DNA from: a phage
Direction: 5' to 3' (one strand)
Sequence record: PV805630.1
Length of the DNA: 64,000 bases
Part shown: in pieces, positions 1 through 64,000 of the stretch
Numbering within the stretch: the stretch's first letter is position 1
Layout of the letters: every line of letters begins with the position of its first letter
The notes under the pieces: generated by a model
What the model was told of the DNA's origin: nothing
The model's database searches: none
What the model saw: the letters and a program-made list of their open reading frames with translations, nothing else
Translations under genes and position numbers: made by a program

Positions 1-1
1 T

Positions 2-646
2 AACCGTTACGTATGGGTACTGCCTGACAACTTCCATGCTGTCATTAAGGTCATGGTTCCAGAAGTACAGACCGTTAACTTCTTAGGTAAGCCATTCGAC
101 ATCACCCGTATGGTACAGGGTACTGAAGATAAGACTCGTATGCTCTCTGCTAACATCACTCACTCTATTGATGGGATGGTGGTACGTGAAATGCTGCGTC
201 GTTGTAACTTCAACATGAACCAGGTGAACTATGTTAAGTCCCTCTGTGAAGGAACCAGTGAGTATATGCTGGGTACTAGCGGGAACTACGACATGGTTAG
301 TCAACTGTGGCATAACTATGAGAAATCAGGATTCCTGTCTACCCGTATCTTTGATTATCTGGATTCTGACTCAATTAAACTGGTTGATACAGATGTAATC
401 ATGGCTATGATTAATACTATGCCTAAGAAACCATTCCCTGTAATGACTGTACATGACTGCTTCCGTTGTCATCCTAACTACGGTAATGATCTGCGTCGTC
501 AGTACAATCAGATTCTGTCTGACATTGCTAAGAGTGATCTACTGGGCTTCATCCTGTCTCAGGTACTGGGACAAGAGTTCTCTGCTGGTAAGCTGGATGA
601 CAGCCTCTGGCAGGACATCCTTGAAACAGACTATGCGTTAAGTTAA
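2..646 (+). CDS. Phage single-subunit RNA polymerase (N4 RNAP II large-subunit-like), C-terminal part; 5' end lies outside the window
   Basis: Open frame from the window edge. Translation has a T7-RNAP-like motif C (TVHDCF vs T7 HDSFGT) and a C-terminal tail ILETDYALS resembling the T7 RNAP C-terminus. Sits directly upstream of the N4 gp17-like gene. Confidence 0.6.
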   Translation, partial: NRYVWVLPDNFHAVIKVMVPEVQTVNFLGKPFDITRMVQGTEDKTRMLSANITHSIDGMVVREMLRRCNFNMNQVNYVKSLCEGTSEYMLGTSGNYDMVSQLWHNYEKSGFLSTRIFDYLDSDSIKLVDTDVIMAMINTMPKKPFPVMTVHDCFRCHPNYGNDLRRQYNQILSDIAKSDLLGFILSQVLGQEFSAGKLDDSLWQDILETDYALS

Positions 647-654
647 TAAACTGG

Positions 655-688
655 CCTCATACCTTCGGGTATGGGGCTTTTATTTTTT
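655..688 (+). terminator. Rho-independent terminator after the RNAP II gene
   Basis: Hairpin cctcatacc-ttcg-ggtatgggg followed by cttttatttttt. Confidence 0.6.
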
Positions 689-705
689 GCTTGGAGGTAG
701 TCAAC

Positions 706-888
706 ATGACAGACATCTATGATGTTATTACTAAAACTGTACTGATAGTTTTATCTGCTATTGTGGTACTCACTATAGCCAACGTTCATAAATCCAAGTT
801 TTCCTATTGCTACTATGGAGCATATTCTGCCGGATGTTTTGTATTAGCCGGTTGGATAGCTTACTGGATTTACCGCATCAACAACTAG
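706..888 (+). CDS. Small hydrophobic membrane protein
   Basis: Track ORF starts at TTG 691; first in-frame ATG at 706 follows GGAGG at 693-697. 60 aa, two hydrophobic segments; flanked by terminators. Confidence 0.35.
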   Translation: MTDIYDVITKTVLIVLSAIVVLTIANVHKSKFSYCYYGAYSAGCFVLAGWIAYWIYRINN

Positions 889-916
889 CCACCCTCATGG
901 GTGGCTTTCTTTTTTA
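887..916 (+). terminator. Rho-independent terminator
   Basis: Hairpin agccaccc-tcat-gggtggct followed by ttcttttttat. Confidence 0.6.
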
Positions 917-962
917 TCAGCCTTCATAATAATTAGGCATATTTACTCAAGAGGATACATGT

Positions 963-1784
963 ATGCCAACCTTAAAGATTGCGTTTAATAAAACAACCAA
1001 CGTTGCTATCGTGCTTGATTCAGATGGTAGTGTTCCAGATGGTTTTGCGGAAGTAGGTACTTTTGTACATCCTGATGCCACTTACCCTGATAGCTTAGTT
1101 ATCTATCACGGTGTACGTGACCTGTTGTATAAACGTTCTGCTGAAGACCCTGCTGAAGAAGGTTTCTGGCCTAACAACATCGTGGATATGCAGTCGATCA
1201 CTATTACCCCACAACTGGCTATTGCTACCGAACTGCCTAATGAAGTCTCTGCCATCGAAGGTGAAGATATTAACTGGCATATTGATGTAGCAGGTGGTAA
1301 AGCACCTTTTACCTATAAGTGGCAATACAAAGCAGATACTGATGATGCAGTATTCACTGATATTGATTCTGATGACAACGAATCTGCTGCTACTGCAACA
1401 TTGACCATTAGTGGCGTAACCGCTGCTTCTGCTGGTACTTATAAAGTGATTGTTACTGATGCTAATGGAACCACGGTGGAAGATACCTCACTGCTGACTG
1501 TAAGCTACCCCGAAGCAAGTTCACTGGTAGCTACCCCTGATTCACTGGAACTATCTGTTGCTGACGATGCCACTGATGGCAAGACTGTAACCATTACTGC
1601 TATGCCTGTTGGAGCGTCTGTTGGTACTTTATCTATCAAGACTGCTCCGGATTCTGCCCGTGCTACAGCTACCATTTCTGATAACGTACTGACAGTTAAA
1701 CCTGTGGCAGAAGGTGAAGCTACTTCTGTAGTAGTTACCAACGGTACTGTCGATGTAACCATCGCTATTACTGTTGCAGAGTAA
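963..1784 (+). CDS. Ig-like domain protein, putative capsid decoration protein (N4 gp17-like position)
   Basis: ATG with AAGAGGA RBS. Translation has an Ig/I-set-like signature (YKWQYK ... AGTYKVIVTD) and a Big_2-like C-terminal repeat. Position right after RNAP II matches the N4 decoration gene. Confidence 0.45.
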   Translation: MPTLKIAFNKTTNVAIVLDSDGSVPDGFAEVGTFVHPDATYPDSLVIYHGVRDLLYKRSAEDPAEEGFWPNNIVDMQSITITPQLAIATELPNEVSAIEGEDINWHIDVAGGKAPFTYKWQYKADTDDAVFTDIDSDDNESAATATLTISGVTAASAGTYKVIVTDANGTTVEDTSLLTVSYPEASSLVATPDSLELSVADDATDGKTVTITAMPVGASVGTLSIKTAPDSARATATISDNVLTVKPVAEGEATSVVVTNGTVDVTIAITVAE

Positions 1785-1834
1785 GAGTATCCCTTATTTG
1801 GGGTTATAAACCCTGAAAGGAATCCCTCTAGTTT

Positions 1835-1864
1835 GACCTCCCTATTGAAGGGAGGTCTTTTTTG
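1835..1864 (+). terminator. Rho-independent terminator after the decoration-protein gene
   Basis: Perfect 8-bp stem gacctccc / gggaggtc with loop tattgaa, followed by ttttttg. Confidence 0.65.
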
Positions 1865-1888
1865 ACTTAAACAAACCGGAGCCAGGAA

Positions 1889-2074
1889 ATGAGATCTGAA
1901 ACAGTCTTTGCTTTGATTGTTGGCTTTGCGTTTGGGCTATTCACTATGGGTGTGTTAATGACTCATATTGGCCCAAACTCTAAGGCCAAGGTTGATGCTC
2001 GCAAGGCCGAATGTGAATTGAATATCCCTCGCAATCAAAACTGTGTAATGCAGTTCATACCGGAGAAGAAATGA
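1889..2074 (+). CDS. Hypothetical small membrane protein
   Basis: 61-aa ORF with N-terminal hydrophobic helix; GGAG 8 nt upstream of the ATG. Confidence 0.3.
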   Translation: MRSETVFALIVGFAFGLFTMGVLMTHIGPNSKAKVDARKAECELNIPRNQNCVMQFIPEKK

Positions 2075-2280
2075 GAGTAACAAATCGTTCTGAAAACACT
2101 GAAGTAACTTTCGGTGATGTGCAACCTGCTAACGGTTTTATTTATAACCAGTCTGTGTGTTTAAAGATTTACTTACCTGATGGTAAACCTGCTGCTGTTG
2201 CTGTAGAGACAGGAAAATCATTCTGTCTATCAGCAAGTACTTTTGTAACACCAATAAACCTGGAAGCATATTACCTATGA
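2071..2280 (+). CDS. Hypothetical protein
   Basis: 69-aa ORF, ATGA overlap with the upstream gene (translational coupling). Confidence 0.3.
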   Translation: MRVTNRSENTEVTFGDVQPANGFIYNQSVCLKIYLPDGKPAAVAVETGKSFCLSASTFVTPINLEAYYL

Positions 2281-2462
2281 AACTTACCCAGTCCCAAGCA
2301 ATCTTCCTTCGCATGGTTCAAGGTGGTTCTGCCACCAGCAACCGTAATAACAAAACCGCACAGTCTCTTAAGAAGCTGGGCTTAGTACAGTTCAATGCTG
2401 GTCTTGGGTGGTCATTAACCCCTACCGGCGTACTTCAACTCAACGGGTTAAAAGGTAACTAA
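2277..2462 (+). CDS. Hypothetical protein
   Basis: 61-aa ORF, ATGA overlap with the upstream gene. Confidence 0.3.
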   Translation: MKLTQSQAIFLRMVQGGSATSNRNNKTAQSLKKLGLVQFNAGLGWSLTPTGVLQLNGLKGN

Positions 2463-2789
2463 ATGAAAACTTTAATTGCTGTTGTTCTAGTAGCTTTATC
2501 AGTTCTTTCCTTCGGTGCTCAAGCATCTAGTCGTGCAACCTTGTTGGAATCTGCTGCTGATTACAAAGCTAATAATGCAAACTTTGTGAACCAGGGTTAC
2601 TTCATGGGCATGGTTACTATGGGTGTGGAAGCAGGAAAGAATTGTGTACCTGACGGTATAAAATTAGGGCACATTTTTGACAGAGTGGCCTCTATTATTC
2701 TGTATGACCGAAAGGTTAATGCAGTAAAAGTACCATCAGACATGATTCTGTTAGCGATTGATACAGCGTATCCCTGCGTTAAATCTTAA
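2463..2789 (+). CDS. Secreted/periplasmic hypothetical protein
   Basis: N-terminal signal-peptide-like segment MKTLIAVVLVALSVLSFGAQASS; 108 aa. Confidence 0.35.
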   Translation: MKTLIAVVLVALSVLSFGAQASSRATLLESAADYKANNANFVNQGYFMGMVTMGVEAGKNCVPDGIKLGHIFDRVASIILYDRKVNAVKVPSDMILLAIDTAYPCVKS

Positions 2790-2823
2790 TTAGTAATTCC
2801 ATTAACTTTAGGAGAGTAAGTAA

Positions 2824-3876
2824 ATGGCGAGCATTGACTCCTTGACTGTATGTAATACACGCCAAGCCCGTAACTTTATCATCCGTGCCCTGCAAGCAGG
2901 TAACGTACCGTTCCTGACTTCATCACCGGGCATGGGTAAATCTGCAATTATCCGCTCTGTTGCAGAAGAATTTGGCATGAAGCTGATTGACCATCGTCTG
3001 TCTACTTCTGCCCCGGAAGACTTGTCTGGTCTACCATTCCGTAATGGTGACCGTGCAGAGTTTATTCCATTTGCTGACTTGTTCCCTATCGAGGGAGACG
3101 AAGTACCGGAAGGATATAATGGCTGGCTCCTGTTCCTTGATGAGTTCAACTCAGCTAAGAAAGAAGTAGTAGCTGCTGCATACAAACTGATTCTCGACCG
3201 TATGACTGGACAGAAAAAACTTCACCCTAATGTGATGATTATCTGTGCCGGTAACAAAGCTACTGACCGTGCTATCGTTAACCCACTGGGTACTGCAATG
3301 CAGTCTCGTGTTGTCCACTTCGAAATGGAACTTAACTTCGACATCTTTGTTGAAGACGTAATGATTCCACAAGAATGGGATGAGCGTCTGGTTGCATTCT
3401 TACATGCTAACCCTGGTTATCTGCATGACTTCGACCCTGCCCATAAGAACAAAACATTCTGTTGCCCTCGTACCTGGGACTTTGTTAACAAAGACCTCAA
3501 GAACCGACCAGAAGGTGCTCTGCCTGATGAAGATTCTATCTACTATGCAGGCCACGTTACTGCCGGTAAAGCTACAGAGTTTGTTCAGTTCACCCAGGTA
3601 TACAATCGTATGATTACGATTGAGAAGGTAGTCAAAGACCCTTTGGGCTGTGCACTACCGGAAGATAATAACCTGTGTTGGGCTACCGTTAACCATCTGG
3701 CTAACAAGACTACAGAAGAGAACTTCGTTGATGTACTTAAGTACATTGAGCGATTCAAAACGTTCACTCATAAGATTCTGTACTTCCGTACAGCAGGTAA
3801 AGCATTACCAGAAATTCAGGCTACCCCTGAATGGCGTAAGGCTGCTGCCAATATTTCTCGTTACATTCACGGATAA
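2824..3876 (+). CDS. MoxR-like AAA+ ATPase
   Basis: Walker A SSPGMGKSAI and Walker B LLFLDEFNSA, followed by a MoxR-like helper region; AGGAGAG RBS. Confidence 0.6.
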   Translation: MASIDSLTVCNTRQARNFIIRALQAGNVPFLTSSPGMGKSAIIRSVAEEFGMKLIDHRLSTSAPEDLSGLPFRNGDRAEFIPFADLFPIEGDEVPEGYNGWLLFLDEFNSAKKEVVAAAYKLILDRMTGQKKLHPNVMIICAGNKATDRAIVNPLGTAMQSRVVHFEMELNFDIFVEDVMIPQEWDERLVAFLHANPGYLHDFDPAHKNKTFCCPRTWDFVNKDLKNRPEGALPDEDSIYYAGHVTAGKATEFVQFTQVYNRMITIEKVVKDPLGCALPEDNNLCWATVNHLANKTTEENFVDVLKYIERFKTFTHKILYFRTAGKALPEIQATPEWRKAAANISRYIHG

Positions 3877-3883
3877 TCACAAC

Positions 3884-5059
3884 ATGAACCAGATACCTCA
3901 GCACACACTTAGTGATGAACAACTCATGCGCGAGTATGACCGTATTCAGGCCCAAGCCTTTCTAGGCAAGTCTGCTGCGTTTTTTGGTTCATTGCTGTGT
4001 AGTCTTAAGTTCTCATGGAAACGTGAGGACTGTCCTACTGCATGTACTGACGGGATAGAACTTCATTTCAACCCAGACTTCTTTATATGGATGTGCCCAG
4101 ATGCAAGAGAAACAGTGCTAATGCACGAACTCTGGCATGTGGCATATCTGCATGGAATCCGTTGTGGAAGCCGTGACCCAGAAGTCTGGAACCAGGCATG
4201 TGACCACTTCATTAACCTTCAGTTAGAGGAAGATGGTTACAAGTTCACCGGTATCGACGAAGGCATTTGCAAAGACCCTCAATATAAAGGATGGGTCGAA
4301 GAAGACATCTACGATGATCTGATGAAGAACCCTCAGAAAAGGCAGAAGCCGTCAGGGGGTATCGGAGCAGGTCTTGCTGGCGACATGAAAGCTCCCTCTT
4401 CGGGGCAGTCCCAGGGTGCTGTTGTCAACAACGTTGTACGTGCAATGCAAAGCCAGAAGATGGCTGGTGGAACAATGCCCGGTAAAGGTGCTGGTCGTAT
4501 GGAAGAGGTTATTACCCAATTCCTTAAACCAGTGGTTCCATGGCAGGAAGTCCTGCTGAACTTCTTTACCGACATCGATGACACACACTATACGTGGGCC
4601 AGACCTAACCGTCGTTTCACTGACGTCTATCTACCTTCTATGGAAGATGATGAAGGACGCTTACGACACTTAGCCTACTTTGAGGATGTATCTGGTTCCA
4701 TTAGTAGTGCTGACTCTCTGCGTTTTAACTCAGAGGTTGCCTACGTTAAGAGCCAGTTCAATCCTAAGAAGATGACCCTAATTACCTTCGACGATATTAT
4801 CCAAGAAGAAATAGACATCACTGAAGAAGATACTTTTGAAGAGATTAAGATTACTGGACGAGGGGGTACAAACCTTGAACCAGTGCGCGAATGGATTATT
4901 AAGAATAAGCCAACCGCTGCAATCATATTCTCTGATATGTATGTTCGTCCTATGGAAGAATTACCATTTGATATCCCTATCATCTGGTGCGTTCTGAATA
5001 ATCCCAATGCTACCGTACCTTTTGGGGAGGTAGTTCATATCCCTAAAGGAATGAAATAA
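3884..5059 (+). CDS. VWA-like / HExxH metallopeptidase-like partner of the MoxR ATPase (DUF2201-like)
   Basis: Track ORF starts at 3650 inside the upstream gene; in-frame ATG at 3884 lies just after the ATPase stop. Translation contains HExxH (MHELWHVAYLHG) and a C-terminal VWA-like region. Confidence 0.5.
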   Translation: MNQIPQHTLSDEQLMREYDRIQAQAFLGKSAAFFGSLLCSLKFSWKREDCPTACTDGIELHFNPDFFIWMCPDARETVLMHELWHVAYLHGIRCGSRDPEVWNQACDHFINLQLEEDGYKFTGIDEGICKDPQYKGWVEEDIYDDLMKNPQKRQKPSGGIGAGLAGDMKAPSSGQSQGAVVNNVVRAMQSQKMAGGTMPGKGAGRMEEVITQFLKPVVPWQEVLLNFFTDIDDTHYTWARPNRRFTDVYLPSMEDDEGRLRHLAYFEDVSGSISSADSLRFNSEVAYVKSQFNPKKMTLITFDDIIQEEIDITEEDTFEEIKITGRGGTNLEPVREWIIKNKPTAAIIFSDMYVRPMEELPFDIPIIWCVLNNPNATVPFGEVVHIPKGMK

Positions 5060-5565
5060 TGATTGTTAATGGTAATTCTCTATACCGTTCATCTCAATTG
5101 CTGGATGTCCCAGACCGTAAGGTATCCGAGCATGGTGTAAGCTATGGATTAGGTGAAGCTGGTTACGATATTCGTATCAAACAAGACATTACCTTCTATC
5201 GCTTATTTGGGTTGATTCCAATGGTGAAAATCGTTGATGGAAAGCAAGTATCACGCCATCTCGGTAAATTCGCATTGGCTTCCGCAATTGAGAAATTCAA
5301 CATGTCACCCTCCTGTGTAGCTATCGTTCACGATAAGTCCACATGGGCAAGACGTGCATTATCTGTGTTCAATACCGTAATAGAACCAGGATGGAAAGGG
5401 TATCTTACTCTCGAACTGGTCTATCATGGTCGTAAGAAACTGCATATCCCGGCTGGTGCTGGGATAGCTCAAGTATTATTTCATCTGGTTCAAGAACCTG
5501 CCACATATACGGGCAAGTACAATAACCAGGAAAACAAACCAGTAGCTGCAAGAAGCAGTAAATAA
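5059..5565 (+). CDS. dcd: dCTP deaminase / dUTPase-superfamily protein
   Basis: 168 aa with a dUTPase-fold-like motif (GVSYGLGEAGYDIRI); TAATG overlap with the upstream gene. Confidence 0.45.
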   Translation: MIVNGNSLYRSSQLLDVPDRKVSEHGVSYGLGEAGYDIRIKQDITFYRLFGLIPMVKIVDGKQVSRHLGKFALASAIEKFNMSPSCVAIVHDKSTWARRALSVFNTVIEPGWKGYLTLELVYHGRKKLHIPAGAGIAQVLFHLVQEPATYTGKYNNQENKPVAARSSK

Positions 5566-5574
5566 GGAAACAAC

Positions 5575-5775
5575 ATGTCTGTATTTCAAGTAACTCCTGT
5601 TGACAGTACCCAACGTAAAACTATTGTTGCAACTAACGTAGTAGACGTAGATGAAACTCCGGCTGGTGCTGTAATCCATCTCATTGATGGGCGAACTGTA
5701 ACTGTAAAAGAAAGCTATCGTTCAGTACGTGGTTACGTCCGTAAAGCTTTGACTGCTGTCTCTGATGCAGAGTAA
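5575..5775 (+). CDS. Hypothetical protein
   Basis: 66-aa ORF with AAGGAAA RBS. Confidence 0.3.
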   Translation: MSVFQVTPVDSTQRKTIVATNVVDVDETPAGAVIHLIDGRTVTVKESYRSVRGYVRKALTAVSDAE

Positions 5776-5848
5776 GTAGCTGCCTAAATAGCCCGACATA
5801 GTTGGGCTATTTGTGAAGAAACTAACTCAACCTCACATAGGAACCATC

Positions 5849-6109
5849 ATGGAATCTTTAGCAGCAATTCTCGTTCTGTTATTTGCACTTGCTGTATACC
5901 TTATCCCTACTATTATTGCTTTTGCACGAGGCCATGCCTCTAAGTGGGGCATTGGTGTACTCAATATCGTATTAGGCTGGTCTTTAGTCTTCTGGGTAGT
6001 AGCACTGATTTGGTCACTGTCTAATAAAGGACAGTCTCAGACTACAATCGTTAACGTTGGTAGTGGTAACCAGTACAACGTGTCTCAAACGAGCCAGTCT
6101 GATAAGTAA
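5849..6109 (+). CDS. Two-helix inner-membrane protein, superinfection-immunity (Imm)-like
   Basis: Track ORF starts at GTG 5813; in-frame ATG at 5849. Two TM helices with a motif (IPTIIAFARGH ... NIVLGWSLVFWVVALIWS) resembling the T4 Imm family as recalled. Confidence 0.4.
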   Translation: MESLAAILVLLFALAVYLIPTIIAFARGHASKWGIGVLNIVLGWSLVFWVVALIWSLSNKGQSQTTIVNVGSGNQYNVSQTSQSDK

Positions 6110-6184
6110 CTAACCTAAGCATCATTGTATAGTGGTGCTTGTGGAAGTTGCTTCCAGCTCATTACTTATCCATCTCCTAATCCA

Positions 6185-6211
6185 AGCCCACCTAACCCGT
6201 GGGCTTTTTTA
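6185..6211 (+). terminator. Rho-independent terminator after the Imm-like gene
   Basis: Stem agcccac / gtgggct followed by tttttt. Confidence 0.6.
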
Positions 6212-6231
6212 ATTACAGGTAGTAAATACTA

Positions 6232-6675
6232 ATGCGTATCCCATTCCTAAGAAAAAGGGAACGGAATCCTGTTCTTTATAATAAAGGCATAGAGGATGAG
6301 TACGAACTCAACCATAAAGCCCGTTCCTACGCAGCAAAATTATTCATGGGGACTAGCAACCCTAATAGATTACTGGACTTTGTTTTCGAACAAGTCTTTA
6401 TCATATACAGTTTAGCTATGTCTGCTGGTTCACAAGAAATAAGTGATAAGGCAAGATACGCTCTCTGTATGCTCCGGAAAGAGTACGAAGCCATCCTGTA
6501 TGAAGACTTGTACTCCTTTAAGAAAGAAACCGCTGTAGCGTGTTCTGTGGCTCTTACTGAAGGTATAGCAGTATTACAAGAACTACCCCGTAGTGAATTT
6601 AAGCTGGTATATGTACAGGCCAGGAGAATTACAGAAAACCGTAGTGGTATTACCAACTATCTAAGGTCATTCTAA
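6232..6675 (+). CDS. Hypothetical protein
   Basis: 147-aa ORF following a rho-independent terminator. Confidence 0.3.
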   Translation: MRIPFLRKRERNPVLYNKGIEDEYELNHKARSYAAKLFMGTSNPNRLLDFVFEQVFIIYSLAMSAGSQEISDKARYALCMLRKEYEAILYEDLYSFKKETAVACSVALTEGIAVLQELPRSEFKLVYVQARRITENRSGITNYLRSF

Positions 6676-7619
6676 TGATTAAGGCAACTGTCATTGCAGA
6701 TTCCGTTCATCATGTAACGGGTACTCGTATTACTACCTTTGAATTGGTTTATCCTCGATTCATTCACAGTGAGTTTATGACCCACCGTGTATTCAACCGC
6801 AATGCTTCAAGTAGTCGTGCTATCCCTACTTCTAAGTTTATTGAACAGGTTCGTAATGAACCAGTAATGCCAAGTCACTGGGGCAAGAACCAGAAAGGTA
6901 TGCAGGCATTTGAAGAATTGTCTGAAGACCAGCGTAGTGACGCAACCTTTATCTGGGAACAAGCTGCGTCAAGTGCTGCTACCTATGCTGAAATGCTACG
7001 TCGTGGACAAGTACATAAGCAGATTGTTAACCGTATTCTGGAACCATTCACACATATCCGTGTAGTGGTAACTTCAACTAGCTGGGCTAACTTTTACGGA
7101 TTGCGTGACCATGAAGATGCTCAACCGGAGATTCGTGAACTGGCTCAAGCAATGCGTAAGGCTCATAATGAAAGTGTTCCATCTAAGCTGTCCCAAGGTG
7201 TGTGGCATCTGCCTTATATTCGCAAGATTGATTGTATTAACGCTTACGATCATTGCAAACATCAACGAGTTACTTGTGATAAACCAAGTGATGAAGAAGT
7301 TTTAGGCTTACTGCTTAAAGTCTCTGCTGCTCGTTGTGCTCGTGCCTCCTATAACAACTTTGAAGGCAAGCCATCTACTATTAGTGATGACCTTGCTCTC
7401 TTTGCTAAGTTGGTAGAGAAACAACCAATTCATGCATCACCTACTGAGCATCAAGCTACCCCGATGGACTTCAGTACCAAGTTTGTTAACAACCAGAACC
7501 CATTAACCTGGGAACAAGGTGTTACTTCAATGGACCGTGAAGGTAAGCTGTATTCTGGTAATCTGTTAGATTTCATCCAATTCCGTAAACTAATCCCCGG
7601 AGAAACAATTACAGAATGA
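6675..7619 (+). CDS. thyX: ThyX-like FAD-dependent thymidylate synthase
   Basis: Translation aligns by eye to ThyX signature regions: FMTHRVFNRNASSSRA (cf. FRHRIASYNELSGRY) and WANFYGLRDHEDAQPEIRELAQAM (cf. [24 protein letters not shown]). Confidence 0.55.
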   Translation: MIKATVIADSVHHVTGTRITTFELVYPRFIHSEFMTHRVFNRNASSSRAIPTSKFIEQVRNEPVMPSHWGKNQKGMQAFEELSEDQRSDATFIWEQAASSAATYAEMLRRGQVHKQIVNRILEPFTHIRVVVTSTSWANFYGLRDHEDAQPEIRELAQAMRKAHNESVPSKLSQGVWHLPYIRKIDCINAYDHCKHQRVTCDKPSDEEVLGLLLKVSAARCARASYNNFEGKPSTISDDLALFAKLVEKQPIHASPTEHQATPMDFSTKFVNNQNPLTWEQGVTSMDREGKLYSGNLLDFIQFRKLIPGETITE

Positions 7620-7852
7620 AACGTTTAGCTATCCAAGCAATATTTGTAAGTATCATCCTGGTTCTGGAATTTGTATTTGCACTACATGGTGCACAGAGCC
7701 TGGAAGAGATGTTCTTCGTAGTAGCCCGTTTCTCTGCATGTGTTCTTGGCTTATGGTGTGTGTATTACTATGCACGCGACTATGTAGCCATCAAGGAACA
7801 CGATGATGCTAAGGAACGTCTACGACAATTCGTAGAAGAGAATCGTAAGTAA
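7616..7852 (+). CDS. Small membrane protein
   Basis: 78 aa, ATGA overlap with thyX, N-terminal hydrophobic helices; followed by a terminator. Confidence 0.3.
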   Translation: MKRLAIQAIFVSIILVLEFVFALHGAQSLEEMFFVVARFSACVLGLWCVYYYARDYVAIKEHDDAKERLRQFVEENRK

Positions 7853-7854
7853 AC

Positions 7855-7881
7855 CTAAGACCTCCTACGGGAGGTCTTTTT
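7855..7881 (+). terminator. Rho-independent terminator
   Basis: Stem agacctcc / ggaggtct with loop tacg, followed by ttttttt. Confidence 0.65.
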
Positions 7882-7911
7882 TTGGCTTCAATTACTGTCC
7901 CAGGAGGACTT

Positions 7912-8136
7912 ATGGCAAGTTGGTATGCAACTATGTTGGAGAAAGATTCTAATGGACTATACAGGGAATCCGTCGGTAGTTTTAAAAACATCTGTATAGA
8001 TGGGCGTTTATGCTTGATTAACGCAGTAGATATTACAGAAGAAACCCTGTCTAAAGAACCAGATTATGCAGGGTTTAAGCTGGAAAAACTTAATAGAGCC
8101 TGGGATTACAGAAATCCTTTTATTTATAAAAAATAA
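7912..8136 (+). CDS. Hypothetical protein
   Basis: Track ORF starts at TTG 7882; in-frame ATG at 7912 follows AGGAGG. Confidence 0.3.
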   Translation: MASWYATMLEKDSNGLYRESVGSFKNICIDGRLCLINAVDITEETLSKEPDYAGFKLEKLNRAWDYRNPFIYKK

Positions 8137-8145
8137 GGAAACAAT

Positions 8146-8358
8146 ATGCCTGCTAAATACCGTATCAAAGACACCCCACTAATGTGTGAGGGTGAGAAGG
8201 GTGACATTGTATATGCCTGTATCCAGGATGATTTCAATGCTGCTCTGATGTTAACCCAAATGACAAATACACTGCATGTATCAGTAACACTGGACCCTAC
8301 CGGCGACTACCCATACTTCCCTATTCCTGCTCATAACCTGGAGCAAATCCGTGATTAA
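8146..8358 (+). CDS. Hypothetical protein
   Basis: 70-aa ORF with AAGGAAA RBS. Confidence 0.3.
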   Translation: MPAKYRIKDTPLMCEGEKGDIVYACIQDDFNAALMLTQMTNTLHVSVTLDPTGDYPYFPIPAHNLEQIRD

Positions 8359-8659
8359 TCCTGAAGTTATTCATAGTAAAACCGGTAGGGCTGTACCACT
8401 TAGTGATATTGCAGTTACCGGTGATATTGCTGCTTGCCCAGCTAATATCGCCTCCCTATGCATGTGCATTGCTGCACTAGCAGAGGAACGTAAATTATGG
8501 CTGGAACCAAGCAAAGAAATGGTACTGGCTGGTATGTCTGAACTGAATGCACTTCTGAAAGAAATGTATGACGAGGATGGACAATTAGTTGAGCCAACCG
8601 ATGACCAAATTTCTGATGCTGTAGTATTCGTACTTCAGGCAATGGCTTCAAAACGCTAA
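8351..8659 (+). CDS. Hypothetical protein (GTG start, uncertain)
   Basis: GTG start overlapping the upstream stop; first in-frame ATG is far downstream at 8462, so the start is unresolved. Confidence 0.25.
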   Translation: MINPEVIHSKTGRAVPLSDIAVTGDIAACPANIASLCMCIAALAEERKLWLEPSKEMVLAGMSELNALLKEMYDEDGQLVEPTDDQISDAVVFVLQAMASKR

Positions 8660-8698
8660 TTAATTCAATAAGCAACATTTAAACTGGAGAGTAAATAA

Positions 8699-11263
8699 AT
8701 GTTAGTCGCAGATACCAATCAATCAGCCACTTCAGCGACACTGGGTGGCAAAGAAGCAATCGCCTTTGGCATCTCTGATGACCCGGCATTCTTTCACGTA
8801 TTAAGTACTTCCTTGTATAACAACCCTACACTGGCAGTAGTCCGTGAGACTATCTGTAACAGTTGGGATGCTCATATTGAAGCAGGTAAGACTGATACTC
8901 CTATCCGTATCACTATTGATACTGACAATTTTATTACCTTCCGTGACTTCGGTAACGGTATCCCAGATGAACTCATTGGTTCCATTTATGGTGTCTATGG
9001 GGCATCTACCAAGAAGTCCAACAGTAGTGTTACTGGTGGCTTTGGTTTGGGATGTAAATCCCCATTCGCTTATACAGATAGCTTCCAGGTTACCTCATGG
9101 AACCAAGGAAAGATGTCTGTATATAACGTAGCTAAGGCTGCAATTGAGAATGATGGTAAACCGGGTATTGTTCCTATTGTTACTGGTATTCCTACTGAGG
9201 AATCTGGTCTGGAAGTTAAATTCCAGTTGGGTAAACATGATGTAAATACCTTTGTACATTACATCACATCAATTGTATTTAACGGTGAAATTAAGGCTGA
9301 GCTTAGTATTCCCAAACTTGTTCGTGAAGAAACGGGTAATAGTATTCAGCAGGGTAACTACACTCTACTGAATACTCTAGGTATGTCATTTGAACCTGGT
9401 TCATATGATATGTCTGATAGATGGTATCAAGGCTATATGGGTAACAGTACCATCTTTGTTCGCTACGGTAACGTAATGTACCCAATAGTATCTAGTCCAG
9501 CTAGTGAAGAGGCTGTGGGTCTTATTCTCAACTTCATGAATATCATTGGAGCTGATAATTTAGTAGTTCAGGCTGCACCGGATACACTAGCGATTGCTCC
9601 TAGTCGTGAAACTCTGTCTAACCAGAAGTTAACCGACGATGGCATTACTGCTCTATGTGTAGACTTAGTAGACCGTATGGAGAAAGAGATTAAAGCTAAA
9701 ATTCCTGAAGCTATTAAGCAGATTGAAGAATATGCCTCCCAATCTTCTGCCCGTGACTGGGAATACCCATCTTTCCTTCTTGCTGTTACAGATGAGATTG
9801 TTCGCCGCTATATGTCCTCCAGTTTGTGGGCTAAGCAGCGTAAACATCATGTTAAGCACTGGCGTAATCTATCCAATAAGGCATTACTAGCTCGCCCTGA
9901 ATATGCAGGGCTTAAAAAACTGTATAGTAAGGCTATGCGTGCTCTTAAGTGTACGCGTGAAGATAAAACATACTATCAATTCCAGGATTTAGTATATCGG
10001 CATCTGCACTTACCTCAGCTTGCTGCTTTAAAAGCTACAGGTATTAAGTGGTCTGGTTACATAATGAACCAGGGTAGCAGTGTTGGCCTGGTAACAGGTA
10101 AACTTACTGACTACTTTAAGATGGGCTATAACAGCCATTTGGGTATCGGTATATTCACTACCAAGAACGTTGTAGTTACAAGACGTTTATCTGACTGTGC
10201 AGACTCTTTCTCATACTTCCCAGAGTACATCCAAGGTGACCTGGAGCGAACAGCTTTTGTTCACGTCGTTGGTCCTAAGAAAGGGGAAGCAGAGAAAGCT
10301 GTAGCTAAGTTCACTGCTATGGGTTATCGGGTTATTGACCTTACTCAATATAATGAGTGGGACAGGCCAACTAACTTCCGCAGGGAACAGGCTAAGATAG
10401 CTGCTGAGAAGCGGGCTAAGACAATAGCTGCCAATAAAACCAAAGCAGGTGGTAAAACTAATGCACTGGTTTCATTGAATGCAGTACTTGGTACTTCCCC
10501 TGTACGAGATAAAAATGAAGATTTGGTATCTAAACCACACATTGACAAGGATTTTGCTGACCCAAGATTCCATGAGGAACCTAGATTCGTCGAAGTGGGA
10601 CAGCCTAAGTACTACGTACCAGCCAGTCAGGTTGTTTCTGGTAGACCAGAAACTGCCAAGATTGGAACCATGTGGAAATGGTGGGAGCTGTCAGATGAGA
10701 TGAAAGCAGAAACTGTTGTCTGCCGTAATCAAATCGAAGTTAACAAGGCCAAACGTCGTGGTGCTATTCACATTGACGATATTCGTCTTAATGAATTGAT
10801 GTCTGTTATTACCAGCAAGGGATTCAAGAAGTACGCCACTGAACAACGTAACGGTGTTCTTGAGTATCTTGATTTAAATGACAAAGAATACTGTGAAATC
10901 CTCGACATTCTTGGACTAACATTCAAACCATTACAGAGTCTGGTTCTTAAACCAGAGTACGAATGGGCATGTGACTTCCTAAGAAATCATTCAAGTAACA
11001 AAGATAAACTGGTTGAGATGGGCCTCATTAAGTCAGTAGATGACTTGGAACCATATGTAAGGATGGTTAATCCTCGTATGCATAAGTATTTCAAAGTACT
11101 TAACGAGTACAAAGGGTTATTTAGATATAGCTGGAATGATAATGACATCCTGCAAAGCCTGGATTTGAGTAGATTAATCAAACATCTCAAGAAAAATCCA
11201 GAGGATATTCCTGGGTTTAAGCCCCTCTACCGTAATCGTCTAAATAAACTGAAAGGTAAATAA
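8699..11263 (+). CDS. rIIA: rIIA-like protein with GHKL-type ATPase domain
   Basis: 854 aa; N-terminal GHKL-ATPase-like boxes (RETICNSWDAH, DFGNGIP, GGFGLGCKS). Followed 5 nt later by an rIIB-sized gene, as in T4 and N4. Confidence 0.6.
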   Translation: MLVADTNQSATSATLGGKEAIAFGISDDPAFFHVLSTSLYNNPTLAVVRETICNSWDAHIEAGKTDTPIRITIDTDNFITFRDFGNGIPDELIGSIYGVYGASTKKSNSSVTGGFGLGCKSPFAYTDSFQVTSWNQGKMSVYNVAKAAIENDGKPGIVPIVTGIPTEESGLEVKFQLGKHDVNTFVHYITSIVFNGEIKAELSIPKLVREETGNSIQQGNYTLLNTLGMSFEPGSYDMSDRWYQGYMGNSTIFVRYGNVMYPIVSSPASEEAVGLILNFMNIIGADNLVVQAAPDTLAIAPSRETLSNQKLTDDGITALCVDLVDRMEKEIKAKIPEAIKQIEEYASQSSARDWEYPSFLLAVTDEIVRRYMSSSLWAKQRKHHVKHWRNLSNKALLARPEYAGLKKLYSKAMRALKCTREDKTYYQFQDLVYRHLHLPQLAALKATGIKWSGYIMNQGSSVGLVTGKLTDYFKMGYNSHLGIGIFTTKNVVVTRRLSDCADSFSYFPEYIQGDLERTAFVHVVGPKKGEAEKAVAKFTAMGYRVIDLTQYNEWDRPTNFRREQAKIAAEKRAKTIAANKTKAGGKTNALVSLNAVLGTSPVRDKNEDLVSKPHIDKDFADPRFHEEPRFVEVGQPKYYVPASQVVSGRPETAKIGTMWKWWELSDEMKAETVVCRNQIEVNKAKRRGAIHIDDIRLNELMSVITSKGFKKYATEQRNGVLEYLDLNDKEYCEILDILGLTFKPLQSLVLKPEYEWACDFLRNHSSNKDKLVEMGLIKSVDDLEPYVRMVNPRMHKYFKVLNEYKGLFRYSWNDNDILQSLDLSRLIKHLKKNPEDIPGFKPLYRNRLNKLKGK

Positions 11264-11267
11264 TCTG

Positions 11268-13313
11268 ATGAAAATCGAATTGATTTCTATCATCGCACTG
11301 GCAGTTGACAGTCGAAACCTCACACTGTGGAAGCCAGATGGCTCTACGGTTGTATACCCTCAGAGCGACCCACGGGTTGCTCGTATTGTATCTGAAGCAC
11401 AGACTAAAGGTCTGGGCACTACCCAGGACCAAATAGAAGTAAACATTGCACCAGAAGTAGAGCTACGTACTGAATATCTGGAAGCAGAGAAGAACACCAA
11501 TGGGTTCGTTCGTTTCTTTAAGGTAGCTAAAGCTAAACTCAAAGAGTTCTTCGAAGATGGTACAGGTGTTCAACCAGCCCGTACCGTCTCAGATATTAAG
11601 CTGGGTAATCCTACTAAGACACTGGTATCTAAAGCTATGGATACCTTCCTGGCTATTCAGGCTAATGAACCAGAAGTAACAGTAGCAGATGGTTACTATG
11701 ATAAACGTGACAATCTGATGTGGGTTACTGGTTGGGATAAAGACCATAACCATCTTGCACTGGTTCGTTTTATTAACGACGTACTTTGTTGGAGCCATAA
11801 ACATACTGATCTTACTCTTAGACAAGAATGGCCTATTGCAATTCGTGCAGTATCTGATGATGAAATGGGTGAGTTTGCTAAACAAGCCCAGAACATCAAA
11901 GGTGTACACGTTGTATTTACCAATCGTGGGGAAACACCACTGCCTTACGTGGAAGTAGCTAAAACTACGAACCAGGATAAGCTGGCTGCTGCTTCTGAGA
12001 AACTGGCTGCATTGGGTGCTATCAGCACCGATGATGCTAACTTCCACACTGATGTGAAGGAAGATGAAGTGGTTGTTGCTGTTACCAACAATGGGGTTAT
12101 CCCTGGGGTTGAGAACCTGCAACGTCACCTGCGTCAATCTGCCAAACTGAAAGACTACAAGGGCTTTACTAAGTTCCTTGAGCGTCTGGCTCCGGTTATT
12201 AAAGACCGCCTGCACTCAGTGGAAGACCTGATGAAGTTCATGGAAACTGCTGAACTGCCTATCGCTGATGATGGCTCTATCCTGTTTCTGAAACGCCTTG
12301 AGTTCAGAGGTGAAGAAAATGGTAAACGTGTATTCGTTGACTGTCACTCGGGTAACATCCGTCAGTGGGTAGGCTGTAAAGTACAGGTACGGGAAGACCT
12401 GGTAGACCCAGACCGTCGTCAGGACTGCTCTAATGGTCTGCACGTAGCATCCATGAGTTACATTCGTACCTTCGGTGGTAACGTAACTATCCTTGGTAAA
12501 GTAGCACCAGAAGATGTATTTGCTGTTCCTGAGTACAACACTAATAAGATGCGTGTAGCTGCGTATCACATTATTGCTGAACTACCGGAAGAGGAACGTT
12601 GCAACGTTAACAATGGCATTTATCTGTCTAAAACAGAAGTGGGTAAGAAACTGCTTAATGATGCCATCGTTGGGAACCATAGTTCACCTACCACACTCGT
12701 TATGGTTGGTGGGCATCATGGCACTAACCTCAAATACACCAATCTCTCGTCTGGTTCTGTAGAACAGTTCCGTACAGTTGCTAATAAAGAGGCACTGAAT
12801 ATGGAAGAGTCACTGAATGAAGCTGTAGCTGCTGAACCAGTGAAGGCTACTGACCTTAAACCTATTGTTAATAAGGCTCCTACTGTGAAAGAACAAATCC
12901 AGGAACTGATTAAAGAGTTCCTTAACGCTGCTACTCCAGAAGATAAATTAGCTGCTGCTGATTTACTTGTGGAAATGCGAGGTAAGGCTCGTAAGCCATG
13001 GGCTGCTTTAGGTGTTGGTTCTGATGTGGTGGCTAAGATTGCTGATGTGCGTAGTACTCGCATTCCTGCACCGAAAGCTGTACCAGTGAAGCAAGCTAAG
13101 GTTCATCGCTCGGCTACTGCCACTAAGGTAGCACCGTCAGGTAAACACGCTGATAACCTGCGTAGCATCCTGAACGATACGTCCTACTCTGACTATCAGA
13201 AAGGTCATGCTCTACAAGACTATAAGCGTCATGCCAAGAAGTCATTCACTGCAATGGGTCTGACTGAAGAAGAAGCTAAGTTGGCTACCAAGCTGGTCAA
13301 GGCCGTTAAGTAA
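11268..13313 (+). CDS. rIIB: rIIB-like protein
   Basis: 681-aa ORF immediately downstream of the rIIA-like gene; assignment by synteny and size. Confidence 0.45.
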   Translation: MKIELISIIALAVDSRNLTLWKPDGSTVVYPQSDPRVARIVSEAQTKGLGTTQDQIEVNIAPEVELRTEYLEAEKNTNGFVRFFKVAKAKLKEFFEDGTGVQPARTVSDIKLGNPTKTLVSKAMDTFLAIQANEPEVTVADGYYDKRDNLMWVTGWDKDHNHLALVRFINDVLCWSHKHTDLTLRQEWPIAIRAVSDDEMGEFAKQAQNIKGVHVVFTNRGETPLPYVEVAKTTNQDKLAAASEKLAALGAISTDDANFHTDVKEDEVVVAVTNNGVIPGVENLQRHLRQSAKLKDYKGFTKFLERLAPVIKDRLHSVEDLMKFMETAELPIADDGSILFLKRLEFRGEENGKRVFVDCHSGNIRQWVGCKVQVREDLVDPDRRQDCSNGLHVASMSYIRTFGGNVTILGKVAPEDVFAVPEYNTNKMRVAAYHIIAELPEEERCNVNNGIYLSKTEVGKKLLNDAIVGNHSSPTTLVMVGGHHGTNLKYTNLSSGSVEQFRTVANKEALNMEESLNEAVAAEPVKATDLKPIVNKAPTVKEQIQELIKEFLNAATPEDKLAAADLLVEMRGKARKPWAALGVGSDVVAKIADVRSTRIPAPKAVPVKQAKVHRSATATKVAPSGKHADNLRSILNDTSYSDYQKGHALQDYKRHAKKSFTAMGLTEEEAKLATKLVKAVK

Positions 13314-13375
13314 TAGCCTGTTCAAATGCCCTCACTTATAATAAAGTGAGGGTAAATTTGAAGAGGAAGTGTACT

Positions 13376-13771
13376 ATGAGTTCTGTATACAGAGTTAATC
13401 GCAAAGCAACTGATGAAGACATCATTCGTATGAATGCTGTTGGTCTATCCCTCGCAACTATCGCTAAGACGTTGGGGGTTCACCCCACTACGGTTACTCT
13501 GCGATTGCGTTCTTTAAACATTGAACCAGCCGACACACGTCGGACGTTCATGGAGAATGTACTCCGTCCATTACCAACCCATGTGGTAGATTGGCTATCA
13601 GAGCAAGTTGGTCCTGCTTATGAGATTCGTTCATATGTAAGGGACTTGATTCTGGAGGCATATAATAATCGCCACCTTAACCAAGAGAGTGAGCATGACA
13701 AGTTCATCCGTTTGTACGCTGGAAAACACACGGCAATGGTTTCTAAAAGCCGTACCAAATCCGACGAGTAA
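13376..13771 (+). CDS. Small helix-turn-helix DNA-binding protein
   Basis: Track ORF starts at GTG 13346 inside a terminator-like hairpin; in-frame ATG at 13376 follows AAGAGGAAG. HTH-like segment GLSLATIAKTLGVHPTTVTLRL. Confidence 0.4.
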   Translation: MSSVYRVNRKATDEDIIRMNAVGLSLATIAKTLGVHPTTVTLRLRSLNIEPADTRRTFMENVLRPLPTHVVDWLSEQVGPAYEIRSYVRDLILEAYNNRHLNQESEHDKFIRLYAGKHTAMVSKSRTKSDE

Positions 13772-14156
13772 GAACATTAGTACCCAGATTGGTTGTCATC
13801 TGGAAGAAGTATGTGAAATGTTAGACGAGTTAACTCCTTCCTGCGAAGAAAGTATGCAGGTATTAGCTGAAGCACAATCTGCTTTAGGTAAACTGTCCTT
13901 ACTCATGAAAACAAATCACACAGCTGTTTTCCCAGAAGATGCCAATCGTTTGGCTCTCCTGGACTCACTGGCAGATCAGATCGTTACAGCAACTGGCGTC
14001 GGTACTTTCCTTGGGATGAATGTCCCTGGAGCATTGGCTGAAGTCAATCGCTCAAACTATTCCAAGTTCGAAGATGGGGAACCTATCTTCAACGAGAACA
14101 AGAAAGTCATGAAGGGGAAAGATTATACTCCCCCTGATTTGTCCAGTTTCATTTAA
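13695..14156 (+). CDS. MazG-like nucleotide pyrophosphohydrolase (putative)
   Basis: All-alpha protein with an EExxE...D cluster (HLEEVCEMLDEL) typical of MazG/HisE-like NTP pyrophosphatases. Start uncertain: GTG 13689, ATG 13695 or ATG 13818; overlaps the upstream gene. Confidence 0.35.
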   Translation: MTSSSVCTLENTRQWFLKAVPNPTSKNISTQIGCHLEEVCEMLDELTPSCEESMQVLAEAQSALGKLSLLMKTNHTAVFPEDANRLALLDSLADQIVTATGVGTFLGMNVPGALAEVNRSNYSKFEDGEPIFNENKKVMKGKDYTPPDLSSFI

Positions 14157-14158
14157 TG

Positions 14159-14184
14159 AAAGCCCCATTTGGGGCTTTCTTTCT
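14159..14184 (+). terminator. Terminator-like hairpin upstream of the HNH-AP2 gene
   Basis: Stem aaagcccc / ggggcttt with loop attt, followed by ctttct. Confidence 0.45.
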
Positions 14185-14673
14185 ATGGAGTCATATATGA
14201 ATTGGCACGCTTTATTTGAATACATAGATGGAAAGCTCTATTGGAAAGTTAATCCATCTATGGCAGTGCGTATAGGACACGAAGCAGGGTCCATAAATGG
14301 AGATGGTTACATTCAAGTAGGTTACAAAGGCCATGTTTATCAAGCACACATAATTGTGTGGGAAATGCACAACGGCCCGGTTCCACCAGGAATGGTCATA
14401 GACCATGACGACAGGAACAGAATCAATAATCGAATAGATAATTTGAACTTAGTTACTCAGTTGCAAAACAATAGAAACAAGTCCAAAAGTAAAAGAAACA
14501 CATCTGGTGTTACTGGTGTGTACTGGCACAAACGTGACCAGAGATGGGTAGCATCAATCAGGATAGAAGGTAAGCTGAAACAGTTGGGTCAGACTACCTG
14601 TCTGGAGGAAGCTATTAAATTAAGAAGGGAAGCTGAAATAAAACATGGCTTCCATAAAAACCATGGTAAATAA
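14185..14673 (+). CDS. HNH homing endonuclease with AP2 DNA-binding domain
   Basis: HNH motif (HIIVWEMHNG ... IDHDDRNRINNRIDNLNL) plus AP2-like domain (SGVTGVYWHKRDQRWVASIRIEGKLKQLGQ ... EEAIKLRREAEIKHG). Free-standing between conserved replication genes. Confidence 0.6.
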   Translation: MESYMNWHALFEYIDGKLYWKVNPSMAVRIGHEAGSINGDGYIQVGYKGHVYQAHIIVWEMHNGPVPPGMVIDHDDRNRINNRIDNLNLVTQLQNNRNKSKSKRNTSGVTGVYWHKRDQRWVASIRIEGKLKQLGQTTCLEEAIKLRREAEIKHGFHKNHGK

Positions 14674-14685
14674 CTGGAGATTTAA

Positions 14686-15996
14686 ATGTTTTCCAAACCT
14701 ACCAAAGCCCCATTGAACCAGGGGCAAGAAGCGGTTGCGAAGGAGTTCTTCGACTTCCTGCTCGACCCTAATGCCACAGAGTTCGGAATCAGTGGACCTG
14801 GAGGAACTGGTAAGACATTCCTGATGTCGCACCTCATTGATGACACTATGCCTGCATATATGGAAACCTGTTCTCTGATGGGAACCAAGCCTCTGTATAA
14901 CGAAGTTGTCATGACTGCGACCACGAACAAAGCTGCTGAAGTTCTGGCTCAAGCTACTGGGCGTCCAACGTCTACCTATCATTCCTTCCAGGGACTGATT
15001 GTTAAGAATGACTTTAAGACCGGTGAGGCTAATGTCGTACCGTCTAAGTCATTCACTATTAAGAAGAACAAAATCATCTTCGTAGACGAAGCATCCATGA
15101 TTGACCGTCAGTTACTTAAGTATGCACGTGAAGGCACTCACCAGTGTAAACTGGTATTCGTAGGTGATGCTTCTCAGCTTCTACCTGTTAAAGAGAGTAA
15201 GTCTCCAGTGTATGCTGGCAATATCCCAACACACTATCTGACTGAACAGATGCGTACCGATTCACCAGAACTCAAAGCGTTGCATCAGCAATTGCGTGAT
15301 ACGGTGGAAGGTAAGACAGGCTTCCTGCCTATTAAATGTATTCCAGGCATTATTGACTGGGTGCAAGGGGAAGAGATGGAGAAACTGGTTCTCAGTCACT
15401 TCACTCAACCCACTAATAGTCGTATTGTTGCTTACACCAATGACCAGGTTATTAATTACAATAACTACATTCGTGAAGCTAACGGCTACGTGGGTGAATA
15501 CTCCATTGGAGAACAGCTTGTTTCTAACTCAGCTGTTCGCTTGGGCGTGGATGACCGTCTGTCTATCGAGCAGGACGTAAAACTCATTGACCAAGATAGC
15601 AGTACTCGCATGATTCAAGTCACAGGCGACCTGGAACTAGAAGTCCGTGATAGTACTCTAGACCTTGGTTATGGTGGTATTGTTAGTGAAGTTCCAATTC
15701 CTACTGACCCGGACTACTTCAACCGTTTGGTTAAGTGGTTAGGTAAAGAGAAGAACTGGGAACCTTACTTCCGTCTTAAAGAAACCATTCCAGACCTACG
15801 TGCTACTCATGCATGTACTGTTCATAAATCACAAGGCTCTACTTACGACACAATCTTCATTGATGCAAATGACCTCTCAAGCTGTCGCCAACCTGATATG
15901 GTTGCCCGTCTGCTTTACGTCGCTGTGTCTCGTGCCCGTAAGCGTGTAGTGTTCTATGGCAATCTTGCCAGTAAGTACGGTGGTCTAACTTTCTAA
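14686..15996 (+). CDS. SF1 DNA helicase (Dda/RecD-like)
   Basis: Walker A GPGGTGKTF, Walker B region IIFVDEASMI, and C-terminal VHKSQGSTYDTIFID typical of RecD/Dda-family helicases. Confidence 0.6.
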   Translation: MFSKPTKAPLNQGQEAVAKEFFDFLLDPNATEFGISGPGGTGKTFLMSHLIDDTMPAYMETCSLMGTKPLYNEVVMTATTNKAAEVLAQATGRPTSTYHSFQGLIVKNDFKTGEANVVPSKSFTIKKNKIIFVDEASMIDRQLLKYAREGTHQCKLVFVGDASQLLPVKESKSPVYAGNIPTHYLTEQMRTDSPELKALHQQLRDTVEGKTGFLPIKCIPGIIDWVQGEEMEKLVLSHFTQPTNSRIVAYTNDQVINYNNYIREANGYVGEYSIGEQLVSNSAVRLGVDDRLSIEQDVKLIDQDSSTRMIQVTGDLELEVRDSTLDLGYGGIVSEVPIPTDPDYFNRLVKWLGKEKNWEPYFRLKETIPDLRATHACTVHKSQGSTYDTIFIDANDLSSCRQPDMVARLLYVAVSRARKRVVFYGNLASKYGGLTF

Positions 15997-16006
15997 GGGA
16001 GAGTAT

Positions 16007-16537
16007 ATGCCTCAGATTGGTTCAGCGACTATTGGTCAGGTTGCCAATAGTAGTGAGATAGTCAAACACCTGTTCTTAGCAGAGCTGGTTCGTCTTGATG
16101 GTGTGTTAAACGGCATTATTGATAAGAATGATCGTATCAATGGCGTAGACGTATCGGCGGGATTTCTTCATCAAGGGGAGTTCTATCAGCGTTCTAATGC
16201 TACCAGACCTCCAACCTACGGTGAACGATTAACGCTTAATCCAGAACTATGGCCTGCAATGGACAAGTATCTGAAAGCCTCCAGTCGTCTGATTATGGAA
16301 GTACACCTTGTGAACCAGACTGTATATCGACTGGTTCGTGGTTGTATGTCCTACCAGGATGTACGTGATGCTTTGCCCGAATGTCTGGTAGCACAAGACC
16401 AGACTGGACAGTACAAAGGACTACCGCGTACTCGTGAAGCAGCTTGGACTCTTGCTGGTGATGCTATGGCAATCAAACAGTATGAGAAGATTCTTCCTTC
16501 TATTGAGTATTATGCAGCTTCCCATCTGATTTTCTAA
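16007..16537 (+). CDS. Hypothetical protein
   Basis: 176-aa ORF between the helicase and polymerase genes. Confidence 0.35.
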   Translation: MPQIGSATIGQVANSSEIVKHLFLAELVRLDGVLNGIIDKNDRINGVDVSAGFLHQGEFYQRSNATRPPTYGERLTLNPELWPAMDKYLKASSRLIMEVHLVNQTVYRLVRGCMSYQDVRDALPECLVAQDQTGQYKGLPRTREAAWTLAGDAMAIKQYEKILPSIEYYAASHLIF

Positions 16538-16546
16538 GGTAAAGCT

Positions 16547-18364
16547 ATGCGTTACATCACCTCTCAGGATACTGGCAAGTATCCTATTGCTATCCTCGGT
16601 CATCAAATCCGAAGGGAGGAGATGATTAAAACCTACCTGCTGCCTTATGACCTAAGCATGGAAGATTTCATCTTCCTTGAACTTCATTCTGCCCCTGGCA
16701 AGAAGAAAACTCCTGCAAGGGAGATTAAGGAGTTCATACAGCAGGAACTGCAACAAGTACTGGATGATGCAGAGACTCAATACATTATCTGTACCGATTC
16801 TGACTACTTTAAAATACTGACTAAAGAAGCTAAAGCAGAAGCTAACCTCGGCTATGTTTGTGACTCAGTATGGGGTAAGCAGAAGGTTATCTATACACCT
16901 AGTTACAGACAGGTCTTTTACGACCCACCAGTAGTGAAAGCCAAGATTGCTCAGGGTATGGATGCATTACTTAACCACATTCGTGGGCAGTATGCTGAAC
17001 CAGGACAGGGAATTATTGAGTTTGAAGCCTATCCGGATACACCCGAAAAGATTAAAGCCTGGTTAGACCAGTTGCTTGAGATGAATAAGCCTCTGGCTAT
17101 AGACATCGAATCATTCGGTTTAAAGCACTATAACGCAGGTATAGGAACTATTACGTTCTGTTGGAGTAAGACACAAGGCATAGCCTTTAATGTGGACTAC
17201 GAGCCGATTAAGGGGGCTACTGAAGCCCCTTATGGGCGTATTAACAGGAATGATGTTGTTCGTAACCTGTTACGTGAGTTCTTCATTAAATACACTCAAC
17301 GGCAGATGTATCACAACATTAGCTATGACGTGTACATACTTATCTATCAGTTATTCATGGATAACCTGATTGATACAGAAGGCTTACTGCATGGCATGGA
17401 AATCATGCTACGTAACTGGGACTGTACTAAGTTAATCACCTACCTGGCTACTAACAGTTGTGCCGGTAATCACCTTAGTCTGAAAGATCAGGCTCAGGAG
17501 TATGCTGGTAACTATGCTCAGGATGACATTAAAGACATACGTCTTATTCCTAATGAGCAACTGTTACGCTACAACCTCATTGATGGTTTGTGTACGTGGT
17601 ACACCTACGAGAAGCACTGGGATACTCTCATTGCTGATGACCAACTGGATGTTTACAACAACATCTTTAAACCAGCCTGTGAAGACATTATTCAGATGCA
17701 GTTAACCGGTATGCCCATGAATATGGAAACCGTTAACCAAGTAGCTGAAGAGATGGAAACTGACAGGAATCAGGCTCTGAAAACTATTCGTGAGTCTAAG
17801 CTCATGAAGAACTTCACCCTGATGCTTCGGCAGGAATGGGTAGACGATAAGAATGCTAAGCTTAAGAAGAAGCAGGTAACACTGGCTGATTGTGACATCG
17901 AGTTTAATCCTAATTCAGGGCCACAATTACAGAAACTGTTATTTGATTATATTGGCTTACCGGTCCTTGGTCTTACTAAGAGCAAGCAACCTGCTACTGA
18001 CGGTGACACTATTAAAGCACTGCGTACACATACGCAGAGTGAAGATGTTAAGGAACTGCTCAATGCACTTATCGACTATAAACTCGTGGATAAGATTATC
18101 ACTAGTTTTATACCAGCTTTCAGGAATGCCCAACCGGGGCCGGATGGCTGGCACTATCTGTTCGGAAACCTCAATCTGGGAGGCACAGTCTCCGGTAGGC
18201 TATCGGCTTCAGAGCCAAATCTACAAACAATTCCATCCGGCTCTAAATATGCCAAGAAGATTAAGAAATGCTTCGAAGCCCCACCCAGTTGTTACTTGCC
18301 AAACAGGAATAAGCTGGATACATTAATCCAGTCCCTGAAAAATACAATTGGTGGTGCCGAATGA
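16547..18364 (+). CDS. Family A DNA polymerase, N-terminal part (3'-5' exonuclease, thumb, start of fingers)
   Basis: Exo I-like motif LAIDIESFG; near the C-terminus PNLQTIPSGSKYAKKIKKCFEAP matches the Pol I segment NLQNIP...IRQAFIAP that precedes motif A. The frame then ends after 26 unrelated residues. Confidence 0.65.
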   Translation: MRYITSQDTGKYPIAILGHQIRREEMIKTYLLPYDLSMEDFIFLELHSAPGKKKTPAREIKEFIQQELQQVLDDAETQYIICTDSDYFKILTKEAKAEANLGYVCDSVWGKQKVIYTPSYRQVFYDPPVVKAKIAQGMDALLNHIRGQYAEPGQGIIEFEAYPDTPEKIKAWLDQLLEMNKPLAIDIESFGLKHYNAGIGTITFCWSKTQGIAFNVDYEPIKGATEAPYGRINRNDVVRNLLREFFIKYTQRQMYHNISYDVYILIYQLFMDNLIDTEGLLHGMEIMLRNWDCTKLITYLATNSCAGNHLSLKDQAQEYAGNYAQDDIKDIRLIPNEQLLRYNLIDGLCTWYTYEKHWDTLIADDQLDVYNNIFKPACEDIIQMQLTGMPMNMETVNQVAEEMETDRNQALKTIRESKLMKNFTLMLRQEWVDDKNAKLKKKQVTLADCDIEFNPNSGPQLQKLLFDYIGLPVLGLTKSKQPATDGDTIKALRTHTQSEDVKELLNALIDYKLVDKIITSFIPAFRNAQPGPDGWHYLFGNLNLGGTVSGRLSASEPNLQTIPSGSKYAKKIKKCFEAPPSCYLPNRNKLDTLIQSLKNTIGGAE

Positions 18365-19017
18365 TTGGAAAGAAATTCAATAGATTGACAATAGTAAGAT
18401 TCAGTCACAAAGACAAATACTATGCAAAGCATTGGGAATGTCTTTGTGACTGTGGGAACACTACTATAGTCAATATTCAAAAATTAAAGAGTGGTCATAC
18501 AAGAAGCTGTGGATGTTTACACAAGGAACGCCCGGGCAACTACAAAGATGGGCGTTCCAAGGAACTCCTATATAAGATTTACTACGGTATTCTTGACCGC
18601 TGCCATAATGAAAAGTGTTCCACTTATTACAAATATGGAGCCAAAGGCGTAATTGTTTGCGACGAGTGGAGGAATTCATATGAAACTTTCCGAGAATGGG
18701 CATTATCTTCTGGCTATAAAGTAGGTCTTAGTATTGACAGGATTGATTCTTACAAAGGGTACTCTCCTGACAACTGTAGGTGGGCAGATAGAAGTACCCA
18801 ACAAACTAATAAGAGGGTTTGGAGTACAACTCCTTACGTTAGTTACAGTAAGTCGAAAAATAAATGGGTAGGTAGAATTACCCATTTAGGTAAGAGAGTA
18901 GAAATCCTAGTAGATAAAGATTTAGATGCTGTTATGAATGCGGTTATTGCTTATGTATTAGCAAATAACATGGTTGAACAGGAGAAGGTACTTCGTAATG
19001 CAGGACTTATTAAATAA
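18361..19017 (+). CDS. HNH homing endonuclease inserted within the DNA polymerase gene
   Basis: 218 aa with a Cys-rich N-terminal region (CLCDCGN ... SGHTRSCGC) and an HNH-family C-terminal signature (LSIDRIDSYKGYSPDNCRWADRSTQQTNKR). ATGA overlap with the polymerase N-part stop. Confidence 0.5.
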   Translation: MIGKKFNRLTIVRFSHKDKYYAKHWECLCDCGNTTIVNIQKLKSGHTRSCGCLHKERPGNYKDGRSKELLYKIYYGILDRCHNEKCSTYYKYGAKGVIVCDEWRNSYETFREWALSSGYKVGLSIDRIDSYKGYSPDNCRWADRSTQQTNKRVWSTTPYVSYSKSKNKWVGRITHLGKRVEILVDKDLDAVMNAVIAYVLANNMVEQEKVLRNAGLIK

Positions 19018-19969
19018 ATTAGTTAGCATAAAAGATAGAGTAACCCTGGATGACTATGATGAATTAATGCAATTAGCTAGTAAATATGACATGCAGGAAC
19101 AAGTGTCTGATTGCTTTAACTATGAGGGGGGTTGGTTGTTCTGTGGCCTCGATTTTGCATCCTTAGAGGATCGCATATCAGCCCTAACAACCAAAGACCC
19201 TAATAAATTGCGTGTATACACTGACGGGTTCGATGGACATTCACTCAGAGCTAAATTTTATTTCGGGGAACAAATGCCGGATATTGATGACTCTGTGGAA
19301 GGCATCAACTCTATACAGAAAAAATATAAGTCATTACGTAGTGAATCGAAAGCACCTACTTTCTTATTAACCTACGGAGGGACTTATATGGGCTTAATGA
19401 AAAACTGTGGTTTCTCTGAAGAGAAAGCTAAGTTAATCGAATCCAGATACCACGAAATGTATACAGTTAGTGATGCGTGGGTTCAGTCTAAGCTAGACGA
19501 AGCTGCCAAAACTGGTTATGTAACTGCTGCATTTGGTTTGAGAGTGCGTACTCCTTTACTGGCTCAGGTATTACGTGGGACATGTAAGACTCCATATGAA
19601 GCAGAAGCTGAAGGTAGGACTGCTGGTAATGCCTTGGGGCAAAGCTGGTGTCTACTTAATAACCGTGCTGGTTCAGAGTTTATGCGTAAAGTCAGAGCCA
19701 GTGAGTTCAGATTAGATATACGTCCTAGTATTCACATTCATGATGCTCAGTACTTCATGATTCGTGACAATATGGATACCTTGCAATTCACGAACAAGCA
19801 TTTGGTGGAAGCCGTTAACTGGCAAGACCATCCTGATATTGCTCATCCAGAAGTTGGTTTGGGTGGGGAACTATCCTTGTTCTACCCAACGTGGGCTAAC
19901 GAGATTGAGATTCCAAATCACGCTACCCCAGAAGAAGTTCATCAAATAATTCAAAAGGCATTCGCATGA
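18998..19969 (+). CDS. Family A DNA polymerase, C-terminal part (palm motifs A, B, C)
   Basis: Track ORF begins at TTG 18974; in-frame ATG at 18998 follows AGGAGAAGG. Motif A-like GGWLFCGLDFASLEDRI, motif B-like KAPTFLLTYGG, motif C-like IHIHDAQY. Confidence 0.6.
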   Translation: MQDLLNKLVSIKDRVTLDDYDELMQLASKYDMQEQVSDCFNYEGGWLFCGLDFASLEDRISALTTKDPNKLRVYTDGFDGHSLRAKFYFGEQMPDIDDSVEGINSIQKKYKSLRSESKAPTFLLTYGGTYMGLMKNCGFSEEKAKLIESRYHEMYTVSDAWVQSKLDEAAKTGYVTAAFGLRVRTPLLAQVLRGTCKTPYEAEAEGRTAGNALGQSWCLLNNRAGSEFMRKVRASEFRLDIRPSIHIHDAQYFMIRDNMDTLQFTNKHLVEAVNWQDHPDIAHPEVGLGGELSLFYPTWANEIEIPNHATPEEVHQIIQKAFA

Positions 19970-20271
19970 CTAAAAGTACTAAAGAAACCGTCGTCAAAAA
20001 ATATCATTGGATGGTGGCAGCACAGGTAATCTTCCAGCTTCCTAAAGCCGATGATGGTTCCCTGCTTACCATGAACACAATGCTGCTCACTACTGAACCT
20101 TATGTGACCTATAAAGATATGGCTCGTGCCAATCATTCCCTGAAAATTAGTCTGGACCAGCGTTTCGATACCTCAGTTGACCTGAAAGACATTGTTTATC
20201 TGTCTCTTAGCAACCTGGGTCTGATGTCTGAACCAGAGTTCCAGGCAAACATGATTCCCAAGGGGGAATAA
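19966..20271 (+). CDS. Hypothetical protein
   Basis: 101-aa ORF, ATGA overlap with the polymerase stop. Confidence 0.3.
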   Translation: MTKSTKETVVKKYHWMVAAQVIFQLPKADDGSLLTMNTMLLTTEPYVTYKDMARANHSLKISLDQRFDTSVDLKDIVYLSLSNLGLMSEPEFQANMIPKGE

Positions 20272-20555
20272 TGACTAAGCTCTCCGGTGGCCTTAATAAC
20301 TACTATGTAGTTTTGATTAAGAATCCCCAACGGAAAGAGCAAGAGCCATACCAAGCAGAGTGTGAGGATATTATCCAAGCATTGGGCATGACCTTCGATG
20401 AAGGTTGTGCCTTTAAAGCTCTATGGCGAAATGCTGCTGCCCGTATGGGTAATGGTAAACCAGGTAACTCTTCGGTGTACGACTCAGAGAAGATTGTGCA
20501 CTATGCCAATCGAATATTGAAAAAGGCTTATAATGAAGATAACCAACAATCATGA
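20271..20555 (+). CDS. Hypothetical protein
   Basis: 94-aa ORF. Confidence 0.3.
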   Translation: MTKLSGGLNNYYVVLIKNPQRKEQEPYQAECEDIIQALGMTFDEGCAFKALWRNAAARMGNGKPGNSSVYDSEKIVHYANRILKKAYNEDNQQS

Positions 20556-21513
20556 TGTCTCACTGGCGCTGGCTGTTTGGCTTGTTACAGATGATTATGA
20601 TTATGTAGACAATCCTAAGTACCTGTCTGCTACTACATTGCTTAAGCCTATTAAGCAAATCGTCATGAAGCATCGTGTAGATTTTAGTGACCAGTCTATT
20701 GATGTTATGGATTTTGTTTCCACATCAATGGGTACTGGCTTACATGATTCTATCGAGAAAGCCTGGAAGCTAGGTCATAAGACTGCATTGAAGAAGCTAG
20801 GTTATCCTCAGCGAGTAATTGATGCAGTAGTCATTAACCCAACCAAAGAAGACTTTGCTGCTAACCCTGACCTTATCCCAATCTACATTGAACAGCGTGG
20901 AACCAAGCAGGTTAAGGGATGGACTATTGGTGGTAAATTCGACATCGTAACGGAAGGTCTGTTGCAAGACTTCAAGTCTACCTCAACCTATTCCTGGGTT
21001 GCTGGTTCCCGTGATGATGAACACAAGATGCAAGGCAGCTTGTACCGTTGGATTCACAACGACATCATTACTGAGGATGTAATTCGTATTAACTACATCT
21101 TCACCGACTTCATGAAACACATGGCTAACAGCAATCCGAACTATCCTGCTAATCGCATTATGCATAAGGATATTCCGTTACTGTCTGTCGAGAAGACTGA
21201 GCGTTGGGTGGAAGAGAAAATTCACTTAATCGAAAAGTACTGGGATGCACCTGAAGAGGAAATCCCTGAATGTACTGACGAGGAGTTGTGGCGAACAGAG
21301 CCACAGTTCAAATACTTCTCTGATGCTTCTAAGGTAGATGTACCTGGGGCCAGAAGTACCAAAAACTTTGGCGATATGGCATCTGCCCGTATCTTCATGG
21401 CTGAAAAAGGTGGCAAGGGTGCTATCAAGGTTGTGGAGGGGCAGGTTAAACGCTGTTTATATTGCCCTGTCGCATCCATTTGCAAACAAAAAGAGAGATA
21501 TTTTCCATCATGA
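20533..21513 (+). CDS. PD-(D/E)XK nuclease with C-terminal Cys cluster (Cas4/RecB-like)
   Basis: D-x(n)-D-x-K arrangement (GKFDIVTEGLLQDFKS) and a C-terminal CxxCx5C (RCLYCPVASIC) with an upstream Cys, as in Fe-S RecB/Cas4-type nucleases. Confidence 0.45.
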   Translation: MKITNNHDVSLALAVWLVTDDYDYVDNPKYLSATTLLKPIKQIVMKHRVDFSDQSIDVMDFVSTSMGTGLHDSIEKAWKLGHKTALKKLGYPQRVIDAVVINPTKEDFAANPDLIPIYIEQRGTKQVKGWTIGGKFDIVTEGLLQDFKSTSTYSWVAGSRDDEHKMQGSLYRWIHNDIITEDVIRINYIFTDFMKHMANSNPNYPANRIMHKDIPLLSVEKTERWVEEKIHLIEKYWDAPEEEIPECTDEELWRTEPQFKYFSDASKVDVPGARSTKNFGDMASARIFMAEKGGKGAIKVVEGQVKRCLYCPVASICKQKERYFPS

Positions 21514-23663
21514 GTATTGACCTTACCGGAGTAGTGCACCATCCAGCGATTGAAGAAATCGTAGATGTGCTCTGCAATAAAACCCAGAATAACGACCGGG
21601 GATTCTTCCGTGTCGAAGTAGCCTACTTCTTGGCTAAAATGGCATCCTGCATGGGTGCAACCATCGTAACTAAAGACCGTGGTGACCTGCCGGTAAACAT
21701 CTACGCTATGGCGTTGGCTACATCTGGTTTCGGTAAAGGTCACTCGGTAAATATCATTGAAGACGGGTTCATGACTGGCTTCCGTAAACGTTTTATGGAA
21801 GACACCATGCCCGTCATTGCAAATGACCGTTTATGGAAGATTGCTAACGAACGTGCTGCTCGTCAAGGTACGGACCAGAATGATGAATTCGATAAAGTTG
21901 AGGCAGAGTATAAGCGTGCTGGGGCATTCCCATTCACGTTCGACTCTGGTACAGCACCTGCTGTAAAACAACTTCGTCACAAACTGCTTATGGCTGGTTG
22001 TGGTGCTATTAACTTACAGATTGATGAGATTGGTTCCAACCTCATTGCCAACGTTGAAGTACTTAACCTGTTCCTTGAGTTGTATGACCAGGGGAAAGTA
22101 AAACAGAAGTTAACCAAGAACACTGCTGAAAGTATTCGTGGTGAAGAACTGGATGGTAAGACTCCTGCTAACCTGCTGCTGTTCGGTACTCCGAGTAAGC
22201 TGCTGGATGGTGGTCAGACCGAAGACCAGTTCTATGACTTCCTCGATACAGGATATGCACGTCGTTGTCTGTTTGCCATTGGACACTTAGACAAGCGAGC
22301 ACATGCAACGATGACTCCGGAAGAAATCTACCATAACCTGATTAAGCAGGATAACGTTCAGTCTCTTGGTAAGTGGGCCAACCACTTCCATAGTCTGGCT
22401 GACCCAAACCTGTTTGGCTTTAAGATGATTGTGGAAGATGCAGTGGGTATTGCTCTGATTGCTTACAAAATTGATTGTGAGAAACAAGCAGAAGCTATGG
22501 CTGACCACGAAGAAATTCGTAAGGCTGAAATCTCCCATCGTTACTTCAAGGCTCTTAAGCTGGCAGGTGCATTGGCGTTTGTTGACCAGAGTTCATTCAT
22601 TGAGATGTCTCACCTTAAACAAGCAATCCTGCTCGTAGAAGAATCTGGGGCAGCATTCCAGGGTATTCTCAATCGTGAGAAAGCCTATGTGAAGCTGGCT
22701 AAGTACATTGCCTCCGTAGGCAAAGAGGTTACTCATGCTGACTTGCTGGAGTCGTTACCATTCTATAAGAGTGGTAATGCAGCTCGTAATGAGATGATGA
22801 CTCTTGCTACAGCATGGGGTTACAAACAGCACATCATTATTAAGAAGACCTTCAATGAGGGTATTGAGTTCTTCCGTGGCGAGACTCTGAAAGAGACTGA
22901 CACCAATGAGATGATAGTGGCTTATAGTGATAGCTTTGCTTATGACTATGTTGGTGAACGTGTACCGTTTGACCAGCTACATGTATTAACCCAAGCTCCC
23001 GGTATGCACTGGGTGAACCATCACATGAAGAATGGGCATCGTTCTGAAGAGAACGTTATTCCAGGATTTAACATGATTGTTATTGATTGTGATGGTGGAG
23101 TACCACTGCATACGTGCCATGAACTGATGAAGGAATATAAGTTCATGACCTATACCACTAAGCGTCATACCGATGAAGAGAACCGCTTCCGTCTGATTAT
23201 TCCAATGAATTATGAGTTACACCTCGACACTGAGGAATACAAAGAGTTCATGAATAACGTTATGGCTTGGCTACCATTCGAAACGGATGAATCTGCTAAC
23301 CAACGAGCTAAGAAGTGGATGTCCTGTGAGACTGGTTCATATCATTACAACCTTGATGCGAATCTGTTGGATGTACGTGACTTTATTCCTCGTACCAGTA
23401 AGAACGAGCAGTTCCAGAACCAGATGAAGGAAGTACAGTCGTTAGACAATCTGGAGCGTTGGTTCGCTGGTCGTATTGCCTCCGGTAATCGTAATAATCA
23501 AATGATTAAGTACGCACTGGCATTAGTAGACAGTGGTTGGGACTTTGCTCAGGTACAGCAAGCCGTCTACACATTCAATAAGAAACTGGCTAATCCATTG
23601 CCAGATGATGAATTGAATTCAACCGTAATGGTCACCGTAGCTAAACGCTTCGCTGGCAAGTAA
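21510..23663 (+). CDS. Primase-like replication protein (putative; acidic DxD motif)
   Basis: Track ORF starts at TTG 21462; in-frame ATG at 21510 overlaps the upstream stop. Large protein with MIVIDCDGG (primase-polymerase-like) and a P-loop-like SGFGKGHS; functional call is weak. Confidence 0.35.
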   Translation: MSIDLTGVVHHPAIEEIVDVLCNKTQNNDRGFFRVEVAYFLAKMASCMGATIVTKDRGDLPVNIYAMALATSGFGKGHSVNIIEDGFMTGFRKRFMEDTMPVIANDRLWKIANERAARQGTDQNDEFDKVEAEYKRAGAFPFTFDSGTAPAVKQLRHKLLMAGCGAINLQIDEIGSNLIANVEVLNLFLELYDQGKVKQKLTKNTAESIRGEELDGKTPANLLLFGTPSKLLDGGQTEDQFYDFLDTGYARRCLFAIGHLDKRAHATMTPEEIYHNLIKQDNVQSLGKWANHFHSLADPNLFGFKMIVEDAVGIALIAYKIDCEKQAEAMADHEEIRKAEISHRYFKALKLAGALAFVDQSSFIEMSHLKQAILLVEESGAAFQGILNREKAYVKLAKYIASVGKEVTHADLLESLPFYKSGNAARNEMMTLATAWGYKQHIIIKKTFNEGIEFFRGETLKETDTNEMIVAYSDSFAYDYVGERVPFDQLHVLTQAPGMHWVNHHMKNGHRSEENVIPGFNMIVIDCDGGVPLHTCHELMKEYKFMTYTTKRHTDEENRFRLIIPMNYELHLDTEEYKEFMNNVMAWLPFETDESANQRAKKWMSCETGSYHYNLDANLLDVRDFIPRTSKNEQFQNQMKEVQSLDNLERWFAGRIASGNRNNQMIKYALALVDSGWDFAQVQQAVYTFNKKLANPLPDDELNSTVMVTVAKRFAGK

Positions 23664-23719
23664 GCAAACAGGAGTCTTTCTTTGGTTTGAAGGACTCCTA
23701 AACTAAACGAGGAAAAATA

Positions 23720-24472
23720 ATGTCCGAAGAAATCTCCAATGATATGAACACTCAGCTAATCCTGATTGCAGGATTCTCAGCGAGTGGTAAATCAGCATCA
23801 CTGCGTAATATCCGGAACCAGGAACGCTGGCTGTATCTGAATACAGAAGCAGGTAAGCGTCTACCTTTCCGTAATAAGTTCAACACCTACAACATCGAAG
23901 ACCCATATCAGATTTGGGAAGCATTTGATGTTGCATCTCCAGGTGGTGAAATGGCAGACGATGTTGATGGTATCATTATTGACTCTGCTACCTTCATGAT
24001 GGACATGCTGGAATCTCAGTATGTATTGCCATCTGCTAATACCCAGAAAGCCTGGGGAGACTTTGCACAGTTCTTTAAAATACTGCTGCAACAGAAAGTC
24101 GTTAAGTTTGGTAAGCCAGTAATTATTACTGCCCATGCCAAAGATGAACTTGACGAAGCTGCTGGTGTGATGAAAACATTCATCCCGGTTAAGGGTTCAC
24201 TGAAAAATAATGGCCTTGAGGCTTATTTCTCTACAGTAGTTTACGCAGAACGTGTAGACATTAAAGAACTGGAGAAGTACGGCAACAAGATGCTTGATAT
24301 TACGGAAGAAGAACGTGACTTAGGCTATAAGCACGTATTCCAGACTCGTCCAACCAAGAAGTCTGTTGGTAAACGACTTCGCTCACCAATGGGTATGTTT
24401 GATAAGTCGCAGACTTATATTGATAATGATGCCCAAAAACTCTTAGACCATCTGGCTGAATACTACGCTTAA
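23720..24472 (+). CDS. P-loop ATPase (RecA/Sak4-like)
   Basis: Walker A GFSASGKSAS near the N-terminus; 250 aa; GAGGAAA RBS. Confidence 0.4.
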   Translation: MSEEISNDMNTQLILIAGFSASGKSASLRNIRNQERWLYLNTEAGKRLPFRNKFNTYNIEDPYQIWEAFDVASPGGEMADDVDGIIIDSATFMMDMLESQYVLPSANTQKAWGDFAQFFKILLQQKVVKFGKPVIITAHAKDELDEAAGVMKTFIPVKGSLKNNGLEAYFSTVVYAERVDIKELEKYGNKMLDITEEERDLGYKHVFQTRPTKKSVGKRLRSPMGMFDKSQTYIDNDAQKLLDHLAEYYA

Positions 24473-24512
24473 GCGTTTGCCTGGTTGTTAATCACTTATT
24501 AGGAAAAATATT

Positions 24513-25316
24513 ATGTCACTGTTCAGTAACTTGAAAGAAAAGACCAAAAACGTTGAAGCTGTAAAAGACTCCCTTGGTGGTGGTGGCTTCGGTGCTAAAG
24601 AATCCGATATCTACACCGGTACTGTAAAAGTAGCATATGTAGGTAAAGCTGACTCTGGTGCAGACTGGATGCAGTTAATCATTGAAAACCTGAAAGGTTC
24701 TGACGGCAATGATGCTGGTGAGTTCCGTGCTCAGGTGTACTTTACTTCTGGTAATGCTAAAGGCAATAAGCCAACTTACGAGAAGAATGGTAAAGAGTAC
24801 TTCCTGCCTGGTTACACTGTCATTAATGACATGATGCTGATGGCTACTGGTTGTGAACTGCCAGATGCAGACTTCGAAGAGAAGATTGTTAAAGTCTATG
24901 ACTTCGATCTGAAAGCTGAAACCAATAAATCTGTCATGGTTCCAGTTGACCTGGTTGGTCAGACTGTTACCTTCGCTCTGGAAAAGGTTCTGGAAGCTAA
25001 GCAGGTTAAAGGTGACAACGGTTACGTTGACTCCGGTGAAACCCGTGAAGTAAACGAGATTCAGAAAGTGTTTCATCCGGAACTGCTGGTCACAGTCGTC
25101 GAGGCTCAGGAAGCAGAGAAGGCTGAGAAAGAACTGACCCCAGAACTGGCTGTATTCTATGGAGCATGGCTGGAAAAGAACAAAGGTAAAACCCGTGATA
25201 AGACCAAGGGTTCTGCTGGTGGTAATGGTAAAGGTGGCTTGCCTCCTAAACCAGGTGCAGGTGCTGGCACGGGTACTACTCCAGCTGGTGGTAAATCTCT
25301 GTTCGGTAAGCGTTAA
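24513..25316 (+). CDS. Putative single-stranded DNA-binding protein (N4 SSB-like position and size)
   Basis: 267 aa with a Gly/Pro-rich flexible C-terminal tail; assignment by position and size (N4 SSB is about 265 aa). No canonical OB-fold motif recognised. Confidence 0.35.
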   Translation: MSLFSNLKEKTKNVEAVKDSLGGGGFGAKESDIYTGTVKVAYVGKADSGADWMQLIIENLKGSDGNDAGEFRAQVYFTSGNAKGNKPTYEKNGKEYFLPGYTVINDMMLMATGCELPDADFEEKIVKVYDFDLKAETNKSVMVPVDLVGQTVTFALEKVLEAKQVKGDNGYVDSGETREVNEIQKVFHPELLVTVVEAQEAEKAEKELTPELAVFYGAWLEKNKGKTRDKTKGSAGGNGKGGLPPKPGAGAGTGTTPAGGKSLFGKR

Positions 25317-25870
25317 TGAAAATCCCAATTGTCGGTGCAGACATTAGCCTCCGCAATTGGGGATTAGCTCGTGGGATGCTGGACATTGAGTCCGGCGTCT
25401 TCGAGCAGGTCGAACTTAAACTGGTTCAAACTGAAGTTGACCACAACAAACAAGTTCGAACCAACTCCAAAGATATACAAGCTGCCCATGATTTGTTTCT
25501 TGGTTGTGAGGAATGGTTACGGTCTGCTAAAGCAGTATTCGTAGAAGTACCAGTAGGCTCTCAGTCTGCTAATGGAATGAAGTCCTATGGTGTATGCGTA
25601 GGATTAATTGGTGCATTCCGTGCATTGGGTTGTCCAATCTTTGAAGTATCCCCAATTGAAAACAAACTTGCACTGGTCGGCGATAAAACTGCATCAAAAG
25701 ACACGATGATTCGTGCTGCTCATGCCATCTATCCTGAAGCCAACTGGCTCACGGATAGTAAAGGTAAACTTCTGAATAAGAATGAGCACTTAGCTGATGC
25801 AATCGGTGCAATCCACGCTGGTGTAAATCTCCCAGCTTTCCAGAATCTCATTAAATTAATAAAGGCATAA
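25316..25870 (+). CDS. RuvC-like Holliday junction resolvase
   Basis: N-terminal MKIPIVGADISLRNWG, central VFVEVPVGSQSANG ... FEVSPIENK, and C-terminal HLADAIGAIHAG follow the RuvC pattern. Confidence 0.55.
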   Translation: MKIPIVGADISLRNWGLARGMLDIESGVFEQVELKLVQTEVDHNKQVRTNSKDIQAAHDLFLGCEEWLRSAKAVFVEVPVGSQSANGMKSYGVCVGLIGAFRALGCPIFEVSPIENKLALVGDKTASKDTMIRAAHAIYPEANWLTDSKGKLLNKNEHLADAIGAIHAGVNLPAFQNLIKLIKA

Positions 25871-25871
25871 T

Positions 25872-26321
25872 ATGCAAATCGTTCTGAACCAGTCTGAAGT
25901 AGAAGCTGCTATTGAAGCTTATGTAAATGAACAGGTTAATCTTGCCGGGGACATTAATATCCTGGTGAATGCAGATGGTACTGCCACCATTGGCATCAAT
26001 GAAGAGGCCGGTCATAGTGATGACACTCCCCCCGTGGTAGAGAAGAGGACTCGTCGTTCTCGTAAGAATCCACAAGAAGCCAAACACCGTCCGGTAGAAC
26101 CAGAACCAGTTGTTGGGGATGAAACTGAAGAAGAGGTAAAGGAAGAAGAAACCCAGACCTCTACTGGTGGTGTGAACGAGAGTTCTACGCCGGAACCTGA
26201 AGAAGCAGTAGCTGAACCAGAAGCACAAGAAGAAGTTGTGCAGGAGGAAGTTAAGGCAGAAGAACCAGCAGAGAAACCTGCTGCGAAGCCTTCACTGTTC
26301 GCTGGCCTAAAACGTAGTTAA
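25872..26321 (+). CDS. Acidic hypothetical protein
   Basis: 149 aa with a Glu-rich low-complexity C-terminal half. Confidence 0.3.
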   Translation: MQIVLNQSEVEAAIEAYVNEQVNLAGDINILVNADGTATIGINEEAGHSDDTPPVVEKRTRRSRKNPQEAKHRPVEPEPVVGDETEEEVKEEETQTSTGGVNESSTPEPEEAVAEPEAQEEVVQEEVKAEEPAEKPAAKPSLFAGLKRS

Positions 26322-26552
26322 TCTGGTAGGTGGCTCAGAAGCTGCTGCTAGGTGTGGTAGTGTTTATAGTCCTGATGTTACTACTGGTCAGGATTATAGA
26401 CGTGTCGGCTCCATACATAGCTTTTATCATCACTGTCATTATCCTGTGGAAATGCAGTGGTAAACACGGTGGTGACAAGCCGCCAGAATAACAACAACCG
26501 AACCAGTGGATTGGAATACTCTCCCCAGTCCATTGGTTCAACCGAGGTTGAT

Positions 26553-26723
26553 ATGAACAAATTTACTATTCACTGGCTCAATGGAAAGGTTAGTTCTTTC
26601 ATGGGTGGGGAACCTGCTGAAGGAAACAAAGCATTCCACATTGATTCAGAAGGCTGCAAAATCTTAATACCTTATGCTTGGTATAAAGGTGGTGAAGTTG
26701 AAGCATTGAAAAAGAGTAGTTAA
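26553..26723 (+). CDS. Small hypothetical protein
   Basis: Track ORF starts at GTG 26457; in-frame ATG at 26553 follows GAGG. 56 aa. Confidence 0.2.
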   Translation: MNKFTIHWLNGKVSSFMGGEPAEGNKAFHIDSEGCKILIPYAWYKGGEVEALKKSS

Positions 26724-26759
26724 TATCGTGAAGGGTTCTGTTAGAATCCTTTGAGATAG

Positions 26760-27850
26760 GAACTCCTATCATAACCTTTCTTAACTTAATCTTTGCCGTA
26801 TGGCACTGACGCTAGGGGTGGCCCCCCATCCGTCAGACAGACTATTTTAAGAACCGGTTATCTCAGAAAATGTAAAGCAACATTCGGGTTAATCAATGGC
26901 CTCTCCTATAGGGGCCATTTCTGAATCTTAGGCTATATCCCAAAGGTTAGTATCTTTGGGATAAGGCTTCAGATCCCTTATCAAACTAACTGCTCAATGT
27001 TGAGTATATTAATTAACCCAGCCCACTAAGGGGGCAGGAGTTTAATGCCGGTAAGCATAAGCCCATCCGCCTACAACATCGAACTGTTAGATCTTACATG
27101 CAACATAGGGTAATGGGAGGATTCGTCCCCTCCCTCCTATTATGAACCAATTCGTGAGAACTCTTATCTTGGCTACCGGGAAAGGAGTGAAAAATGTTCG
27201 TAAACTACTCCCCAATTAGGTTCAACTCCTAAGCCAGGGTAAGTGTTCTCACTAATTGGAAAAATTAAGACGGGTCTGGTGAAGTAGATGGGGTTCGATT
27301 CCCTCCGGTGGAGTAATCCACTAGCGTGCTTGGTGTACGAATAAGACTTAGTACTGGTGGTTCGATTCCATCCCCCGTTACCCGAAGTCGCCAGGTACTT
27401 ATGGCAAACAACGAGGTAGTAACGAACTAGTCATTCGTCAAACGCCCACCCAATTATGAGTCAGCAAGAACGCCTTCACTTAAACTTAAACAAAAAAGCT
27501 TAACGCAATAATTATGTAGGGGTATGTAAGGATTGCGAAGAAGGAGCCAGTTAGAGCCTGGCATGACTCACCCATTTAGCAGTAACATAGTCCTGATTGC
27601 ATAGCACTCTAAAGACAACACTGGTAAGACAGTCCAGTGGCTGCTAATGTACTGTTATTCCCCTCGACGGGAATTTCGCTAGTGAAGGTAACACTTAAAA
27701 ATCCAAACCTACGTCTTACTGCTATCGGGCTATCAACCCACGGTCGCTTAACCCACTAGTGGTAGTAGTTTGACGGCCTACCTCGTTGACTGCGTTAAAG
27801 TCACTAAGTCCCTCGGAGCCGTCACTCTGGGGGACTTTTTTATTTGAGAA
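26760..27850 (+). other. ORF-poor, hairpin-rich non-coding region at the middle/late junction (possible ncRNA, tRNA remnants or origin)
   Basis: About 1.1 kb with no convincing ORF. Perfect 10-bp hairpin at about 26934-26965 (tatcccaaag / ctttgggata), further hairpins near 26807-26836 and 26895-26920, and two copies of ggttcgattcc at 27292-27302 and 27359-27369. Confidence 0.4.
27808..27843 (+). terminator. Rho-independent terminator closing the structured non-coding region
   Basis: GC-rich stem gtccctc / gggggac followed by tttttttat. Confidence 0.45.
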
Positions 27851-28274
27851 CTACTTATTGGACGATTCATATGATTGACCTAATCTTAACCCCGTATGCC
27901 TATGAGGTAACGGATAACCGAGGACGTAAGTCTCTGGTATTTGCAGGTAGCGTAGCCTATAACAACGCAGTCATGTTTAAATACAAACTTAAACCACTCT
28001 ATGAGGCTAACAATGGAATTTGATGATTTAGATTTTGAAGCTATTGAAAAGGCGAACCGGGAGAAACTGGAACAAGCTAATCGTGAAGCTGAAGAGTTAG
28101 AAAACGCTAAAGGTAACAATGATTGCACGAGTGGTGGTTGCACCATTTAACAAACAAGTGTAAGGTGGTTTTTACCGAAAGGTACTAAACTACCCGACAT
28201 GTAGTAAGGCTCATGAAGCCAAAACAAAACAAGCCCTCTTAGTGAGGGCTTTTCCATATCTGTAGGAAACTATT

Positions 28275-28505
28275 ATGACGCAAGTATCTATTACCTCTGT
28301 TGTTCGTGAAGCCATTCTCAATAATACCGTCCGTACATATTCATTCGATGAAATCGCAGAGAAGCTAGGAGTAACCCGTTACGTGGCTAAGAAACTCTAC
28401 TTCACTTTCCTGTGGTTCCCTACGGAAGAAACATTACGGAAGATTAAAGAGACTGGTAAATTTCCAAGTGAAGGACGTAAGCCTAAAATGTGGAAAACAC
28501 CCTAA
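28275..28505 (+). CDS. Small helix-turn-helix protein at the middle/late junction
   Basis: 76 aa with AGGAAA RBS; HTH-like segment SFDEIAEKLGVTRYVAKK; lies between the structured region and the bidirectional terminator before the vRNAP gene. Confidence 0.35.
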   Translation: MTQVSITSVVREAILNNTVRTYSFDEIAEKLGVTRYVAKKLYFTFLWFPTEETLRKIKETGKFPSEGRKPKMWKTP

Positions 28506-28516
28506 CTTCTAAAAGC

Positions 28517-28548
28517 AAAGCCCCTCTTTTGAGGGGCTTTCTCATTTT
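28517..28548. terminator. Bidirectional terminator between the plus-strand block and the vRNAP gene
   Basis: Perfect 10-bp stem aaagcccctc / gaggggcttt with tttt loop, A-run on one side and T-run on the other; sits between convergent genes. Confidence 0.6.
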
Positions 28549-31500
28549 AGTTTACTAAGTTCATCCAAGGGTTCAGGTTGTGAGCACGAAGCCCCTGACC
28601 AAAGCCCCATGAGTAATCCAGACTGCCCTTAGCAGCAATACTAAAGATGTTGTCCTGAATAGGCAGGCCAACATTACCAAACATGGTAGGAGTTGGAGCC
28701 AGCATAGCCATTGCTGCATGTACCGGGTTATTACGAATCATGGACACTGCAACTTTTGCAGAACGAATCTTAAAGTTGTAGAACCACATTAAACCAACAC
28801 TCTCCATATACCCACGGAAACGGCCCGGCAGACGGTCATAGTTAATGAACTCTTCGGTTACACGTCCCAGTGCTTCTTCACGAGTCTTACCTTTACGCTG
28901 GGTCAATTCATCATAGATGATTGCTTTAGCGATAAAGTCAGAGTACTCAACCGTCTTCTGGATACCCTGGAACAGAGCAGTATCCTTAGTGATAAGTGCA
29001 TAACGACCAGCAGCACGTACAGACTTAGGTAACTTATCCGCCAGCTTTTCCATGTATTCGTGAAGTTTACCTTCAGTAATCAGGATGTCATCACGACCAA
29101 TACCAGCATCTGCAATTGAAGAGAACTCACCAGCTTCTATCAGAGGCCAGATACTCATACGCTTATGGCTATCAGTAATGGACTGAATCTCAGCCTTAAG
29201 TTTACGAATCTGGTTCGGGTTAGTAGCTGCACGTAATTCTGCTTCTGCATCTACCTGACGTAAACGAGATTTAAGGTATTGGTTAATCTCAGCAGTCTTC
29301 CGTGGAATGCTCTTAGCAATGTTCTTAACCGGTACACCACGAGCAACCATCTGGTAAAGGTTAGCCAAAAAGTTAACAACAGGTACGACTACTGACTTAA
29401 CTACAATCAGAGTCTTAGCATCTTTAACTAAATTTTGAACCAGGTTCTCACCACCCATTAAGTACTTATAGGCACGGTTACCGGCTAAACCCAGAATAGC
29501 TTTTTTAAAAGTATTAAGCGTTTCCGGGGACCAACGAGAATTACCAGACCAAGCATCACCAATCGAAGCTGCACGATAGCCAAGTGCATCATTCAGCATG
29601 TCACGACGTACCCACAGTTCACCCTCACCAAACAGTTTTTCTGCTTTCCGTCGAGTTTCGCTGTTCATCAGCTTAAGTGCATCAGCAGTTACTGGGTCCA
29701 GTTTAGAACCAAAAAGGTTCACGTACTGGGACTTATTAGCAGCAGACATCTTAAGGTCTTCCTTGTACATGCTATACAGGTTCTCAATCAGCATATCGTT
29801 GAAACGCTGAGCCTTAGCTTCTTCCACCTGACGTCCACGCCATACACCAATTGCACGGGCAAGATGATTTTCACCTTCAATATGCTTCAGCATATTAGGG
29901 TTAATTGATTGCTCATAAGCAACCACATCACCTTTAGCATTATATATGGGCAATAGTGGTTCATTACCACGCTCACCACGAGCTAGTGCTTTAGTGATAC
30001 GGTCTACAGAAGGCTTGTCAGTAATACGACCGGCTACCATGGAACCCATCGTAAAGCCTGTGCCGAGGTCTACACCACCAGCAGTATTACGAACGCTCTG
30101 TAGGATACCTTGTGAGAATGGAGCCTGTGCCTGTACCGGTGCAAAGTAGTAGCTACTCGATGGACCTCGGTTAGCAGAGCTACCTTGATAAGTACCCAGA
30201 CGAACATAGGACTTCTCTATCAAATCGCCAAACTCGCTATCTTCAGCAACAACCAGACTAACACCCTGTTTAGTCTCACTAGGGATATACCCTTTGTACT
30301 GGTTCAGGGTTGCACGCATATTAGATTTGGCTTTAGCCATTTCATCTTTACGCTGCCCAACCAGGTAAGAAGTAGCAAAGTCCATTCCCTCAACTTCTGT
30401 CTGAGCCAGTGAAGATAACATCTCACGGTCGGACTTGTTCATTGCTTCCAGTGCATACAGGGTAATAAGTTTATCCAGTTGAGCTACATCTACAATAGGG
30501 CGAGTAGTCTTACGTTCACCCAGCATACGAGAGATTGCAGTAGCATTACGCAGCAAGTTTTTACCGACTGTGCCATTAATCATGTACTGAGCCAGTTGCT
30601 TAGATTTACGGTTAATCAGAGGCCAGTTACGACCAGCTTGTTTCTGCAAATCTGCTTCCAGCTTATTCACTTCACGGTCAACAATCTTCTGGTCTGACAG
30701 CAGGTCACGAATTTCAGCCAGAGACATGGTGTCACGCAGGACAGCTAAGTCAGTTTTACCCATACCAGTGTGCATTGCTTTCCACTCATCCTTAGTCAGC
30801 TTACGGCTGAACTTAGATGCGATAGTGGTAGGCAGGTGTTCACGGAACTGCTGACGGTCAGCCTGCACCTGTGCACGGACTGCTTTAATCAAATCGTATA
30901 CAGAAGCATTACTCTTAGTACGACCGGTTAAGTCATTAACCAGGTCATGGAAAGGTTGCCATACTTTACCCTGGTTCATTGCAACCATAACGCCTTCAGC
31001 TACGTTTGCACCATTCTTCTCTGTAGCAATAGCAGCCATTAGTTGTGCAGCATGAGCAGCACCTTTGACCAATGGGTTTTTGGTATTAGCTGCAACTTCA
31101 CGAGCACTTTCTAAAACACGAGTAGACAGTACATCAATAGAGTCCACCAAATACTGGTTAGCACGGTCAATAGCATTACCACTAGGAGTAGCAACGGAAT
31201 CATAGAATGACTGTGCATTTAGGCTAGTCTGCATGATTGTTTGAGCCAGTGCATCCATACCTTCCTGTACGTTAGTAGCTTTAGTATCACCTGCTACACG
31301 AGCATTCAGGCTTGCCATTGCAGCAGTACCAATGTTAGTCAGCATTGCATCAACGGTATTCCCAGATTTCTTATCTGCTTTCATAACAGGAATGTTAGCC
31401 AGTACGTTACGTACCTCTTCACTTACCATTGCCAGACCAACAAAGGTAGGCAGTATTGAAGAACGGCCCTGTGCATCAAACTCAATATTGTTAGCACCCA

Positions 31501-34500
31501 TGATGGTATCGAACTTCTGCTGTGCATAGTAACGGTCAGCAGGGTTAGTACTATCTGGGTCAGTCATGAATGATTCAACAGTCAGGTTCTTAGTAACGTG
31601 TGCATAGTATTCCTGTGCACGAGAAAGAGCAGCAGGGCTAATAGCAGCTTCAGTAGCCAGTGCAGCAACAATGTTAGTAAAGAGTCGCTGTTCCTGCATA
31701 TTCATAGTGAAGCCATGAGCCTGAACATCACGGGTTACTTTAGTTGCGTGCTTTTTCGCATCAGAGAACTTACCTTCACGGATTACTTGCTGTACTGGTT
31801 CTGAACCAATGTAGTTAGTAATCAGCTTATCAAAGGTCTGTCCTAACTCTTCCAGACGGGTATTGTCACCATATGCTTTGTTATGGAACAAGGTAGTATC
31901 TTTGGCTACAGCAGCCGTAGGAGCCTGTCCACGCATAACAACTGAAGAGTTAAACAGTAAGCCAGAGAACATATCATCTGCATTAGCAGGTGCTTTCTTG
32001 CGACCGAATACTAGACGCTTGATTGCTTCATATACAGACTGAACCATGGCTTTCAGTGCAGTGGTCTTCTTCTGCTTACCAATCAGTTCACGGTTGGTTA
32101 AGCCCCAAGCCATGTACTCATTCAGTGCAGCAGCTTTAGCCATTGCAGGTTCAATGAAGCCGTTAGACAAATGACCATTAATGGTATTAAGTGCATCAGC
32201 ATATGCTTCACGTACTGCCGGGGATTCATCCTTAACATCCAGAGTAAGGAACTGGTTCATCAAGTCTTCAATATTCTGGACTGCTTCATTAGGAGTACCC
32301 TCATAGTGAGCCAGTACAGATTCAAAGGTAGAAGCATGTACTAATTCATGAACCAGAGTCTCTAAGGAAGGGGTAACTAAGTAGATGGTTTTATCATCAA
32401 AGTTAGTCCAACCGTATGCATTACCAGCTTCGGCAGCTTCAATATCTTCTGGTGCTGGGCGAGTAATGTTCTTCTCAATAGCATAAGCATCCAATTGAGC
32501 AGGAGTACCGTAAACAACCTTGTAGTCTTTAGCAGCAAGGGATTTCTGTATTTCTTTCAATACTGCTTGCTGTTCTGGAGACATCTCTTTAGCCAGTTTA
32601 GTAATGGCAGTATTAGACAATAGACGTACACCAGACTTAAGTACACGGCCAACCTGCTCCATCGCTGGCACTTCTTTAACAGGTGCTTCTTTAGTAGGCA
32701 CTTCTTTCACTGGTTCTGCTTTAGAAGCACGCACTGCATCACGACGCCTGTTTAATTCAGCATCAAACAGTTCGTTCAACTTAGCTACTTGCTGGTCTAC
32801 AGTCAGACCTTCCAGAGAAATTTTACCGTTGTTCACATATGGAGCACCTACAGCAGCCATCTGGTCAACAGTGGTCTGTACCTGGTTCATTACTTTGTGG
32901 CGAATATCTACACCCAGGGCAATGTTACGCAAGTTACGCTCAATGAGGTTAACACCGGAATTCTTAATCATATCAATCTTATACTGCCTGTCTCCCTCAA
33001 CACGACTGATATGAGAAAGCTGTTCAAAATCTAAAGCGGAACGAGCAATGTCATCGATTGTCTTATCCGATAACTTATCAAAGTCTACGTTCTTCATGAA
33101 CTTAGAGAAGGAGTCATACACGTTCTTAATAGGGTTGCCCTGCCAAGAAGTATATACAGCCTCATTAGCTTTACGGCTTGCATCAGTAATGTCACTGATA
33201 CCAATGTTCATACCATCAAAGATTTTCAAAGTATTCTTCGGTGCACCTTTCATAGTAGAAAGGGTCTGCATCATCATGCCATCACCAGTACCGATGGTCA
33301 TAAACGGAATACCTGCAACACCTGCTTGTGAAGGAGCATAGATGCTCATTGGCACACGCATACGGTCATCTAAGTTGGTAGCCAGTACTTGGTTAGCAAC
33401 ATCAGTATTCTCACTACCAGCAATGTAGAAAGTCTGTAAACCAGTCTCAATCATTGGAGCCAGTGGAGACAAGGATTTCTGAATTTCATTCAGTTCTTTC
33501 TGTGTTAAGAAATCACCCTTCTTCCAGGTTGGGTCTTTTTCTTTTTCAGCCAGTTTAGCCTGTACTGCTTGCTGGAACATATCTTGCAATACCAGAGACT
33601 GAATCTGAGTAGCCTTCTGCAAGTTCTCAGTGGATTGCATCAGCCCCTCCCCAACGGTGAACCGGATACTTTGTCTCATTGGTTCAACGAAGAAGTGCAA
33701 CATGTTCTCTTGTAAGTTCTTAAGGGCAGCACCAGATACGGTAAACTCCTGGGGATTTAACTCACCAGTCAGAGCACCATCTACTTCTTTAATAAATAAC
33801 TTACCTTTACGCTTAGCTGGAATCTTACCAGTCAGTGCTTCCATAGAAGTAAGGAAGGTATCCAGCATAGCCTGAGCATCTGCCTCAGACGCAGCCTCCT
33901 TACCAAACATTGCCATAGCTGGGGAAATGCTAGGGTCAGCAGCACGTGCTTGTAGAACGTCACTGAGGCGTTCGTAGATGGTGTCAGTAATTGCACTAAC
34001 CATCTTCCCAGCAATACCACGTGCACCAGAACCATAGATGGTAATAGTCAGTGGGTTTTTAGCGATACCACGTTTCAGGTCCAGAGTGCCATCTTCATTC
34101 AGGTTAAAGTCTTTAATGAACAGGTCCATCAACTTCTGGAGATGGTTCATCTGGCTCATAACCGGAACATTGTTACGGTAAGTAGTACGTAACTCATTTA
34201 GATAAAATTGCAGACCATTAGTAGATGCTTCATACAGGTCAACATTATCGTCAATAGAACAATGTTCATTCATCGTTTTACCAGCACGACCAAAGAACAA
34301 ACCACCCTTGGCAGTATTCTTAATCCAATTTGGAGTGAACTTACCTCCAGTCATTAATACCATTGCATTGATTGGGCCGTTGGTTACACCATCAGCTTCG
34401 ACATACAGTGGGGTATTAAAGTTAGCACGGTCATCACTGTTCAGGTAACGGGCATATTCCATCAGAGCCATGAGAGCCACGAAGGATTTGTTATCACCCA

Positions 34501-37500
34501 GGGAAGACTTCAGAATATCTACTGCATCAGTAGGTAAGTAACCAGACTTATCAAACTCGACCATCATATCAACAGCAGGTTTCAGATTACCTTCTAGAGC
34601 TTTGGTCAGATTTTCAGACATAGCTTCACGGGACATTTTGTGTACCTTGATGCCTAATGCCTGGGCCAGTCCTAGCTGGAAGTCAGAGAACGCTTGGCTG
34701 TTTTCATTACTCAAGTCAATAGTGGAGAAGGTTGGCAGAATTGCTTCACGAACCAGCTTACTGGATTGTGGATTGTTCTTACCAAGCATCTGCATACGAC
34801 CTACACGGGTCATGTTGTAACCGTAATGGATAGGTGTATCCAGACCATTCTCTTGTTCTTTTAGCTGATTAATTAAACCGAACAAGGAATCATATGCCAT
34901 AGATACCGATAAGTTCTTACCTTCCAGAGATTTGGCAGTGTTTTCATTCAGCAAATCAGGATTAAGAGAACCAGCACCCATCAGTTCCAGAATGCCGTCA
35001 CGCCCCAATGCTTCATAGAAGTTAACCATCGGCATGTGTACACGGAACTCCGTAGCCTGTTCAGCTTTCAGAGCAGCTTTCTGTTCTGGGGTATTCCTAA
35101 CCGCAGGGTTACGTAACTGAGTTTGAGCCACGGAAGGAATGTCGTCACCGAAGTACGTTTTCTCTTCCGGGTTTACCAAAACAGCTTCTTCAATTGCTGT
35201 AAGGAAATTATTAATAGGGTCTTTATCAGCCAACTTATTAATAGTGTACAAACCAATAGTCTTATTAGAGTCCGGGTCAATCTCAGACACATCCAACATA
35301 GACTCAGTAACTGCACCCATCTCGATGAGGGAAGACAGAATCTCTGTAGCCATTGCCACTGGAATACCCTTGGTATAACCCAGTGGTGCATTAGGGTTAC
35401 GGTTTAAACCCCAGTAGGATTCAATCTTTTGAGCCAGTGAGTTAGTAGCCTCAATCAGAGTCTGGGCATTATCAAACTCAGCCAGAATACTTTCTGGTAA
35501 CAGAGATGCATCTACACCAGTAATAGCAGCCACGTCTTTCATGTCTTTAATGGCAGCATTCTGTGTAGCAGTCAGTCGCCATTGCAGACCAGCAAGTACA
35601 GCAGTCTCTAACAACTGGTCATTGAACTTAAAGGTATCTCCATCTTTCTCTACGATGTTAAGTAACTTACCACCTACCCAACGGTTAGCCTCAGTACCTT
35701 CTGCAAAACGTTTACCAACATTTTTATTAGCAAGGAACTTAGCCAGTCGTTCAGACAGAGTAGCCTTCAGAGTTTCCCCAAAGTCCATCAAGTCTTGATA
35801 GCGTTCTAACACATCACCTGCGAGAACGTTATTTTCTTTTTGAGTGAACGCTTCAAAGCGAGCAGCAGAAGACAGTGCTTGCTTGATATCAGCCAAAGGA
35901 GATTCAGAACCAATGGTACGGGACTTAGGTTCTTCCGGTAGGGTAAATGCCTTCAGGAACTGGTTCGGTGTCTTCTCATTGTTATAGACAGGGAACACTG
36001 CTTCCATTCCAGAAAGGGGTTTGCCACCCACTGTATAATCTGCTTTCAGCTGAGCCAGTGATACTTCATCCTTCTCCACGTTGTTAGTGTTACGACCAGA
36101 GGTATCTACACCAACCAGAATCTGTGCATTATTGGCTTCAACGAAAGACTGAACAGTATTGAATTGTTCAGCAGTCAGCTTCTGATTATCAAACAGTTGC
36201 AGAGATACAAATGGTTGTTCACTACCTTTATAGAAGGTAGAGCGAATAGCACCTGTATCCAGGGACATATCACGATACCCATCATGCCCAAATACGTCGG
36301 ACAGGCTGATATGGTCGCCATTAGAACCAACCACAGTACCATCAGCAAACAGCCATGGACTCTCCCTACGATCACCATACTTATTAAGAGTTTCCTGTGA
36401 AATAGTATTTTCTTTCACATAGGCATCTCTTTCAGATTCAGTAGGTTGCTCGATGGTATCCTCATTAGTGGGGGTAGCATCATCTACAACCGGGCTAGTC
36501 TTTTCAGACTTAGGTACTTTCTCTTCCTGTACAGGTGTAACTTCTGGCTGGGAGAATGTATTACGTACATAGTTCATAAAATCATTACGTGCTTGAGAAG
36601 GAGAAGACCATACTTCCCGTGTGCTACGTAAACTAAAGATTCGTCCTTCAGGAGTCATTACGTAAGGTACATTTGTTTTACCGTACTTAAATGAAGTGAG
36701 TACATCTGACTTACCAGTAACAGTGCTTTCCCCTGGAATGACAATAGTCTTACCACCAGTAGAAGGAACAGCACGAACACCCTCAATATCCTTACCAAGA
36801 GAAATATACTCTTTACCGTTGTAATCAAAGTACTGACCTATCTGCATATAGGTAGCTTGTTGCTTACCAGTAAACTCAGCAGTTTTCATCTCCGGGCCGT
36901 TAGGTACAGACGTACTTTCAGACTTAGGCTTAGATACTTTCTCTGGTTCTGACTTAGACTCTACAGTGTTAGGAGCAGTTTTATTGTTTACCACTGGTTT
37001 AGCTTTAGACTGTACAGTAGTAGTGTCCTCTTGCACTGGTGCAGGGGTTTCATCAACCTGATTCACTGGTTCATTAGTCTGTTGGGACTGAGTGGCATTA
37101 AGACCACCTTGACGGAACTCTTTAACTACCTGGGCAGCTGGCTTGTTCAGACGTGAATCCAACGAGGTAACTTTCACATGAGAAACATTAAGCTCCGGGT
37201 AAGCCGTAGCAAGTGCGTTAGCAATATCAGCTACGGTCTTAGCTTCCAGCGCTACTTGCTGGGCAAACTTAACAGACTTGGTATCATAAGGATTAACACC
37301 GAGGCCAGTACGACTACGTACCCATTCACGAGTAGGCGTGAGAGCCTGATAATGAACAGACTTATTCTTATCCGCATTCCCCGAAATCAGATGCTCATTC
37401 AACGCTCCGACCTTATTCTGCATGTGCTGGGCGAACTTCATAAAATCGCTCAGATAAGCGGAGGCCAAATCGAAGTTACCAGAGTTATACGCAGAACGAA

Positions 37501-39808
37501 TGCGTTTCGCATGTTGCAACGCAGAGTACTGTCCTTCATTAGAACGAGACTCGTCGGTTTTAATCTGTTTACTAACGATGTCTTGACGACGTAAGCCCAG
37601 TTCTTCTGCTTTAGCATCATACTCACGTGCACCCTGTAACAGAGCAGCAGCTGATTGCAGGGCAGCACGTTGACGATTATTCAGTGTAATCTTACCCTCA
37701 CTCGCATGCTTCAGAACCATGTTCACTGAATCTGCATCCAGTACTTCTGGAGACACATCAGCAGCCATAGCAATGTTGTTTGCTTGGGCTTGGTTAGCTT
37801 CTTCAGTAGCTTTCAGCTTACCTGCTTCAGCCTGTTCCTGAATCATAGAATGGATGGCACGGAATGCACGAAGTACTTTAGGGGTATTCTGTATGTTAGC
37901 CATCAGACCGGAGAACTGGTCTACGATTGCAGCAGCAGGAGAACCCTGTTCCAGATTAGCCAGAGCACCTGGGTCACGGTTAATGAAGCTATCCATAGAC
38001 ATGATGTTGTCATACATCTGGATTGCAGCTTCCATTTGAACGTCAGGGTCTTCAGCAGTATTAACCAGGTCAGCCATCTTCTGAATAGCTTCTACACGGT
38101 TAGTGGAACCAGAAACAGCTTCACGGATTACTGGGTTGGCTTGTTCCAATTCTACCGGGTCAAACTTCATTGCCTGGGTTAAGTCAGCAGCATACTGAGT
38201 AGCAGCAGCCTTCTCTTCTGGAGTGATGTCCATTGCATCTACTGCTTCCTGTACGGTTGCCTGTGCTTGCTCTGCCTGAGCAACAGCTTCCTGTGCAGCA
38301 GCATTAACCGTAGCATCAGCTACAGGGGATGCTTGTTCATTACGCTTAGCAACTTCTTCACCACGTTGAACCAGGATGTTAGTAAGAGGGGAGGCAGCTT
38401 TTGCTAATGTTTTACCAACCAGAGAAGCACCAGCCAGGGTAGTACGAAGAGCAGGTCCAGCAGCAGCACCGGCAGCTTTAACAGTTGCACCAGGAGCCTG
38501 AGCAACACCAGCACTACCGAAGCCATAAAGTGCACCAAGACCTGCTTGCTCACCGACACCTTTGAGGGTATCTCGGGATGCATCAACATTTTCCTTGATT
38601 GCACGGTTCTGGGCATACTGACCAAAGCCTGACTGAATACCTTCTTCAACTGTTTCACGTAGCATATTGGAACCAGCACCAGCCAGTGAACCTACCTTAA
38701 GTGGGTTAAGTTCAAAGCGAGATACCAGTGGACCGGTAGCAGCAGCAACTGGAGCAGTTAAGCCAGCAGCAAGGATACCTGTTTCAGATGCAGTCTGACG
38801 ACGTGCTTCATCAGGAGATAAACCATCGGCAATATGTTGTTGGTAAACAGGAGACTTACTTGCCAGTTCTGGATGGGACATCTTCATGATTTCAGAAGCA
38901 GTCTGTTGGTATGCACCACCAGCTTCCATAGCACCGATTGCAATAGCAGGTGCAGCAACACGACCAGTAGACAGTGCAACCTGTGCAGGACGTGAACCTA
39001 ACCCAGCAGCTAAGGTAATACCCTTAACAGCTTTATCACCACCTACCATTACTTTACCGAGTGCAGATACACCACGGATAAGTGGACCACCGGTAAAGAG
39101 GGAACCAACGCCTTCACTCAGTCCATCTGAGGCAGCCATACCATTATCAAGTGTGTTAGTAACAGAGTCGAAAGCATCACGACCAATGCGAGACAGGGAG
39201 GCAACCAAATCGCTCTCCCCGTTTTTGATGTCCTGTTCATAGAGTTTCTGGTTCTTTTGAGCAGAAATCTGGTTCTGATTCTGAACAACTTTACGTGTAG
39301 CATTCAGTGCATCAGATTGTAGATTGTGTACGCCTTCATTCAACCAATCCATCCCGGAAGCAATGGTTGCCCCGGCATTATCATTGACCAGACCTGCGCC
39401 AAGAGCAGCAATGCCCCCAAGGGTATTAGCAACACCAAGACCAACACCAGAAAGAGTATCGCCAAATGCTTCTGCGTTAGTACGCTGTTTAGATAAGTCC
39501 TGACGTACAGCATCCGCAGCATTAGCTCGACTATTAAGAATTTGTAGACCTTGCTCATTACCGTATTTATTAATGATTTCTAATGGGGAGGCTTGAGTGA
39601 AGTCTGCCTGAAGTGAACCTGGTTCGAATGCACCGATTCCAAGATTACCTACTCGTCCAGTCTGGAGAGTGTAAGCATTCTCTGGGGTTAATTGGAAAGG
39701 GCTTTGCCCTTGTGCAGCTTGCTTCTGAGAGGTTGCAGTAGAGACATCGACTTGCTTAGCATTAGTGATGCTGTCTGCGAAACCTGCCAGACGGTCAAAT
39801 GTTGACAT
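28547..39808 (-). CDS. Virion-encapsidated giant RNA polymerase (N4 gp50 vRNAP-like)
   Basis: About 3750-aa ORF, the size class of N4 vRNAP. Contains a T7-like motif A candidate (LYVEADGVTNGPINAM). Last gene of the minus-strand late block, as in N4. Track start is TTG 39826; in-frame ATG at 39808 follows AGGA. Confidence 0.85.
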   Translation of the reverse strand: MSTFDRLAGFADSITNAKQVDVSTATSQKQAAQGQSPFQLTPENAYTLQTGRVGNLGIGAFEPGSLQADFTQASPLEIINKYGNEQGLQILNSRANAADAVRQDLSKQRTNAEAFGDTLSGVGLGVANTLGGIAALGAGLVNDNAGATIASGMDWLNEGVHNLQSDALNATRKVVQNQNQISAQKNQKLYEQDIKNGESDLVASLSRIGRDAFDSVTNTLDNGMAASDGLSEGVGSLFTGGPLIRGVSALGKVMVGGDKAVKGITLAAGLGSRPAQVALSTGRVAAPAIAIGAMEAGGAYQQTASEIMKMSHPELASKSPVYQQHIADGLSPDEARRQTASETGILAAGLTAPVAAATGPLVSRFELNPLKVGSLAGAGSNMLRETVEEGIQSGFGQYAQNRAIKENVDASRDTLKGVGEQAGLGALYGFGSAGVAQAPGATVKAAGAAAGPALRTTLAGASLVGKTLAKAASPLTNILVQRGEEVAKRNEQASPVADATVNAAAQEAVAQAEQAQATVQEAVDAMDITPEEKAAATQYAADLTQAMKFDPVELEQANPVIREAVSGSTNRVEAIQKMADLVNTAEDPDVQMEAAIQMYDNIMSMDSFINRDPGALANLEQGSPAAAIVDQFSGLMANIQNTPKVLRAFRAIHSMIQEQAEAGKLKATEEANQAQANNIAMAADVSPEVLDADSVNMVLKHASEGKITLNNRQRAALQSAAALLQGAREYDAKAEELGLRRQDIVSKQIKTDESRSNEGQYSALQHAKRIRSAYNSGNFDLASAYLSDFMKFAQHMQNKVGALNEHLISGNADKNKSVHYQALTPTREWVRSRTGLGVNPYDTKSVKFAQQVALEAKTVADIANALATAYPELNVSHVKVTSLDSRLNKPAAQVVKEFRQGGLNATQSQQTNEPVNQVDETPAPVQEDTTTVQSKAKPVVNNKTAPNTVESKSEPEKVSKPKSESTSVPNGPEMKTAEFTGKQQATYMQIGQYFDYNGKEYISLGKDIEGVRAVPSTGGKTIVIPGESTVTGKSDVLTSFKYGKTNVPYVMTPEGRIFSLRSTREVWSSPSQARNDFMNYVRNTFSQPEVTPVQEEKVPKSEKTSPVVDDATPTNEDTIEQPTESERDAYVKENTISQETLNKYGDRRESPWLFADGTVVGSNGDHISLSDVFGHDGYRDMSLDTGAIRSTFYKGSEQPFVSLQLFDNQKLTAEQFNTVQSFVEANNAQILVGVDTSGRNTNNVEKDEVSLAQLKADYTVGGKPLSGMEAVFPVYNNEKTPNQFLKAFTLPEEPKSRTIGSESPLADIKQALSSAARFEAFTQKENNVLAGDVLERYQDLMDFGETLKATLSERLAKFLANKNVGKRFAEGTEANRWVGGKLLNIVEKDGDTFKFNDQLLETAVLAGLQWRLTATQNAAIKDMKDVAAITGVDASLLPESILAEFDNAQTLIEATNSLAQKIESYWGLNRNPNAPLGYTKGIPVAMATEILSSLIEMGAVTESMLDVSEIDPDSNKTIGLYTINKLADKDPINNFLTAIEEAVLVNPEEKTYFGDDIPSVAQTQLRNPAVRNTPEQKAALKAEQATEFRVHMPMVNFYEALGRDGILELMGAGSLNPDLLNENTAKSLEGKNLSVSMAYDSLFGLINQLKEQENGLDTPIHYGYNMTRVGRMQMLGKNNPQSSKLVREAILPTFSTIDLSNENSQAFSDFQLGLAQALGIKVHKMSREAMSENLTKALEGNLKPAVDMMVEFDKSGYLPTDAVDILKSSLGDNKSFVALMALMEYARYLNSDDRANFNTPLYVEADGVTNGPINAMVLMTGGKFTPNWIKNTAKGGLFFGRAGKTMNEHCSIDDNVDLYEASTNGLQFYLNELRTTYRNNVPVMSQMNHLQKLMDLFIKDFNLNEDGTLDLKRGIAKNPLTITIYGSGARGIAGKMVSAITDTIYERLSDVLQARAADPSISPAMAMFGKEAASEADAQAMLDTFLTSMEALTGKIPAKRKGKLFIKEVDGALTGELNPQEFTVSGAALKNLQENMLHFFVEPMRQSIRFTVGEGLMQSTENLQKATQIQSLVLQDMFQQAVQAKLAEKEKDPTWKKGDFLTQKELNEIQKSLSPLAPMIETGLQTFYIAGSENTDVANQVLATNLDDRMRVPMSIYAPSQAGVAGIPFMTIGTGDGMMMQTLSTMKGAPKNTLKIFDGMNIGISDITDASRKANEAVYTSWQGNPIKNVYDSFSKFMKNVDFDKLSDKTIDDIARSALDFEQLSHISRVEGDRQYKIDMIKNSGVNLIERNLRNIALGVDIRHKVMNQVQTTVDQMAAVGAPYVNNGKISLEGLTVDQQVAKLNELFDAELNRRRDAVRASKAEPVKEVPTKEAPVKEVPAMEQVGRVLKSGVRLLSNTAITKLAKEMSPEQQAVLKEIQKSLAAKDYKVVYGTPAQLDAYAIEKNITRPAPEDIEAAEAGNAYGWTNFDDKTIYLVTPSLETLVHELVHASTFESVLAHYEGTPNEAVQNIEDLMNQFLTLDVKDESPAVREAYADALNTINGHLSNGFIEPAMAKAAALNEYMAWGLTNRELIGKQKKTTALKAMVQSVYEAIKRLVFGRKKAPANADDMFSGLLFNSSVVMRGQAPTAAVAKDTTLFHNKAYGDNTRLEELGQTFDKLITNYIGSEPVQQVIREGKFSDAKKHATKVTRDVQAHGFTMNMQEQRLFTNIVAALATEAAISPAALSRAQEYYAHVTKNLTVESFMTDPDSTNPADRYYAQQKFDTIMGANNIEFDAQGRSSILPTFVGLAMVSEEVRNVLANIPVMKADKKSGNTVDAMLTNIGTAAMASLNARVAGDTKATNVQEGMDALAQTIMQTSLNAQSFYDSVATPSGNAIDRANQYLVDSIDVLSTRVLESAREVAANTKNPLVKGAAHAAQLMAAIATEKNGANVAEGVMVAMNQGKVWQPFHDLVNDLTGRTKSNASVYDLIKAVRAQVQADRQQFREHLPTTIASKFSRKLTKDEWKAMHTGMGKTDLAVLRDTMSLAEIRDLLSDQKIVDREVNKLEADLQKQAGRNWPLINRKSKQLAQYMINGTVGKNLLRNATAISRMLGERKTTRPIVDVAQLDKLITLYALEAMNKSDREMLSSLAQTEVEGMDFATSYLVGQRKDEMAKAKSNMRATLNQYKGYIPSETKQGVSLVVAEDSEFGDLIEKSYVRLGTYQGSSANRGPSSSYYFAPVQAQAPFSQGILQSVRNTAGGVDLGTGFTMGSMVAGRITDKPSVDRITKALARGERGNEPLLPIYNAKGDVVAYEQSINPNMLKHIEGENHLARAIGVWRGRQVEEAKAQRFNDMLIENLYSMYKEDLKMSAANKSQYVNLFGSKLDPVTADALKLMNSETRRKAEKLFGEGELWVRRDMLNDALGYRAASIGDAWSGNSRWSPETLNTFKKAILGLAGNRAYKYLMGGENLVQNLVKDAKTLIVVKSVVVPVVNFLANLYQMVARGVPVKNIAKSIPRKTAEINQYLKSRLRQVDAEAELRAATNPNQIRKLKAEIQSITDSHKRMSIWPLIEAGEFSSIADAGIGRDDILITEGKLHEYMEKLADKLPKSVRAAGRYALITKDTALFQGIQKTVEYSDFIAKAIIYDELTQRKGKTREEALGRVTEEFINYDRLPGRFRGYMESVGLMWFYNFKIRSAKVAVSMIRNNPVHAAMAMLAPTPTMFGNVGLPIQDNIFSIAAKGSLDYSWGFGQGLRAHNLNPWMNLVN

Positions 39809-39876
39809 AGCATGTTTCCTGTTCAAACTTATATCGTATATAGGTAACCTACTCTACAGTAAGCCAGTGTAAGAAA

Positions 39877-39894
39877 AAAGCCCCGTAGGGCTTT
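39877..39894 (-). terminator. Intra-operon terminator/attenuator immediately upstream of the vRNAP gene
   Basis: Stem aaagccc / gggcttt with loop cgta; on the minus-strand transcript the hairpin is followed by a U-run. Lies between the gp51-like stop and the vRNAP start. Confidence 0.45.
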
Positions 39895-39911
39895 TATTAG
39901 TATGAAGTATT

Positions 39912-41858
39912 TTAAGGCATTTTCACATACCCAGGTATGCCTTGGGCTTGGCGTATATACCGTATAGCACGCTCCTGGTTTTCTTTCTCAGCCTCCCGAT
40001 CTACAGAAGCCTGTGATCGAAAATTACGTGGAGCCAGGTTTTGAGGGTCAGCCTGAACTTGGCCCTGGGCATTTTTAAGCATTTCAGCAGCTCTACGTAC
40101 TTGTTCCTGTCGTGCAGGTAACAGTGCAGTAAGTGCAGTCTGCCCAGTAGCAATCTTATTCTGAGTATTTGTCAGTGCAGCTACGGCAGCATCATATGCA
40201 GTTTGTGCTGCCTGAATATTCTGCATAGCCTGAGCACGACCAAGGTTACGTACACTTGCTTCAAGAGGTTCACCACGTTTTAACCCCTCAATCATTTGGT
40301 CTACCTGACGGTCATTAAGTCGCAAGCCATTACCGGCTTCTGAGGTTTTCCCTATAGTTAGGTAATCAACAAGACGTCCTGTATAACTTTCCGGTACGTT
40401 AGTCATTGCACGTTGCATAACAACACCTGCCATAGCAGGGGATACATTAGCACGCTGAGCAATTTTACTGATACGAGCCACAACCCATTGTTTATCTGCT
40501 CCCTTAAAGTCACCCTCTAGTAATCTATTAGCAACTTCCCCAACAGTAGAAGTGTCATTTAAGGCAGGTAAATAATCAGGAGCAATACTTCCAGCATTGT
40601 CCTCCATAGAACGAGTACCAATCATACCGGTAGCCAGAGTAGATACTGCCTGATTGCCCTGAACCATAGCAAGCGGGTCAGCCTCTACCTCAGCTTGAGC
40701 AATAACAGGTTTCATCTCTTCCCATGTCTTATCCTTATAAGCACCTGGGGTAGAGTTAGGCAGAGCATCCCAGGTATCTTTAAGGTTACCGTTCTTACGA
40801 GCCTCGAAGATAGCCCTACCAATCTTATCCTGGTTCTCGGGGGAAAGAGGCTGGCTTTGCCAATCTGGACCAAGAACTTTAGGAGCGAAATATTTCAGAG
40901 TATCTTGGTTAATCTGGAAAGCGCCCACAGGTGAAGCACCTAGTGTCGTCTTCATACTATCCTGATGCTTAATTACATCACCAATACTCATTTGAGTAAT
41001 AGGAGTAGATGTACCAGTAAACCGGTAAGTAACATCATAAGGAGAACCCTGACGAGTACCGGCAGTACCTGGTGCAGACGTAGCACTAGCATTGTTACCG
41101 TAAACACCCGGATATGCTCGTGCAAGCATTTCCTGTAAACGTGCCTGTGCAACCGGAGACAGTTGCTTACTATAAGATTCTGCCAGAATACGGGCATCGT
41201 CAGCATTCTCAGCACCTCTAGTAATCAGTGCCATTACACTCGTAGCAGCCTGATTATCAGCATCATTACGTTGAGCAACACCTAAATCAAAACGGTTCTG
41301 TGCCTGATTGATAGCCTGACCGCCCTGACCTTGTAGACGGGTCAGCAGCTCAAGCTGTTGGTCAGCAGGAAGTGCAGACAATGTATCACGTGTCTGTTCC
41401 AACGCAGTATTAATACGATTCTGGTCACCAGACTGGTATGCCTCAGACAGTAAACGGATAGCAGGAGAAGCATTATCTAATGCAGAATTAATATTCCGTA
41501 AACGGTCAAAGTTATAAGTATTGTAGTCATTGGTTCCCTGCTGACCTTGTTGAGTCAGCAATGTACCTGCTCGCTCATCCAGATTTTGAAGGGTACGCTG
41601 GTTTATCAATGAACGGTCAACCCCCTGAAATAATGCACCAGATGCCAAAGCATTACGGTACTCAGTAGGGTCTTGGTACTGCATAGCATTCATCATGACG
41701 GCATTGCCAGCCTCCTGCTTGGCAGCGTTCTGGAAATTACCCAGTGCATCACTTAAGCCGGAGGTGGCGTTACCAATCATGCTACCAAATGTGCGAATGC
41801 TGTCACCAACTCCAGAAAAGTTAGGTGCATCAACATTACGCCATGTAATTTGAGCCAT
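39912..41858 (-). CDS. Virion structural protein (N4 gp51-like position)
   Basis: 648-aa ORF with ATG start, adjacent to the vRNAP gene; Gln/Ala-rich predicted coiled regions. Confidence 0.45.
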   Translation of the reverse strand: MAQITWRNVDAPNFSGVGDSIRTFGSMIGNATSGLSDALGNFQNAAKQEAGNAVMMNAMQYQDPTEYRNALASGALFQGVDRSLINQRTLQNLDERAGTLLTQQGQQGTNDYNTYNFDRLRNINSALDNASPAIRLLSEAYQSGDQNRINTALEQTRDTLSALPADQQLELLTRLQGQGGQAINQAQNRFDLGVAQRNDADNQAATSVMALITRGAENADDARILAESYSKQLSPVAQARLQEMLARAYPGVYGNNASATSAPGTAGTRQGSPYDVTYRFTGTSTPITQMSIGDVIKHQDSMKTTLGASPVGAFQINQDTLKYFAPKVLGPDWQSQPLSPENQDKIGRAIFEARKNGNLKDTWDALPNSTPGAYKDKTWEEMKPVIAQAEVEADPLAMVQGNQAVSTLATGMIGTRSMEDNAGSIAPDYLPALNDTSTVGEVANRLLEGDFKGADKQWVVARISKIAQRANVSPAMAGVVMQRAMTNVPESYTGRLVDYLTIGKTSEAGNGLRLNDRQVDQMIEGLKRGEPLEASVRNLGRAQAMQNIQAAQTAYDAAVAALTNTQNKIATGQTALTALLPARQEQVRRAAEMLKNAQGQVQADPQNLAPRNFRSQASVDREAEKENQERAIRYIRQAQGIPGYVKMP

Positions 41859-41870
41859 GATGGTTTCCTA

Positions 41871-42332
41871 TTAACGGGTTAGTTTATTAGCTGCAATGTA
41901 AGCATCAGCTGAAGACTGGTCACGGTTCTCTGCTGTAGCACGGCTACGAGCACGGTCTTCCAGTGCAGTGTTATAAGACTTAATCTGATTATTCAGGTTA
42001 GTGTTAGTAACGCTCTTAGCAAAGTTCAGCTGGTTTTTGGCTAACTTGTTAGCCTGGAAACCACCATAGATATTGGCTAAGGAACCAAGTGCACCAAGTC
42101 CAAGTTGGAAGGTAGGAATGTTCATGCCTAATTGATCAGTCAAGCCTGAATCATTACCTGATTCAAACAAAGAACTGTCCAAATTACCATTTAAAAAATC
42201 CATGCCAACTGTTTGTCCGGGCCGATAATTCATTGCCGGAGTACTAAAGTTTTGCTTCTGGTTGTTACCAGATAACCAGGACAAAGCCCCTGGCTGAAGG
42301 GTTTGGTTGCCTGTAAAGAATGACAAATCCAT
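41871..42332 (-). CDS. Virion protein (N4 gp52-like position)
   Basis: Track start is TTG 42353; in-frame ATG at 42332 follows AGGAGA. Confidence 0.4.
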   Translation of the reverse strand: MDLSFFTGNQTLQPGALSWLSGNNQKQNFSTPAMNYRPGQTVGMDFLNGNLDSSLFESGNDSGLTDQLGMNIPTFQLGLGALGSLANIYGGFQANKLAKNQLNFAKSVTNTNLNNQIKSYNTALEDRARSRATAENRDQSSADAYIAANKLTR

Positions 42333-42344
42333 GGGGATTCTCCT

Positions 42345-42481
42345 GTTAAACAAGGTCAGTATTAAGAGTCATATCAGAGTAGCTTCCAATCATGTTTAAA
42401 GACATGTCAGCTATATCAGAACCAGTCATGAGAGTACGTGAGAGGAAAGTATCCAACGACTCCATTGACACGAATTGCATA
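42345..42481 (-). CDS. Small hypothetical ORF (about 45 aa) between virion genes
   Basis: Reverse-strand ATG-initiated ORF, hand-translated, filling the gap between two virion genes; below the track's size cutoff. Confidence 0.2.
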
Positions 42482-42488
42482 GGGTCAA

Positions 42489-45008
42489 TTACACCCTGCC
42501 CAGCAGTACCAAACATTCTTCATACTGCTTATTGATTGCCATCATATCAGTATTGTACTGCTGCATTACATTCTCTGCTTTCTGAATAGTAGCAGCCGTG
42601 GATGCATTAATATACTGGCTAATGCCGTTACCTACTGAACTGGTAAGCTGCATGATGTTCTGAGCATTCATCATTTCACCGGCTAAGGTAGATAAGGATG
42701 TACCAGTAGACATAGCAGTACCAACGTTCATAGCCACCATTGAAGCAATAGCAGCAATGATAAAACCTAGCTTATCACCAAACAGAGAAGTGGATACTTT
42801 AGTGACAATAGATATCATAATCATTGCAGCAATGGCGTTTGCTACAGCACCAACAATTACGGCAGCTAATCCAACAAAGCCAAGTGATGCACCAACTGCA
42901 CCATATGCCCCAAGAATACCTGCACCACCAGCACTACCAGCACCCATAGTAAATACGGATATAACGACAGCAACTACAACAACCACAATCTTAAAGGCAG
43001 AGGAGTGATACCACTTTTTCTTAACCTTTTTATATGAGTTCATTACTAAGTAAGAGCAGGCAGTAGATAACTGAGTACTACGAACCAGTGACATTGTGCG
43101 ATAGATGTTGGTGTGCAGGGGAATAATGAATCCGCTTTCCTCTGCATCACCCATTGCTTCAGCAACATCAATATTTACTGACTTATTTTTATATACCCTG
43201 TTGCTATGATGAAGCCCCAATACCCTAAGTTTACGGTAGGTATTATTACCATCCTGCCAAAGCAACTCATATTCTTGCATAGTATAAAACGTAGGGGTAA
43301 CTTCCAGGTTCTTAGTCGAACCGGAGTTACTAGCAGTACGTATGTTTTTACGGGTAAGGGTTATATCCCCTGCATATCTGGCTCGAAGTTGTCCTTGTTT
43401 AGCACCAGCCCATGCTTCACCGGAATGGGTAGTTTCAAATACGTAGTTCCAACTAATAGTCATATCATACTTATAATGCTTACTACTATGCACCCTAAAC
43501 TCCCGCTTAGGTATAACAGGGTATTCTGGCAGAGGTGGGGGTGTTCCAACAGTTTGACCTTCCTGTCTGTTCCACCATTCTACGTATGCATCAACTGCGT
43601 CATTCGCTGCCTGATAACCTGCAATCACTGCTTCCAGTGTGGGGTAGGTTGGGTCAGGTGGGAATGCTTCAGTAGCCATCTGAAAGAAACGGTAGATGTA
43701 TTCCTTAGCAGTATCTTCTGGAGTATTAAGAGATACACCGAATGTGCCATAGATGTATTGAATATCACCTATGTCGTCATTCTTCTTAAGCTCAGTCACT
43801 ACTTTATCAAGCTTACCACCAGTAGCTTTATAGAGTGCCTTCTTACAGTGGGGGTAGATTGGGTCATTCTCTACCCATTGTTTATCATTCCTGATTGGGA
43901 TGAATGGATAGAATCGGTTATCAGTAGCTTCAGTCTCAAACAGTGAATCAAGTGCAACGTTGCCTGAGTTCTGCTTATAGATAAGCATCTTAGGTGTACC
44001 AACAGCAGTCATCTCAGTATCGGTACGGGTAGTCTGGGATGAGTACTTACGAACCAGTGTCTCTGTGGTTGTAGTGATTGTATCGGTGCGAGTAACACCC
44101 CCACCTATATTAACAACGTTGGTAGTTACAGTAGTACTGGATTGAATCTCACCAAACTTTGTATGAGTCATTACCCTATCAGATACAACTACAGTTACAT
44201 CATCAGGTTTCTCAGTGAAGCCTCTACGGTAAACCTTAACGTAAGAGTTCCAGTTATCCACACTTGGTTCAGTAACAGTACTGTTTTCATCCGGTCTACC
44301 ATCAGAGTAAACAGAATGGATCTGTATAGTCTTAGTAAGATTTGCTGTGTTAGCCGTCGTATCACTTGAGATGGTAGTCCATAACAGAGTAGACGGTAAG
44401 TCATTTTCGCTGTTATAGACAGTAGTCGGACCTACTACCGGTGGATTGGTAGCCGGGGACTTATAGAACGTGTAATCAGCATAGAGATACAAAGCACCTG
44501 GTTCAAAGTTAGTAGGTGTGAATGTAATGGGGGAACCTCCATCTAAGGAGGTCATAGTAATTTCATTGGTATCTTCATCAATGTCTACATCGAATCGTTC
44601 CATGATTCGACTTGGGGCATTCTCATAAAGATACTGGTCACACCATTGCTCAAAGTCAGCAAAGCCAATCTCTGCTGCCTGAACATAGACAGATTCTCCA
44701 GCAGGTGGAGTAATTTGACCCTCTACAACAGTAGGGTCAATCTTAGCCAGTACACCTAACGAAGAACCTGCCATACCAACTTCTGAATCATAGTGGTTCT
44801 TACTCCAGCTAGAGAACAGTCGCATACGAATACCCGGCCCATTCAGATAACTATCAGAGATAGTGTCTGCCATAGTGAATCCTGTATCAGCAACAATCTT
44901 ACCGATGACTACAGTCTTCATATAGTTTGGACGTTTATGTATATCCCCTGCCATGTTATAGACAGAGGATGCTACGTATACTTTGGTCTTACTACTGAAT
45001 AAGCCCAT
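42489..45008 (-). CDS. Large virion protein with C-terminal Gly/Ala-rich hydrophobic region (N4 gp53-like position)
   Basis: 839 aa; C-terminal about 150 aa are strongly hydrophobic and Gly/Ala-rich (AFKIVVVVVAVVISVFTMGAGSAGGAGILGAYGAVGASLGFVGLAAVIVGAV...). Start abuts the upstream stop. Confidence 0.5.
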   Translation of the reverse strand: MGLFSSKTKVYVASSVYNMAGDIHKRPNYMKTVVIGKIVADTGFTMADTISDSYLNGPGIRMRLFSSWSKNHYDSEVGMAGSSLGVLAKIDPTVVEGQITPPAGESVYVQAAEIGFADFEQWCDQYLYENAPSRIMERFDVDIDEDTNEITMTSLDGGSPITFTPTNFEPGALYLYADYTFYKSPATNPPVVGPTTVYNSENDLPSTLLWTTISSDTTANTANLTKTIQIHSVYSDGRPDENSTVTEPSVDNWNSYVKVYRRGFTEKPDDVTVVVSDRVMTHTKFGEIQSSTTVTTNVVNIGGGVTRTDTITTTTETLVRKYSSQTTRTDTEMTAVGTPKMLIYKQNSGNVALDSLFETEATDNRFYPFIPIRNDKQWVENDPIYPHCKKALYKATGGKLDKVVTELKKNDDIGDIQYIYGTFGVSLNTPEDTAKEYIYRFFQMATEAFPPDPTYPTLEAVIAGYQAANDAVDAYVEWWNRQEGQTVGTPPPLPEYPVIPKREFRVHSSKHYKYDMTISWNYVFETTHSGEAWAGAKQGQLRARYAGDITLTRKNIRTASNSGSTKNLEVTPTFYTMQEYELLWQDGNNTYRKLRVLGLHHSNRVYKNKSVNIDVAEAMGDAEESGFIIPLHTNIYRTMSLVRSTQLSTACSYLVMNSYKKVKKKWYHSSAFKIVVVVVAVVISVFTMGAGSAGGAGILGAYGAVGASLGFVGLAAVIVGAVANAIAAMIMISIVTKVSTSLFGDKLGFIIAAIASMVAMNVGTAMSTGTSLSTLAGEMMNAQNIMQLTSSVGNGISQYINASTAATIQKAENVMQQYNTDMMAINKQYEECLVLLGRV

Positions 45009-45009
45009 A

Positions 45010-45846
45010 TTAATTCAGCCCGTTGTTAATCTTCAGCTTGGACAAAATGGTATCAATACTTGCGTTGGTGAATCCATTAGGTGGGTTCAAGCCTTCATCA
45101 ATAGTCTTCTGTGTAATCCATGCATCAGTAAACAGCTTAGATGCTTTAACTTCTGCATCACGTTGGTAAGAAGTAATCTGTTGAGAGTACAACTCTTTCT
45201 GCTTACCTACGGAACCCCTAACTGCTGCACCGTCTGTACGAGTATCCAATGTCTGTGCACGTTGTGCCTCAGTCTGCTCAGTAATCAGTTTAAGCTGTTG
45301 AGGTAACATCTGGGCAGCATTAAACAATGCAGCACAGTATGTCTCAGACTCAGTAGCAATCTTCATCTTAGTGAGAGCATATTCACTCTTAGCAGACAGT
45401 GCCTGAATCTTAGCCAGTACATACTGAGCTTTAGAAGTAGCCAGTTGCACTCGTGCAGTAACTGCCTGAATCTGTGCCATAGCAGCAGCCCAGTATGCTT
45501 GGTCACGACCAAGTAAGAACTGAACAGCATTACTCATGCATGATTCCATCATGGCAATATAGGCTTTGGTATATTCACCACCAGTAATACGGTTAGCTTT
45601 AAACTCAGCTTTAAGATGGTTGTGTGCAGATTCCATTAAAGCATCAAACGTACCGCTACCACCCACTTCACGGGTAGTAAGTGATTCATTAGTTACTTTA
45701 GTAATAGCATCAAAGATTGGGGAATCATCTCCACCAGGGATATCCCATTCAGGACCAGACATATCAATGTCGGGGAGGGTAAAGTCATCACCCTTAGTTA
45801 ACTCTTCTAGGAGTCGGTTAGCTTCTACCTCAGCAGAACAAGACAT
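45010..45846 (-). CDS. Virion protein (N4 gp54-like position)
   Basis: 280-aa class ORF with predicted coiled coil; second ATG at 45846 has better spacing to AGAGGA. Confidence 0.45.
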
Positions 45847-45922
45847 AATCATTCCTCTCGGTTCAAAAAGAAACGGCCCACGGAGTTACCCCAGTGAGCC
45901 GTGTTGAACTGTAGCTTATACG

Positions 45923-46558
45923 TTAATCGTTCAGGCTACCAGCAGCAATCTGTGCTTGAGCCAGTTGAGCCAATTCTGCTTCAGTCAGCGGAGGCAATAC
46001 TTCAATGGAGAACTCACGTGCTTCTGTTGCACGGATATCCGGTAAGCCATTCTTACCTTTACGAGTCGTAATGTTGATGAACTTACGCTCTTTAAGGAAC
46101 TCGTAGATACAGTACGGAATATGATAACCATTGTCGGTGACTTCACCGAACGGAACAAACTTACGTACAGTACCCATATATTCGTTAGCTACGGTGATAA
46201 TCTCACCCGGCAGGTCTTTCTTCTTAGGATCAAGGTTCTGGATACGTACACGAATCAGTCGAGTCTGCTCTGCACGAATCTTCTGACCCAGGGTCATCTT
46301 CTTAACACCAGCTTCTTGTTTTTCACCCAAAGGATTAACAGCAGCTTCTTTTACTTCTGGTTCATCTTTTGCTTGTGCAGCTTCAATCTTCTCACGGAGT
46401 TTCTCAACGGAGATGTTGTTAGAGAACTTAATATTCATCAACGTTGCACGTTGCTTAAGAACCTCAAGTTCGCTAGGCATTGCAATATCGTTAACGGTAT
46501 CTTCGTTGCCCTGTACGTCCAGTTCTACGCCAGTGGTCGGTTTATCGTTAATGCTCAT
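45923..46558 (-). CDS. Hypothetical structural-module protein (N4 gp55-like position)
   Basis: About 211 aa; ATG at 46558 has better spacing to AGGAAA than the first ATG at 46564. Confidence 0.4.
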   Translation of the reverse strand: MSINDKPTTGVELDVQGNEDTVNDIAMPSELEVLKQRATLMNIKFSNNISVEKLREKIEAAQAKDEPEVKEAAVNPLGEKQEAGVKKMTLGQKIRAEQTRLIRVRIQNLDPKKKDLPGEIITVANEYMGTVRKFVPFGEVTDNGYHIPYCIYEFLKERKFINITTRKGKNGLPDIRATEAREFSIEVLPPLTEAELAQLAQAQIAAGSLND

Positions 46559-46631
46559 GTTCATATTTCCTGTGGTTCAACTAGTTTTATTAAGAGGGGG
46601 ACACTAGTCCCCCTTATTTTATTTAGGACTA

Positions 46632-47834
46632 TTACAGAGGAGCAACAGTCTTAATCAGAGCCAGACGTTCCGGACGTTTAACCAGGATACCGTAGTACCA
46701 CTTGATGGAACTGAAGCCAGTCTCACCATACGGGTCATTACGGTCAGCAGTTTCTCGACCAGGCATCTTAGTCATGATGGAGAACTTAACAGACTTACCA
46801 TCAGTCTGGAAACCAATGGTAGAGAAGGAGTCATCACCAACTACCAGCATCGGGAACACGTCATAGTGTTCTTCGCCACTAACCATAGAAGAACGGTAAC
46901 CTGGGTTAGTAGAGACTTGTGCACCAGCACCTGCCCAATGCAGCATCTCAGGAACCTGGATAATACGGAACTTGTCGATACAACCAATCTCACCATTCAT
47001 CAGAGTACCGGCATCAGCATAGTGCTGAACCTCGATGAATGCTTTGTTACCGAACAAGTCTTTCATCGCTTTCAGTTCTGGAACTAGTTCAGAACCAACG
47101 TACATTACACGAGTACCACCAAGTACTTTGGTATCGGTAAGTTTAGAACCAGTGATGATAGTAGTCTGAGTCGGAGTACGGTTCTCAGTAAGAATCTGGT
47201 CAAGACGCATCAGGTTCTTATAAGAAACTACAGACGGGGTAGCACCTTCACCAGTGATGGTAGCATCGGAGGTAGCAGCACCTGCATACAGTACAGTACC
47301 AGCAGCAGCCAACAGGTCTTTCTGGAGAACAGCTTCAGTCAGCTGTACAGCACCGTTCATCAGTTCACGAGACAGGTGTTCTTTCAGTTGGTCATCAGAA
47401 TCAAAGTCCAGGGACTCTTGAGTAAATTCGTAGAAGAAACCGAACTTATGAATGGAACCTTCACGAGACAGACGAGTAAAGCCTACACGGTTAACACGAC
47501 CACCGTTCTCTGTCAGCAGAGGCAGTTTAGAAGTGATGTTACCAACGTCTCGGGAAGAACCATACAGGTTACCATTAACGATGGTAGCACCATTAGCATC
47601 AATACCCTGGTCGTTGATGTTCTTATCGTCAAGCAGTGGGACGTACTCATACACCTTAACAGTCTTACCGTAGTTCTTCGGCATGTTAATGGTGTTAGCC
47701 AGTGGCATGAAGTACTGGTCTTTACGGGACTGAATAATAGCTTTCTTCAGCCAGTAATAGGTATTCATCTGGTCGGAACCAGCACCATCAATGCTAGATT
47801 TCTGGCCGTCAATTGGGGCGTTATAGTTTAACAT
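46632..47834 (-). CDS. Major capsid protein
   Basis: 400 aa (N4 major capsid is about 400 aa); sits between a scaffold-like acidic protein and the virion proteins, with portal further upstream, in N4 late-gene order. Confidence 0.6.
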
Positions 47835-47850
47835 ATCATCTTATTCCTGT

Positions 47851-49071
47851 TTAAAGACTACCCGGTACTGGGAGTTTAGCGAAATCTTCGTCACTCATAG
47901 CGAGTGGGTTTACAATAGGTGTTGCTTTACGTGTAGCAGCCCGATTAAGGGAAGCTGCTTTAGCTTGCTCACTGTTAGCCAGAGTCTGCTTAGGTTGTGC
48001 TACACGCACTACCGGCTGAACCACTGGCTTAACTGCTTGTACCGGTTCTGGCTTAGCCACTCGGTTAAATGCCCCTTGCTGTGTAAGGAGGTTACCGACG
48101 TGGTTATAAGCCTGAATGAACGGAGTACCTACCGGAATCTGGCCTAACATTTGAAGACGGTTCACTTCGTTTGCAATGGTGTCATAAATACCATTCTCAC
48201 GTTGTTCGTGAATAGTCTGAAGTAGGCCACGATTCTGGTAAAGAGCTTCTTTACTGGCAGCATCCCATGTCGAGCCGATAACACCTAATGTAGCTTGTCC
48301 TTCTTGAGTAGACTTTAAGTCGTCAATTTCGGTTGCAAAATCTGCTTCGGTGTCGGTAACACGGTGATTGCCACCCTGGTAGTTAATTTCCTCATCTGGA
48401 TTAAAGTCCAGAGGATCTGTACCAGAGTCTTTGAGCAACTTCTTAATGGCTTCTGGATTCTTTTTATCCAGGTCAATCAGGAAAGAAAGTTTATCCTCAT
48501 CCATTAAACCGTTGTTCTGTAACATCAGCATTACCTTACGGTAAGGCTTTAGTTCTTGCATCTTGCGAGTATAGTTAGCACCCATCTGCATCAGGCTAAT
48601 GGCCTCCTCCGGTGAACGGGGAGTAATCACTTTGCCGTTAGCTTTAAAAGGAGCCATCAACTTCTCGTAACCTTCTTTATAGTTGAAGTCAGCAGGCAGA
48701 CCTTCAGACTGTTTGCCTTCTTCTTTCTGTTCCTGGCCTGGTTCAGTAGTAGAAGGTTCAGCTTTAGTAATCGGCTCGCCGTTACTATCAACTTCTGTGT
48801 CAACAACTTTATCACCAACTTTATCAGAAGTTAAAGGATTTGCTGAATCTTCTTCATCAGGTTCGGCTTCAGGGGGGGTTTCTTCGGTTGGTAGGTCTTC
48901 AACAGCAGGGGTGTCAACTTCTTCTTCAGGAGTCTGTACGCCGTTGGTTTCTGGGTTGTTCTGAGTGGAAGTATCTTCCTCAGCAATAATTGCTGGGGCT
49001 TCCATATTCAGAATCTCATCATCCGACATTGCGAGAATGTCGGAAGCTGTGGTTGCAGCTTCCGTAGTCAT
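47851..49071 (-). CDS. Scaffolding-like acidic protein (N4 gp57-like position)
   Basis: 406 aa; very acidic Glu/Pro/Thr-rich N-terminal third and helical C-terminal part; GGAGA RBS. Confidence 0.4.
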   Translation of the reverse strand: MTTEAATTASDILAMSDDEILNMEAPAIIAEEDTSTQNNPETNGVQTPEEEVDTPAVEDLPTEETPPEAEPDEEDSANPLTSDKVGDKVVDTEVDSNGEPITKAEPSTTEPGQEQKEEGKQSEGLPADFNYKEGYEKLMAPFKANGKVITPRSPEEAISLMQMGANYTRKMQELKPYRKVMLMLQNNGLMDEDKLSFLIDLDKKNPEAIKKLLKDSGTDPLDFNPDEEINYQGGNHRVTDTEADFATEIDDLKSTQEGQATLGVIGSTWDAASKEALYQNRGLLQTIHEQRENGIYDTIANEVNRLQMLGQIPVGTPFIQAYNHVGNLLTQQGAFNRVAKPEPVQAVKPVVQPVVRVAQPKQTLANSEQAKAASLNRAATRKATPIVNPLAMSDEDFAKLPVPGSL

Positions 49072-49090
49072 AGGAAATATCTCCGGTTAA

Positions 49091-49435
49091 TTATTCGTCT
49101 TCAGGTTCAGCACGAACTGCGTCGAGTTCTTCTTCTACCTGTAGAATAACGTCAGCTTCGTTTTCGCCCATACGAATGGCAAGATCAAGCCAACGACGTA
49201 AGTGACCAGCAGCTTGAGCCATGTTCAATGCATCTGCACGGTTATTAGGTTCAAGCAGTGGGTCACCAGACTCTTGCACGTAACGTGCACAATCTTCCGT
49301 ACAGAACTGGCGAAGAATTACTTTACGGAACAGTGGATTCTCCAGAAGTTTACGTACATCTTCTGCATGTGCAACTGCACCTTTAGCAGCTTCCAGTCGA
49401 TGTTCCAGTCCAGCGATTGTTGATTCTTTACTCAT
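49091..49435 (-). CDS. Hypothetical protein
   Basis: 114-aa ORF between the portal and scaffold-like genes. Confidence 0.35.
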   Translation of the reverse strand: MSKESTIAGLEHRLEAAKGAVAHAEDVRKLLENPLFRKVILRQFCTEDCARYVQESGDPLLEPNNRADALNMAQAAGHLRRWLDLAIRMGENEADVILQVEEELDAVRAEPEDE

Positions 49436-49448
49436 GTGAAGGTCTGCC

Positions 49449-51719
49449 TTACAGGTTCATGCCAAGAGCCGATGCTGGGTCTTGGCTAGGGTCATAGTAT
49501 TGGGAACTAAGTGAATAAGCTGGGTCTTGCTGAGCAGCTAAATCCCGTTCTGGTATAGAGTTCACGTTAGTCAAAGTATTATATCCAACAGCTGCAGATA
49601 TGTTGGGGGTAGTTTCCCCTTCTTTAATAGGTGTTGTCAATGCCTTAGTTATCTGAAGGTTCTGGTTTCCTTGGGATTGTGCTTTTTGTTTTTCCATATC
49701 ACGAGCATGTTTAGTACCAGATTCCTGTTCCAGATAATCCAGGTCTTTAAGGTCACCACTGGAAGCAGCCTCTTTAGCCTTAGCCATATTGAGTGCAATC
49801 TTACTTTGTAACTCTTCATTCTCAAGCTGTGCTTTCTGAATTGCCAATTGCTTAAGCTGTTCTTCCATAGGGTCTGGCTGTGGTTGCCAGGTACGTAACT
49901 CATGAGCCAGGTCGGGCATACGTTTAAGTTCTGCAATCTTAGCTACGAGAGATAACGTAATAGTTTGGTCAACCGTATTACCCAATGTTTGAACCATGAA
50001 GCTCAAGTCCTGGGATTTCTGGTTATCAATTTCAGCAGTGTTGATATCAACCTCAATATCGAAGTTACCTTTAAGGTCTTCACGGTTAATCTCTACATAC
50101 TGCTCGTTAGTAATACGTACTACTTCTTTCTCAGATAAGAACACAGCATTCATTGCACAAATCTTAGTACCAATGTCTGCCATGCCCTTAGCTAATCGGC
50201 GAAGGATTGCCATCTCACGTTTGGATGCTGCATCAAGTGCACCACGAATACCGGCAGCCACTTCCCCGTATGCTGAACCAGTTACACCACCAGAGAATGC
50301 TTTAACACCAGTTAATGATTCAGCTTCCTGGTTTTGCATCTGGGTCATTATTATTGCCGACTGAGGTAACTCAGGGAACTTATGTTCCATAATGGCCTGA
50401 CTAGGATTACCCTGCATTGGGTTGTATTCGTAGTCTTGCCCATCGTCATATCGACGACGGTTTAGTGTATCCAACATCCCTTTAGGATAACCACGTTGAC
50501 CGTTTGCACTTCGACCTAACAGGTCAATCATCCCACGCATAGTTGCGCCAAGAATTGCTTGGTTATCCCCTAACAGTTCAGCATCAGCTTCACCGAAGAG
50601 TTCGCGTTTACGGGGCATGTAAGGAACAACTACTAAAGGTAATTTACCGTCAGGGAATGGGTTCCTCTCCATACGAATAAGAGTAGAACCAATCCAGGTA
50701 GCAACAATAGGTTCCAGAGAACCATCATCATTGATGTCGTAAAATCCCCAGTATTCGTAGGCAACAACTTTCTTACGAAGTGCATCCTTAAACTGAAAGT
50801 CACTTGGAGTCTTACTTTCATGGTCTGGGTCGGTCATAGGGCTAGAACTTTCCCAGTCAATCTTATCTAAATTGTGATAACGATCTTTGTTCTTCATGAG
50901 GTCTGCTTTGCATGTCTCAAAGGAGATAACTGCATACAGAGCCTTATCCAAATCACCGTTACAGCTTGGGTCAATAACTACGTTATTAGGGTTAAGCATT
51001 TCAACGGTAGGTCTGTTAACTAGTGCCTTCTCTACTTCTACTTCAGTAACTCCAGTCTGGATTGCATAGGTAGCTTCCCCAGTTTCATTAAAGTAGTTAA
51101 CAGCTTCCTTAATATCTTCCGGCATTGTCTCATCGTACTCACGAGGATTCTCTGCCTGAAGCTGTAAAGCCTGTTGAAGAACATCTGCTTGTTCCTGGTT
51201 CTCGATTGGATATAACTGGAAGACTGGTGTTTCTGTTTTAATCTTAACAGTCTTACGTTCCCAACCAATACGAGCAATACCAGTACCGTCATCTACAACA
51301 CTGTGTACGTAATCATCCACCAGTTTTACTTTATTAAGCTGGGTACGAAATTGGTAGTTAAGAACTAATTCATTCTGTCGTGCAGCTAACTCATCCTCAA
51401 AAGTAACCGGAGTTACTTTAAAGAGCTTATTAGATGAGAGGAATGGCTCAGACAATGGAGCATATCGCCACTCTGCCTGACGGCGAACCAGTCTGGGTTG
51501 GACTTGTGAGCGTCCCTTAACCTTTGGGGGTTTAGCCTTACCTTTAACTTCCATCAGGTCATTCCACTCACGAATCTGAGCCATAATTGCATCGTGAGCA
51601 GGTTTAGCCGATTCCAAATCACCCTTCAGTAATTGGATACTTGGTTCCTTCTTCCAGTCCGTTAGCTTCTCTGATTGAGCTGGGTCTGGTAAAGGCTTAA
51701 AAGTGTCTTGGTGTTCCAT
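49449..51719 (-). CDS. Portal protein
   Basis: 756 aa (N4 portal is about 760 aa); upstream of scaffold/capsid genes on the late strand; AGGAT RBS. Confidence 0.6.
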
Positions 51720-51727
51720 AGTTAATC

Positions 51728-52228
51728 CTATTCAAAAAGTTTACGGTCAGCCTGAATTTGTTTACCCAACTCAATTAGTTGGTTGTCACGGAGTCTAACA
51801 GTTGCCCGGAGTTCTTCAACCAAACGTCTGCCTTCTTCAAGACTGTTGTCGAGTCTGGCTGCATGGCTTGCAAGACTTCTGCACTCAAGGGTTCCGGCTT
51901 CGGCTTGACGTTTATATACCGATGCTCGTCTTTCAGACTGTTGCATCCGGCTGTCGTAATCACTGCTAACGCGAGCAAGCTCGCTTGCGTAATTACTCTC
52001 AGCCGTCTGCAACCGGGAAGTGAGTAACCCGACTTCATAACTATGGTTTCTTTGGAGAGCATTGTATTTGTCCTGTAGTTTTTGTGTTGCCTTCTGGTCT
52101 TCAACCTTTTGGGCATCCCACTTCTTTTGAACAGTAGACTGTCCATTGGAATTGCCCCAAAAGTAAATGGTGGCCCCGAGGACCACCACCAGAAGATAAG
52201 GCCAACCTTTAGAGATTAGCATCTTCAT
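51728..52228 (-). CDS. i-spanin (Rz-like)
   Basis: N-terminal TM helix ([24 protein letters not shown]) followed by coiled coil; the ATG at 52228 is preceded by GGAGG. Immediately downstream of the endolysin gene. Confidence 0.45.
51775..52062 (-). CDS. o-spanin (Rz1-like), embedded in the i-spanin gene in another frame
   Basis: Alternate-frame ORF wholly inside the i-spanin gene. Has a lipobox-like [11 protein letters not shown], then a short Pro-rich mature part ([12 protein letters not shown]). Start codon uncertain (ATG 52062 or 52038). Confidence 0.35.
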   Translation of the reverse strand: MLSKETIVMKSGYSLPGCRRLRVITQASLLALAVITTAGCNSLKDEHRYINVKPKPEPLSAEVLQAMQPDSTTVLKKADVWLKNSGQLLDSVTTN

Positions 52229-52844
52229 TACATGCCTCCAGTGGTACATTACCGATTCGGTTAGCTACCCAACCATACGTAAAGTCTGGCATGTTCAATG
52301 AGGTGTAGTGGTTCAGTTGTTTAGCATCAAGTAACTTAATCATTACCTGACATGCTGCAACTTTGCCTCGTTTTTTCTGCAATGCTTTATATGCATTAAC
52401 AGTACCTGCACCGACTTTACCATCAACTTGTATTTTAGGGTAGTCTTTGCCATCACGGGACATTTCATTAAGTGACTGTTGTAACCACTTAGCTGGTCTG
52501 GTTACACCGGTATTAACACCAGCATCAACCAGTTTGTGTGTTACAGCAGGAGATATATCAGCGAAGGCTACGAAGTTAGGCTTAATAACGTAGTCATCAA
52601 TGTATATCTCAGCAGCCATCTCTTTAGATAAACCCTTCATGGAACCATCCCAACCATACTCAGTAGCCAGAACTTCTTTATGAGACTTAGCTACTGATTG
52701 GGTAATTCCATGATTAGTTTCCCCACCTGGGTCACGAGGATTGTTTACGTACCCTCCTTCCATATAGAACACTGCCCCCAGAATAGCAGCGATAACTCCT
52801 CCCACTGCACCCCCTTTTGCAGCAAGTTTCTGTTTAGCTTTCAT
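52209..52844 (-). CDS. Endolysin, GH108-type N-acetylmuramidase with N-terminal signal-anchor (SAR-like)
   Basis: GH108-like motif EGGYVNNPRDPGGETNHGIT after a Gly/Ala-rich hydrophobic N-terminus (AAKGGAVGGVIAAILGAVFY), plus a C-terminal peptidoglycan-binding-like region; AGGAAG RBS. Confidence 0.65.
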   Translation of the reverse strand: MKAKQKLAAKGGAVGGVIAAILGAVFYMEGGYVNNPRDPGGETNHGITQSVAKSHKEVLATEYGWDGSMKGLSKEMAAEIYIDDYVIKPNFVAFADISPAVTHKLVDAGVNTGVTRPAKWLQQSLNEMSRDGKDYPKIQVDGKVGAGTVNAYKALQKKRGKVAACQVMIKLLDAKQLNHYTSLNMPDFTYGWVANRIGNVPLEACNEDANL

Positions 52845-53094
52845 GAGAATCTTCCTTTGGATGGAATCGTATTAGTCTGCCCACAATATTTAAAGCAAAC
52901 AGTGCGATTGTAATACTGGAACCATGTGGAATATCTTCAAGGATGTGACGAGGTAGTCCCGTCAGCATTGGTTGGATAATATCTACTGTAGAAAACAGAA
53001 TTAATCCAAATGCACTAATCTGAACAGATGCCCACTTCCAGGACTTCTTCCAGTTAGGAACTAGCCCTATTTTTCTTTTTAGCTTGCGAACCAT
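52834..53094 (-). CDS. Holin (two TM helices)
   Basis: Track ORF starts further upstream; ATG at 53094 follows GGGAGA. 86 aa with a basic N-terminus and two TM helices; overlaps the endolysin start. Confidence 0.45.
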   Translation of the reverse strand: MVRKLKRKIGLVPNWKKSWKWASVQISAFGLILFSTVDIIQPMLTGLPRHILEDIPHGSSITIALFALNIVGRLIRFHPKEDSHES

Positions 53095-53411
53095 GCGAAT
53101 ATCTCCCGTCTTGCAGCAGCCAATACACCAATAATTGCACCTGCTCCAGCCCACACCCACTTACCAAAAATTCCAGCACCTGCAACCTTATGTTTAATGG
53201 TGATGAACTCTTCGATGGTAGGTTCAGACTTAGTGATGCTCTCCTCTACCCGTCTAAGTCGGGTACTAAGATCACCCATAGACTCGCTTAGCTTTTTAAT
53301 AGACTCATCCATTTTCTCCCTTTCCCTCGATTCACGAGTTTGGTTTTCGAAAATGTTTCTCAGTCTCTCTTCGAGTCGGGCTAGAGTTACGTTATCTGGT
53401 TCATTTCCCAT
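53079..53411 (-). CDS. Coiled-coil protein with C-terminal TM anchor (lysis-cassette associated)
   Basis: 110 aa; charged N-terminal coiled coil and a C-terminal Gly-zipper TM (VAGAGIFGKWVWAGAGAIIGVLAAA). Adjacent to the holin. Confidence 0.3.
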   Translation of the reverse strand: MGNEPDNVTLARLEERLRNIFENQTRESREREKMDESIKKLSESMGDLSTRLRRVEESITKSEPTIEEFITIKHKVAGAGIFGKWVWAGAGAIIGVLAAARREIFAWFAS

Positions 53412-53587
53412 AGGGATTTTCTCAGGTTAGTTAAGTCGTAATTGACTGAAACAGTCTACATAAAGGTTTGATTGGGGTACAACAAAAAAGCCCCTCCCTC
53501 ATGGGCTTCGAAGATTAAATACTTTTTCTGATGATAAAAATAACCCCGCCGAAGCGGGGCATAATTTTAGTTAACTGCTATGCCAGA

Positions 53588-56143
53588 TTAGCCCACATTA
53601 CCAATAGTCATGCTGTACTCAAGAGTAAATAACTGACTAGAAGCAGACGTGTTATATAATCCTACATAACCAGATGTAGCTACAGTAGTAGAGAATGCAG
53701 ACGTAGTTGCCGTGCCATCATCTGACTCTACGGTAAAGGTATGAGCACCAGTAGAGGCGGAAGTATATTCCCATACTTTAAAGCCTTTATCTTCACGAGT
53801 AGTATCACCAAATACTACCCAGTCAGTTGGGTTAGTATTGTTGAACGTACCGATGCACATATTACCTGCAGCATTCACACCGACTAACACACCAACATTA
53901 GTAAGTGGGTTATAGTTAAGTGCAATATAGGTGTTTTTCTTAAGACCTTTCGGTACAGCCAGATAACCTACAGATGCACCATTATAAAGGTGAGAGTCTG
54001 CGGTTTTACTGAACTGAGTACCAGACAAAACTTCACCAAATACACCATAGTCATTGGCGTTAGACTGCTTCATTACTGGAGCAGGGCGGGTCATGTTAGG
54101 TTCTTTGCTAAGACGAACCATCGGCAGCTTAACCCCATCCGTTTTGTAAGAACCAAACTTCAGCATAGGGAAGTAAGCATCAGTAGGACTACCATCAATG
54201 ATATAACGGATAAAGTTCAAACCTTTACGTAATCGCCCCATATAGGTAGTAAGGGTTTTGCCACCCCCAAAGTAACTCATGGCAGTCTTGCCATTAAGCA
54301 CGGTACGGTAGGCATTAATTTGAGTATTACGCTCTTGGTATTCACCGGACTCAATCAATGCTTTGCCCGCAGGAGACTCAACACGGATGTTGTGCTGTTG
54401 CCCAACAACGGCAGCATTAGTCCATGGTTCTAGAAGGGATACAGTCATACCTTCTTCTTCACACCATACCATTGTGGTCATGGTTACATTTTCATTAGTT
54501 ACACACTTAGACAGAAAACGGAATACGTTCAGAGCAGGAGCACCAGATACAGGTACATACTGTGGTGCATAGTGAGTACCGGAAGGATACCCTACACAAT
54601 CCCAATAGTTTTCTACAGCAGCCTGAGTGATCATATCCCCCGGTCTAACACGACGACAGTACTTATTACCAAGGGTCTGCATATACATCGCATTACCCAT
54701 AGCCATTTGTCCAAGTTCTTGTGGGTGAGTAGTATCCCAGGTTCCATCCTTCTTAACATAGTAGTAGTACCCAGTTTGCTCATTGCGGCTACTTGCACTA
54801 GTCAGATTTGGTCCCAAGTTAAAATACTCAACACCTAGTTTATCTGCCATGTACTTCTTAGTACTAAGCTCAAATGCCATACGTACTGAGTCATTATCGT
54901 TGACTGTTACAATACCAACGGCACAACCGTAGCCCCATGCTTTACGAACAAACTTGTCAATCTGGTCACGGTAGGTAGCGATACTAGCACTACTGTCATT
55001 CCAACCCATTGCAAGGATACATACACGAGGAGCTTCTGCACCATAGCGTGTGTTACCGAAGAACCCACGGTCGAAGTTACGATAGCCCCAACCGTCGGAT
55101 AACTTCTTACCAGATACGGAACAGTTAGCTGATTGGTAAATAGTTTCACCACTACGACGAGACTGTGTGAGCAACAAGCCATTCATCCAGTGTTCAGTCC
55201 ATGAGTGGGAACCCCCAGATAAAGAATGATTGTATGTACTTGGGGCATCTAAGTCACCATCTGAGTTAGTTGGCGGAGAACTCCAATCCTGTTTACCCCA
55301 TGCACCATCAGTAATGGAATCGCCAATGATACCGATACGACAAAATGTCTGGTCACGGAATGCACAGTATATTTCGTCATTAACGGTTTTATTGTTACCA
55401 TTCATTGAAGCAGCAATGTCAAACGTATGGTCCTTTGCATACCACTGGTTTTTAACAATAAGTTTGCCTTCCCCAACAAACTTACGGACATCATCATCGG
55501 GTAGTAAGTTACAACGAATGGTAACACCCTTAGGGATAAAGATTTTACCGGGGAAAGCATAAGCAGCTGCACGGTTATCCGTAGTAGTATTAACAACAAT
55601 GCCAGGAACATCATATACGGAAGTAGAACCAACAGGAGGAATTAGCCCATTGTTTAATTCTTGTCGTATTAATTCATCATTAGCAATAACCCATGCAGTG
55701 GGAGAAATACCACCTGCACTAAACGGAGTAGAGTTAAGTGGTACGCTCTTGGGTAACCCACCAGCCCAGCGATACTGCGTGCCATTATGAGTAAGCAATT
55801 CATTCTTGGTCTGTATAACTGAGCCAGAAGTAAACGTATCCGGTAAAGTTACATATTCTTTGCGAGTAACAGCTAATGCACCTAAGTCCACGCTACCAGC
55901 AGAGTGAACTAATACACCAGCAGGACTAAGGCTTATAGCAGTAACCCCTGAACCAATGTCAGCAGGTAAGGAATAAGCACGTTGTGTCTCTTTGTCGTAG
56001 ATGACTTTATATCCACTTAGTACAGCACCCTCTGAGAAGTAAACAACCTCTGATTGCTTAACCCCGAAGTGACGGGCTACTGCTTGTTTATTGGTTAAGA
56101 TTCCAGTTGAACCCTTACCACCTTGTGAGAACATTTCGTTCAT
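53588..56143 (-). CDS. Tail fibre/appendage protein with SGNH (GDSL-like) esterase domain
   Basis: 851 aa with an SGNH-hydrolase signature (RIGIIGDSITDGAWG) in the central part; AAGAGG RBS; between the lysis cassette and the tailspike gene. Confidence 0.5.
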   Translation of the reverse strand: MNEMFSQGGKGSTGILTNKQAVARHFGVKQSEVVYFSEGAVLSGYKVIYDKETQRAYSLPADIGSGVTAISLSPAGVLVHSAGSVDLGALAVTRKEYVTLPDTFTSGSVIQTKNELLTHNGTQYRWAGGLPKSVPLNSTPFSAGGISPTAWVIANDELIRQELNNGLIPPVGSTSVYDVPGIVVNTTTDNRAAAYAFPGKIFIPKGVTIRCNLLPDDDVRKFVGEGKLIVKNQWYAKDHTFDIAASMNGNNKTVNDEIYCAFRDQTFCRIGIIGDSITDGAWGKQDWSSPPTNSDGDLDAPSTYNHSLSGGSHSWTEHWMNGLLLTQSRRSGETIYQSANCSVSGKKLSDGWGYRNFDRGFFGNTRYGAEAPRVCILAMGWNDSSASIATYRDQIDKFVRKAWGYGCAVGIVTVNDNDSVRMAFELSTKKYMADKLGVEYFNLGPNLTSASSRNEQTGYYYYVKKDGTWDTTHPQELGQMAMGNAMYMQTLGNKYCRRVRPGDMITQAAVENYWDCVGYPSGTHYAPQYVPVSGAPALNVFRFLSKCVTNENVTMTTMVWCEEEGMTVSLLEPWTNAAVVGQQHNIRVESPAGKALIESGEYQERNTQINAYRTVLNGKTAMSYFGGGKTLTTYMGRLRKGLNFIRYIIDGSPTDAYFPMLKFGSYKTDGVKLPMVRLSKEPNMTRPAPVMKQSNANDYGVFGEVLSGTQFSKTADSHLYNGASVGYLAVPKGLKKNTYIALNYNPLTNVGVLVGVNAAGNMCIGTFNNTNPTDWVVFGDTTREDKGFKVWEYTSASTGAHTFTVESDDGTATTSAFSTTVATSGYVGLYNTSASSQLFTLEYSMTIGNVG

Positions 56144-56292
56144 ATAAACCTCTTTGTTTTTCTAGGAAACCCCTCCGAAGAGGGGATAGTGTTACAGGGA
56201 AACAGATGCATGGAATAACTTTCCTGATACCACCCATTCAGAAAGGCTATCTTAGAGATAGCCTTTAAGAAAAATTGAGTGAAAAGCAGTGC

Positions 56293-58980
56293 TTACGCAC
56301 TGCCTAATACACGTTGGGATAATGCTGCGATACAGAAGCAAGACAGTTCTGCATAGTTAACACCATACATATCTGCTTCAGCATCATAGGTAACGAGAGA
56401 GTAATCCAGAGTATTTAACCCATGTTTCTCCATAATTAGCATGACTTCTTGCGCCAGACAACCGAAGTGATACTTGTCTGCTTCCGTATCTGTCCACTTG
56501 AACTTAATCATGCTAGAGGACAACTCTAGGCCAGCATGGTATTCAGCCTTGGTAATCTCGTATACATCCTTGCATCGCCCATCAGACGTCTGAATAACAC
56601 CATTTGTAGCAAAGACTGTCTGCCATCTACGGCTAGATTGACCACAGGTTCTTGTGTTATCAATCTGAGGTGCTACACTCCCATCTATACGGAGATAGTT
56701 ATTCTCACTCTGAGCACCACCCATAGTACCTTCTATGAAAGGCAAGCCAGTGTGATTGTTAATAATTAGCGTATTAGACTTCTCACTATCAATACCTGCA
56801 CCTGCATCCGCACCAATGAAGATGTTACCAGATCCGCTAGGTAACTTACGTCCTGCCCTTGCTCCAACAATAGTATTCAACTCACCAGAGGTAAAAGAGG
56901 TTAAGGTGTCAACACCAACAGCCGTGTTAAAGCTACCTTCCATCGTACCAGTAAAACTGTTACTCTCTGAGCTTACACCGCGTAAAGCACCATTACCTAC
57001 GGCTGTATTATGGTTGCCTGACTTCAATTCACGACCAGCCGCGTTACCTATTAACGTATTACCGCTACATGTTGTATAACCTAAGCGTACACCCTCTTCA
57101 TTAGTGTAGATGCCAGTACGCATACCTGCCGAACGACCTATTGCTACATTAGCCTCACCAGAATGTAGCTGTTGCAAAGCAGACATACCTATAGCTACGT
57201 TGAATCGTCCATCCTTACACTCATTCAGGGCATCACGACCGATACCAATCATGTTGTTGCCAGTGGTAGTTTTCTTAAGAGCATTGATACCGATGCTAAT
57301 AACCTCTGTACCAGTGAAAGGAGACGTGTCTGTCAGTGCATCTTCTAGGGTATCACCCGATAAACCACCCACACCAACTACGATAGAGTTAGTACCTGTG
57401 GTAAGGTTGCGACCTGAGCTTGGGCCAAGTAATACTAATTGGTCGCCTTTTCCTGCGTCCGTGTAATCTTTTGCAGCATCATAACCTAAGATGAGGTTGT
57501 TATGGGATTGGGCTACGTTAGTGAAAGGAATACCACTATCGCCTACAGCCTTGATACGCTTACCCTGACCATAGAATCTGCCATTAATATCTTCTGGTAA
57601 TAAATACGTGCCTGACGGAACATAAGCACCTTGAGGTGAAGCAGATGCGGCAGCAGCAAAGGCTTGTGTGTCGTCTGTAATACCATCACCTTTAGCACCA
57701 AAATCAAGGACGCTTACATAATCAGAAAGCCGTTCATGGATACTACGTGCAATAGCACCGCTTAATGCAGTTTTATAGGTAACTAATTCTGAACCAGTTT
57801 CTGCAGCTAGTTCCGAGCGTAACGCATCAGTGTATTCATTTGATACAGGCAGCAAATCAACTGTAATGCTACCTGGGGAATAAGTTAACTGCCCATTGGA
57901 AACAGTGTTGATATAAACATTAGCAGGAAGAGTAGGAAGACCATAAATCTTATGCTCAACTACATCATAAATAACCCTCTTCCCATTCAGATACTGAGTA
58001 GTATTAGTACTCAAAATAACATCATCCTCATGCACATTAGCTGAACGTGCTACTTCCTGAATGGTACGGTCAGACATAACCAGGGTAGTAGACTCACCGC
58101 CAATAGTTACAATCAAACGATCGTTGGTAGCCAGAGGCTCTGTTAAAAAGATACGCTGGTTAGCTGCATCGACTGTATAGGATTTATCAGCCAAACCTGC
58201 ATAGTAGCGTTCGCCATTCTTGTAGATGGCTGGCACAGATTCAAACGTATACGGAATAGCAATTACTTGCTCACCACCCGAAGCATACCCACCGTTGTAT
58301 AGCCAGTTAATCTGAATCCAGTCGCTAACGTTAGGGTTATCCGGTACAGCAGGAGTTCCAGTTAGAAGAAATACTACTTCATCACCTTCTTCCAGAGGCT
58401 GAGCCAGAGTCACGGACTGATTCTCTACATTAAATTCAAAGCCACGGCCTACATACTGCATGTCACCATTAACAATAATGAAAGGTACGCCTAACGTATC
58501 ATCCGGTACGTTGATTGTGGTTTCCCCACCAGTAGCGGAACCGTTTGCATATACCCAGGGAATATAAGCACCCCCGCCAGAGGAAGTACCACCACCACCA
58601 CCATTAGAACCAGAAGTAGCAACAGTAATCCATGAACCAGTTGCTTCTGGATCATCCGGAATGATGCCGGTACGATCACCATCTACGTACAAATAGTCAG
58701 TAACCTGACGGTCTCCTGTACGGGAGAATCCGTAGATACGGGCGTACTTAGCATCTGAAGTAAGAGCCTTAAGCTCAGCCTCAGATTGTACGCCAATAAC
58801 CATTCCATATTGATTCAGAAAATCATACAGGAGTTTCAGGTTACCCAAATTACAATACACAGTTCGGACTACGTGGTAAGCATTACCAAGTAGTGCATCT
58901 ACCATTGGGTCGTTGGATCTATTCTGGCAGTAAGGATTGGACCAATCCTGATTTGCATCGAAGGGGGTATGTGCGTTCAT
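56293..58980 (-). CDS. Tail fibre/tailspike with beta-helix repeats and C-terminal intramolecular chaperone (S74-like) domain
   Basis: About 895 aa. Gly-rich linker, then repetitive Gly/Asn-rich segments (NTLIGNAAGRELKSGNHNTAVGNGALRG...). C-terminal region TSDGRCKDVYEITKAEYHAGLEL resembles the auto-cleaving chaperone domain of phage fibres. Confidence 0.55.
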   Translation of the reverse strand: MNAHTPFDANQDWSNPYCQNRSNDPMVDALLGNAYHVVRTVYCNLGNLKLLYDFLNQYGMVIGVQSEAELKALTSDAKYARIYGFSRTGDRQVTDYLYVDGDRTGIIPDDPEATGSWITVATSGSNGGGGGTSSGGGAYIPWVYANGSATGGETTINVPDDTLGVPFIIVNGDMQYVGRGFEFNVENQSVTLAQPLEEGDEVVFLLTGTPAVPDNPNVSDWIQINWLYNGGYASGGEQVIAIPYTFESVPAIYKNGERYYAGLADKSYTVDAANQRIFLTEPLATNDRLIVTIGGESTTLVMSDRTIQEVARSANVHEDDVILSTNTTQYLNGKRVIYDVVEHKIYGLPTLPANVYINTVSNGQLTYSPGSITVDLLPVSNEYTDALRSELAAETGSELVTYKTALSGAIARSIHERLSDYVSVLDFGAKGDGITDDTQAFAAAASASPQGAYVPSGTYLLPEDINGRFYGQGKRIKAVGDSGIPFTNVAQSHNNLILGYDAAKDYTDAGKGDQLVLLGPSSGRNLTTGTNSIVVGVGGLSGDTLEDALTDTSPFTGTEVISIGINALKKTTTGNNMIGIGRDALNECKDGRFNVAIGMSALQQLHSGEANVAIGRSAGMRTGIYTNEEGVRLGYTTCSGNTLIGNAAGRELKSGNHNTAVGNGALRGVSSESNSFTGTMEGSFNTAVGVDTLTSFTSGELNTIVGARAGRKLPSGSGNIFIGADAGAGIDSEKSNTLIINNHTGLPFIEGTMGGAQSENNYLRIDGSVAPQIDNTRTCGQSSRRWQTVFATNGVIQTSDGRCKDVYEITKAEYHAGLELSSSMIKFKWTDTEADKYHFGCLAQEVMLIMEKHGLNTLDYSLVTYDAEADMYGVNYAELSCFCIAALSQRVLGSA

Positions 58981-59687
58981 CGCCATCCTCGTTGTTCAAA
59001 TTTAGTTTCGGTAATTGAAATACTTCCATTAGCCAGGTCGTAATCAACAACCTCACCACAGATGCTTTCATACGTTTGCAGATACTCTGCTGCTTTAGCG
59101 TTAGCTTCAGGAGTATTCAAACCAGTGTGGTAACGATAACCCACCCAGTTATGAAGTGCCGTCATTAGTGTATCAGCTAAATCAACTTCCTGTTCTTCAT
59201 CACCCGTAAGAACTGGGTGCTTAGCCTGATACGTTACGTTAAGTGCCTCAAAGTGTCGAGGTCGCATACACTGAATAGTATCAGGTCGTGGGGTGAAAAT
59301 AGCACGAGGGTCTGAGTCGTCGTTCAGTCTACGGCGATTCCCAGAGTTATCAAACACATTTAGGATTTTAATAACATCATCCTGGAAAGGCTTCATGAAC
59401 CCATCCATGATATAAGGATACTGAACCTCAAGAGTAGGCTTAGTAAATCTGGAGTAAGCATATTTGGATTGAAGAGGATAATCAGTACGCCCTTCCTTCA
59501 TCTCCACAATGCAGCTATTTGTCTTAAGAGGAAAACGACTATGCAGTCGTACCAGTCCTTCATTAATAGCTGCCAATATCTCCGGCTTACTATCTGGTTC
59601 AATACCCAGTCTGTCATCCGTGACTGAACCAGTACCCTTCAAGGTACTTAGTGCCAAGCCACGGTATACTTCCGATAATTTCTGCAT
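58977..59687 (-). CDS. Hypothetical structural/packaging-module protein
   Basis: 236-aa ORF between the terminase and tail fibre genes; GAGGA RBS. Confidence 0.35.
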   Translation of the reverse strand: MQKLSEVYRGLALSTLKGTGSVTDDRLGIEPDSKPEILAAINEGLVRLHSRFPLKTNSCIVEMKEGRTDYPLQSKYAYSRFTKPTLEVQYPYIMDGFMKPFQDDVIKILNVFDNSGNRRRLNDDSDPRAIFTPRPDTIQCMRPRHFEALNVTYQAKHPVLTGDEEQEVDLADTLMTALHNWVGYRYHTGLNTPEANAKAAEYLQTYESICGEVVDYDLANGSISITETKFEQRGWR

Positions 59688-59693
59688 GGTTCC

Positions 59694-61283
59694 TCACACA
59701 ATGTATGAACGTAGTGGGTTAACACTATCTTCTTCTTCCTCATCCCACATTGGGTCACCCTTGTTATCCACCAAAGTCATACCTGCTTGCGGTTTCCAAG
59801 GATTGAGATAACCCAGCATGGAGATAGTATCAATACAGTCATCCTTACCTTTAATACCATTAATAGTAGCTAGTTTAATCTGGCCCATGAACAGACCCAT
59901 AATAGTTGTATCTCTCAACTCTTCCGGGAAGTACATCTTACCAGCTTTGAACCATGGAACTACCAGGTTAAAGCGTGACAGCTTAGAGGTTACAGGACGG
60001 ATGCCAGGCTTACCACCCTCAGAAGATGCAAAGTTAAAGAAGACATTTCGGTTAATCATTTCTTTTTGGAGGAGTGAAATGAATCCACCTTGCTGTCCTG
60101 TAATTTCGACGCCAACGTTTTGTGGCTGGTATTCTTGAACCAGACGGAATAGGTCATCAAAGTTCTTATCCATAAGCTGACGATTAGCCACACCGTCAAC
60201 CCAGAACCAATCTCCGTTAGAACTGTAAGCCCAAACTGATATGACACTATAGTCACTGGTCTGTTTCTCCGAAGTAGCAAAGTCGGTTGTAATATAATAG
60301 TTGTAGCAAGACTTCATCCTTAACAGTTGTTGCCTGCTGTACCATTTAATCTCACTATCCTGAACAAGACGTTCATCTTCGGAGCTAATACGAAGCATAA
60401 GTTCCTGGTAGAAACCAGCTAGCTTACCAGTCTTAACTGCCATGTCGTATTGGGCTTTAATGTAGTCATATGAGAAACGGTCATCCCATGCACCCTGAAA
60501 CTCTTCTCTGCTGCAAGGAAACTTCTCACACACTGGCCATACGTTGACATCCCATGCACCGGACTCTACTGCTTCAATGATAATGTCTTCCTTATTAAAG
60601 GGGGTACCGTTGAAGATTACTTTACGACGTGTTGGGTCAAGAGCATGGTTCACACCTTTATAGACAGTATCCTTAATAGCTTCCATGCTTGTCTTAGAGT
60701 TAGCATCACCATCACTAATCAAGTCATCCAGTACACAGAGTGTTGGACGTTTACCATATATCTTCGTACCACGAAGACCTGTCTTAGCACCAAACAACTT
60801 AACACCCAGTCGATGTCCTTCTGCATTACGGAACTCTAATAGGTTATCCGTAAAGGTAGCTTCAGGTATCCACTGCTGAAGGAACTCACTATTCTTATAA
60901 CGAAACTCAATGTTCTTACGTGCAGACTTAGCACCGTTATCCATTGAGTCAGATACGTAAATCATTCCTTCTACCTTACCTAAACTTGGTAAGTGTCCAA
61001 ACACTGCCAAGAACAAAGTAAAGTATTCCATGAACACAGCAGTCTTACCTGCACCACGGAAACACAGGTTAACTACATACTGGTTCGGGGTAATCATCTT
61101 ATCCAACATCTTCAGGTGAACTGGTGGTGTTTTGTTGGATTCACCTTCTTTGCCATTAACCAACTTAATAAAGTTGGCAAAGGTAAGAGCAAACTGACTA
61201 GGAACATAGTTAGATGAATTAAGGTGGGAGTAATCCACCTGGTCTAGCCATTCATCTAGTTCCTGTTTAATTAACTCAGACAT
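59694..61283 (-). CDS. Terminase large subunit
   Basis: Track start is GTG 61304; in-frame ATG at 61283 follows GAGGA. P-loop-like RGAGKT in the N-terminal ATPase part and acidic nuclease-like C-terminal half. First large gene of the late operon, as in N4. Confidence 0.6.
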   Translation of the reverse strand: MSELIKQELDEWLDQVDYSHLNSSNYVPSQFALTFANFIKLVNGKEGESNKTPPVHLKMLDKMITPNQYVVNLCFRGAGKTAVFMEYFTLFLAVFGHLPSLGKVEGMIYVSDSMDNGAKSARKNIEFRYKNSEFLQQWIPEATFTDNLLEFRNAEGHRLGVKLFGAKTGLRGTKIYGKRPTLCVLDDLISDGDANSKTSMEAIKDTVYKGVNHALDPTRRKVIFNGTPFNKEDIIIEAVESGAWDVNVWPVCEKFPCSREEFQGAWDDRFSYDYIKAQYDMAVKTGKLAGFYQELMLRISSEDERLVQDSEIKWYSRQQLLRMKSCYNYYITTDFATSEKQTSDYSVISVWAYSSNGDWFWVDGVANRQLMDKNFDDLFRLVQEYQPQNVGVEITGQQGGFISLLQKEMINRNVFFNFASSEGGKPGIRPVTSKLSRFNLVVPWFKAGKMYFPEELRDTTIMGLFMGQIKLATINGIKGKDDCIDTISMLGYLNPWKPQAGMTLVDNKGDPMWDEEEEDSVNPLRSYIV

Positions 61284-61965
61284 CTGTAATGTCCTCATCT
61301 GCACGTACTAGTTTAGAACCAGCAATCTCTTTAGTAGGTACGCCACTATTGATTGCATTAATTTGCTGTTCAGCTAATGCAGCAAGTGTCGCCTTGAGGT
61401 CAGTCAACCCAGAGTTCTCCCTTAAGTCCAGATTGATATTAGTTACCTGGTCTTTTGGTTTAGCTAAATGAGTAAGGATTGAGTTAGCTGCATCGCATCT
61501 TACTTTCTCACTTACTGCTGTAGTCATCAGTTCAACCTGAACATTGATAGCCTTCTGATAATTGTCTTGGTTCACAATCCACACTGGAACCAAACTTTGT
61601 TCCATGATGAGGTTAACTAACTTACCTCTGTGATAAGCAGAGACGTAAGCACTAATATCTTTCTCACTGGTTCCTCGGGCTACAAGTTCTGCTTGTCGGT
61701 TAGGGAATGTTTTGAAGTAGGCTTCCTTATTTGAGTAGCCCATGTGTTTGTAAGTCACATACTGAACTGCATTCATGTAGTCCTGTGTCTTAAACTTACC
61801 CTCCTTCATAACGCCAGAGTAAGAGATGAAGTTTTCACGGAATGCTTCAGCAACCAGTTGGTCTTGGGTTATGTTGTTAATTGTGTCTACCAACTCCTGG
61901 CTTACACTGTTCTTGAAGTTAGCAGGTAAGGCATTAATGATCTGCTGCTTAGTTAGCTCTCTCAT
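61276..61965 (-). CDS. Hypothetical protein upstream of the large terminase (possible small terminase subunit)
   Basis: 229-aa ORF overlapping the terminase start by 8 nt; small-terminase call is by position only. Confidence 0.3.
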   Translation of the reverse strand: MRELTKQQIINALPANFKNSVSQELVDTINNITQDQLVAEAFRENFISYSGVMKEGKFKTQDYMNAVQYVTYKHMGYSNKEAYFKTFPNRQAELVARGTSEKDISAYVSAYHRGKLVNLIMEQSLVPVWIVNQDNYQKAINVQVELMTTAVSEKVRCDAANSILTHLAKPKDQVTNINLDLRENSGLTDLKATLAALAEQQINAINSGVPTKEIAGSKLVRADEDITDV

Positions 61966-62136
61966 ACTTATCTCTCTACAAAGTTATGTCTATTAACGAA
62001 GATTCTTTTCTTGGGGTGGGATACCCCTTGAAGAAACTCTAACACACAGTTACACTTTAGTCATGATATAGAAAAAGTTCATGATACTGAATAGTATGTA
62101 ATGTTCCGATGACCCTATTCCCAAAAGGAGTAACCT

Positions 62137-62427
62137 TTGAGAATCTATATGAGAGTCATCGACTCTAAAGACGAATACTCAGAGATAGACCACACCAAAG
62201 CTGGCTTTATGGCTGGCGATATAATCCTTACCCATGACGAAGATACATTCCATGAGTTATCTGGAATGATGCTATTAGAGAACCGTCCTGGTGTTAAAGT
62301 CTTAGAACCACAAGAAACTTACTCTTTAGAAAAGTCTATTCCATCTCTTGTGTTCTTTACAAAATTACCTCATAGTGTCTCCATCAAACGAAGCAAAGAT
62401 AGCGTTCGGATGACGGTGATGATGTGA
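62137..62427 (+). CDS. Small protein, member A of the tandem paralog family
   Basis: TTG start 7 nt after AAGGAG (alternative ATG at 62149). Carries the family motif DIILTHDEDTFHELSGMMLL. Confidence 0.3.
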   Translation: MRIYMRVIDSKDEYSEIDHTKAGFMAGDIILTHDEDTFHELSGMMLLENRPGVKVLEPQETYSLEKSIPSLVFFTKLPHSVSIKRSKDSVRMTVMM

Positions 62428-62576
62428 TTAGTCATACCGCCTAGTAGACAGTGGCGGTACTCGTAAAGAGTTAATAACTTCTACAGTCAGGGTTCCCCGG
62501 CTCCTTTCCTACTCCGTAGGTCTAACGGTACATAAGTACCTAGGGGGGTGAACTGACCCGTGATTGAAAACGGTAA

Positions 62577-62614
62577 GGGGTAGAGTCGAGAGGCTCTACC
62601 CCATTTCTTTTTCT
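62577..62614 (+). terminator. Rho-independent terminator between paralog-array genes A and B
   Basis: Perfect 9-bp stem ggggtagag / ctctacccc followed by atttctttttct. Confidence 0.55.
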
Positions 62615-62628
62615 GGAGGCATGAAATT

Positions 62629-63027
62629 ATGAGCATCTACGCTTTTGATATTGATATTACTGGAGTACTCCGTAAACAGGAACCCTATTACCTTGGGGAA
62701 CCAGAAGTAGTAAGTAAGTTCACTGCCCCGTCACAATCAGTATTCTTACCAGATTGCGAAGAGTCCCATGAAGTAATTGGTTCTCTTTTTTTATCCAACC
62801 TTCAACTTAACACTGTGATATTGTCTGAACCAAGGGTGTATGACCTTACCTATTATGATGGGTTTAACGAGTTCTTCCCTGGTATACGCTTCTATAAGAT
62901 AGACGGTTGGGAATTGATAGCTGACCATAACGTCTTTAATAAAACACTTTCAATTTACTTCAGACCTATCCCTAAAGGAAGGAAAATCAATCATGAAATT
63001 CATAATGACTATCCCCAGTTTTGTTGA
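62629..63027 (+). CDS. Small protein, member B of the tandem paralog family
   Basis: ATG after GGAGG; motif SVFLPDCEESHEVIGSLFLS. Confidence 0.35.
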   Translation: MSIYAFDIDITGVLRKQEPYYLGEPEVVSKFTAPSQSVFLPDCEESHEVIGSLFLSNLQLNTVILSEPRVYDLTYYDGFNEFFPGIRFYKIDGWELIADHNVFNKTLSIYFRPIPKGRKINHEIHNDYPQFC

Positions 63028-63307
63028 GGGGGAATCCATGTATACAACTGACTTCACCTTAGAAGAGGTCATGAATAGCAACTCTCAGCAAGTAATCCTG
63101 GTTCCTACCTTAGAGGATTATCACGAAGTAAGGGGTCAACTCTTCTTAGCAGGCAATGACCGTAAGGTTGTATGTATTATTCCTCCTTCTGTCTATACCA
63201 ACTATAACGCTAATGACCCCATACCCTACATGCTGGTATCAGATAAATACCAATGGGATAGTCGTTATGAGAATGATGAATATCATTACTACTATGTAAG
63301 GAAGTAG
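62993..63307 (+). CDS. Small protein, member C of the tandem paralog family
   Basis: ATG after AAGGAAGGAAA; motif VILVPTLEDYHEVRGQLFLA; overlaps the upstream gene. Confidence 0.35.
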   Translation: MKFIMTIPSFVEGESMYTTDFTLEEVMNSNSQQVILVPTLEDYHEVRGQLFLAGNDRKVVCIIPPSVYTNYNANDPIPYMLVSDKYQWDSRYENDEYHYYYVRK

Positions 63308-63310
63308 GGT

Positions 63311-63631
63311 ATGCACCTGTACTGCCTGATTAGCTATGCCACTACCTGTTATCTATCCCCGTATACAATGGATAATATTCTGGCAGGTAAAAGGGGAGTT
63401 ACCACCATCCTATATGAACCAAGTGAAGAAGCAGAAGTATTCCTAGGTACTTGCTTAATGCTGGGGCAACCTATCCAATTCATTAAGATAGTGGATTCTG
63501 TGGAAATACCAGAGCACACCTGTGTGTACATACTGTCTGATAATGAACCTATGGTAGCTACTACTCTTACAGGTAGACTCATTACCCTATATCCTTCTAC
63601 CCCATATTTATCTAGCGACGAGAGCCTCTAA
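63311..63631 (+). CDS. Small protein, member D of the tandem paralog family
   Basis: Motif TILYEPSEEAEVFLGTCLML. Confidence 0.35.
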   Translation: MHLYCLISYATTCYLSPYTMDNILAGKRGVTTILYEPSEEAEVFLGTCLMLGQPIQFIKIVDSVEIPEHTCVYILSDNEPMVATTLTGRLITLYPSTPYLSSDESL

Positions 63632-63633
63632 TC

Positions 63634-63927
63634 ATGTATGTATATTGGGTAGTATCCCCCTATGATGAAAGGATAGGTACATCCTCCATCAGAATGTTAC
63701 CAGGCACGGACTGGTATAAGTTCGAACCAGGTACAGCAACTATCTATGTGCATCCTGACATTGACTATCACTACATCCAAGGTGAATGCATCATCCTTGG
63801 TAAACGAGCCAAGTTAAGAGAGTGTCTAGATAATTACCGTATCAAGGAGCGAGGAGTATACATCCTAGCCCGTAATTACAAAGCAGCATTGGAGTTACTC
63901 CGGCCTAAGTATTCCCCTCCTATTTAA
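63634..63927 (+). CDS. Small protein, member E of the tandem paralog family
   Basis: Motif TIYVHPDIDYHYIQGECIIL. Confidence 0.35.
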   Translation: MYVYWVVSPYDERIGTSSIRMLPGTDWYKFEPGTATIYVHPDIDYHYIQGECIILGKRAKLRECLDNYRIKERGVYILARNYKAALELLRPKYSPPI

Positions 63928-64000
63928 CTGCTTATAAGTGAGATAATTATAATATTTTTGCATGTCAAAATTGTGATAGCTATGTATGGCTACAGTGGTG

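What the first reader, a model, noticed from the sequence alone, without database searches (positions are those of the whole stretch)
53588..58980. Host-recognition module differs from N4: SGNH-esterase tail protein plus beta-helix tailspike with S74-like chaperone
Where N4 has its large sheath/appendage genes (as recalled), this genome has an 851-aa protein with a GDSL/SGNH motif (IGIIGDSITDGAWG) and an about 895-aa protein with Gly/Asn-rich beta-helix-like repeats and a C-terminal auto-chaperone-like segment (SDGRCKD...). An SGNH domain on a tail protein suggests enzymatic modification (for example deacetylation) of a surface polysaccharide receptor.
Basis: partly seen in the sequence, partly recalled or inferred. 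Interest (0 to 1): 0.5.

Follow-up and report, generated by a model that had tools for sequence, protein, structure and literature searches.

The report
G7C-type two-tailspike host-recognition module
This is the already well-studied host-recognition gene pair of G7C-like (N4-related) coliphages: an O-antigen-deacetylating tailspike 98% identical to the solved G7C gp63.1 protein, plus a gp66-type branching tailspike whose receptor-binding end has been swapped for one seen in K1-5-like phages. It is ordinary apart from that new allele.

Summary
Both ORFs are real. The window is a Gamaleyavirus, about 95-97% nt identical to phage G7C.

- **851-aa protein (53588-56143, minus strand).** It is G7C gp63.1: 837/851 residues identical, PDB 4QNL. 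The SGNH domain is 100% identical and S276, G345, N382, D470 and H473 are all present.
- **895/897-aa protein (56293-58980/58986).** It is a gp66-type branching tailspike and a chimera.
  - Residues 1-400 are the gp66 anchor plus XD2/XD3 adapter (69% to G7C gp66; Moo19 gp82 and B2 gp49 structures).
  - Residues 401-897 are 88-89% identical to Vectrevirus (K1-5-like) and Raoultella-phage tailspikes.
  - The 17-residue Gly/Asn repeat body resembles trimeric-autotransporter adhesin heads more than depolymerase beta-helices.
- **Database status.** No full-length equivalent of this chimera was found, but gp66 C-terminal allele swapping in G7C relatives is published.
- **Flanks.** Two copies of a GC hairpin bracket gene 63.1. 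A conserved inter-tailspike linker shared with phi92-like and K1E-like phages marks the junction.

Interest is low.

The parts
53544..53559 (-). GC-rich hairpin CCCCGC-TTCG-GCGGGG followed by a T-run. It is the intrinsic terminator downstream of gene 63.1 and is identical to the 16-nt 'repeat_region' annotated in G7C.
   Evidence: G7C annotation
53588..56143 (-). gp63.1 orthologue: 851-aa esterase (O-antigen deacetylase) tailspike
   Evidence: 837/851 identical to G7C gp63.1; PDB 4QNL, E=0; Pfam Tail_spike_N, Gp63_3rd_G7C, Lipase_GDSL, G7C_GBD, G7C_C
55649..56143 (-). gp63.1 residues 1-165: N-terminal docking/head domain that attaches to gp66
   Evidence: Pfam Tail_spike_N. Matches B2 gp48 residues 1-191 (9d84, E 9e-71) and the CBA120 TSP N-termini. 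Literature: PMC8825819.
54689..55336 (-). gp63.1 residues 270-485: SGNH/GDSL esterase domain with S276, G345, N382, D470 and H473
   Evidence: Pfam PF00657, 26.6 bits against cut-off 23.6; zero substitutions relative to G7C
53600..54604 (-). gp63.1 residues 514-848: galactose-binding-like domain (514-665) and C-terminal domain (669-848) of the G7C tailspike
   Evidence: Pfam G7C_GBD E 1e-106 and G7C_C E 3e-123
56144..56292 (-). 149-nt inter-tailspike linker containing hairpin 1, hairpin 2 and the gene 63.1 RBS. It is 94% identical to a spacer between tail genes of phi92-like phages alia and J-01. Its 5' part is ~82% identical to the spacer between tail genes 46 and 47 of K1E, K5 and K1.
56170..56185 (-). 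Hairpin 2, CCCCTC-TTCG-GAGGGG. It is the second copy of the hairpin that brackets gene 63.1, with a compensatory G:C to T:A change relative to G7C. Near-identity to G7C (98.6%) ends at 56188, just beside it.
   Evidence: only 2 matches in 64 kb, 0 expected by chance
56242..56266 (-). Hairpin 1, AAAGGCTATC-tctaa-GATAGCCTTT, immediately after the gp66-like stop and with no T-run. It lies mostly in the 74-nt stretch (56189-56262) that matches neither G7C nor the Vectrevirus donor-like phages.
56293..58986 (-). gp66-type branching tailspike, chimeric allele. It is 897 aa from the first ATG; the likely start is 58980, giving 895 aa.
57787..58986 (-). Residues 1-400: tail anchor, Gly-rich linker (about 125-139), XD2/XD3 T4-gp10-like domains and head domain, which together form the adapter that carries gp63.1
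   Evidence: 69% identical to G7C gp66 residues 1-399. Matches Moo19 gp82 (9d80, E 1e-157), B2 gp49 (9d83, E 3e-132), CBA120 TSP4-N (7rfo), and N4 60-kDa protein residues 1-56 (9lc0). Literature: PMC8825819, PMC11654681.
56587..57786 (-). Residues 401-800: swapped receptor-binding body, with a pectate-lyase-like start (423-518) followed by 17-aa Gly/Asn repeats
56296..56586 (-). Residues 801-897: S74-type intramolecular chaperone, with predicted self-cleavage before S801
58977..59687 (-). gp67 orthologue (236 aa): virion adaptor protein on which the gp66 trimer presumably sits
   Evidence: Pfam SU10_adaptor, 27.6 bits against cut-off 27; phrog_2125 E 6e-92; G7C gp67 is annotated 'confirmed presence in G7C virion'

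Best explanation
The region is the host-recognition module of a G7C-like N4-related podovirus (genus Gamaleyavirus). It has two trimeric tailspikes that form one branched complex.

The 895/897-aa gp66-type protein is the base of the branch. Its N-terminal ~60 residues are homologous to the N-terminus of the N4 appendage protein gp66. By inference they anchor it to the tail next to the gp67 adaptor. Its XD2/XD3 domains provide the docking platform.

The 851-aa gp63.1 orthologue docks on that platform through its N-terminal domain. Its SGNH esterase domain removes O-acetyl groups from the host O-antigen without cutting the backbone. For G7C on E. coli 4s (O22-like O-antigen) this is reported to be essential for infection and, on indirect evidence, processive.

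The C-terminal half of the gp66-type protein in this phage is not the G7C one. It is a cassette that is 88-89% identical to tailspikes of K1-5-like Vectrevirus phages. It consists of a short pectate-lyase-like start, a solenoid of 17-residue Gly/Asn repeats and an S74 intramolecular chaperone.

I infer that the chaperone drives trimer folding and then cuts itself off before S801 (Ser801/Lys806 dyad), leaving a mature spike of about 800 residues. I also infer that the repeat body acts mainly as a binding (adhesin-like) module for a second, unknown surface glycan.

Shown here: identity, domain composition, conservation of catalytic and cleavage residues, the chimeric junctions and the conserved linker. 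Inferred: virion assembly order, enzymatic activity in this particular phage, autoproteolysis, and the ligand of the swapped domain.
For: **Genome context.** Identity to G7C is 95.3% over 23.5 kb (window 30000-53500) and 97.0% over the first 25 kb. The gene order (spanin, endolysin, holin, gp63, gp63.1, gp66, gp67, terminase) is the same as in the G7C record.

**gp63.1.** It is 98% identical to G7C gp63.1 and to PDB 4QNL over all 851 residues. None of the 14 substitutions falls in the SGNH domain, and S276, G345, N382, D470, H473 and R421 are retained. The Pfam G7C-specific domains match with E-values from 1e-41 to 1e-123. Deacetylase activity, its essentiality and the branched gp66-gp63.1 complex with XD3-dependent docking are reported in PMC10743462, 10.1101/542787 and PMC8825819, all citing Prokhorov et al. 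2017.

**Partner domains.** Both have solved homologues in the Shigella phage B2 gp48/gp49 tailspike complex described in PMC11654681: gp63.1 residues 1-188 match gp48, and gp66-like residues 17-382 match gp49.

**Chimera.**
- blastn gives 98.6% identity to G7C up to 56188.
- 56189-56262 is a unique 74-nt stretch.
- 56263-57705 is 87% identical to the Vectrevirus and Raoultella-phage tailspike gene.
- 57706-57849 has no nucleotide-level match.
- 57850-60000 returns to G7C at only 83.7%.
- The protein comparisons agree.

**S74 chaperone.**

**Cassette behaviour.** The same C-terminal module occurs behind P22-type head-binding, Tail_spike_N and short Vectrevirus-type N-termini. Allele swapping of the gp66 C-terminus, with a conserved stem-loop between genes 63.1 and 66, is described for G7C relatives (10.1101/542787).
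Against: - Nothing contradicts the identification.
- The specificity of gp63.1 in this phage is assumed from identity. It carries 14 substitutions, 7 of them in the GBD and C-terminal domains.
- The Pfam S74 score sits at the threshold: 21.1 bits for the whole protein and 22.1 for the C-terminal half, against a cut-off of 22.
- The structural model of residues 401-897 is a monomer of moderate confidence (mean pLDDT 71.8, with residues ~490-620 at about 45-66). The adhesin-head versus depolymerase distinction is therefore soft, and PF12708 does match the start of the body.
- The primary paper (Prokhorov et al. 2017) could not be read here. Its results are taken from papers that cite it.
Confidence: 0.9

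Rival explanations
1. The swapped C-terminal body of the gp66-type protein (residues ~420-800) is an active polysaccharide depolymerase (a glycosidase or lyase on a right-handed beta-helix) that degrades a second O-antigen or capsule, rather than a binding-only module.
Confidence: 0.35
2. The gp66-type chimera is a recent recombination product that no longer recognises a receptor. It serves only as the scaffold that holds gp63.1 on the tail, and host range is set by gp63.1 alone.
For: A published view is that the function of the gp66-like appendage is unclear (Moo19 gp81; PMC11654681). G7C-set phages with different gp66 alleles but the same gp63.1 all grow only on E. coli 4s wild type (10.1101/542787). 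B2 gp49 is a 410-aa adapter with no distal domain at all.
Against: The 497-residue distal half is an intact ORF. It is 88-89% identical at protein level to functional-looking tailspikes of other phages, and all invariant structural and cleavage residues are retained. A useless 1.5-kb segment would not be expected to stay intact in a 72-kb lytic phage.
Confidence: 0.12
3. The SGNH protein is a lipase or acylhydrolase unrelated to adsorption (for example a lysis or metabolic accessory enzyme) that merely sits next to tail genes.
For: On its own, the generic Pfam Lipase_GDSL hit is weak (26.6 bits).
Against: The protein is collinear with and 98% identical to a crystallised tailspike (4QNL). The esterase domain is embedded between a tailspike N-terminal docking domain and the G7C tailspike GBD and C-terminal domains. 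All 25 PHROG families shown for it (of 29 matched) are tail or other virion/structural-type families; 23 are categorised 'tail'.
Confidence: 0.01

Closest known systems
Escherichia phage vB_EcoP_G7C gp63.1 (PDB 4QNL), esterase tailspike / O-antigen deacetylase
   Same: Same length (851 aa), 98% identical, identical SGNH domain and catalytic-block residues, same genomic position, and the same flanking 16-nt hairpins.
   Different: There are 14 substitutions: 5 in the N-terminal docking region, 1 in domain 3, 3 in the GBD, 4 in the C-terminal domain and 1 in the linker after the SGNH domain (L505I). The upstream hairpin has a compensatory 2-nt change.
G7C gp66 and other Gamaleyavirus gp66 alleles (branching tailspike); Moo19 gp82 (PDB 9d80) and B2 gp49 (PDB 9d83)
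   Same: The N-terminal ~400 residues (anchor, XD2, XD3, head domain) are homologous: 69% to G7C, 62-81% to other Gamaleyaviruses, E 1e-157 to Moo19 gp82. The position between gp67 and gp63.1 is the same.
   Different: The C-terminal half is unrelated to G7C gp66 (no significant alignment beyond residue ~400). The protein is 897 aa against 1063 aa, and it carries an S74 chaperone. At nucleotide level the N-terminal part is only 83.7% identical to G7C, against 98.6% for gene 63.1.
Tailspikes of Vectrevirus (K1-5/K1E-like Autographiviridae) phages vB_EcoP-G3A1, 101117UKE2, CC1/CC2, and of Raoultella phage vB_Ro_P3a
   Same: Residues 401-897 are 88-89% identical in protein and ~87% in nucleotides, including 30 nt (56263-56292) past the stop codon.
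   Different: Those proteins are ~507-527 aa, with only a ~30-residue N-terminus for a different adaptor system. Here the module is fused to a 400-residue gp66 adapter. Their receptor is not documented in the papers searched.
Peptidase S74 / intramolecular chaperone domains of endosialidase K1F (3GW6), GA-1 neck appendage (3GUD) and T5 pb1 L-shaped fibre (4UW8)
YadA-like head domains of trimeric autotransporter adhesins (UspA1, BpaC, CbpF, YadA)
   Different: The repeat is 17 residues. I recall a ~14-residue repeat for YadA heads (my own knowledge, not checked here). There is no membrane anchor or coiled-coil stalk, the context is a phage, and the similarity rests on a moderate-confidence monomer model. 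It is a resemblance, not membership.
Phage N4 gp64-gp65-gp66 (tail assembly protein, sheath/receptor-binding protein, appendage)
   Same: Same locus between gp63 and gp67. The first ~58 residues of the gp66-type protein match the N-terminus of the N4 60-kDa appendage protein (9lc0, E 3e-4).
   Different: There are no gp64 or gp65 homologues here. Two tailspikes replace them.

Membership tests
G7C gp63.1-type esterase tailspike | Full-length collinear homology to G7C gp63.1 / PDB 4QNL, including the G7C-specific domains (Gp63_3rd_G7C, G7C_GBD, G7C_C) | tested here: met
   837/851 identical with no gaps; 4QNL E=0; the three G7C-specific Pfam domains are far above their cut-offs
G7C gp63.1-type esterase tailspike | SGNH blocks I, II, III and V with the catalytic Ser (GDS), Gly, Asn (GxND) and Asp/His (DxxH) | tested here: met
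   S276 in GDS, G345, N382 in GWND, D470 and H473 in DTTH. The domain (270-485) is identical to G7C. PF00657 scores 26.6 bits against cut-off 23.6. Block assignment is by motif, from general knowledge of the SGNH family.
G7C gp63.1-type esterase tailspike | O-acetyl esterase activity on host O-antigen, required for infection | not testable with these tools
   Reported for G7C gp63.1 (PMC10743462 and 10.1101/542787, citing Prokhorov 2017); inferred here from 98% identity
G7C gp63.1-type esterase tailspike | Virion component attached through gp66 | not testable with these tools
   The homologous docking domains are present on both partners. The literature reports a stable gp66-gp63.1 complex that needs XD3 (PMC8825819).
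gp66-type branching (adapter) tailspike of Gamaleyavirus | N-terminal anchor plus XD2/XD3 (T4 gp10-like) domains plus head domain, encoded directly downstream of gp67 | tested here: met
   69% identity to G7C gp66 residues 1-399; 9d80, 9d83 and 7rfo matches; phrog_12242 E 5e-273; ATGA overlap with the gp67 stop
gp66-type branching (adapter) tailspike of Gamaleyavirus | C-terminal receptor-binding domain of the G7C allele | tested here: not met
   No significant alignment beyond residue ~400. It is therefore a different allele, not the G7C gp66 protein itself.
Peptidase S74 intramolecular chaperone | Pfam PF13884 above the gathering score | tested here: inconclusive
   21.1 bits for the whole protein and 22.1 bits for the C-terminal half, against cut-off 22. 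Homologues at 47-55% identity score well above it, for example P0007 at 40.1 bits.
Peptidase S74 intramolecular chaperone | Ser-Lys dyad in an S-D-x-R-x-K motif at the start of the domain | tested here: met
   S801-D-G-R-C-K806. S, D and K are invariant in 21 homologues. The motif aligns with SDxRxK of 6eu4, 7y5s and 9vvr, and with TADARLK of T5 pb1 4uw8.
Peptidase S74 intramolecular chaperone | Chaperone-domain fold | tested here: met
Peptidase S74 intramolecular chaperone | Autoproteolytic release after trimer folding | not testable with these tools
   Needs expression, SDS-PAGE/MS and an S801A mutant
Right-handed parallel beta-helix depolymerase tailspike (pectate-lyase-like) | Pectate-lyase-like profile across the catalytic helix | tested here: inconclusive
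   PF12708 E 6e-11, but only profile positions 1-108 of 213
Right-handed parallel beta-helix depolymerase tailspike (pectate-lyase-like) | Fold of the body closest to depolymerase beta-helices | tested here: inconclusive
Right-handed parallel beta-helix depolymerase tailspike (pectate-lyase-like) | Conserved acidic catalytic residues | tested here: inconclusive
   No invariant Asp/Glu pair in the body among 21 homologues, only D549 at >=90%. The alignment mixes possibly different specificities.

The most novel reading that the evidence does not exclude
The conserved ~150-nt linker, with its two hairpins between the tailspike genes, might be a portable recombination junction rather than just a terminator plus RBS. 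It is shared at 94% with phi92-like myoviruses and in part with K1E/K5/K1-5-type podoviruses. On this reading it lets tailspike cassettes move between unrelated phage families (Schitoviridae, Autographiviridae, Stephanstirmvirinae). The cassette captured here would then be a non-enzymatic, adhesin-head-like binding module that gives this deacetylase phage a second, independent receptor specificity.
Probability: 0.2. Interest if true: 0.45.

Novelty: new member of a known kind. Interest (0 to 1): 0.15.

Why it matters
It matters little beyond annotation. The esterase tailspike and the branched gp66/gp63.1 architecture are already characterised structurally and biochemically in G7C. What this window adds is one more natural gp66 allele: a gp66 adapter fused to a Vectrevirus-type, S74-bearing distal module. 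It also gives a clean example of the junctions used for such swaps, namely a hairpin-bracketed gene 63.1 and a linker shared across three phage groups. That is useful for receptor-binding-protein engineering and host-range prediction, and it supports the published idea that the stem-loop between genes 63.1 and 66 marks a recombination boundary. It does not open a new question.

Tried and rejected
- **Exact-sequence look-up.** Looking up both proteins (and the 895-aa form) in the 15-billion-protein collection found nothing. The phage itself is therefore not in that collection, and identity had to come from homology.
- **Primary paper.** I tried to read Prokhorov et al. 2017; it is not held. Its results are cited second-hand.
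- **PDB ids 9D80-9D84 in the literature.** The search returned only noise. The entries were tied to Moo19/B2 through protein names, lengths and molecular weights in PMC11654681.
- **Receptor or host data for the donor-like phages.** A search for G3A1, 101117UKE2, CC1 and Ro_P3a found nothing useful.
- **Earlier descriptions of the K1-5/K1E intergenic linker.** One query was malformed and one found nothing relevant. My recollection that Scholl et al. 2001 described such a conserved region is unverified.
- **Phage alia gp023 as donor of the distal module.** Rejected: only a 58-residue beta-helix-start motif aligns, so alia shares the linker but not the gene.
- **Small ORFs in the linker.** Only 23-53-codon mechanical ORFs are present, with no support.
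Full report
**What is there.** The finding's coordinates hold two large minus-strand ORFs: 53588-56143 (851 aa) and 56293-58986 (897 aa). That ATG has a GAGGA box 5 nt upstream and overlaps the stop of the upstream gene as ATGA, as in the G7C annotation. An 895-aa product is therefore the more likely one. Residue numbers below count from the first ATG; subtract 2 for the 895-aa form. The quoted motifs are present: IGIIGDSITDGAWG with S276, and SDGRCK at 801-806.

**Genomic setting.** The window is an N4-like podovirus of the genus Gamaleyavirus.
- Identity to phage vB_EcoP_G7C is 95.3% over 23.5 kb (window 30000-53500) and 97.0% over the first 25 kb.
- Gene order around the finding is the same as in G7C: portal, Rz/Rz1 spanins, N-acetylmuramidase, holin, gp63, gp63.1, gp66, gp67, terminase.
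- Phage N4 carries gp64, gp65 (sheath/receptor-binding protein) and gp66 (appendage) between gp63 and gp67.

**The 851-aa protein is G7C gp63.1.**
- It aligns without gaps to G7C gp63.1 at 837/851 identities and to PDB 4QNL.
- Pfam finds Tail_spike_N (91-153), Gp63_3rd_G7C (179-244), Lipase_GDSL (270-485), G7C_GBD (514-665) and G7C_C (669-848).
- None of the 14 substitutions lies in the SGNH domain. S276 (GDS), G345, N382 (GWND) and D470/H473 (DTTH) are all retained. So is R421, the residue whose change to Pro altered adsorption in a published co-evolution experiment (10.1101/542787).
- According to papers that cite Prokhorov et al. 2017, G7C gp63.1 is an esterase that deacetylates the E. coli 4s O-antigen without cutting the backbone. 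The activity is essential for infection and, on indirect evidence, processive. Non-acetylating wclK mutants are resistant (PMC10743462; 10.1101/542787).

**The 897-aa protein is a gp66-type branching tailspike with a swapped distal half.**
- Residues 1-400 are 69% identical to G7C gp66 and 62-81% identical to other Gamaleyavirus gp66 proteins.
- They match the solved structures of Moo19 gp82 (9d80, E 1e-157), B2 gp49 (9d83, E 3e-132) and CBA120 TSP4-N (7rfo). The first ~58 residues match the N4 60-kDa appendage protein (9lc0). The Moo19 and B2 entries are tied to PMC11654681.
- In G7C, gp66 and gp63.1 form a stable two-branched complex, and docking of gp63.1 needs the XD3 domain of gp66 (PMC8825819).
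- Both partner domains are present here. Both have homologues in the B2 gp48/gp49 tailspike complex described in PMC11654681: gp63.1 residues 1-188 match gp48 at E 9e-71.
- Beyond residue ~400 there is no similarity to G7C gp66. Residues 401-897 are instead 88-89% identical to ~507-527-aa tailspikes of Raoultella phage vB_Ro_P3a and several E. coli Vectrevirus phages (K1-5/K1E-like Autographiviridae).
- No record among 50,697 phage genomes covers 80% or more of the protein.
- None of the closest 18 homologues of the distal half in the 5.8-billion-protein search has a gp66-type N-terminus. They carry P22 head-binding, Tail_spike_N or short N-termini.
- The chimera is therefore new as a sequence. 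The phenomenon is published: the G7C set of horse phages has two gp63.1 alleles and four gp66 alleles with conserved N-termini and unrelated C-termini (10.1101/542787).

**S74 chaperone.**
- Pfam PF13884 scores 21.1 bits in the whole protein and 22.1 bits in the C-terminal half, against a cut-off of 22. That is borderline on its own.
- S801, D802 and K806 are invariant in an alignment of 21 homologues down to 25% identity.
- The motif aligns with SDxRxK of solved S74-bearing fibres, and with TADARLK of the T5 pb1 chain in 4UW8, where Ala occupies the aligned Ser position.
- I conclude that the domain is an S74-type chaperone. I infer self-cleavage before S801, releasing a 97-residue fragment. 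This was not testable here.

**The 'beta-helix' body.**
- Residues 423-518 match the start of the pectate-lyase-like profile PF12708 (E 6e-11), but only profile positions 1-108 of 213.
- Residues ~565-745 are about ten copies of a 17-residue repeat, N-x-[AI]-[IV]-G-x-x-A...G. Gly-Gly autocorrelation peaks at lag 17, and invariant Gly/Asn columns are spaced 17 residues apart.
- In the model these form short regular strands.
- No acidic pair is invariant in the body.
- My best reading, at about 55% against 35%, is a binding-type solenoid rather than a depolymerase. This rests on a moderate-confidence monomer model, and the middle of the body is the least confident part.

**Junctions.**
- blastn places 98.6% identity to G7C from 53001 to 56188.
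- 56189-56262 is a 74-nt stretch matching neither G7C nor the Vectrevirus and Raoultella-phage loci compared.
- 56263-57705 is 87% identical to the Vectrevirus and Raoultella-phage tailspike gene, including 30 nt past the stop.
- 57706-57849 has no nucleotide-level match.
- 57850-60000 returns to G7C at only 83.7%. Gene 63.1 and the gp66-N/gp67 segment therefore have different histories, consistent with the 'hidden mosaicism' reported for this phage group (10.1101/542787).
- The hairpin CCCCNC-TTCG-GNGGGG occurs exactly twice in 64 kb (0 expected by chance): once just downstream of gene 63.1 (53544-53559, terminator-like) and once 26 nt upstream of its ATG (56170-56185).
- G7C annotates the same pair as a repeat_region. 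The upstream copy here differs from G7C by a compensatory G:C to T:A change.
- The G7C-type homology ends at this hairpin. That agrees with the published suggestion that the stem-loop between genes 63.1 and 66 marks the exchange point (10.1101/542787).
- The whole 149-nt spacer is 94% identical to a spacer between tail genes of the phi92-like phages alia and J-01. In alia it is followed by a 49-codon remnant of a gp63.1-like N-terminal domain.
- The 5' half of the spacer is ~82% identical to the spacer between tail genes 46 and 47 (the endosialidase) of K1E, K5 and K1.
- The spacer therefore looks like a conserved inter-tailspike linker shared by three phage groups. Whether it promotes recombination is speculation.

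**Mechanism, with status.**
- *Shown by sequence or structure comparison:* the identity of both proteins, the intact catalytic and cleavage residues, docking domains on both partners, and the chimeric origin of the distal half.
- *From the literature on G7C:* deacetylase activity, its necessity for infection, and the gp66-gp63.1 complex.
- *Inferred:* the gp66-type trimer sits next to the gp67 adaptor (Pfam SU10_adaptor). Its chaperone folds the distal trimer and is released. The distal module binds a second, unknown glycan. The phage depends on an acetylated O22-like O-antigen as G7C does.

**Novelty and verdict.** The SGNH tailspike is already known. The branched two-tailspike design is the defining host-recognition module of G7C-like phages. 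The only new element is one more gp66 allele and a tidy view of its junctions. I file it as a new member of a known kind, with interest 0.15.

**Identity of the phage.** The window may be phage 10Gb or a close relative. The G7C-set paper reports that 10Gb has a G7C-type gp63.1 and a non-spliced ~800-bp insertion in DNA polymerase gene 39. The window has a split family-A polymerase with an inserted 218-codon ORF. This could not be verified because those genomes are not in the collections searched.

Noticed in passing
window 16547-19969 (+): The family-A DNA polymerase gene is split into a 605-aa ORF (16547-18364) and a 331-aa ORF (18974-19969), with a 218-aa ORF between them (18361-19017). The 218-aa ORF has no Pfam hit but is annotated as an HNH endonuclease in the RefSeq records of phi G17, U1G and PGN829.1, which share the arrangement at 93-94% nt identity. 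G7C was not among the phages sharing the full arrangement in that search. This matches the non-spliced g39 insertion described for phage 10Gb (10.1101/542787), so the window may be 10Gb or a close relative.
   Followed up: partly
window 53001-56188 versus 57850-60000: There is a sharp discontinuity in identity to G7C on the two sides of the swapped gp66 distal module: 98.6% for gp63/gp63.1 against 83.7% for gp66-N/gp67/terminase. The flanking segments therefore have different ancestries.
   Followed up: partly
L005 (Escherichia phage alia, NC_052655) 4845-5161: The phi92-like myovirus alia carries the same ~150-nt linker (94% identical). It is followed by a 49-codon ORF that is 76% identical to gp63.1 residues 63-95, a remnant of a gp63.1-like N-terminal domain. 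It is preceded, after the stop of an unrelated tail gene, by a remnant of the '...GSA*' 3' end of the S74-type gene. These are traces of past tailspike cassette exchange.
   Followed up: partly
window 58977-58986: Two in-frame ATGs could start the gp66-type gene. The second (58980) has a GAGGA box at 5-nt spacing and an ATGA overlap with the gp67 stop, so the mechanical 897-aa ORF probably overstates the protein by 2 residues.
   Followed up: yes
window 51728-52249 and 51775-52146 (-): There is an embedded ORF pair typical of Rz/Rz1 spanins: a 173-aa ORF with a 123-aa ORF nested in another frame, as annotated for G7C gp60/gp60'.
   Followed up: no
window 53480-53510 (-): A second hairpin with a T-run (AGCCC...GGGGCTTTTTTGTT) follows the first terminator downstream of gene 63.1. 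It is identical in G7C, giving a tandem terminator arrangement before gp63.
   Followed up: no
window 28547-39826 (-): There is a 3759-aa ORF, the giant virion RNA polymerase characteristic of N4-like phages. It is ordinary for this family.
   Followed up: no
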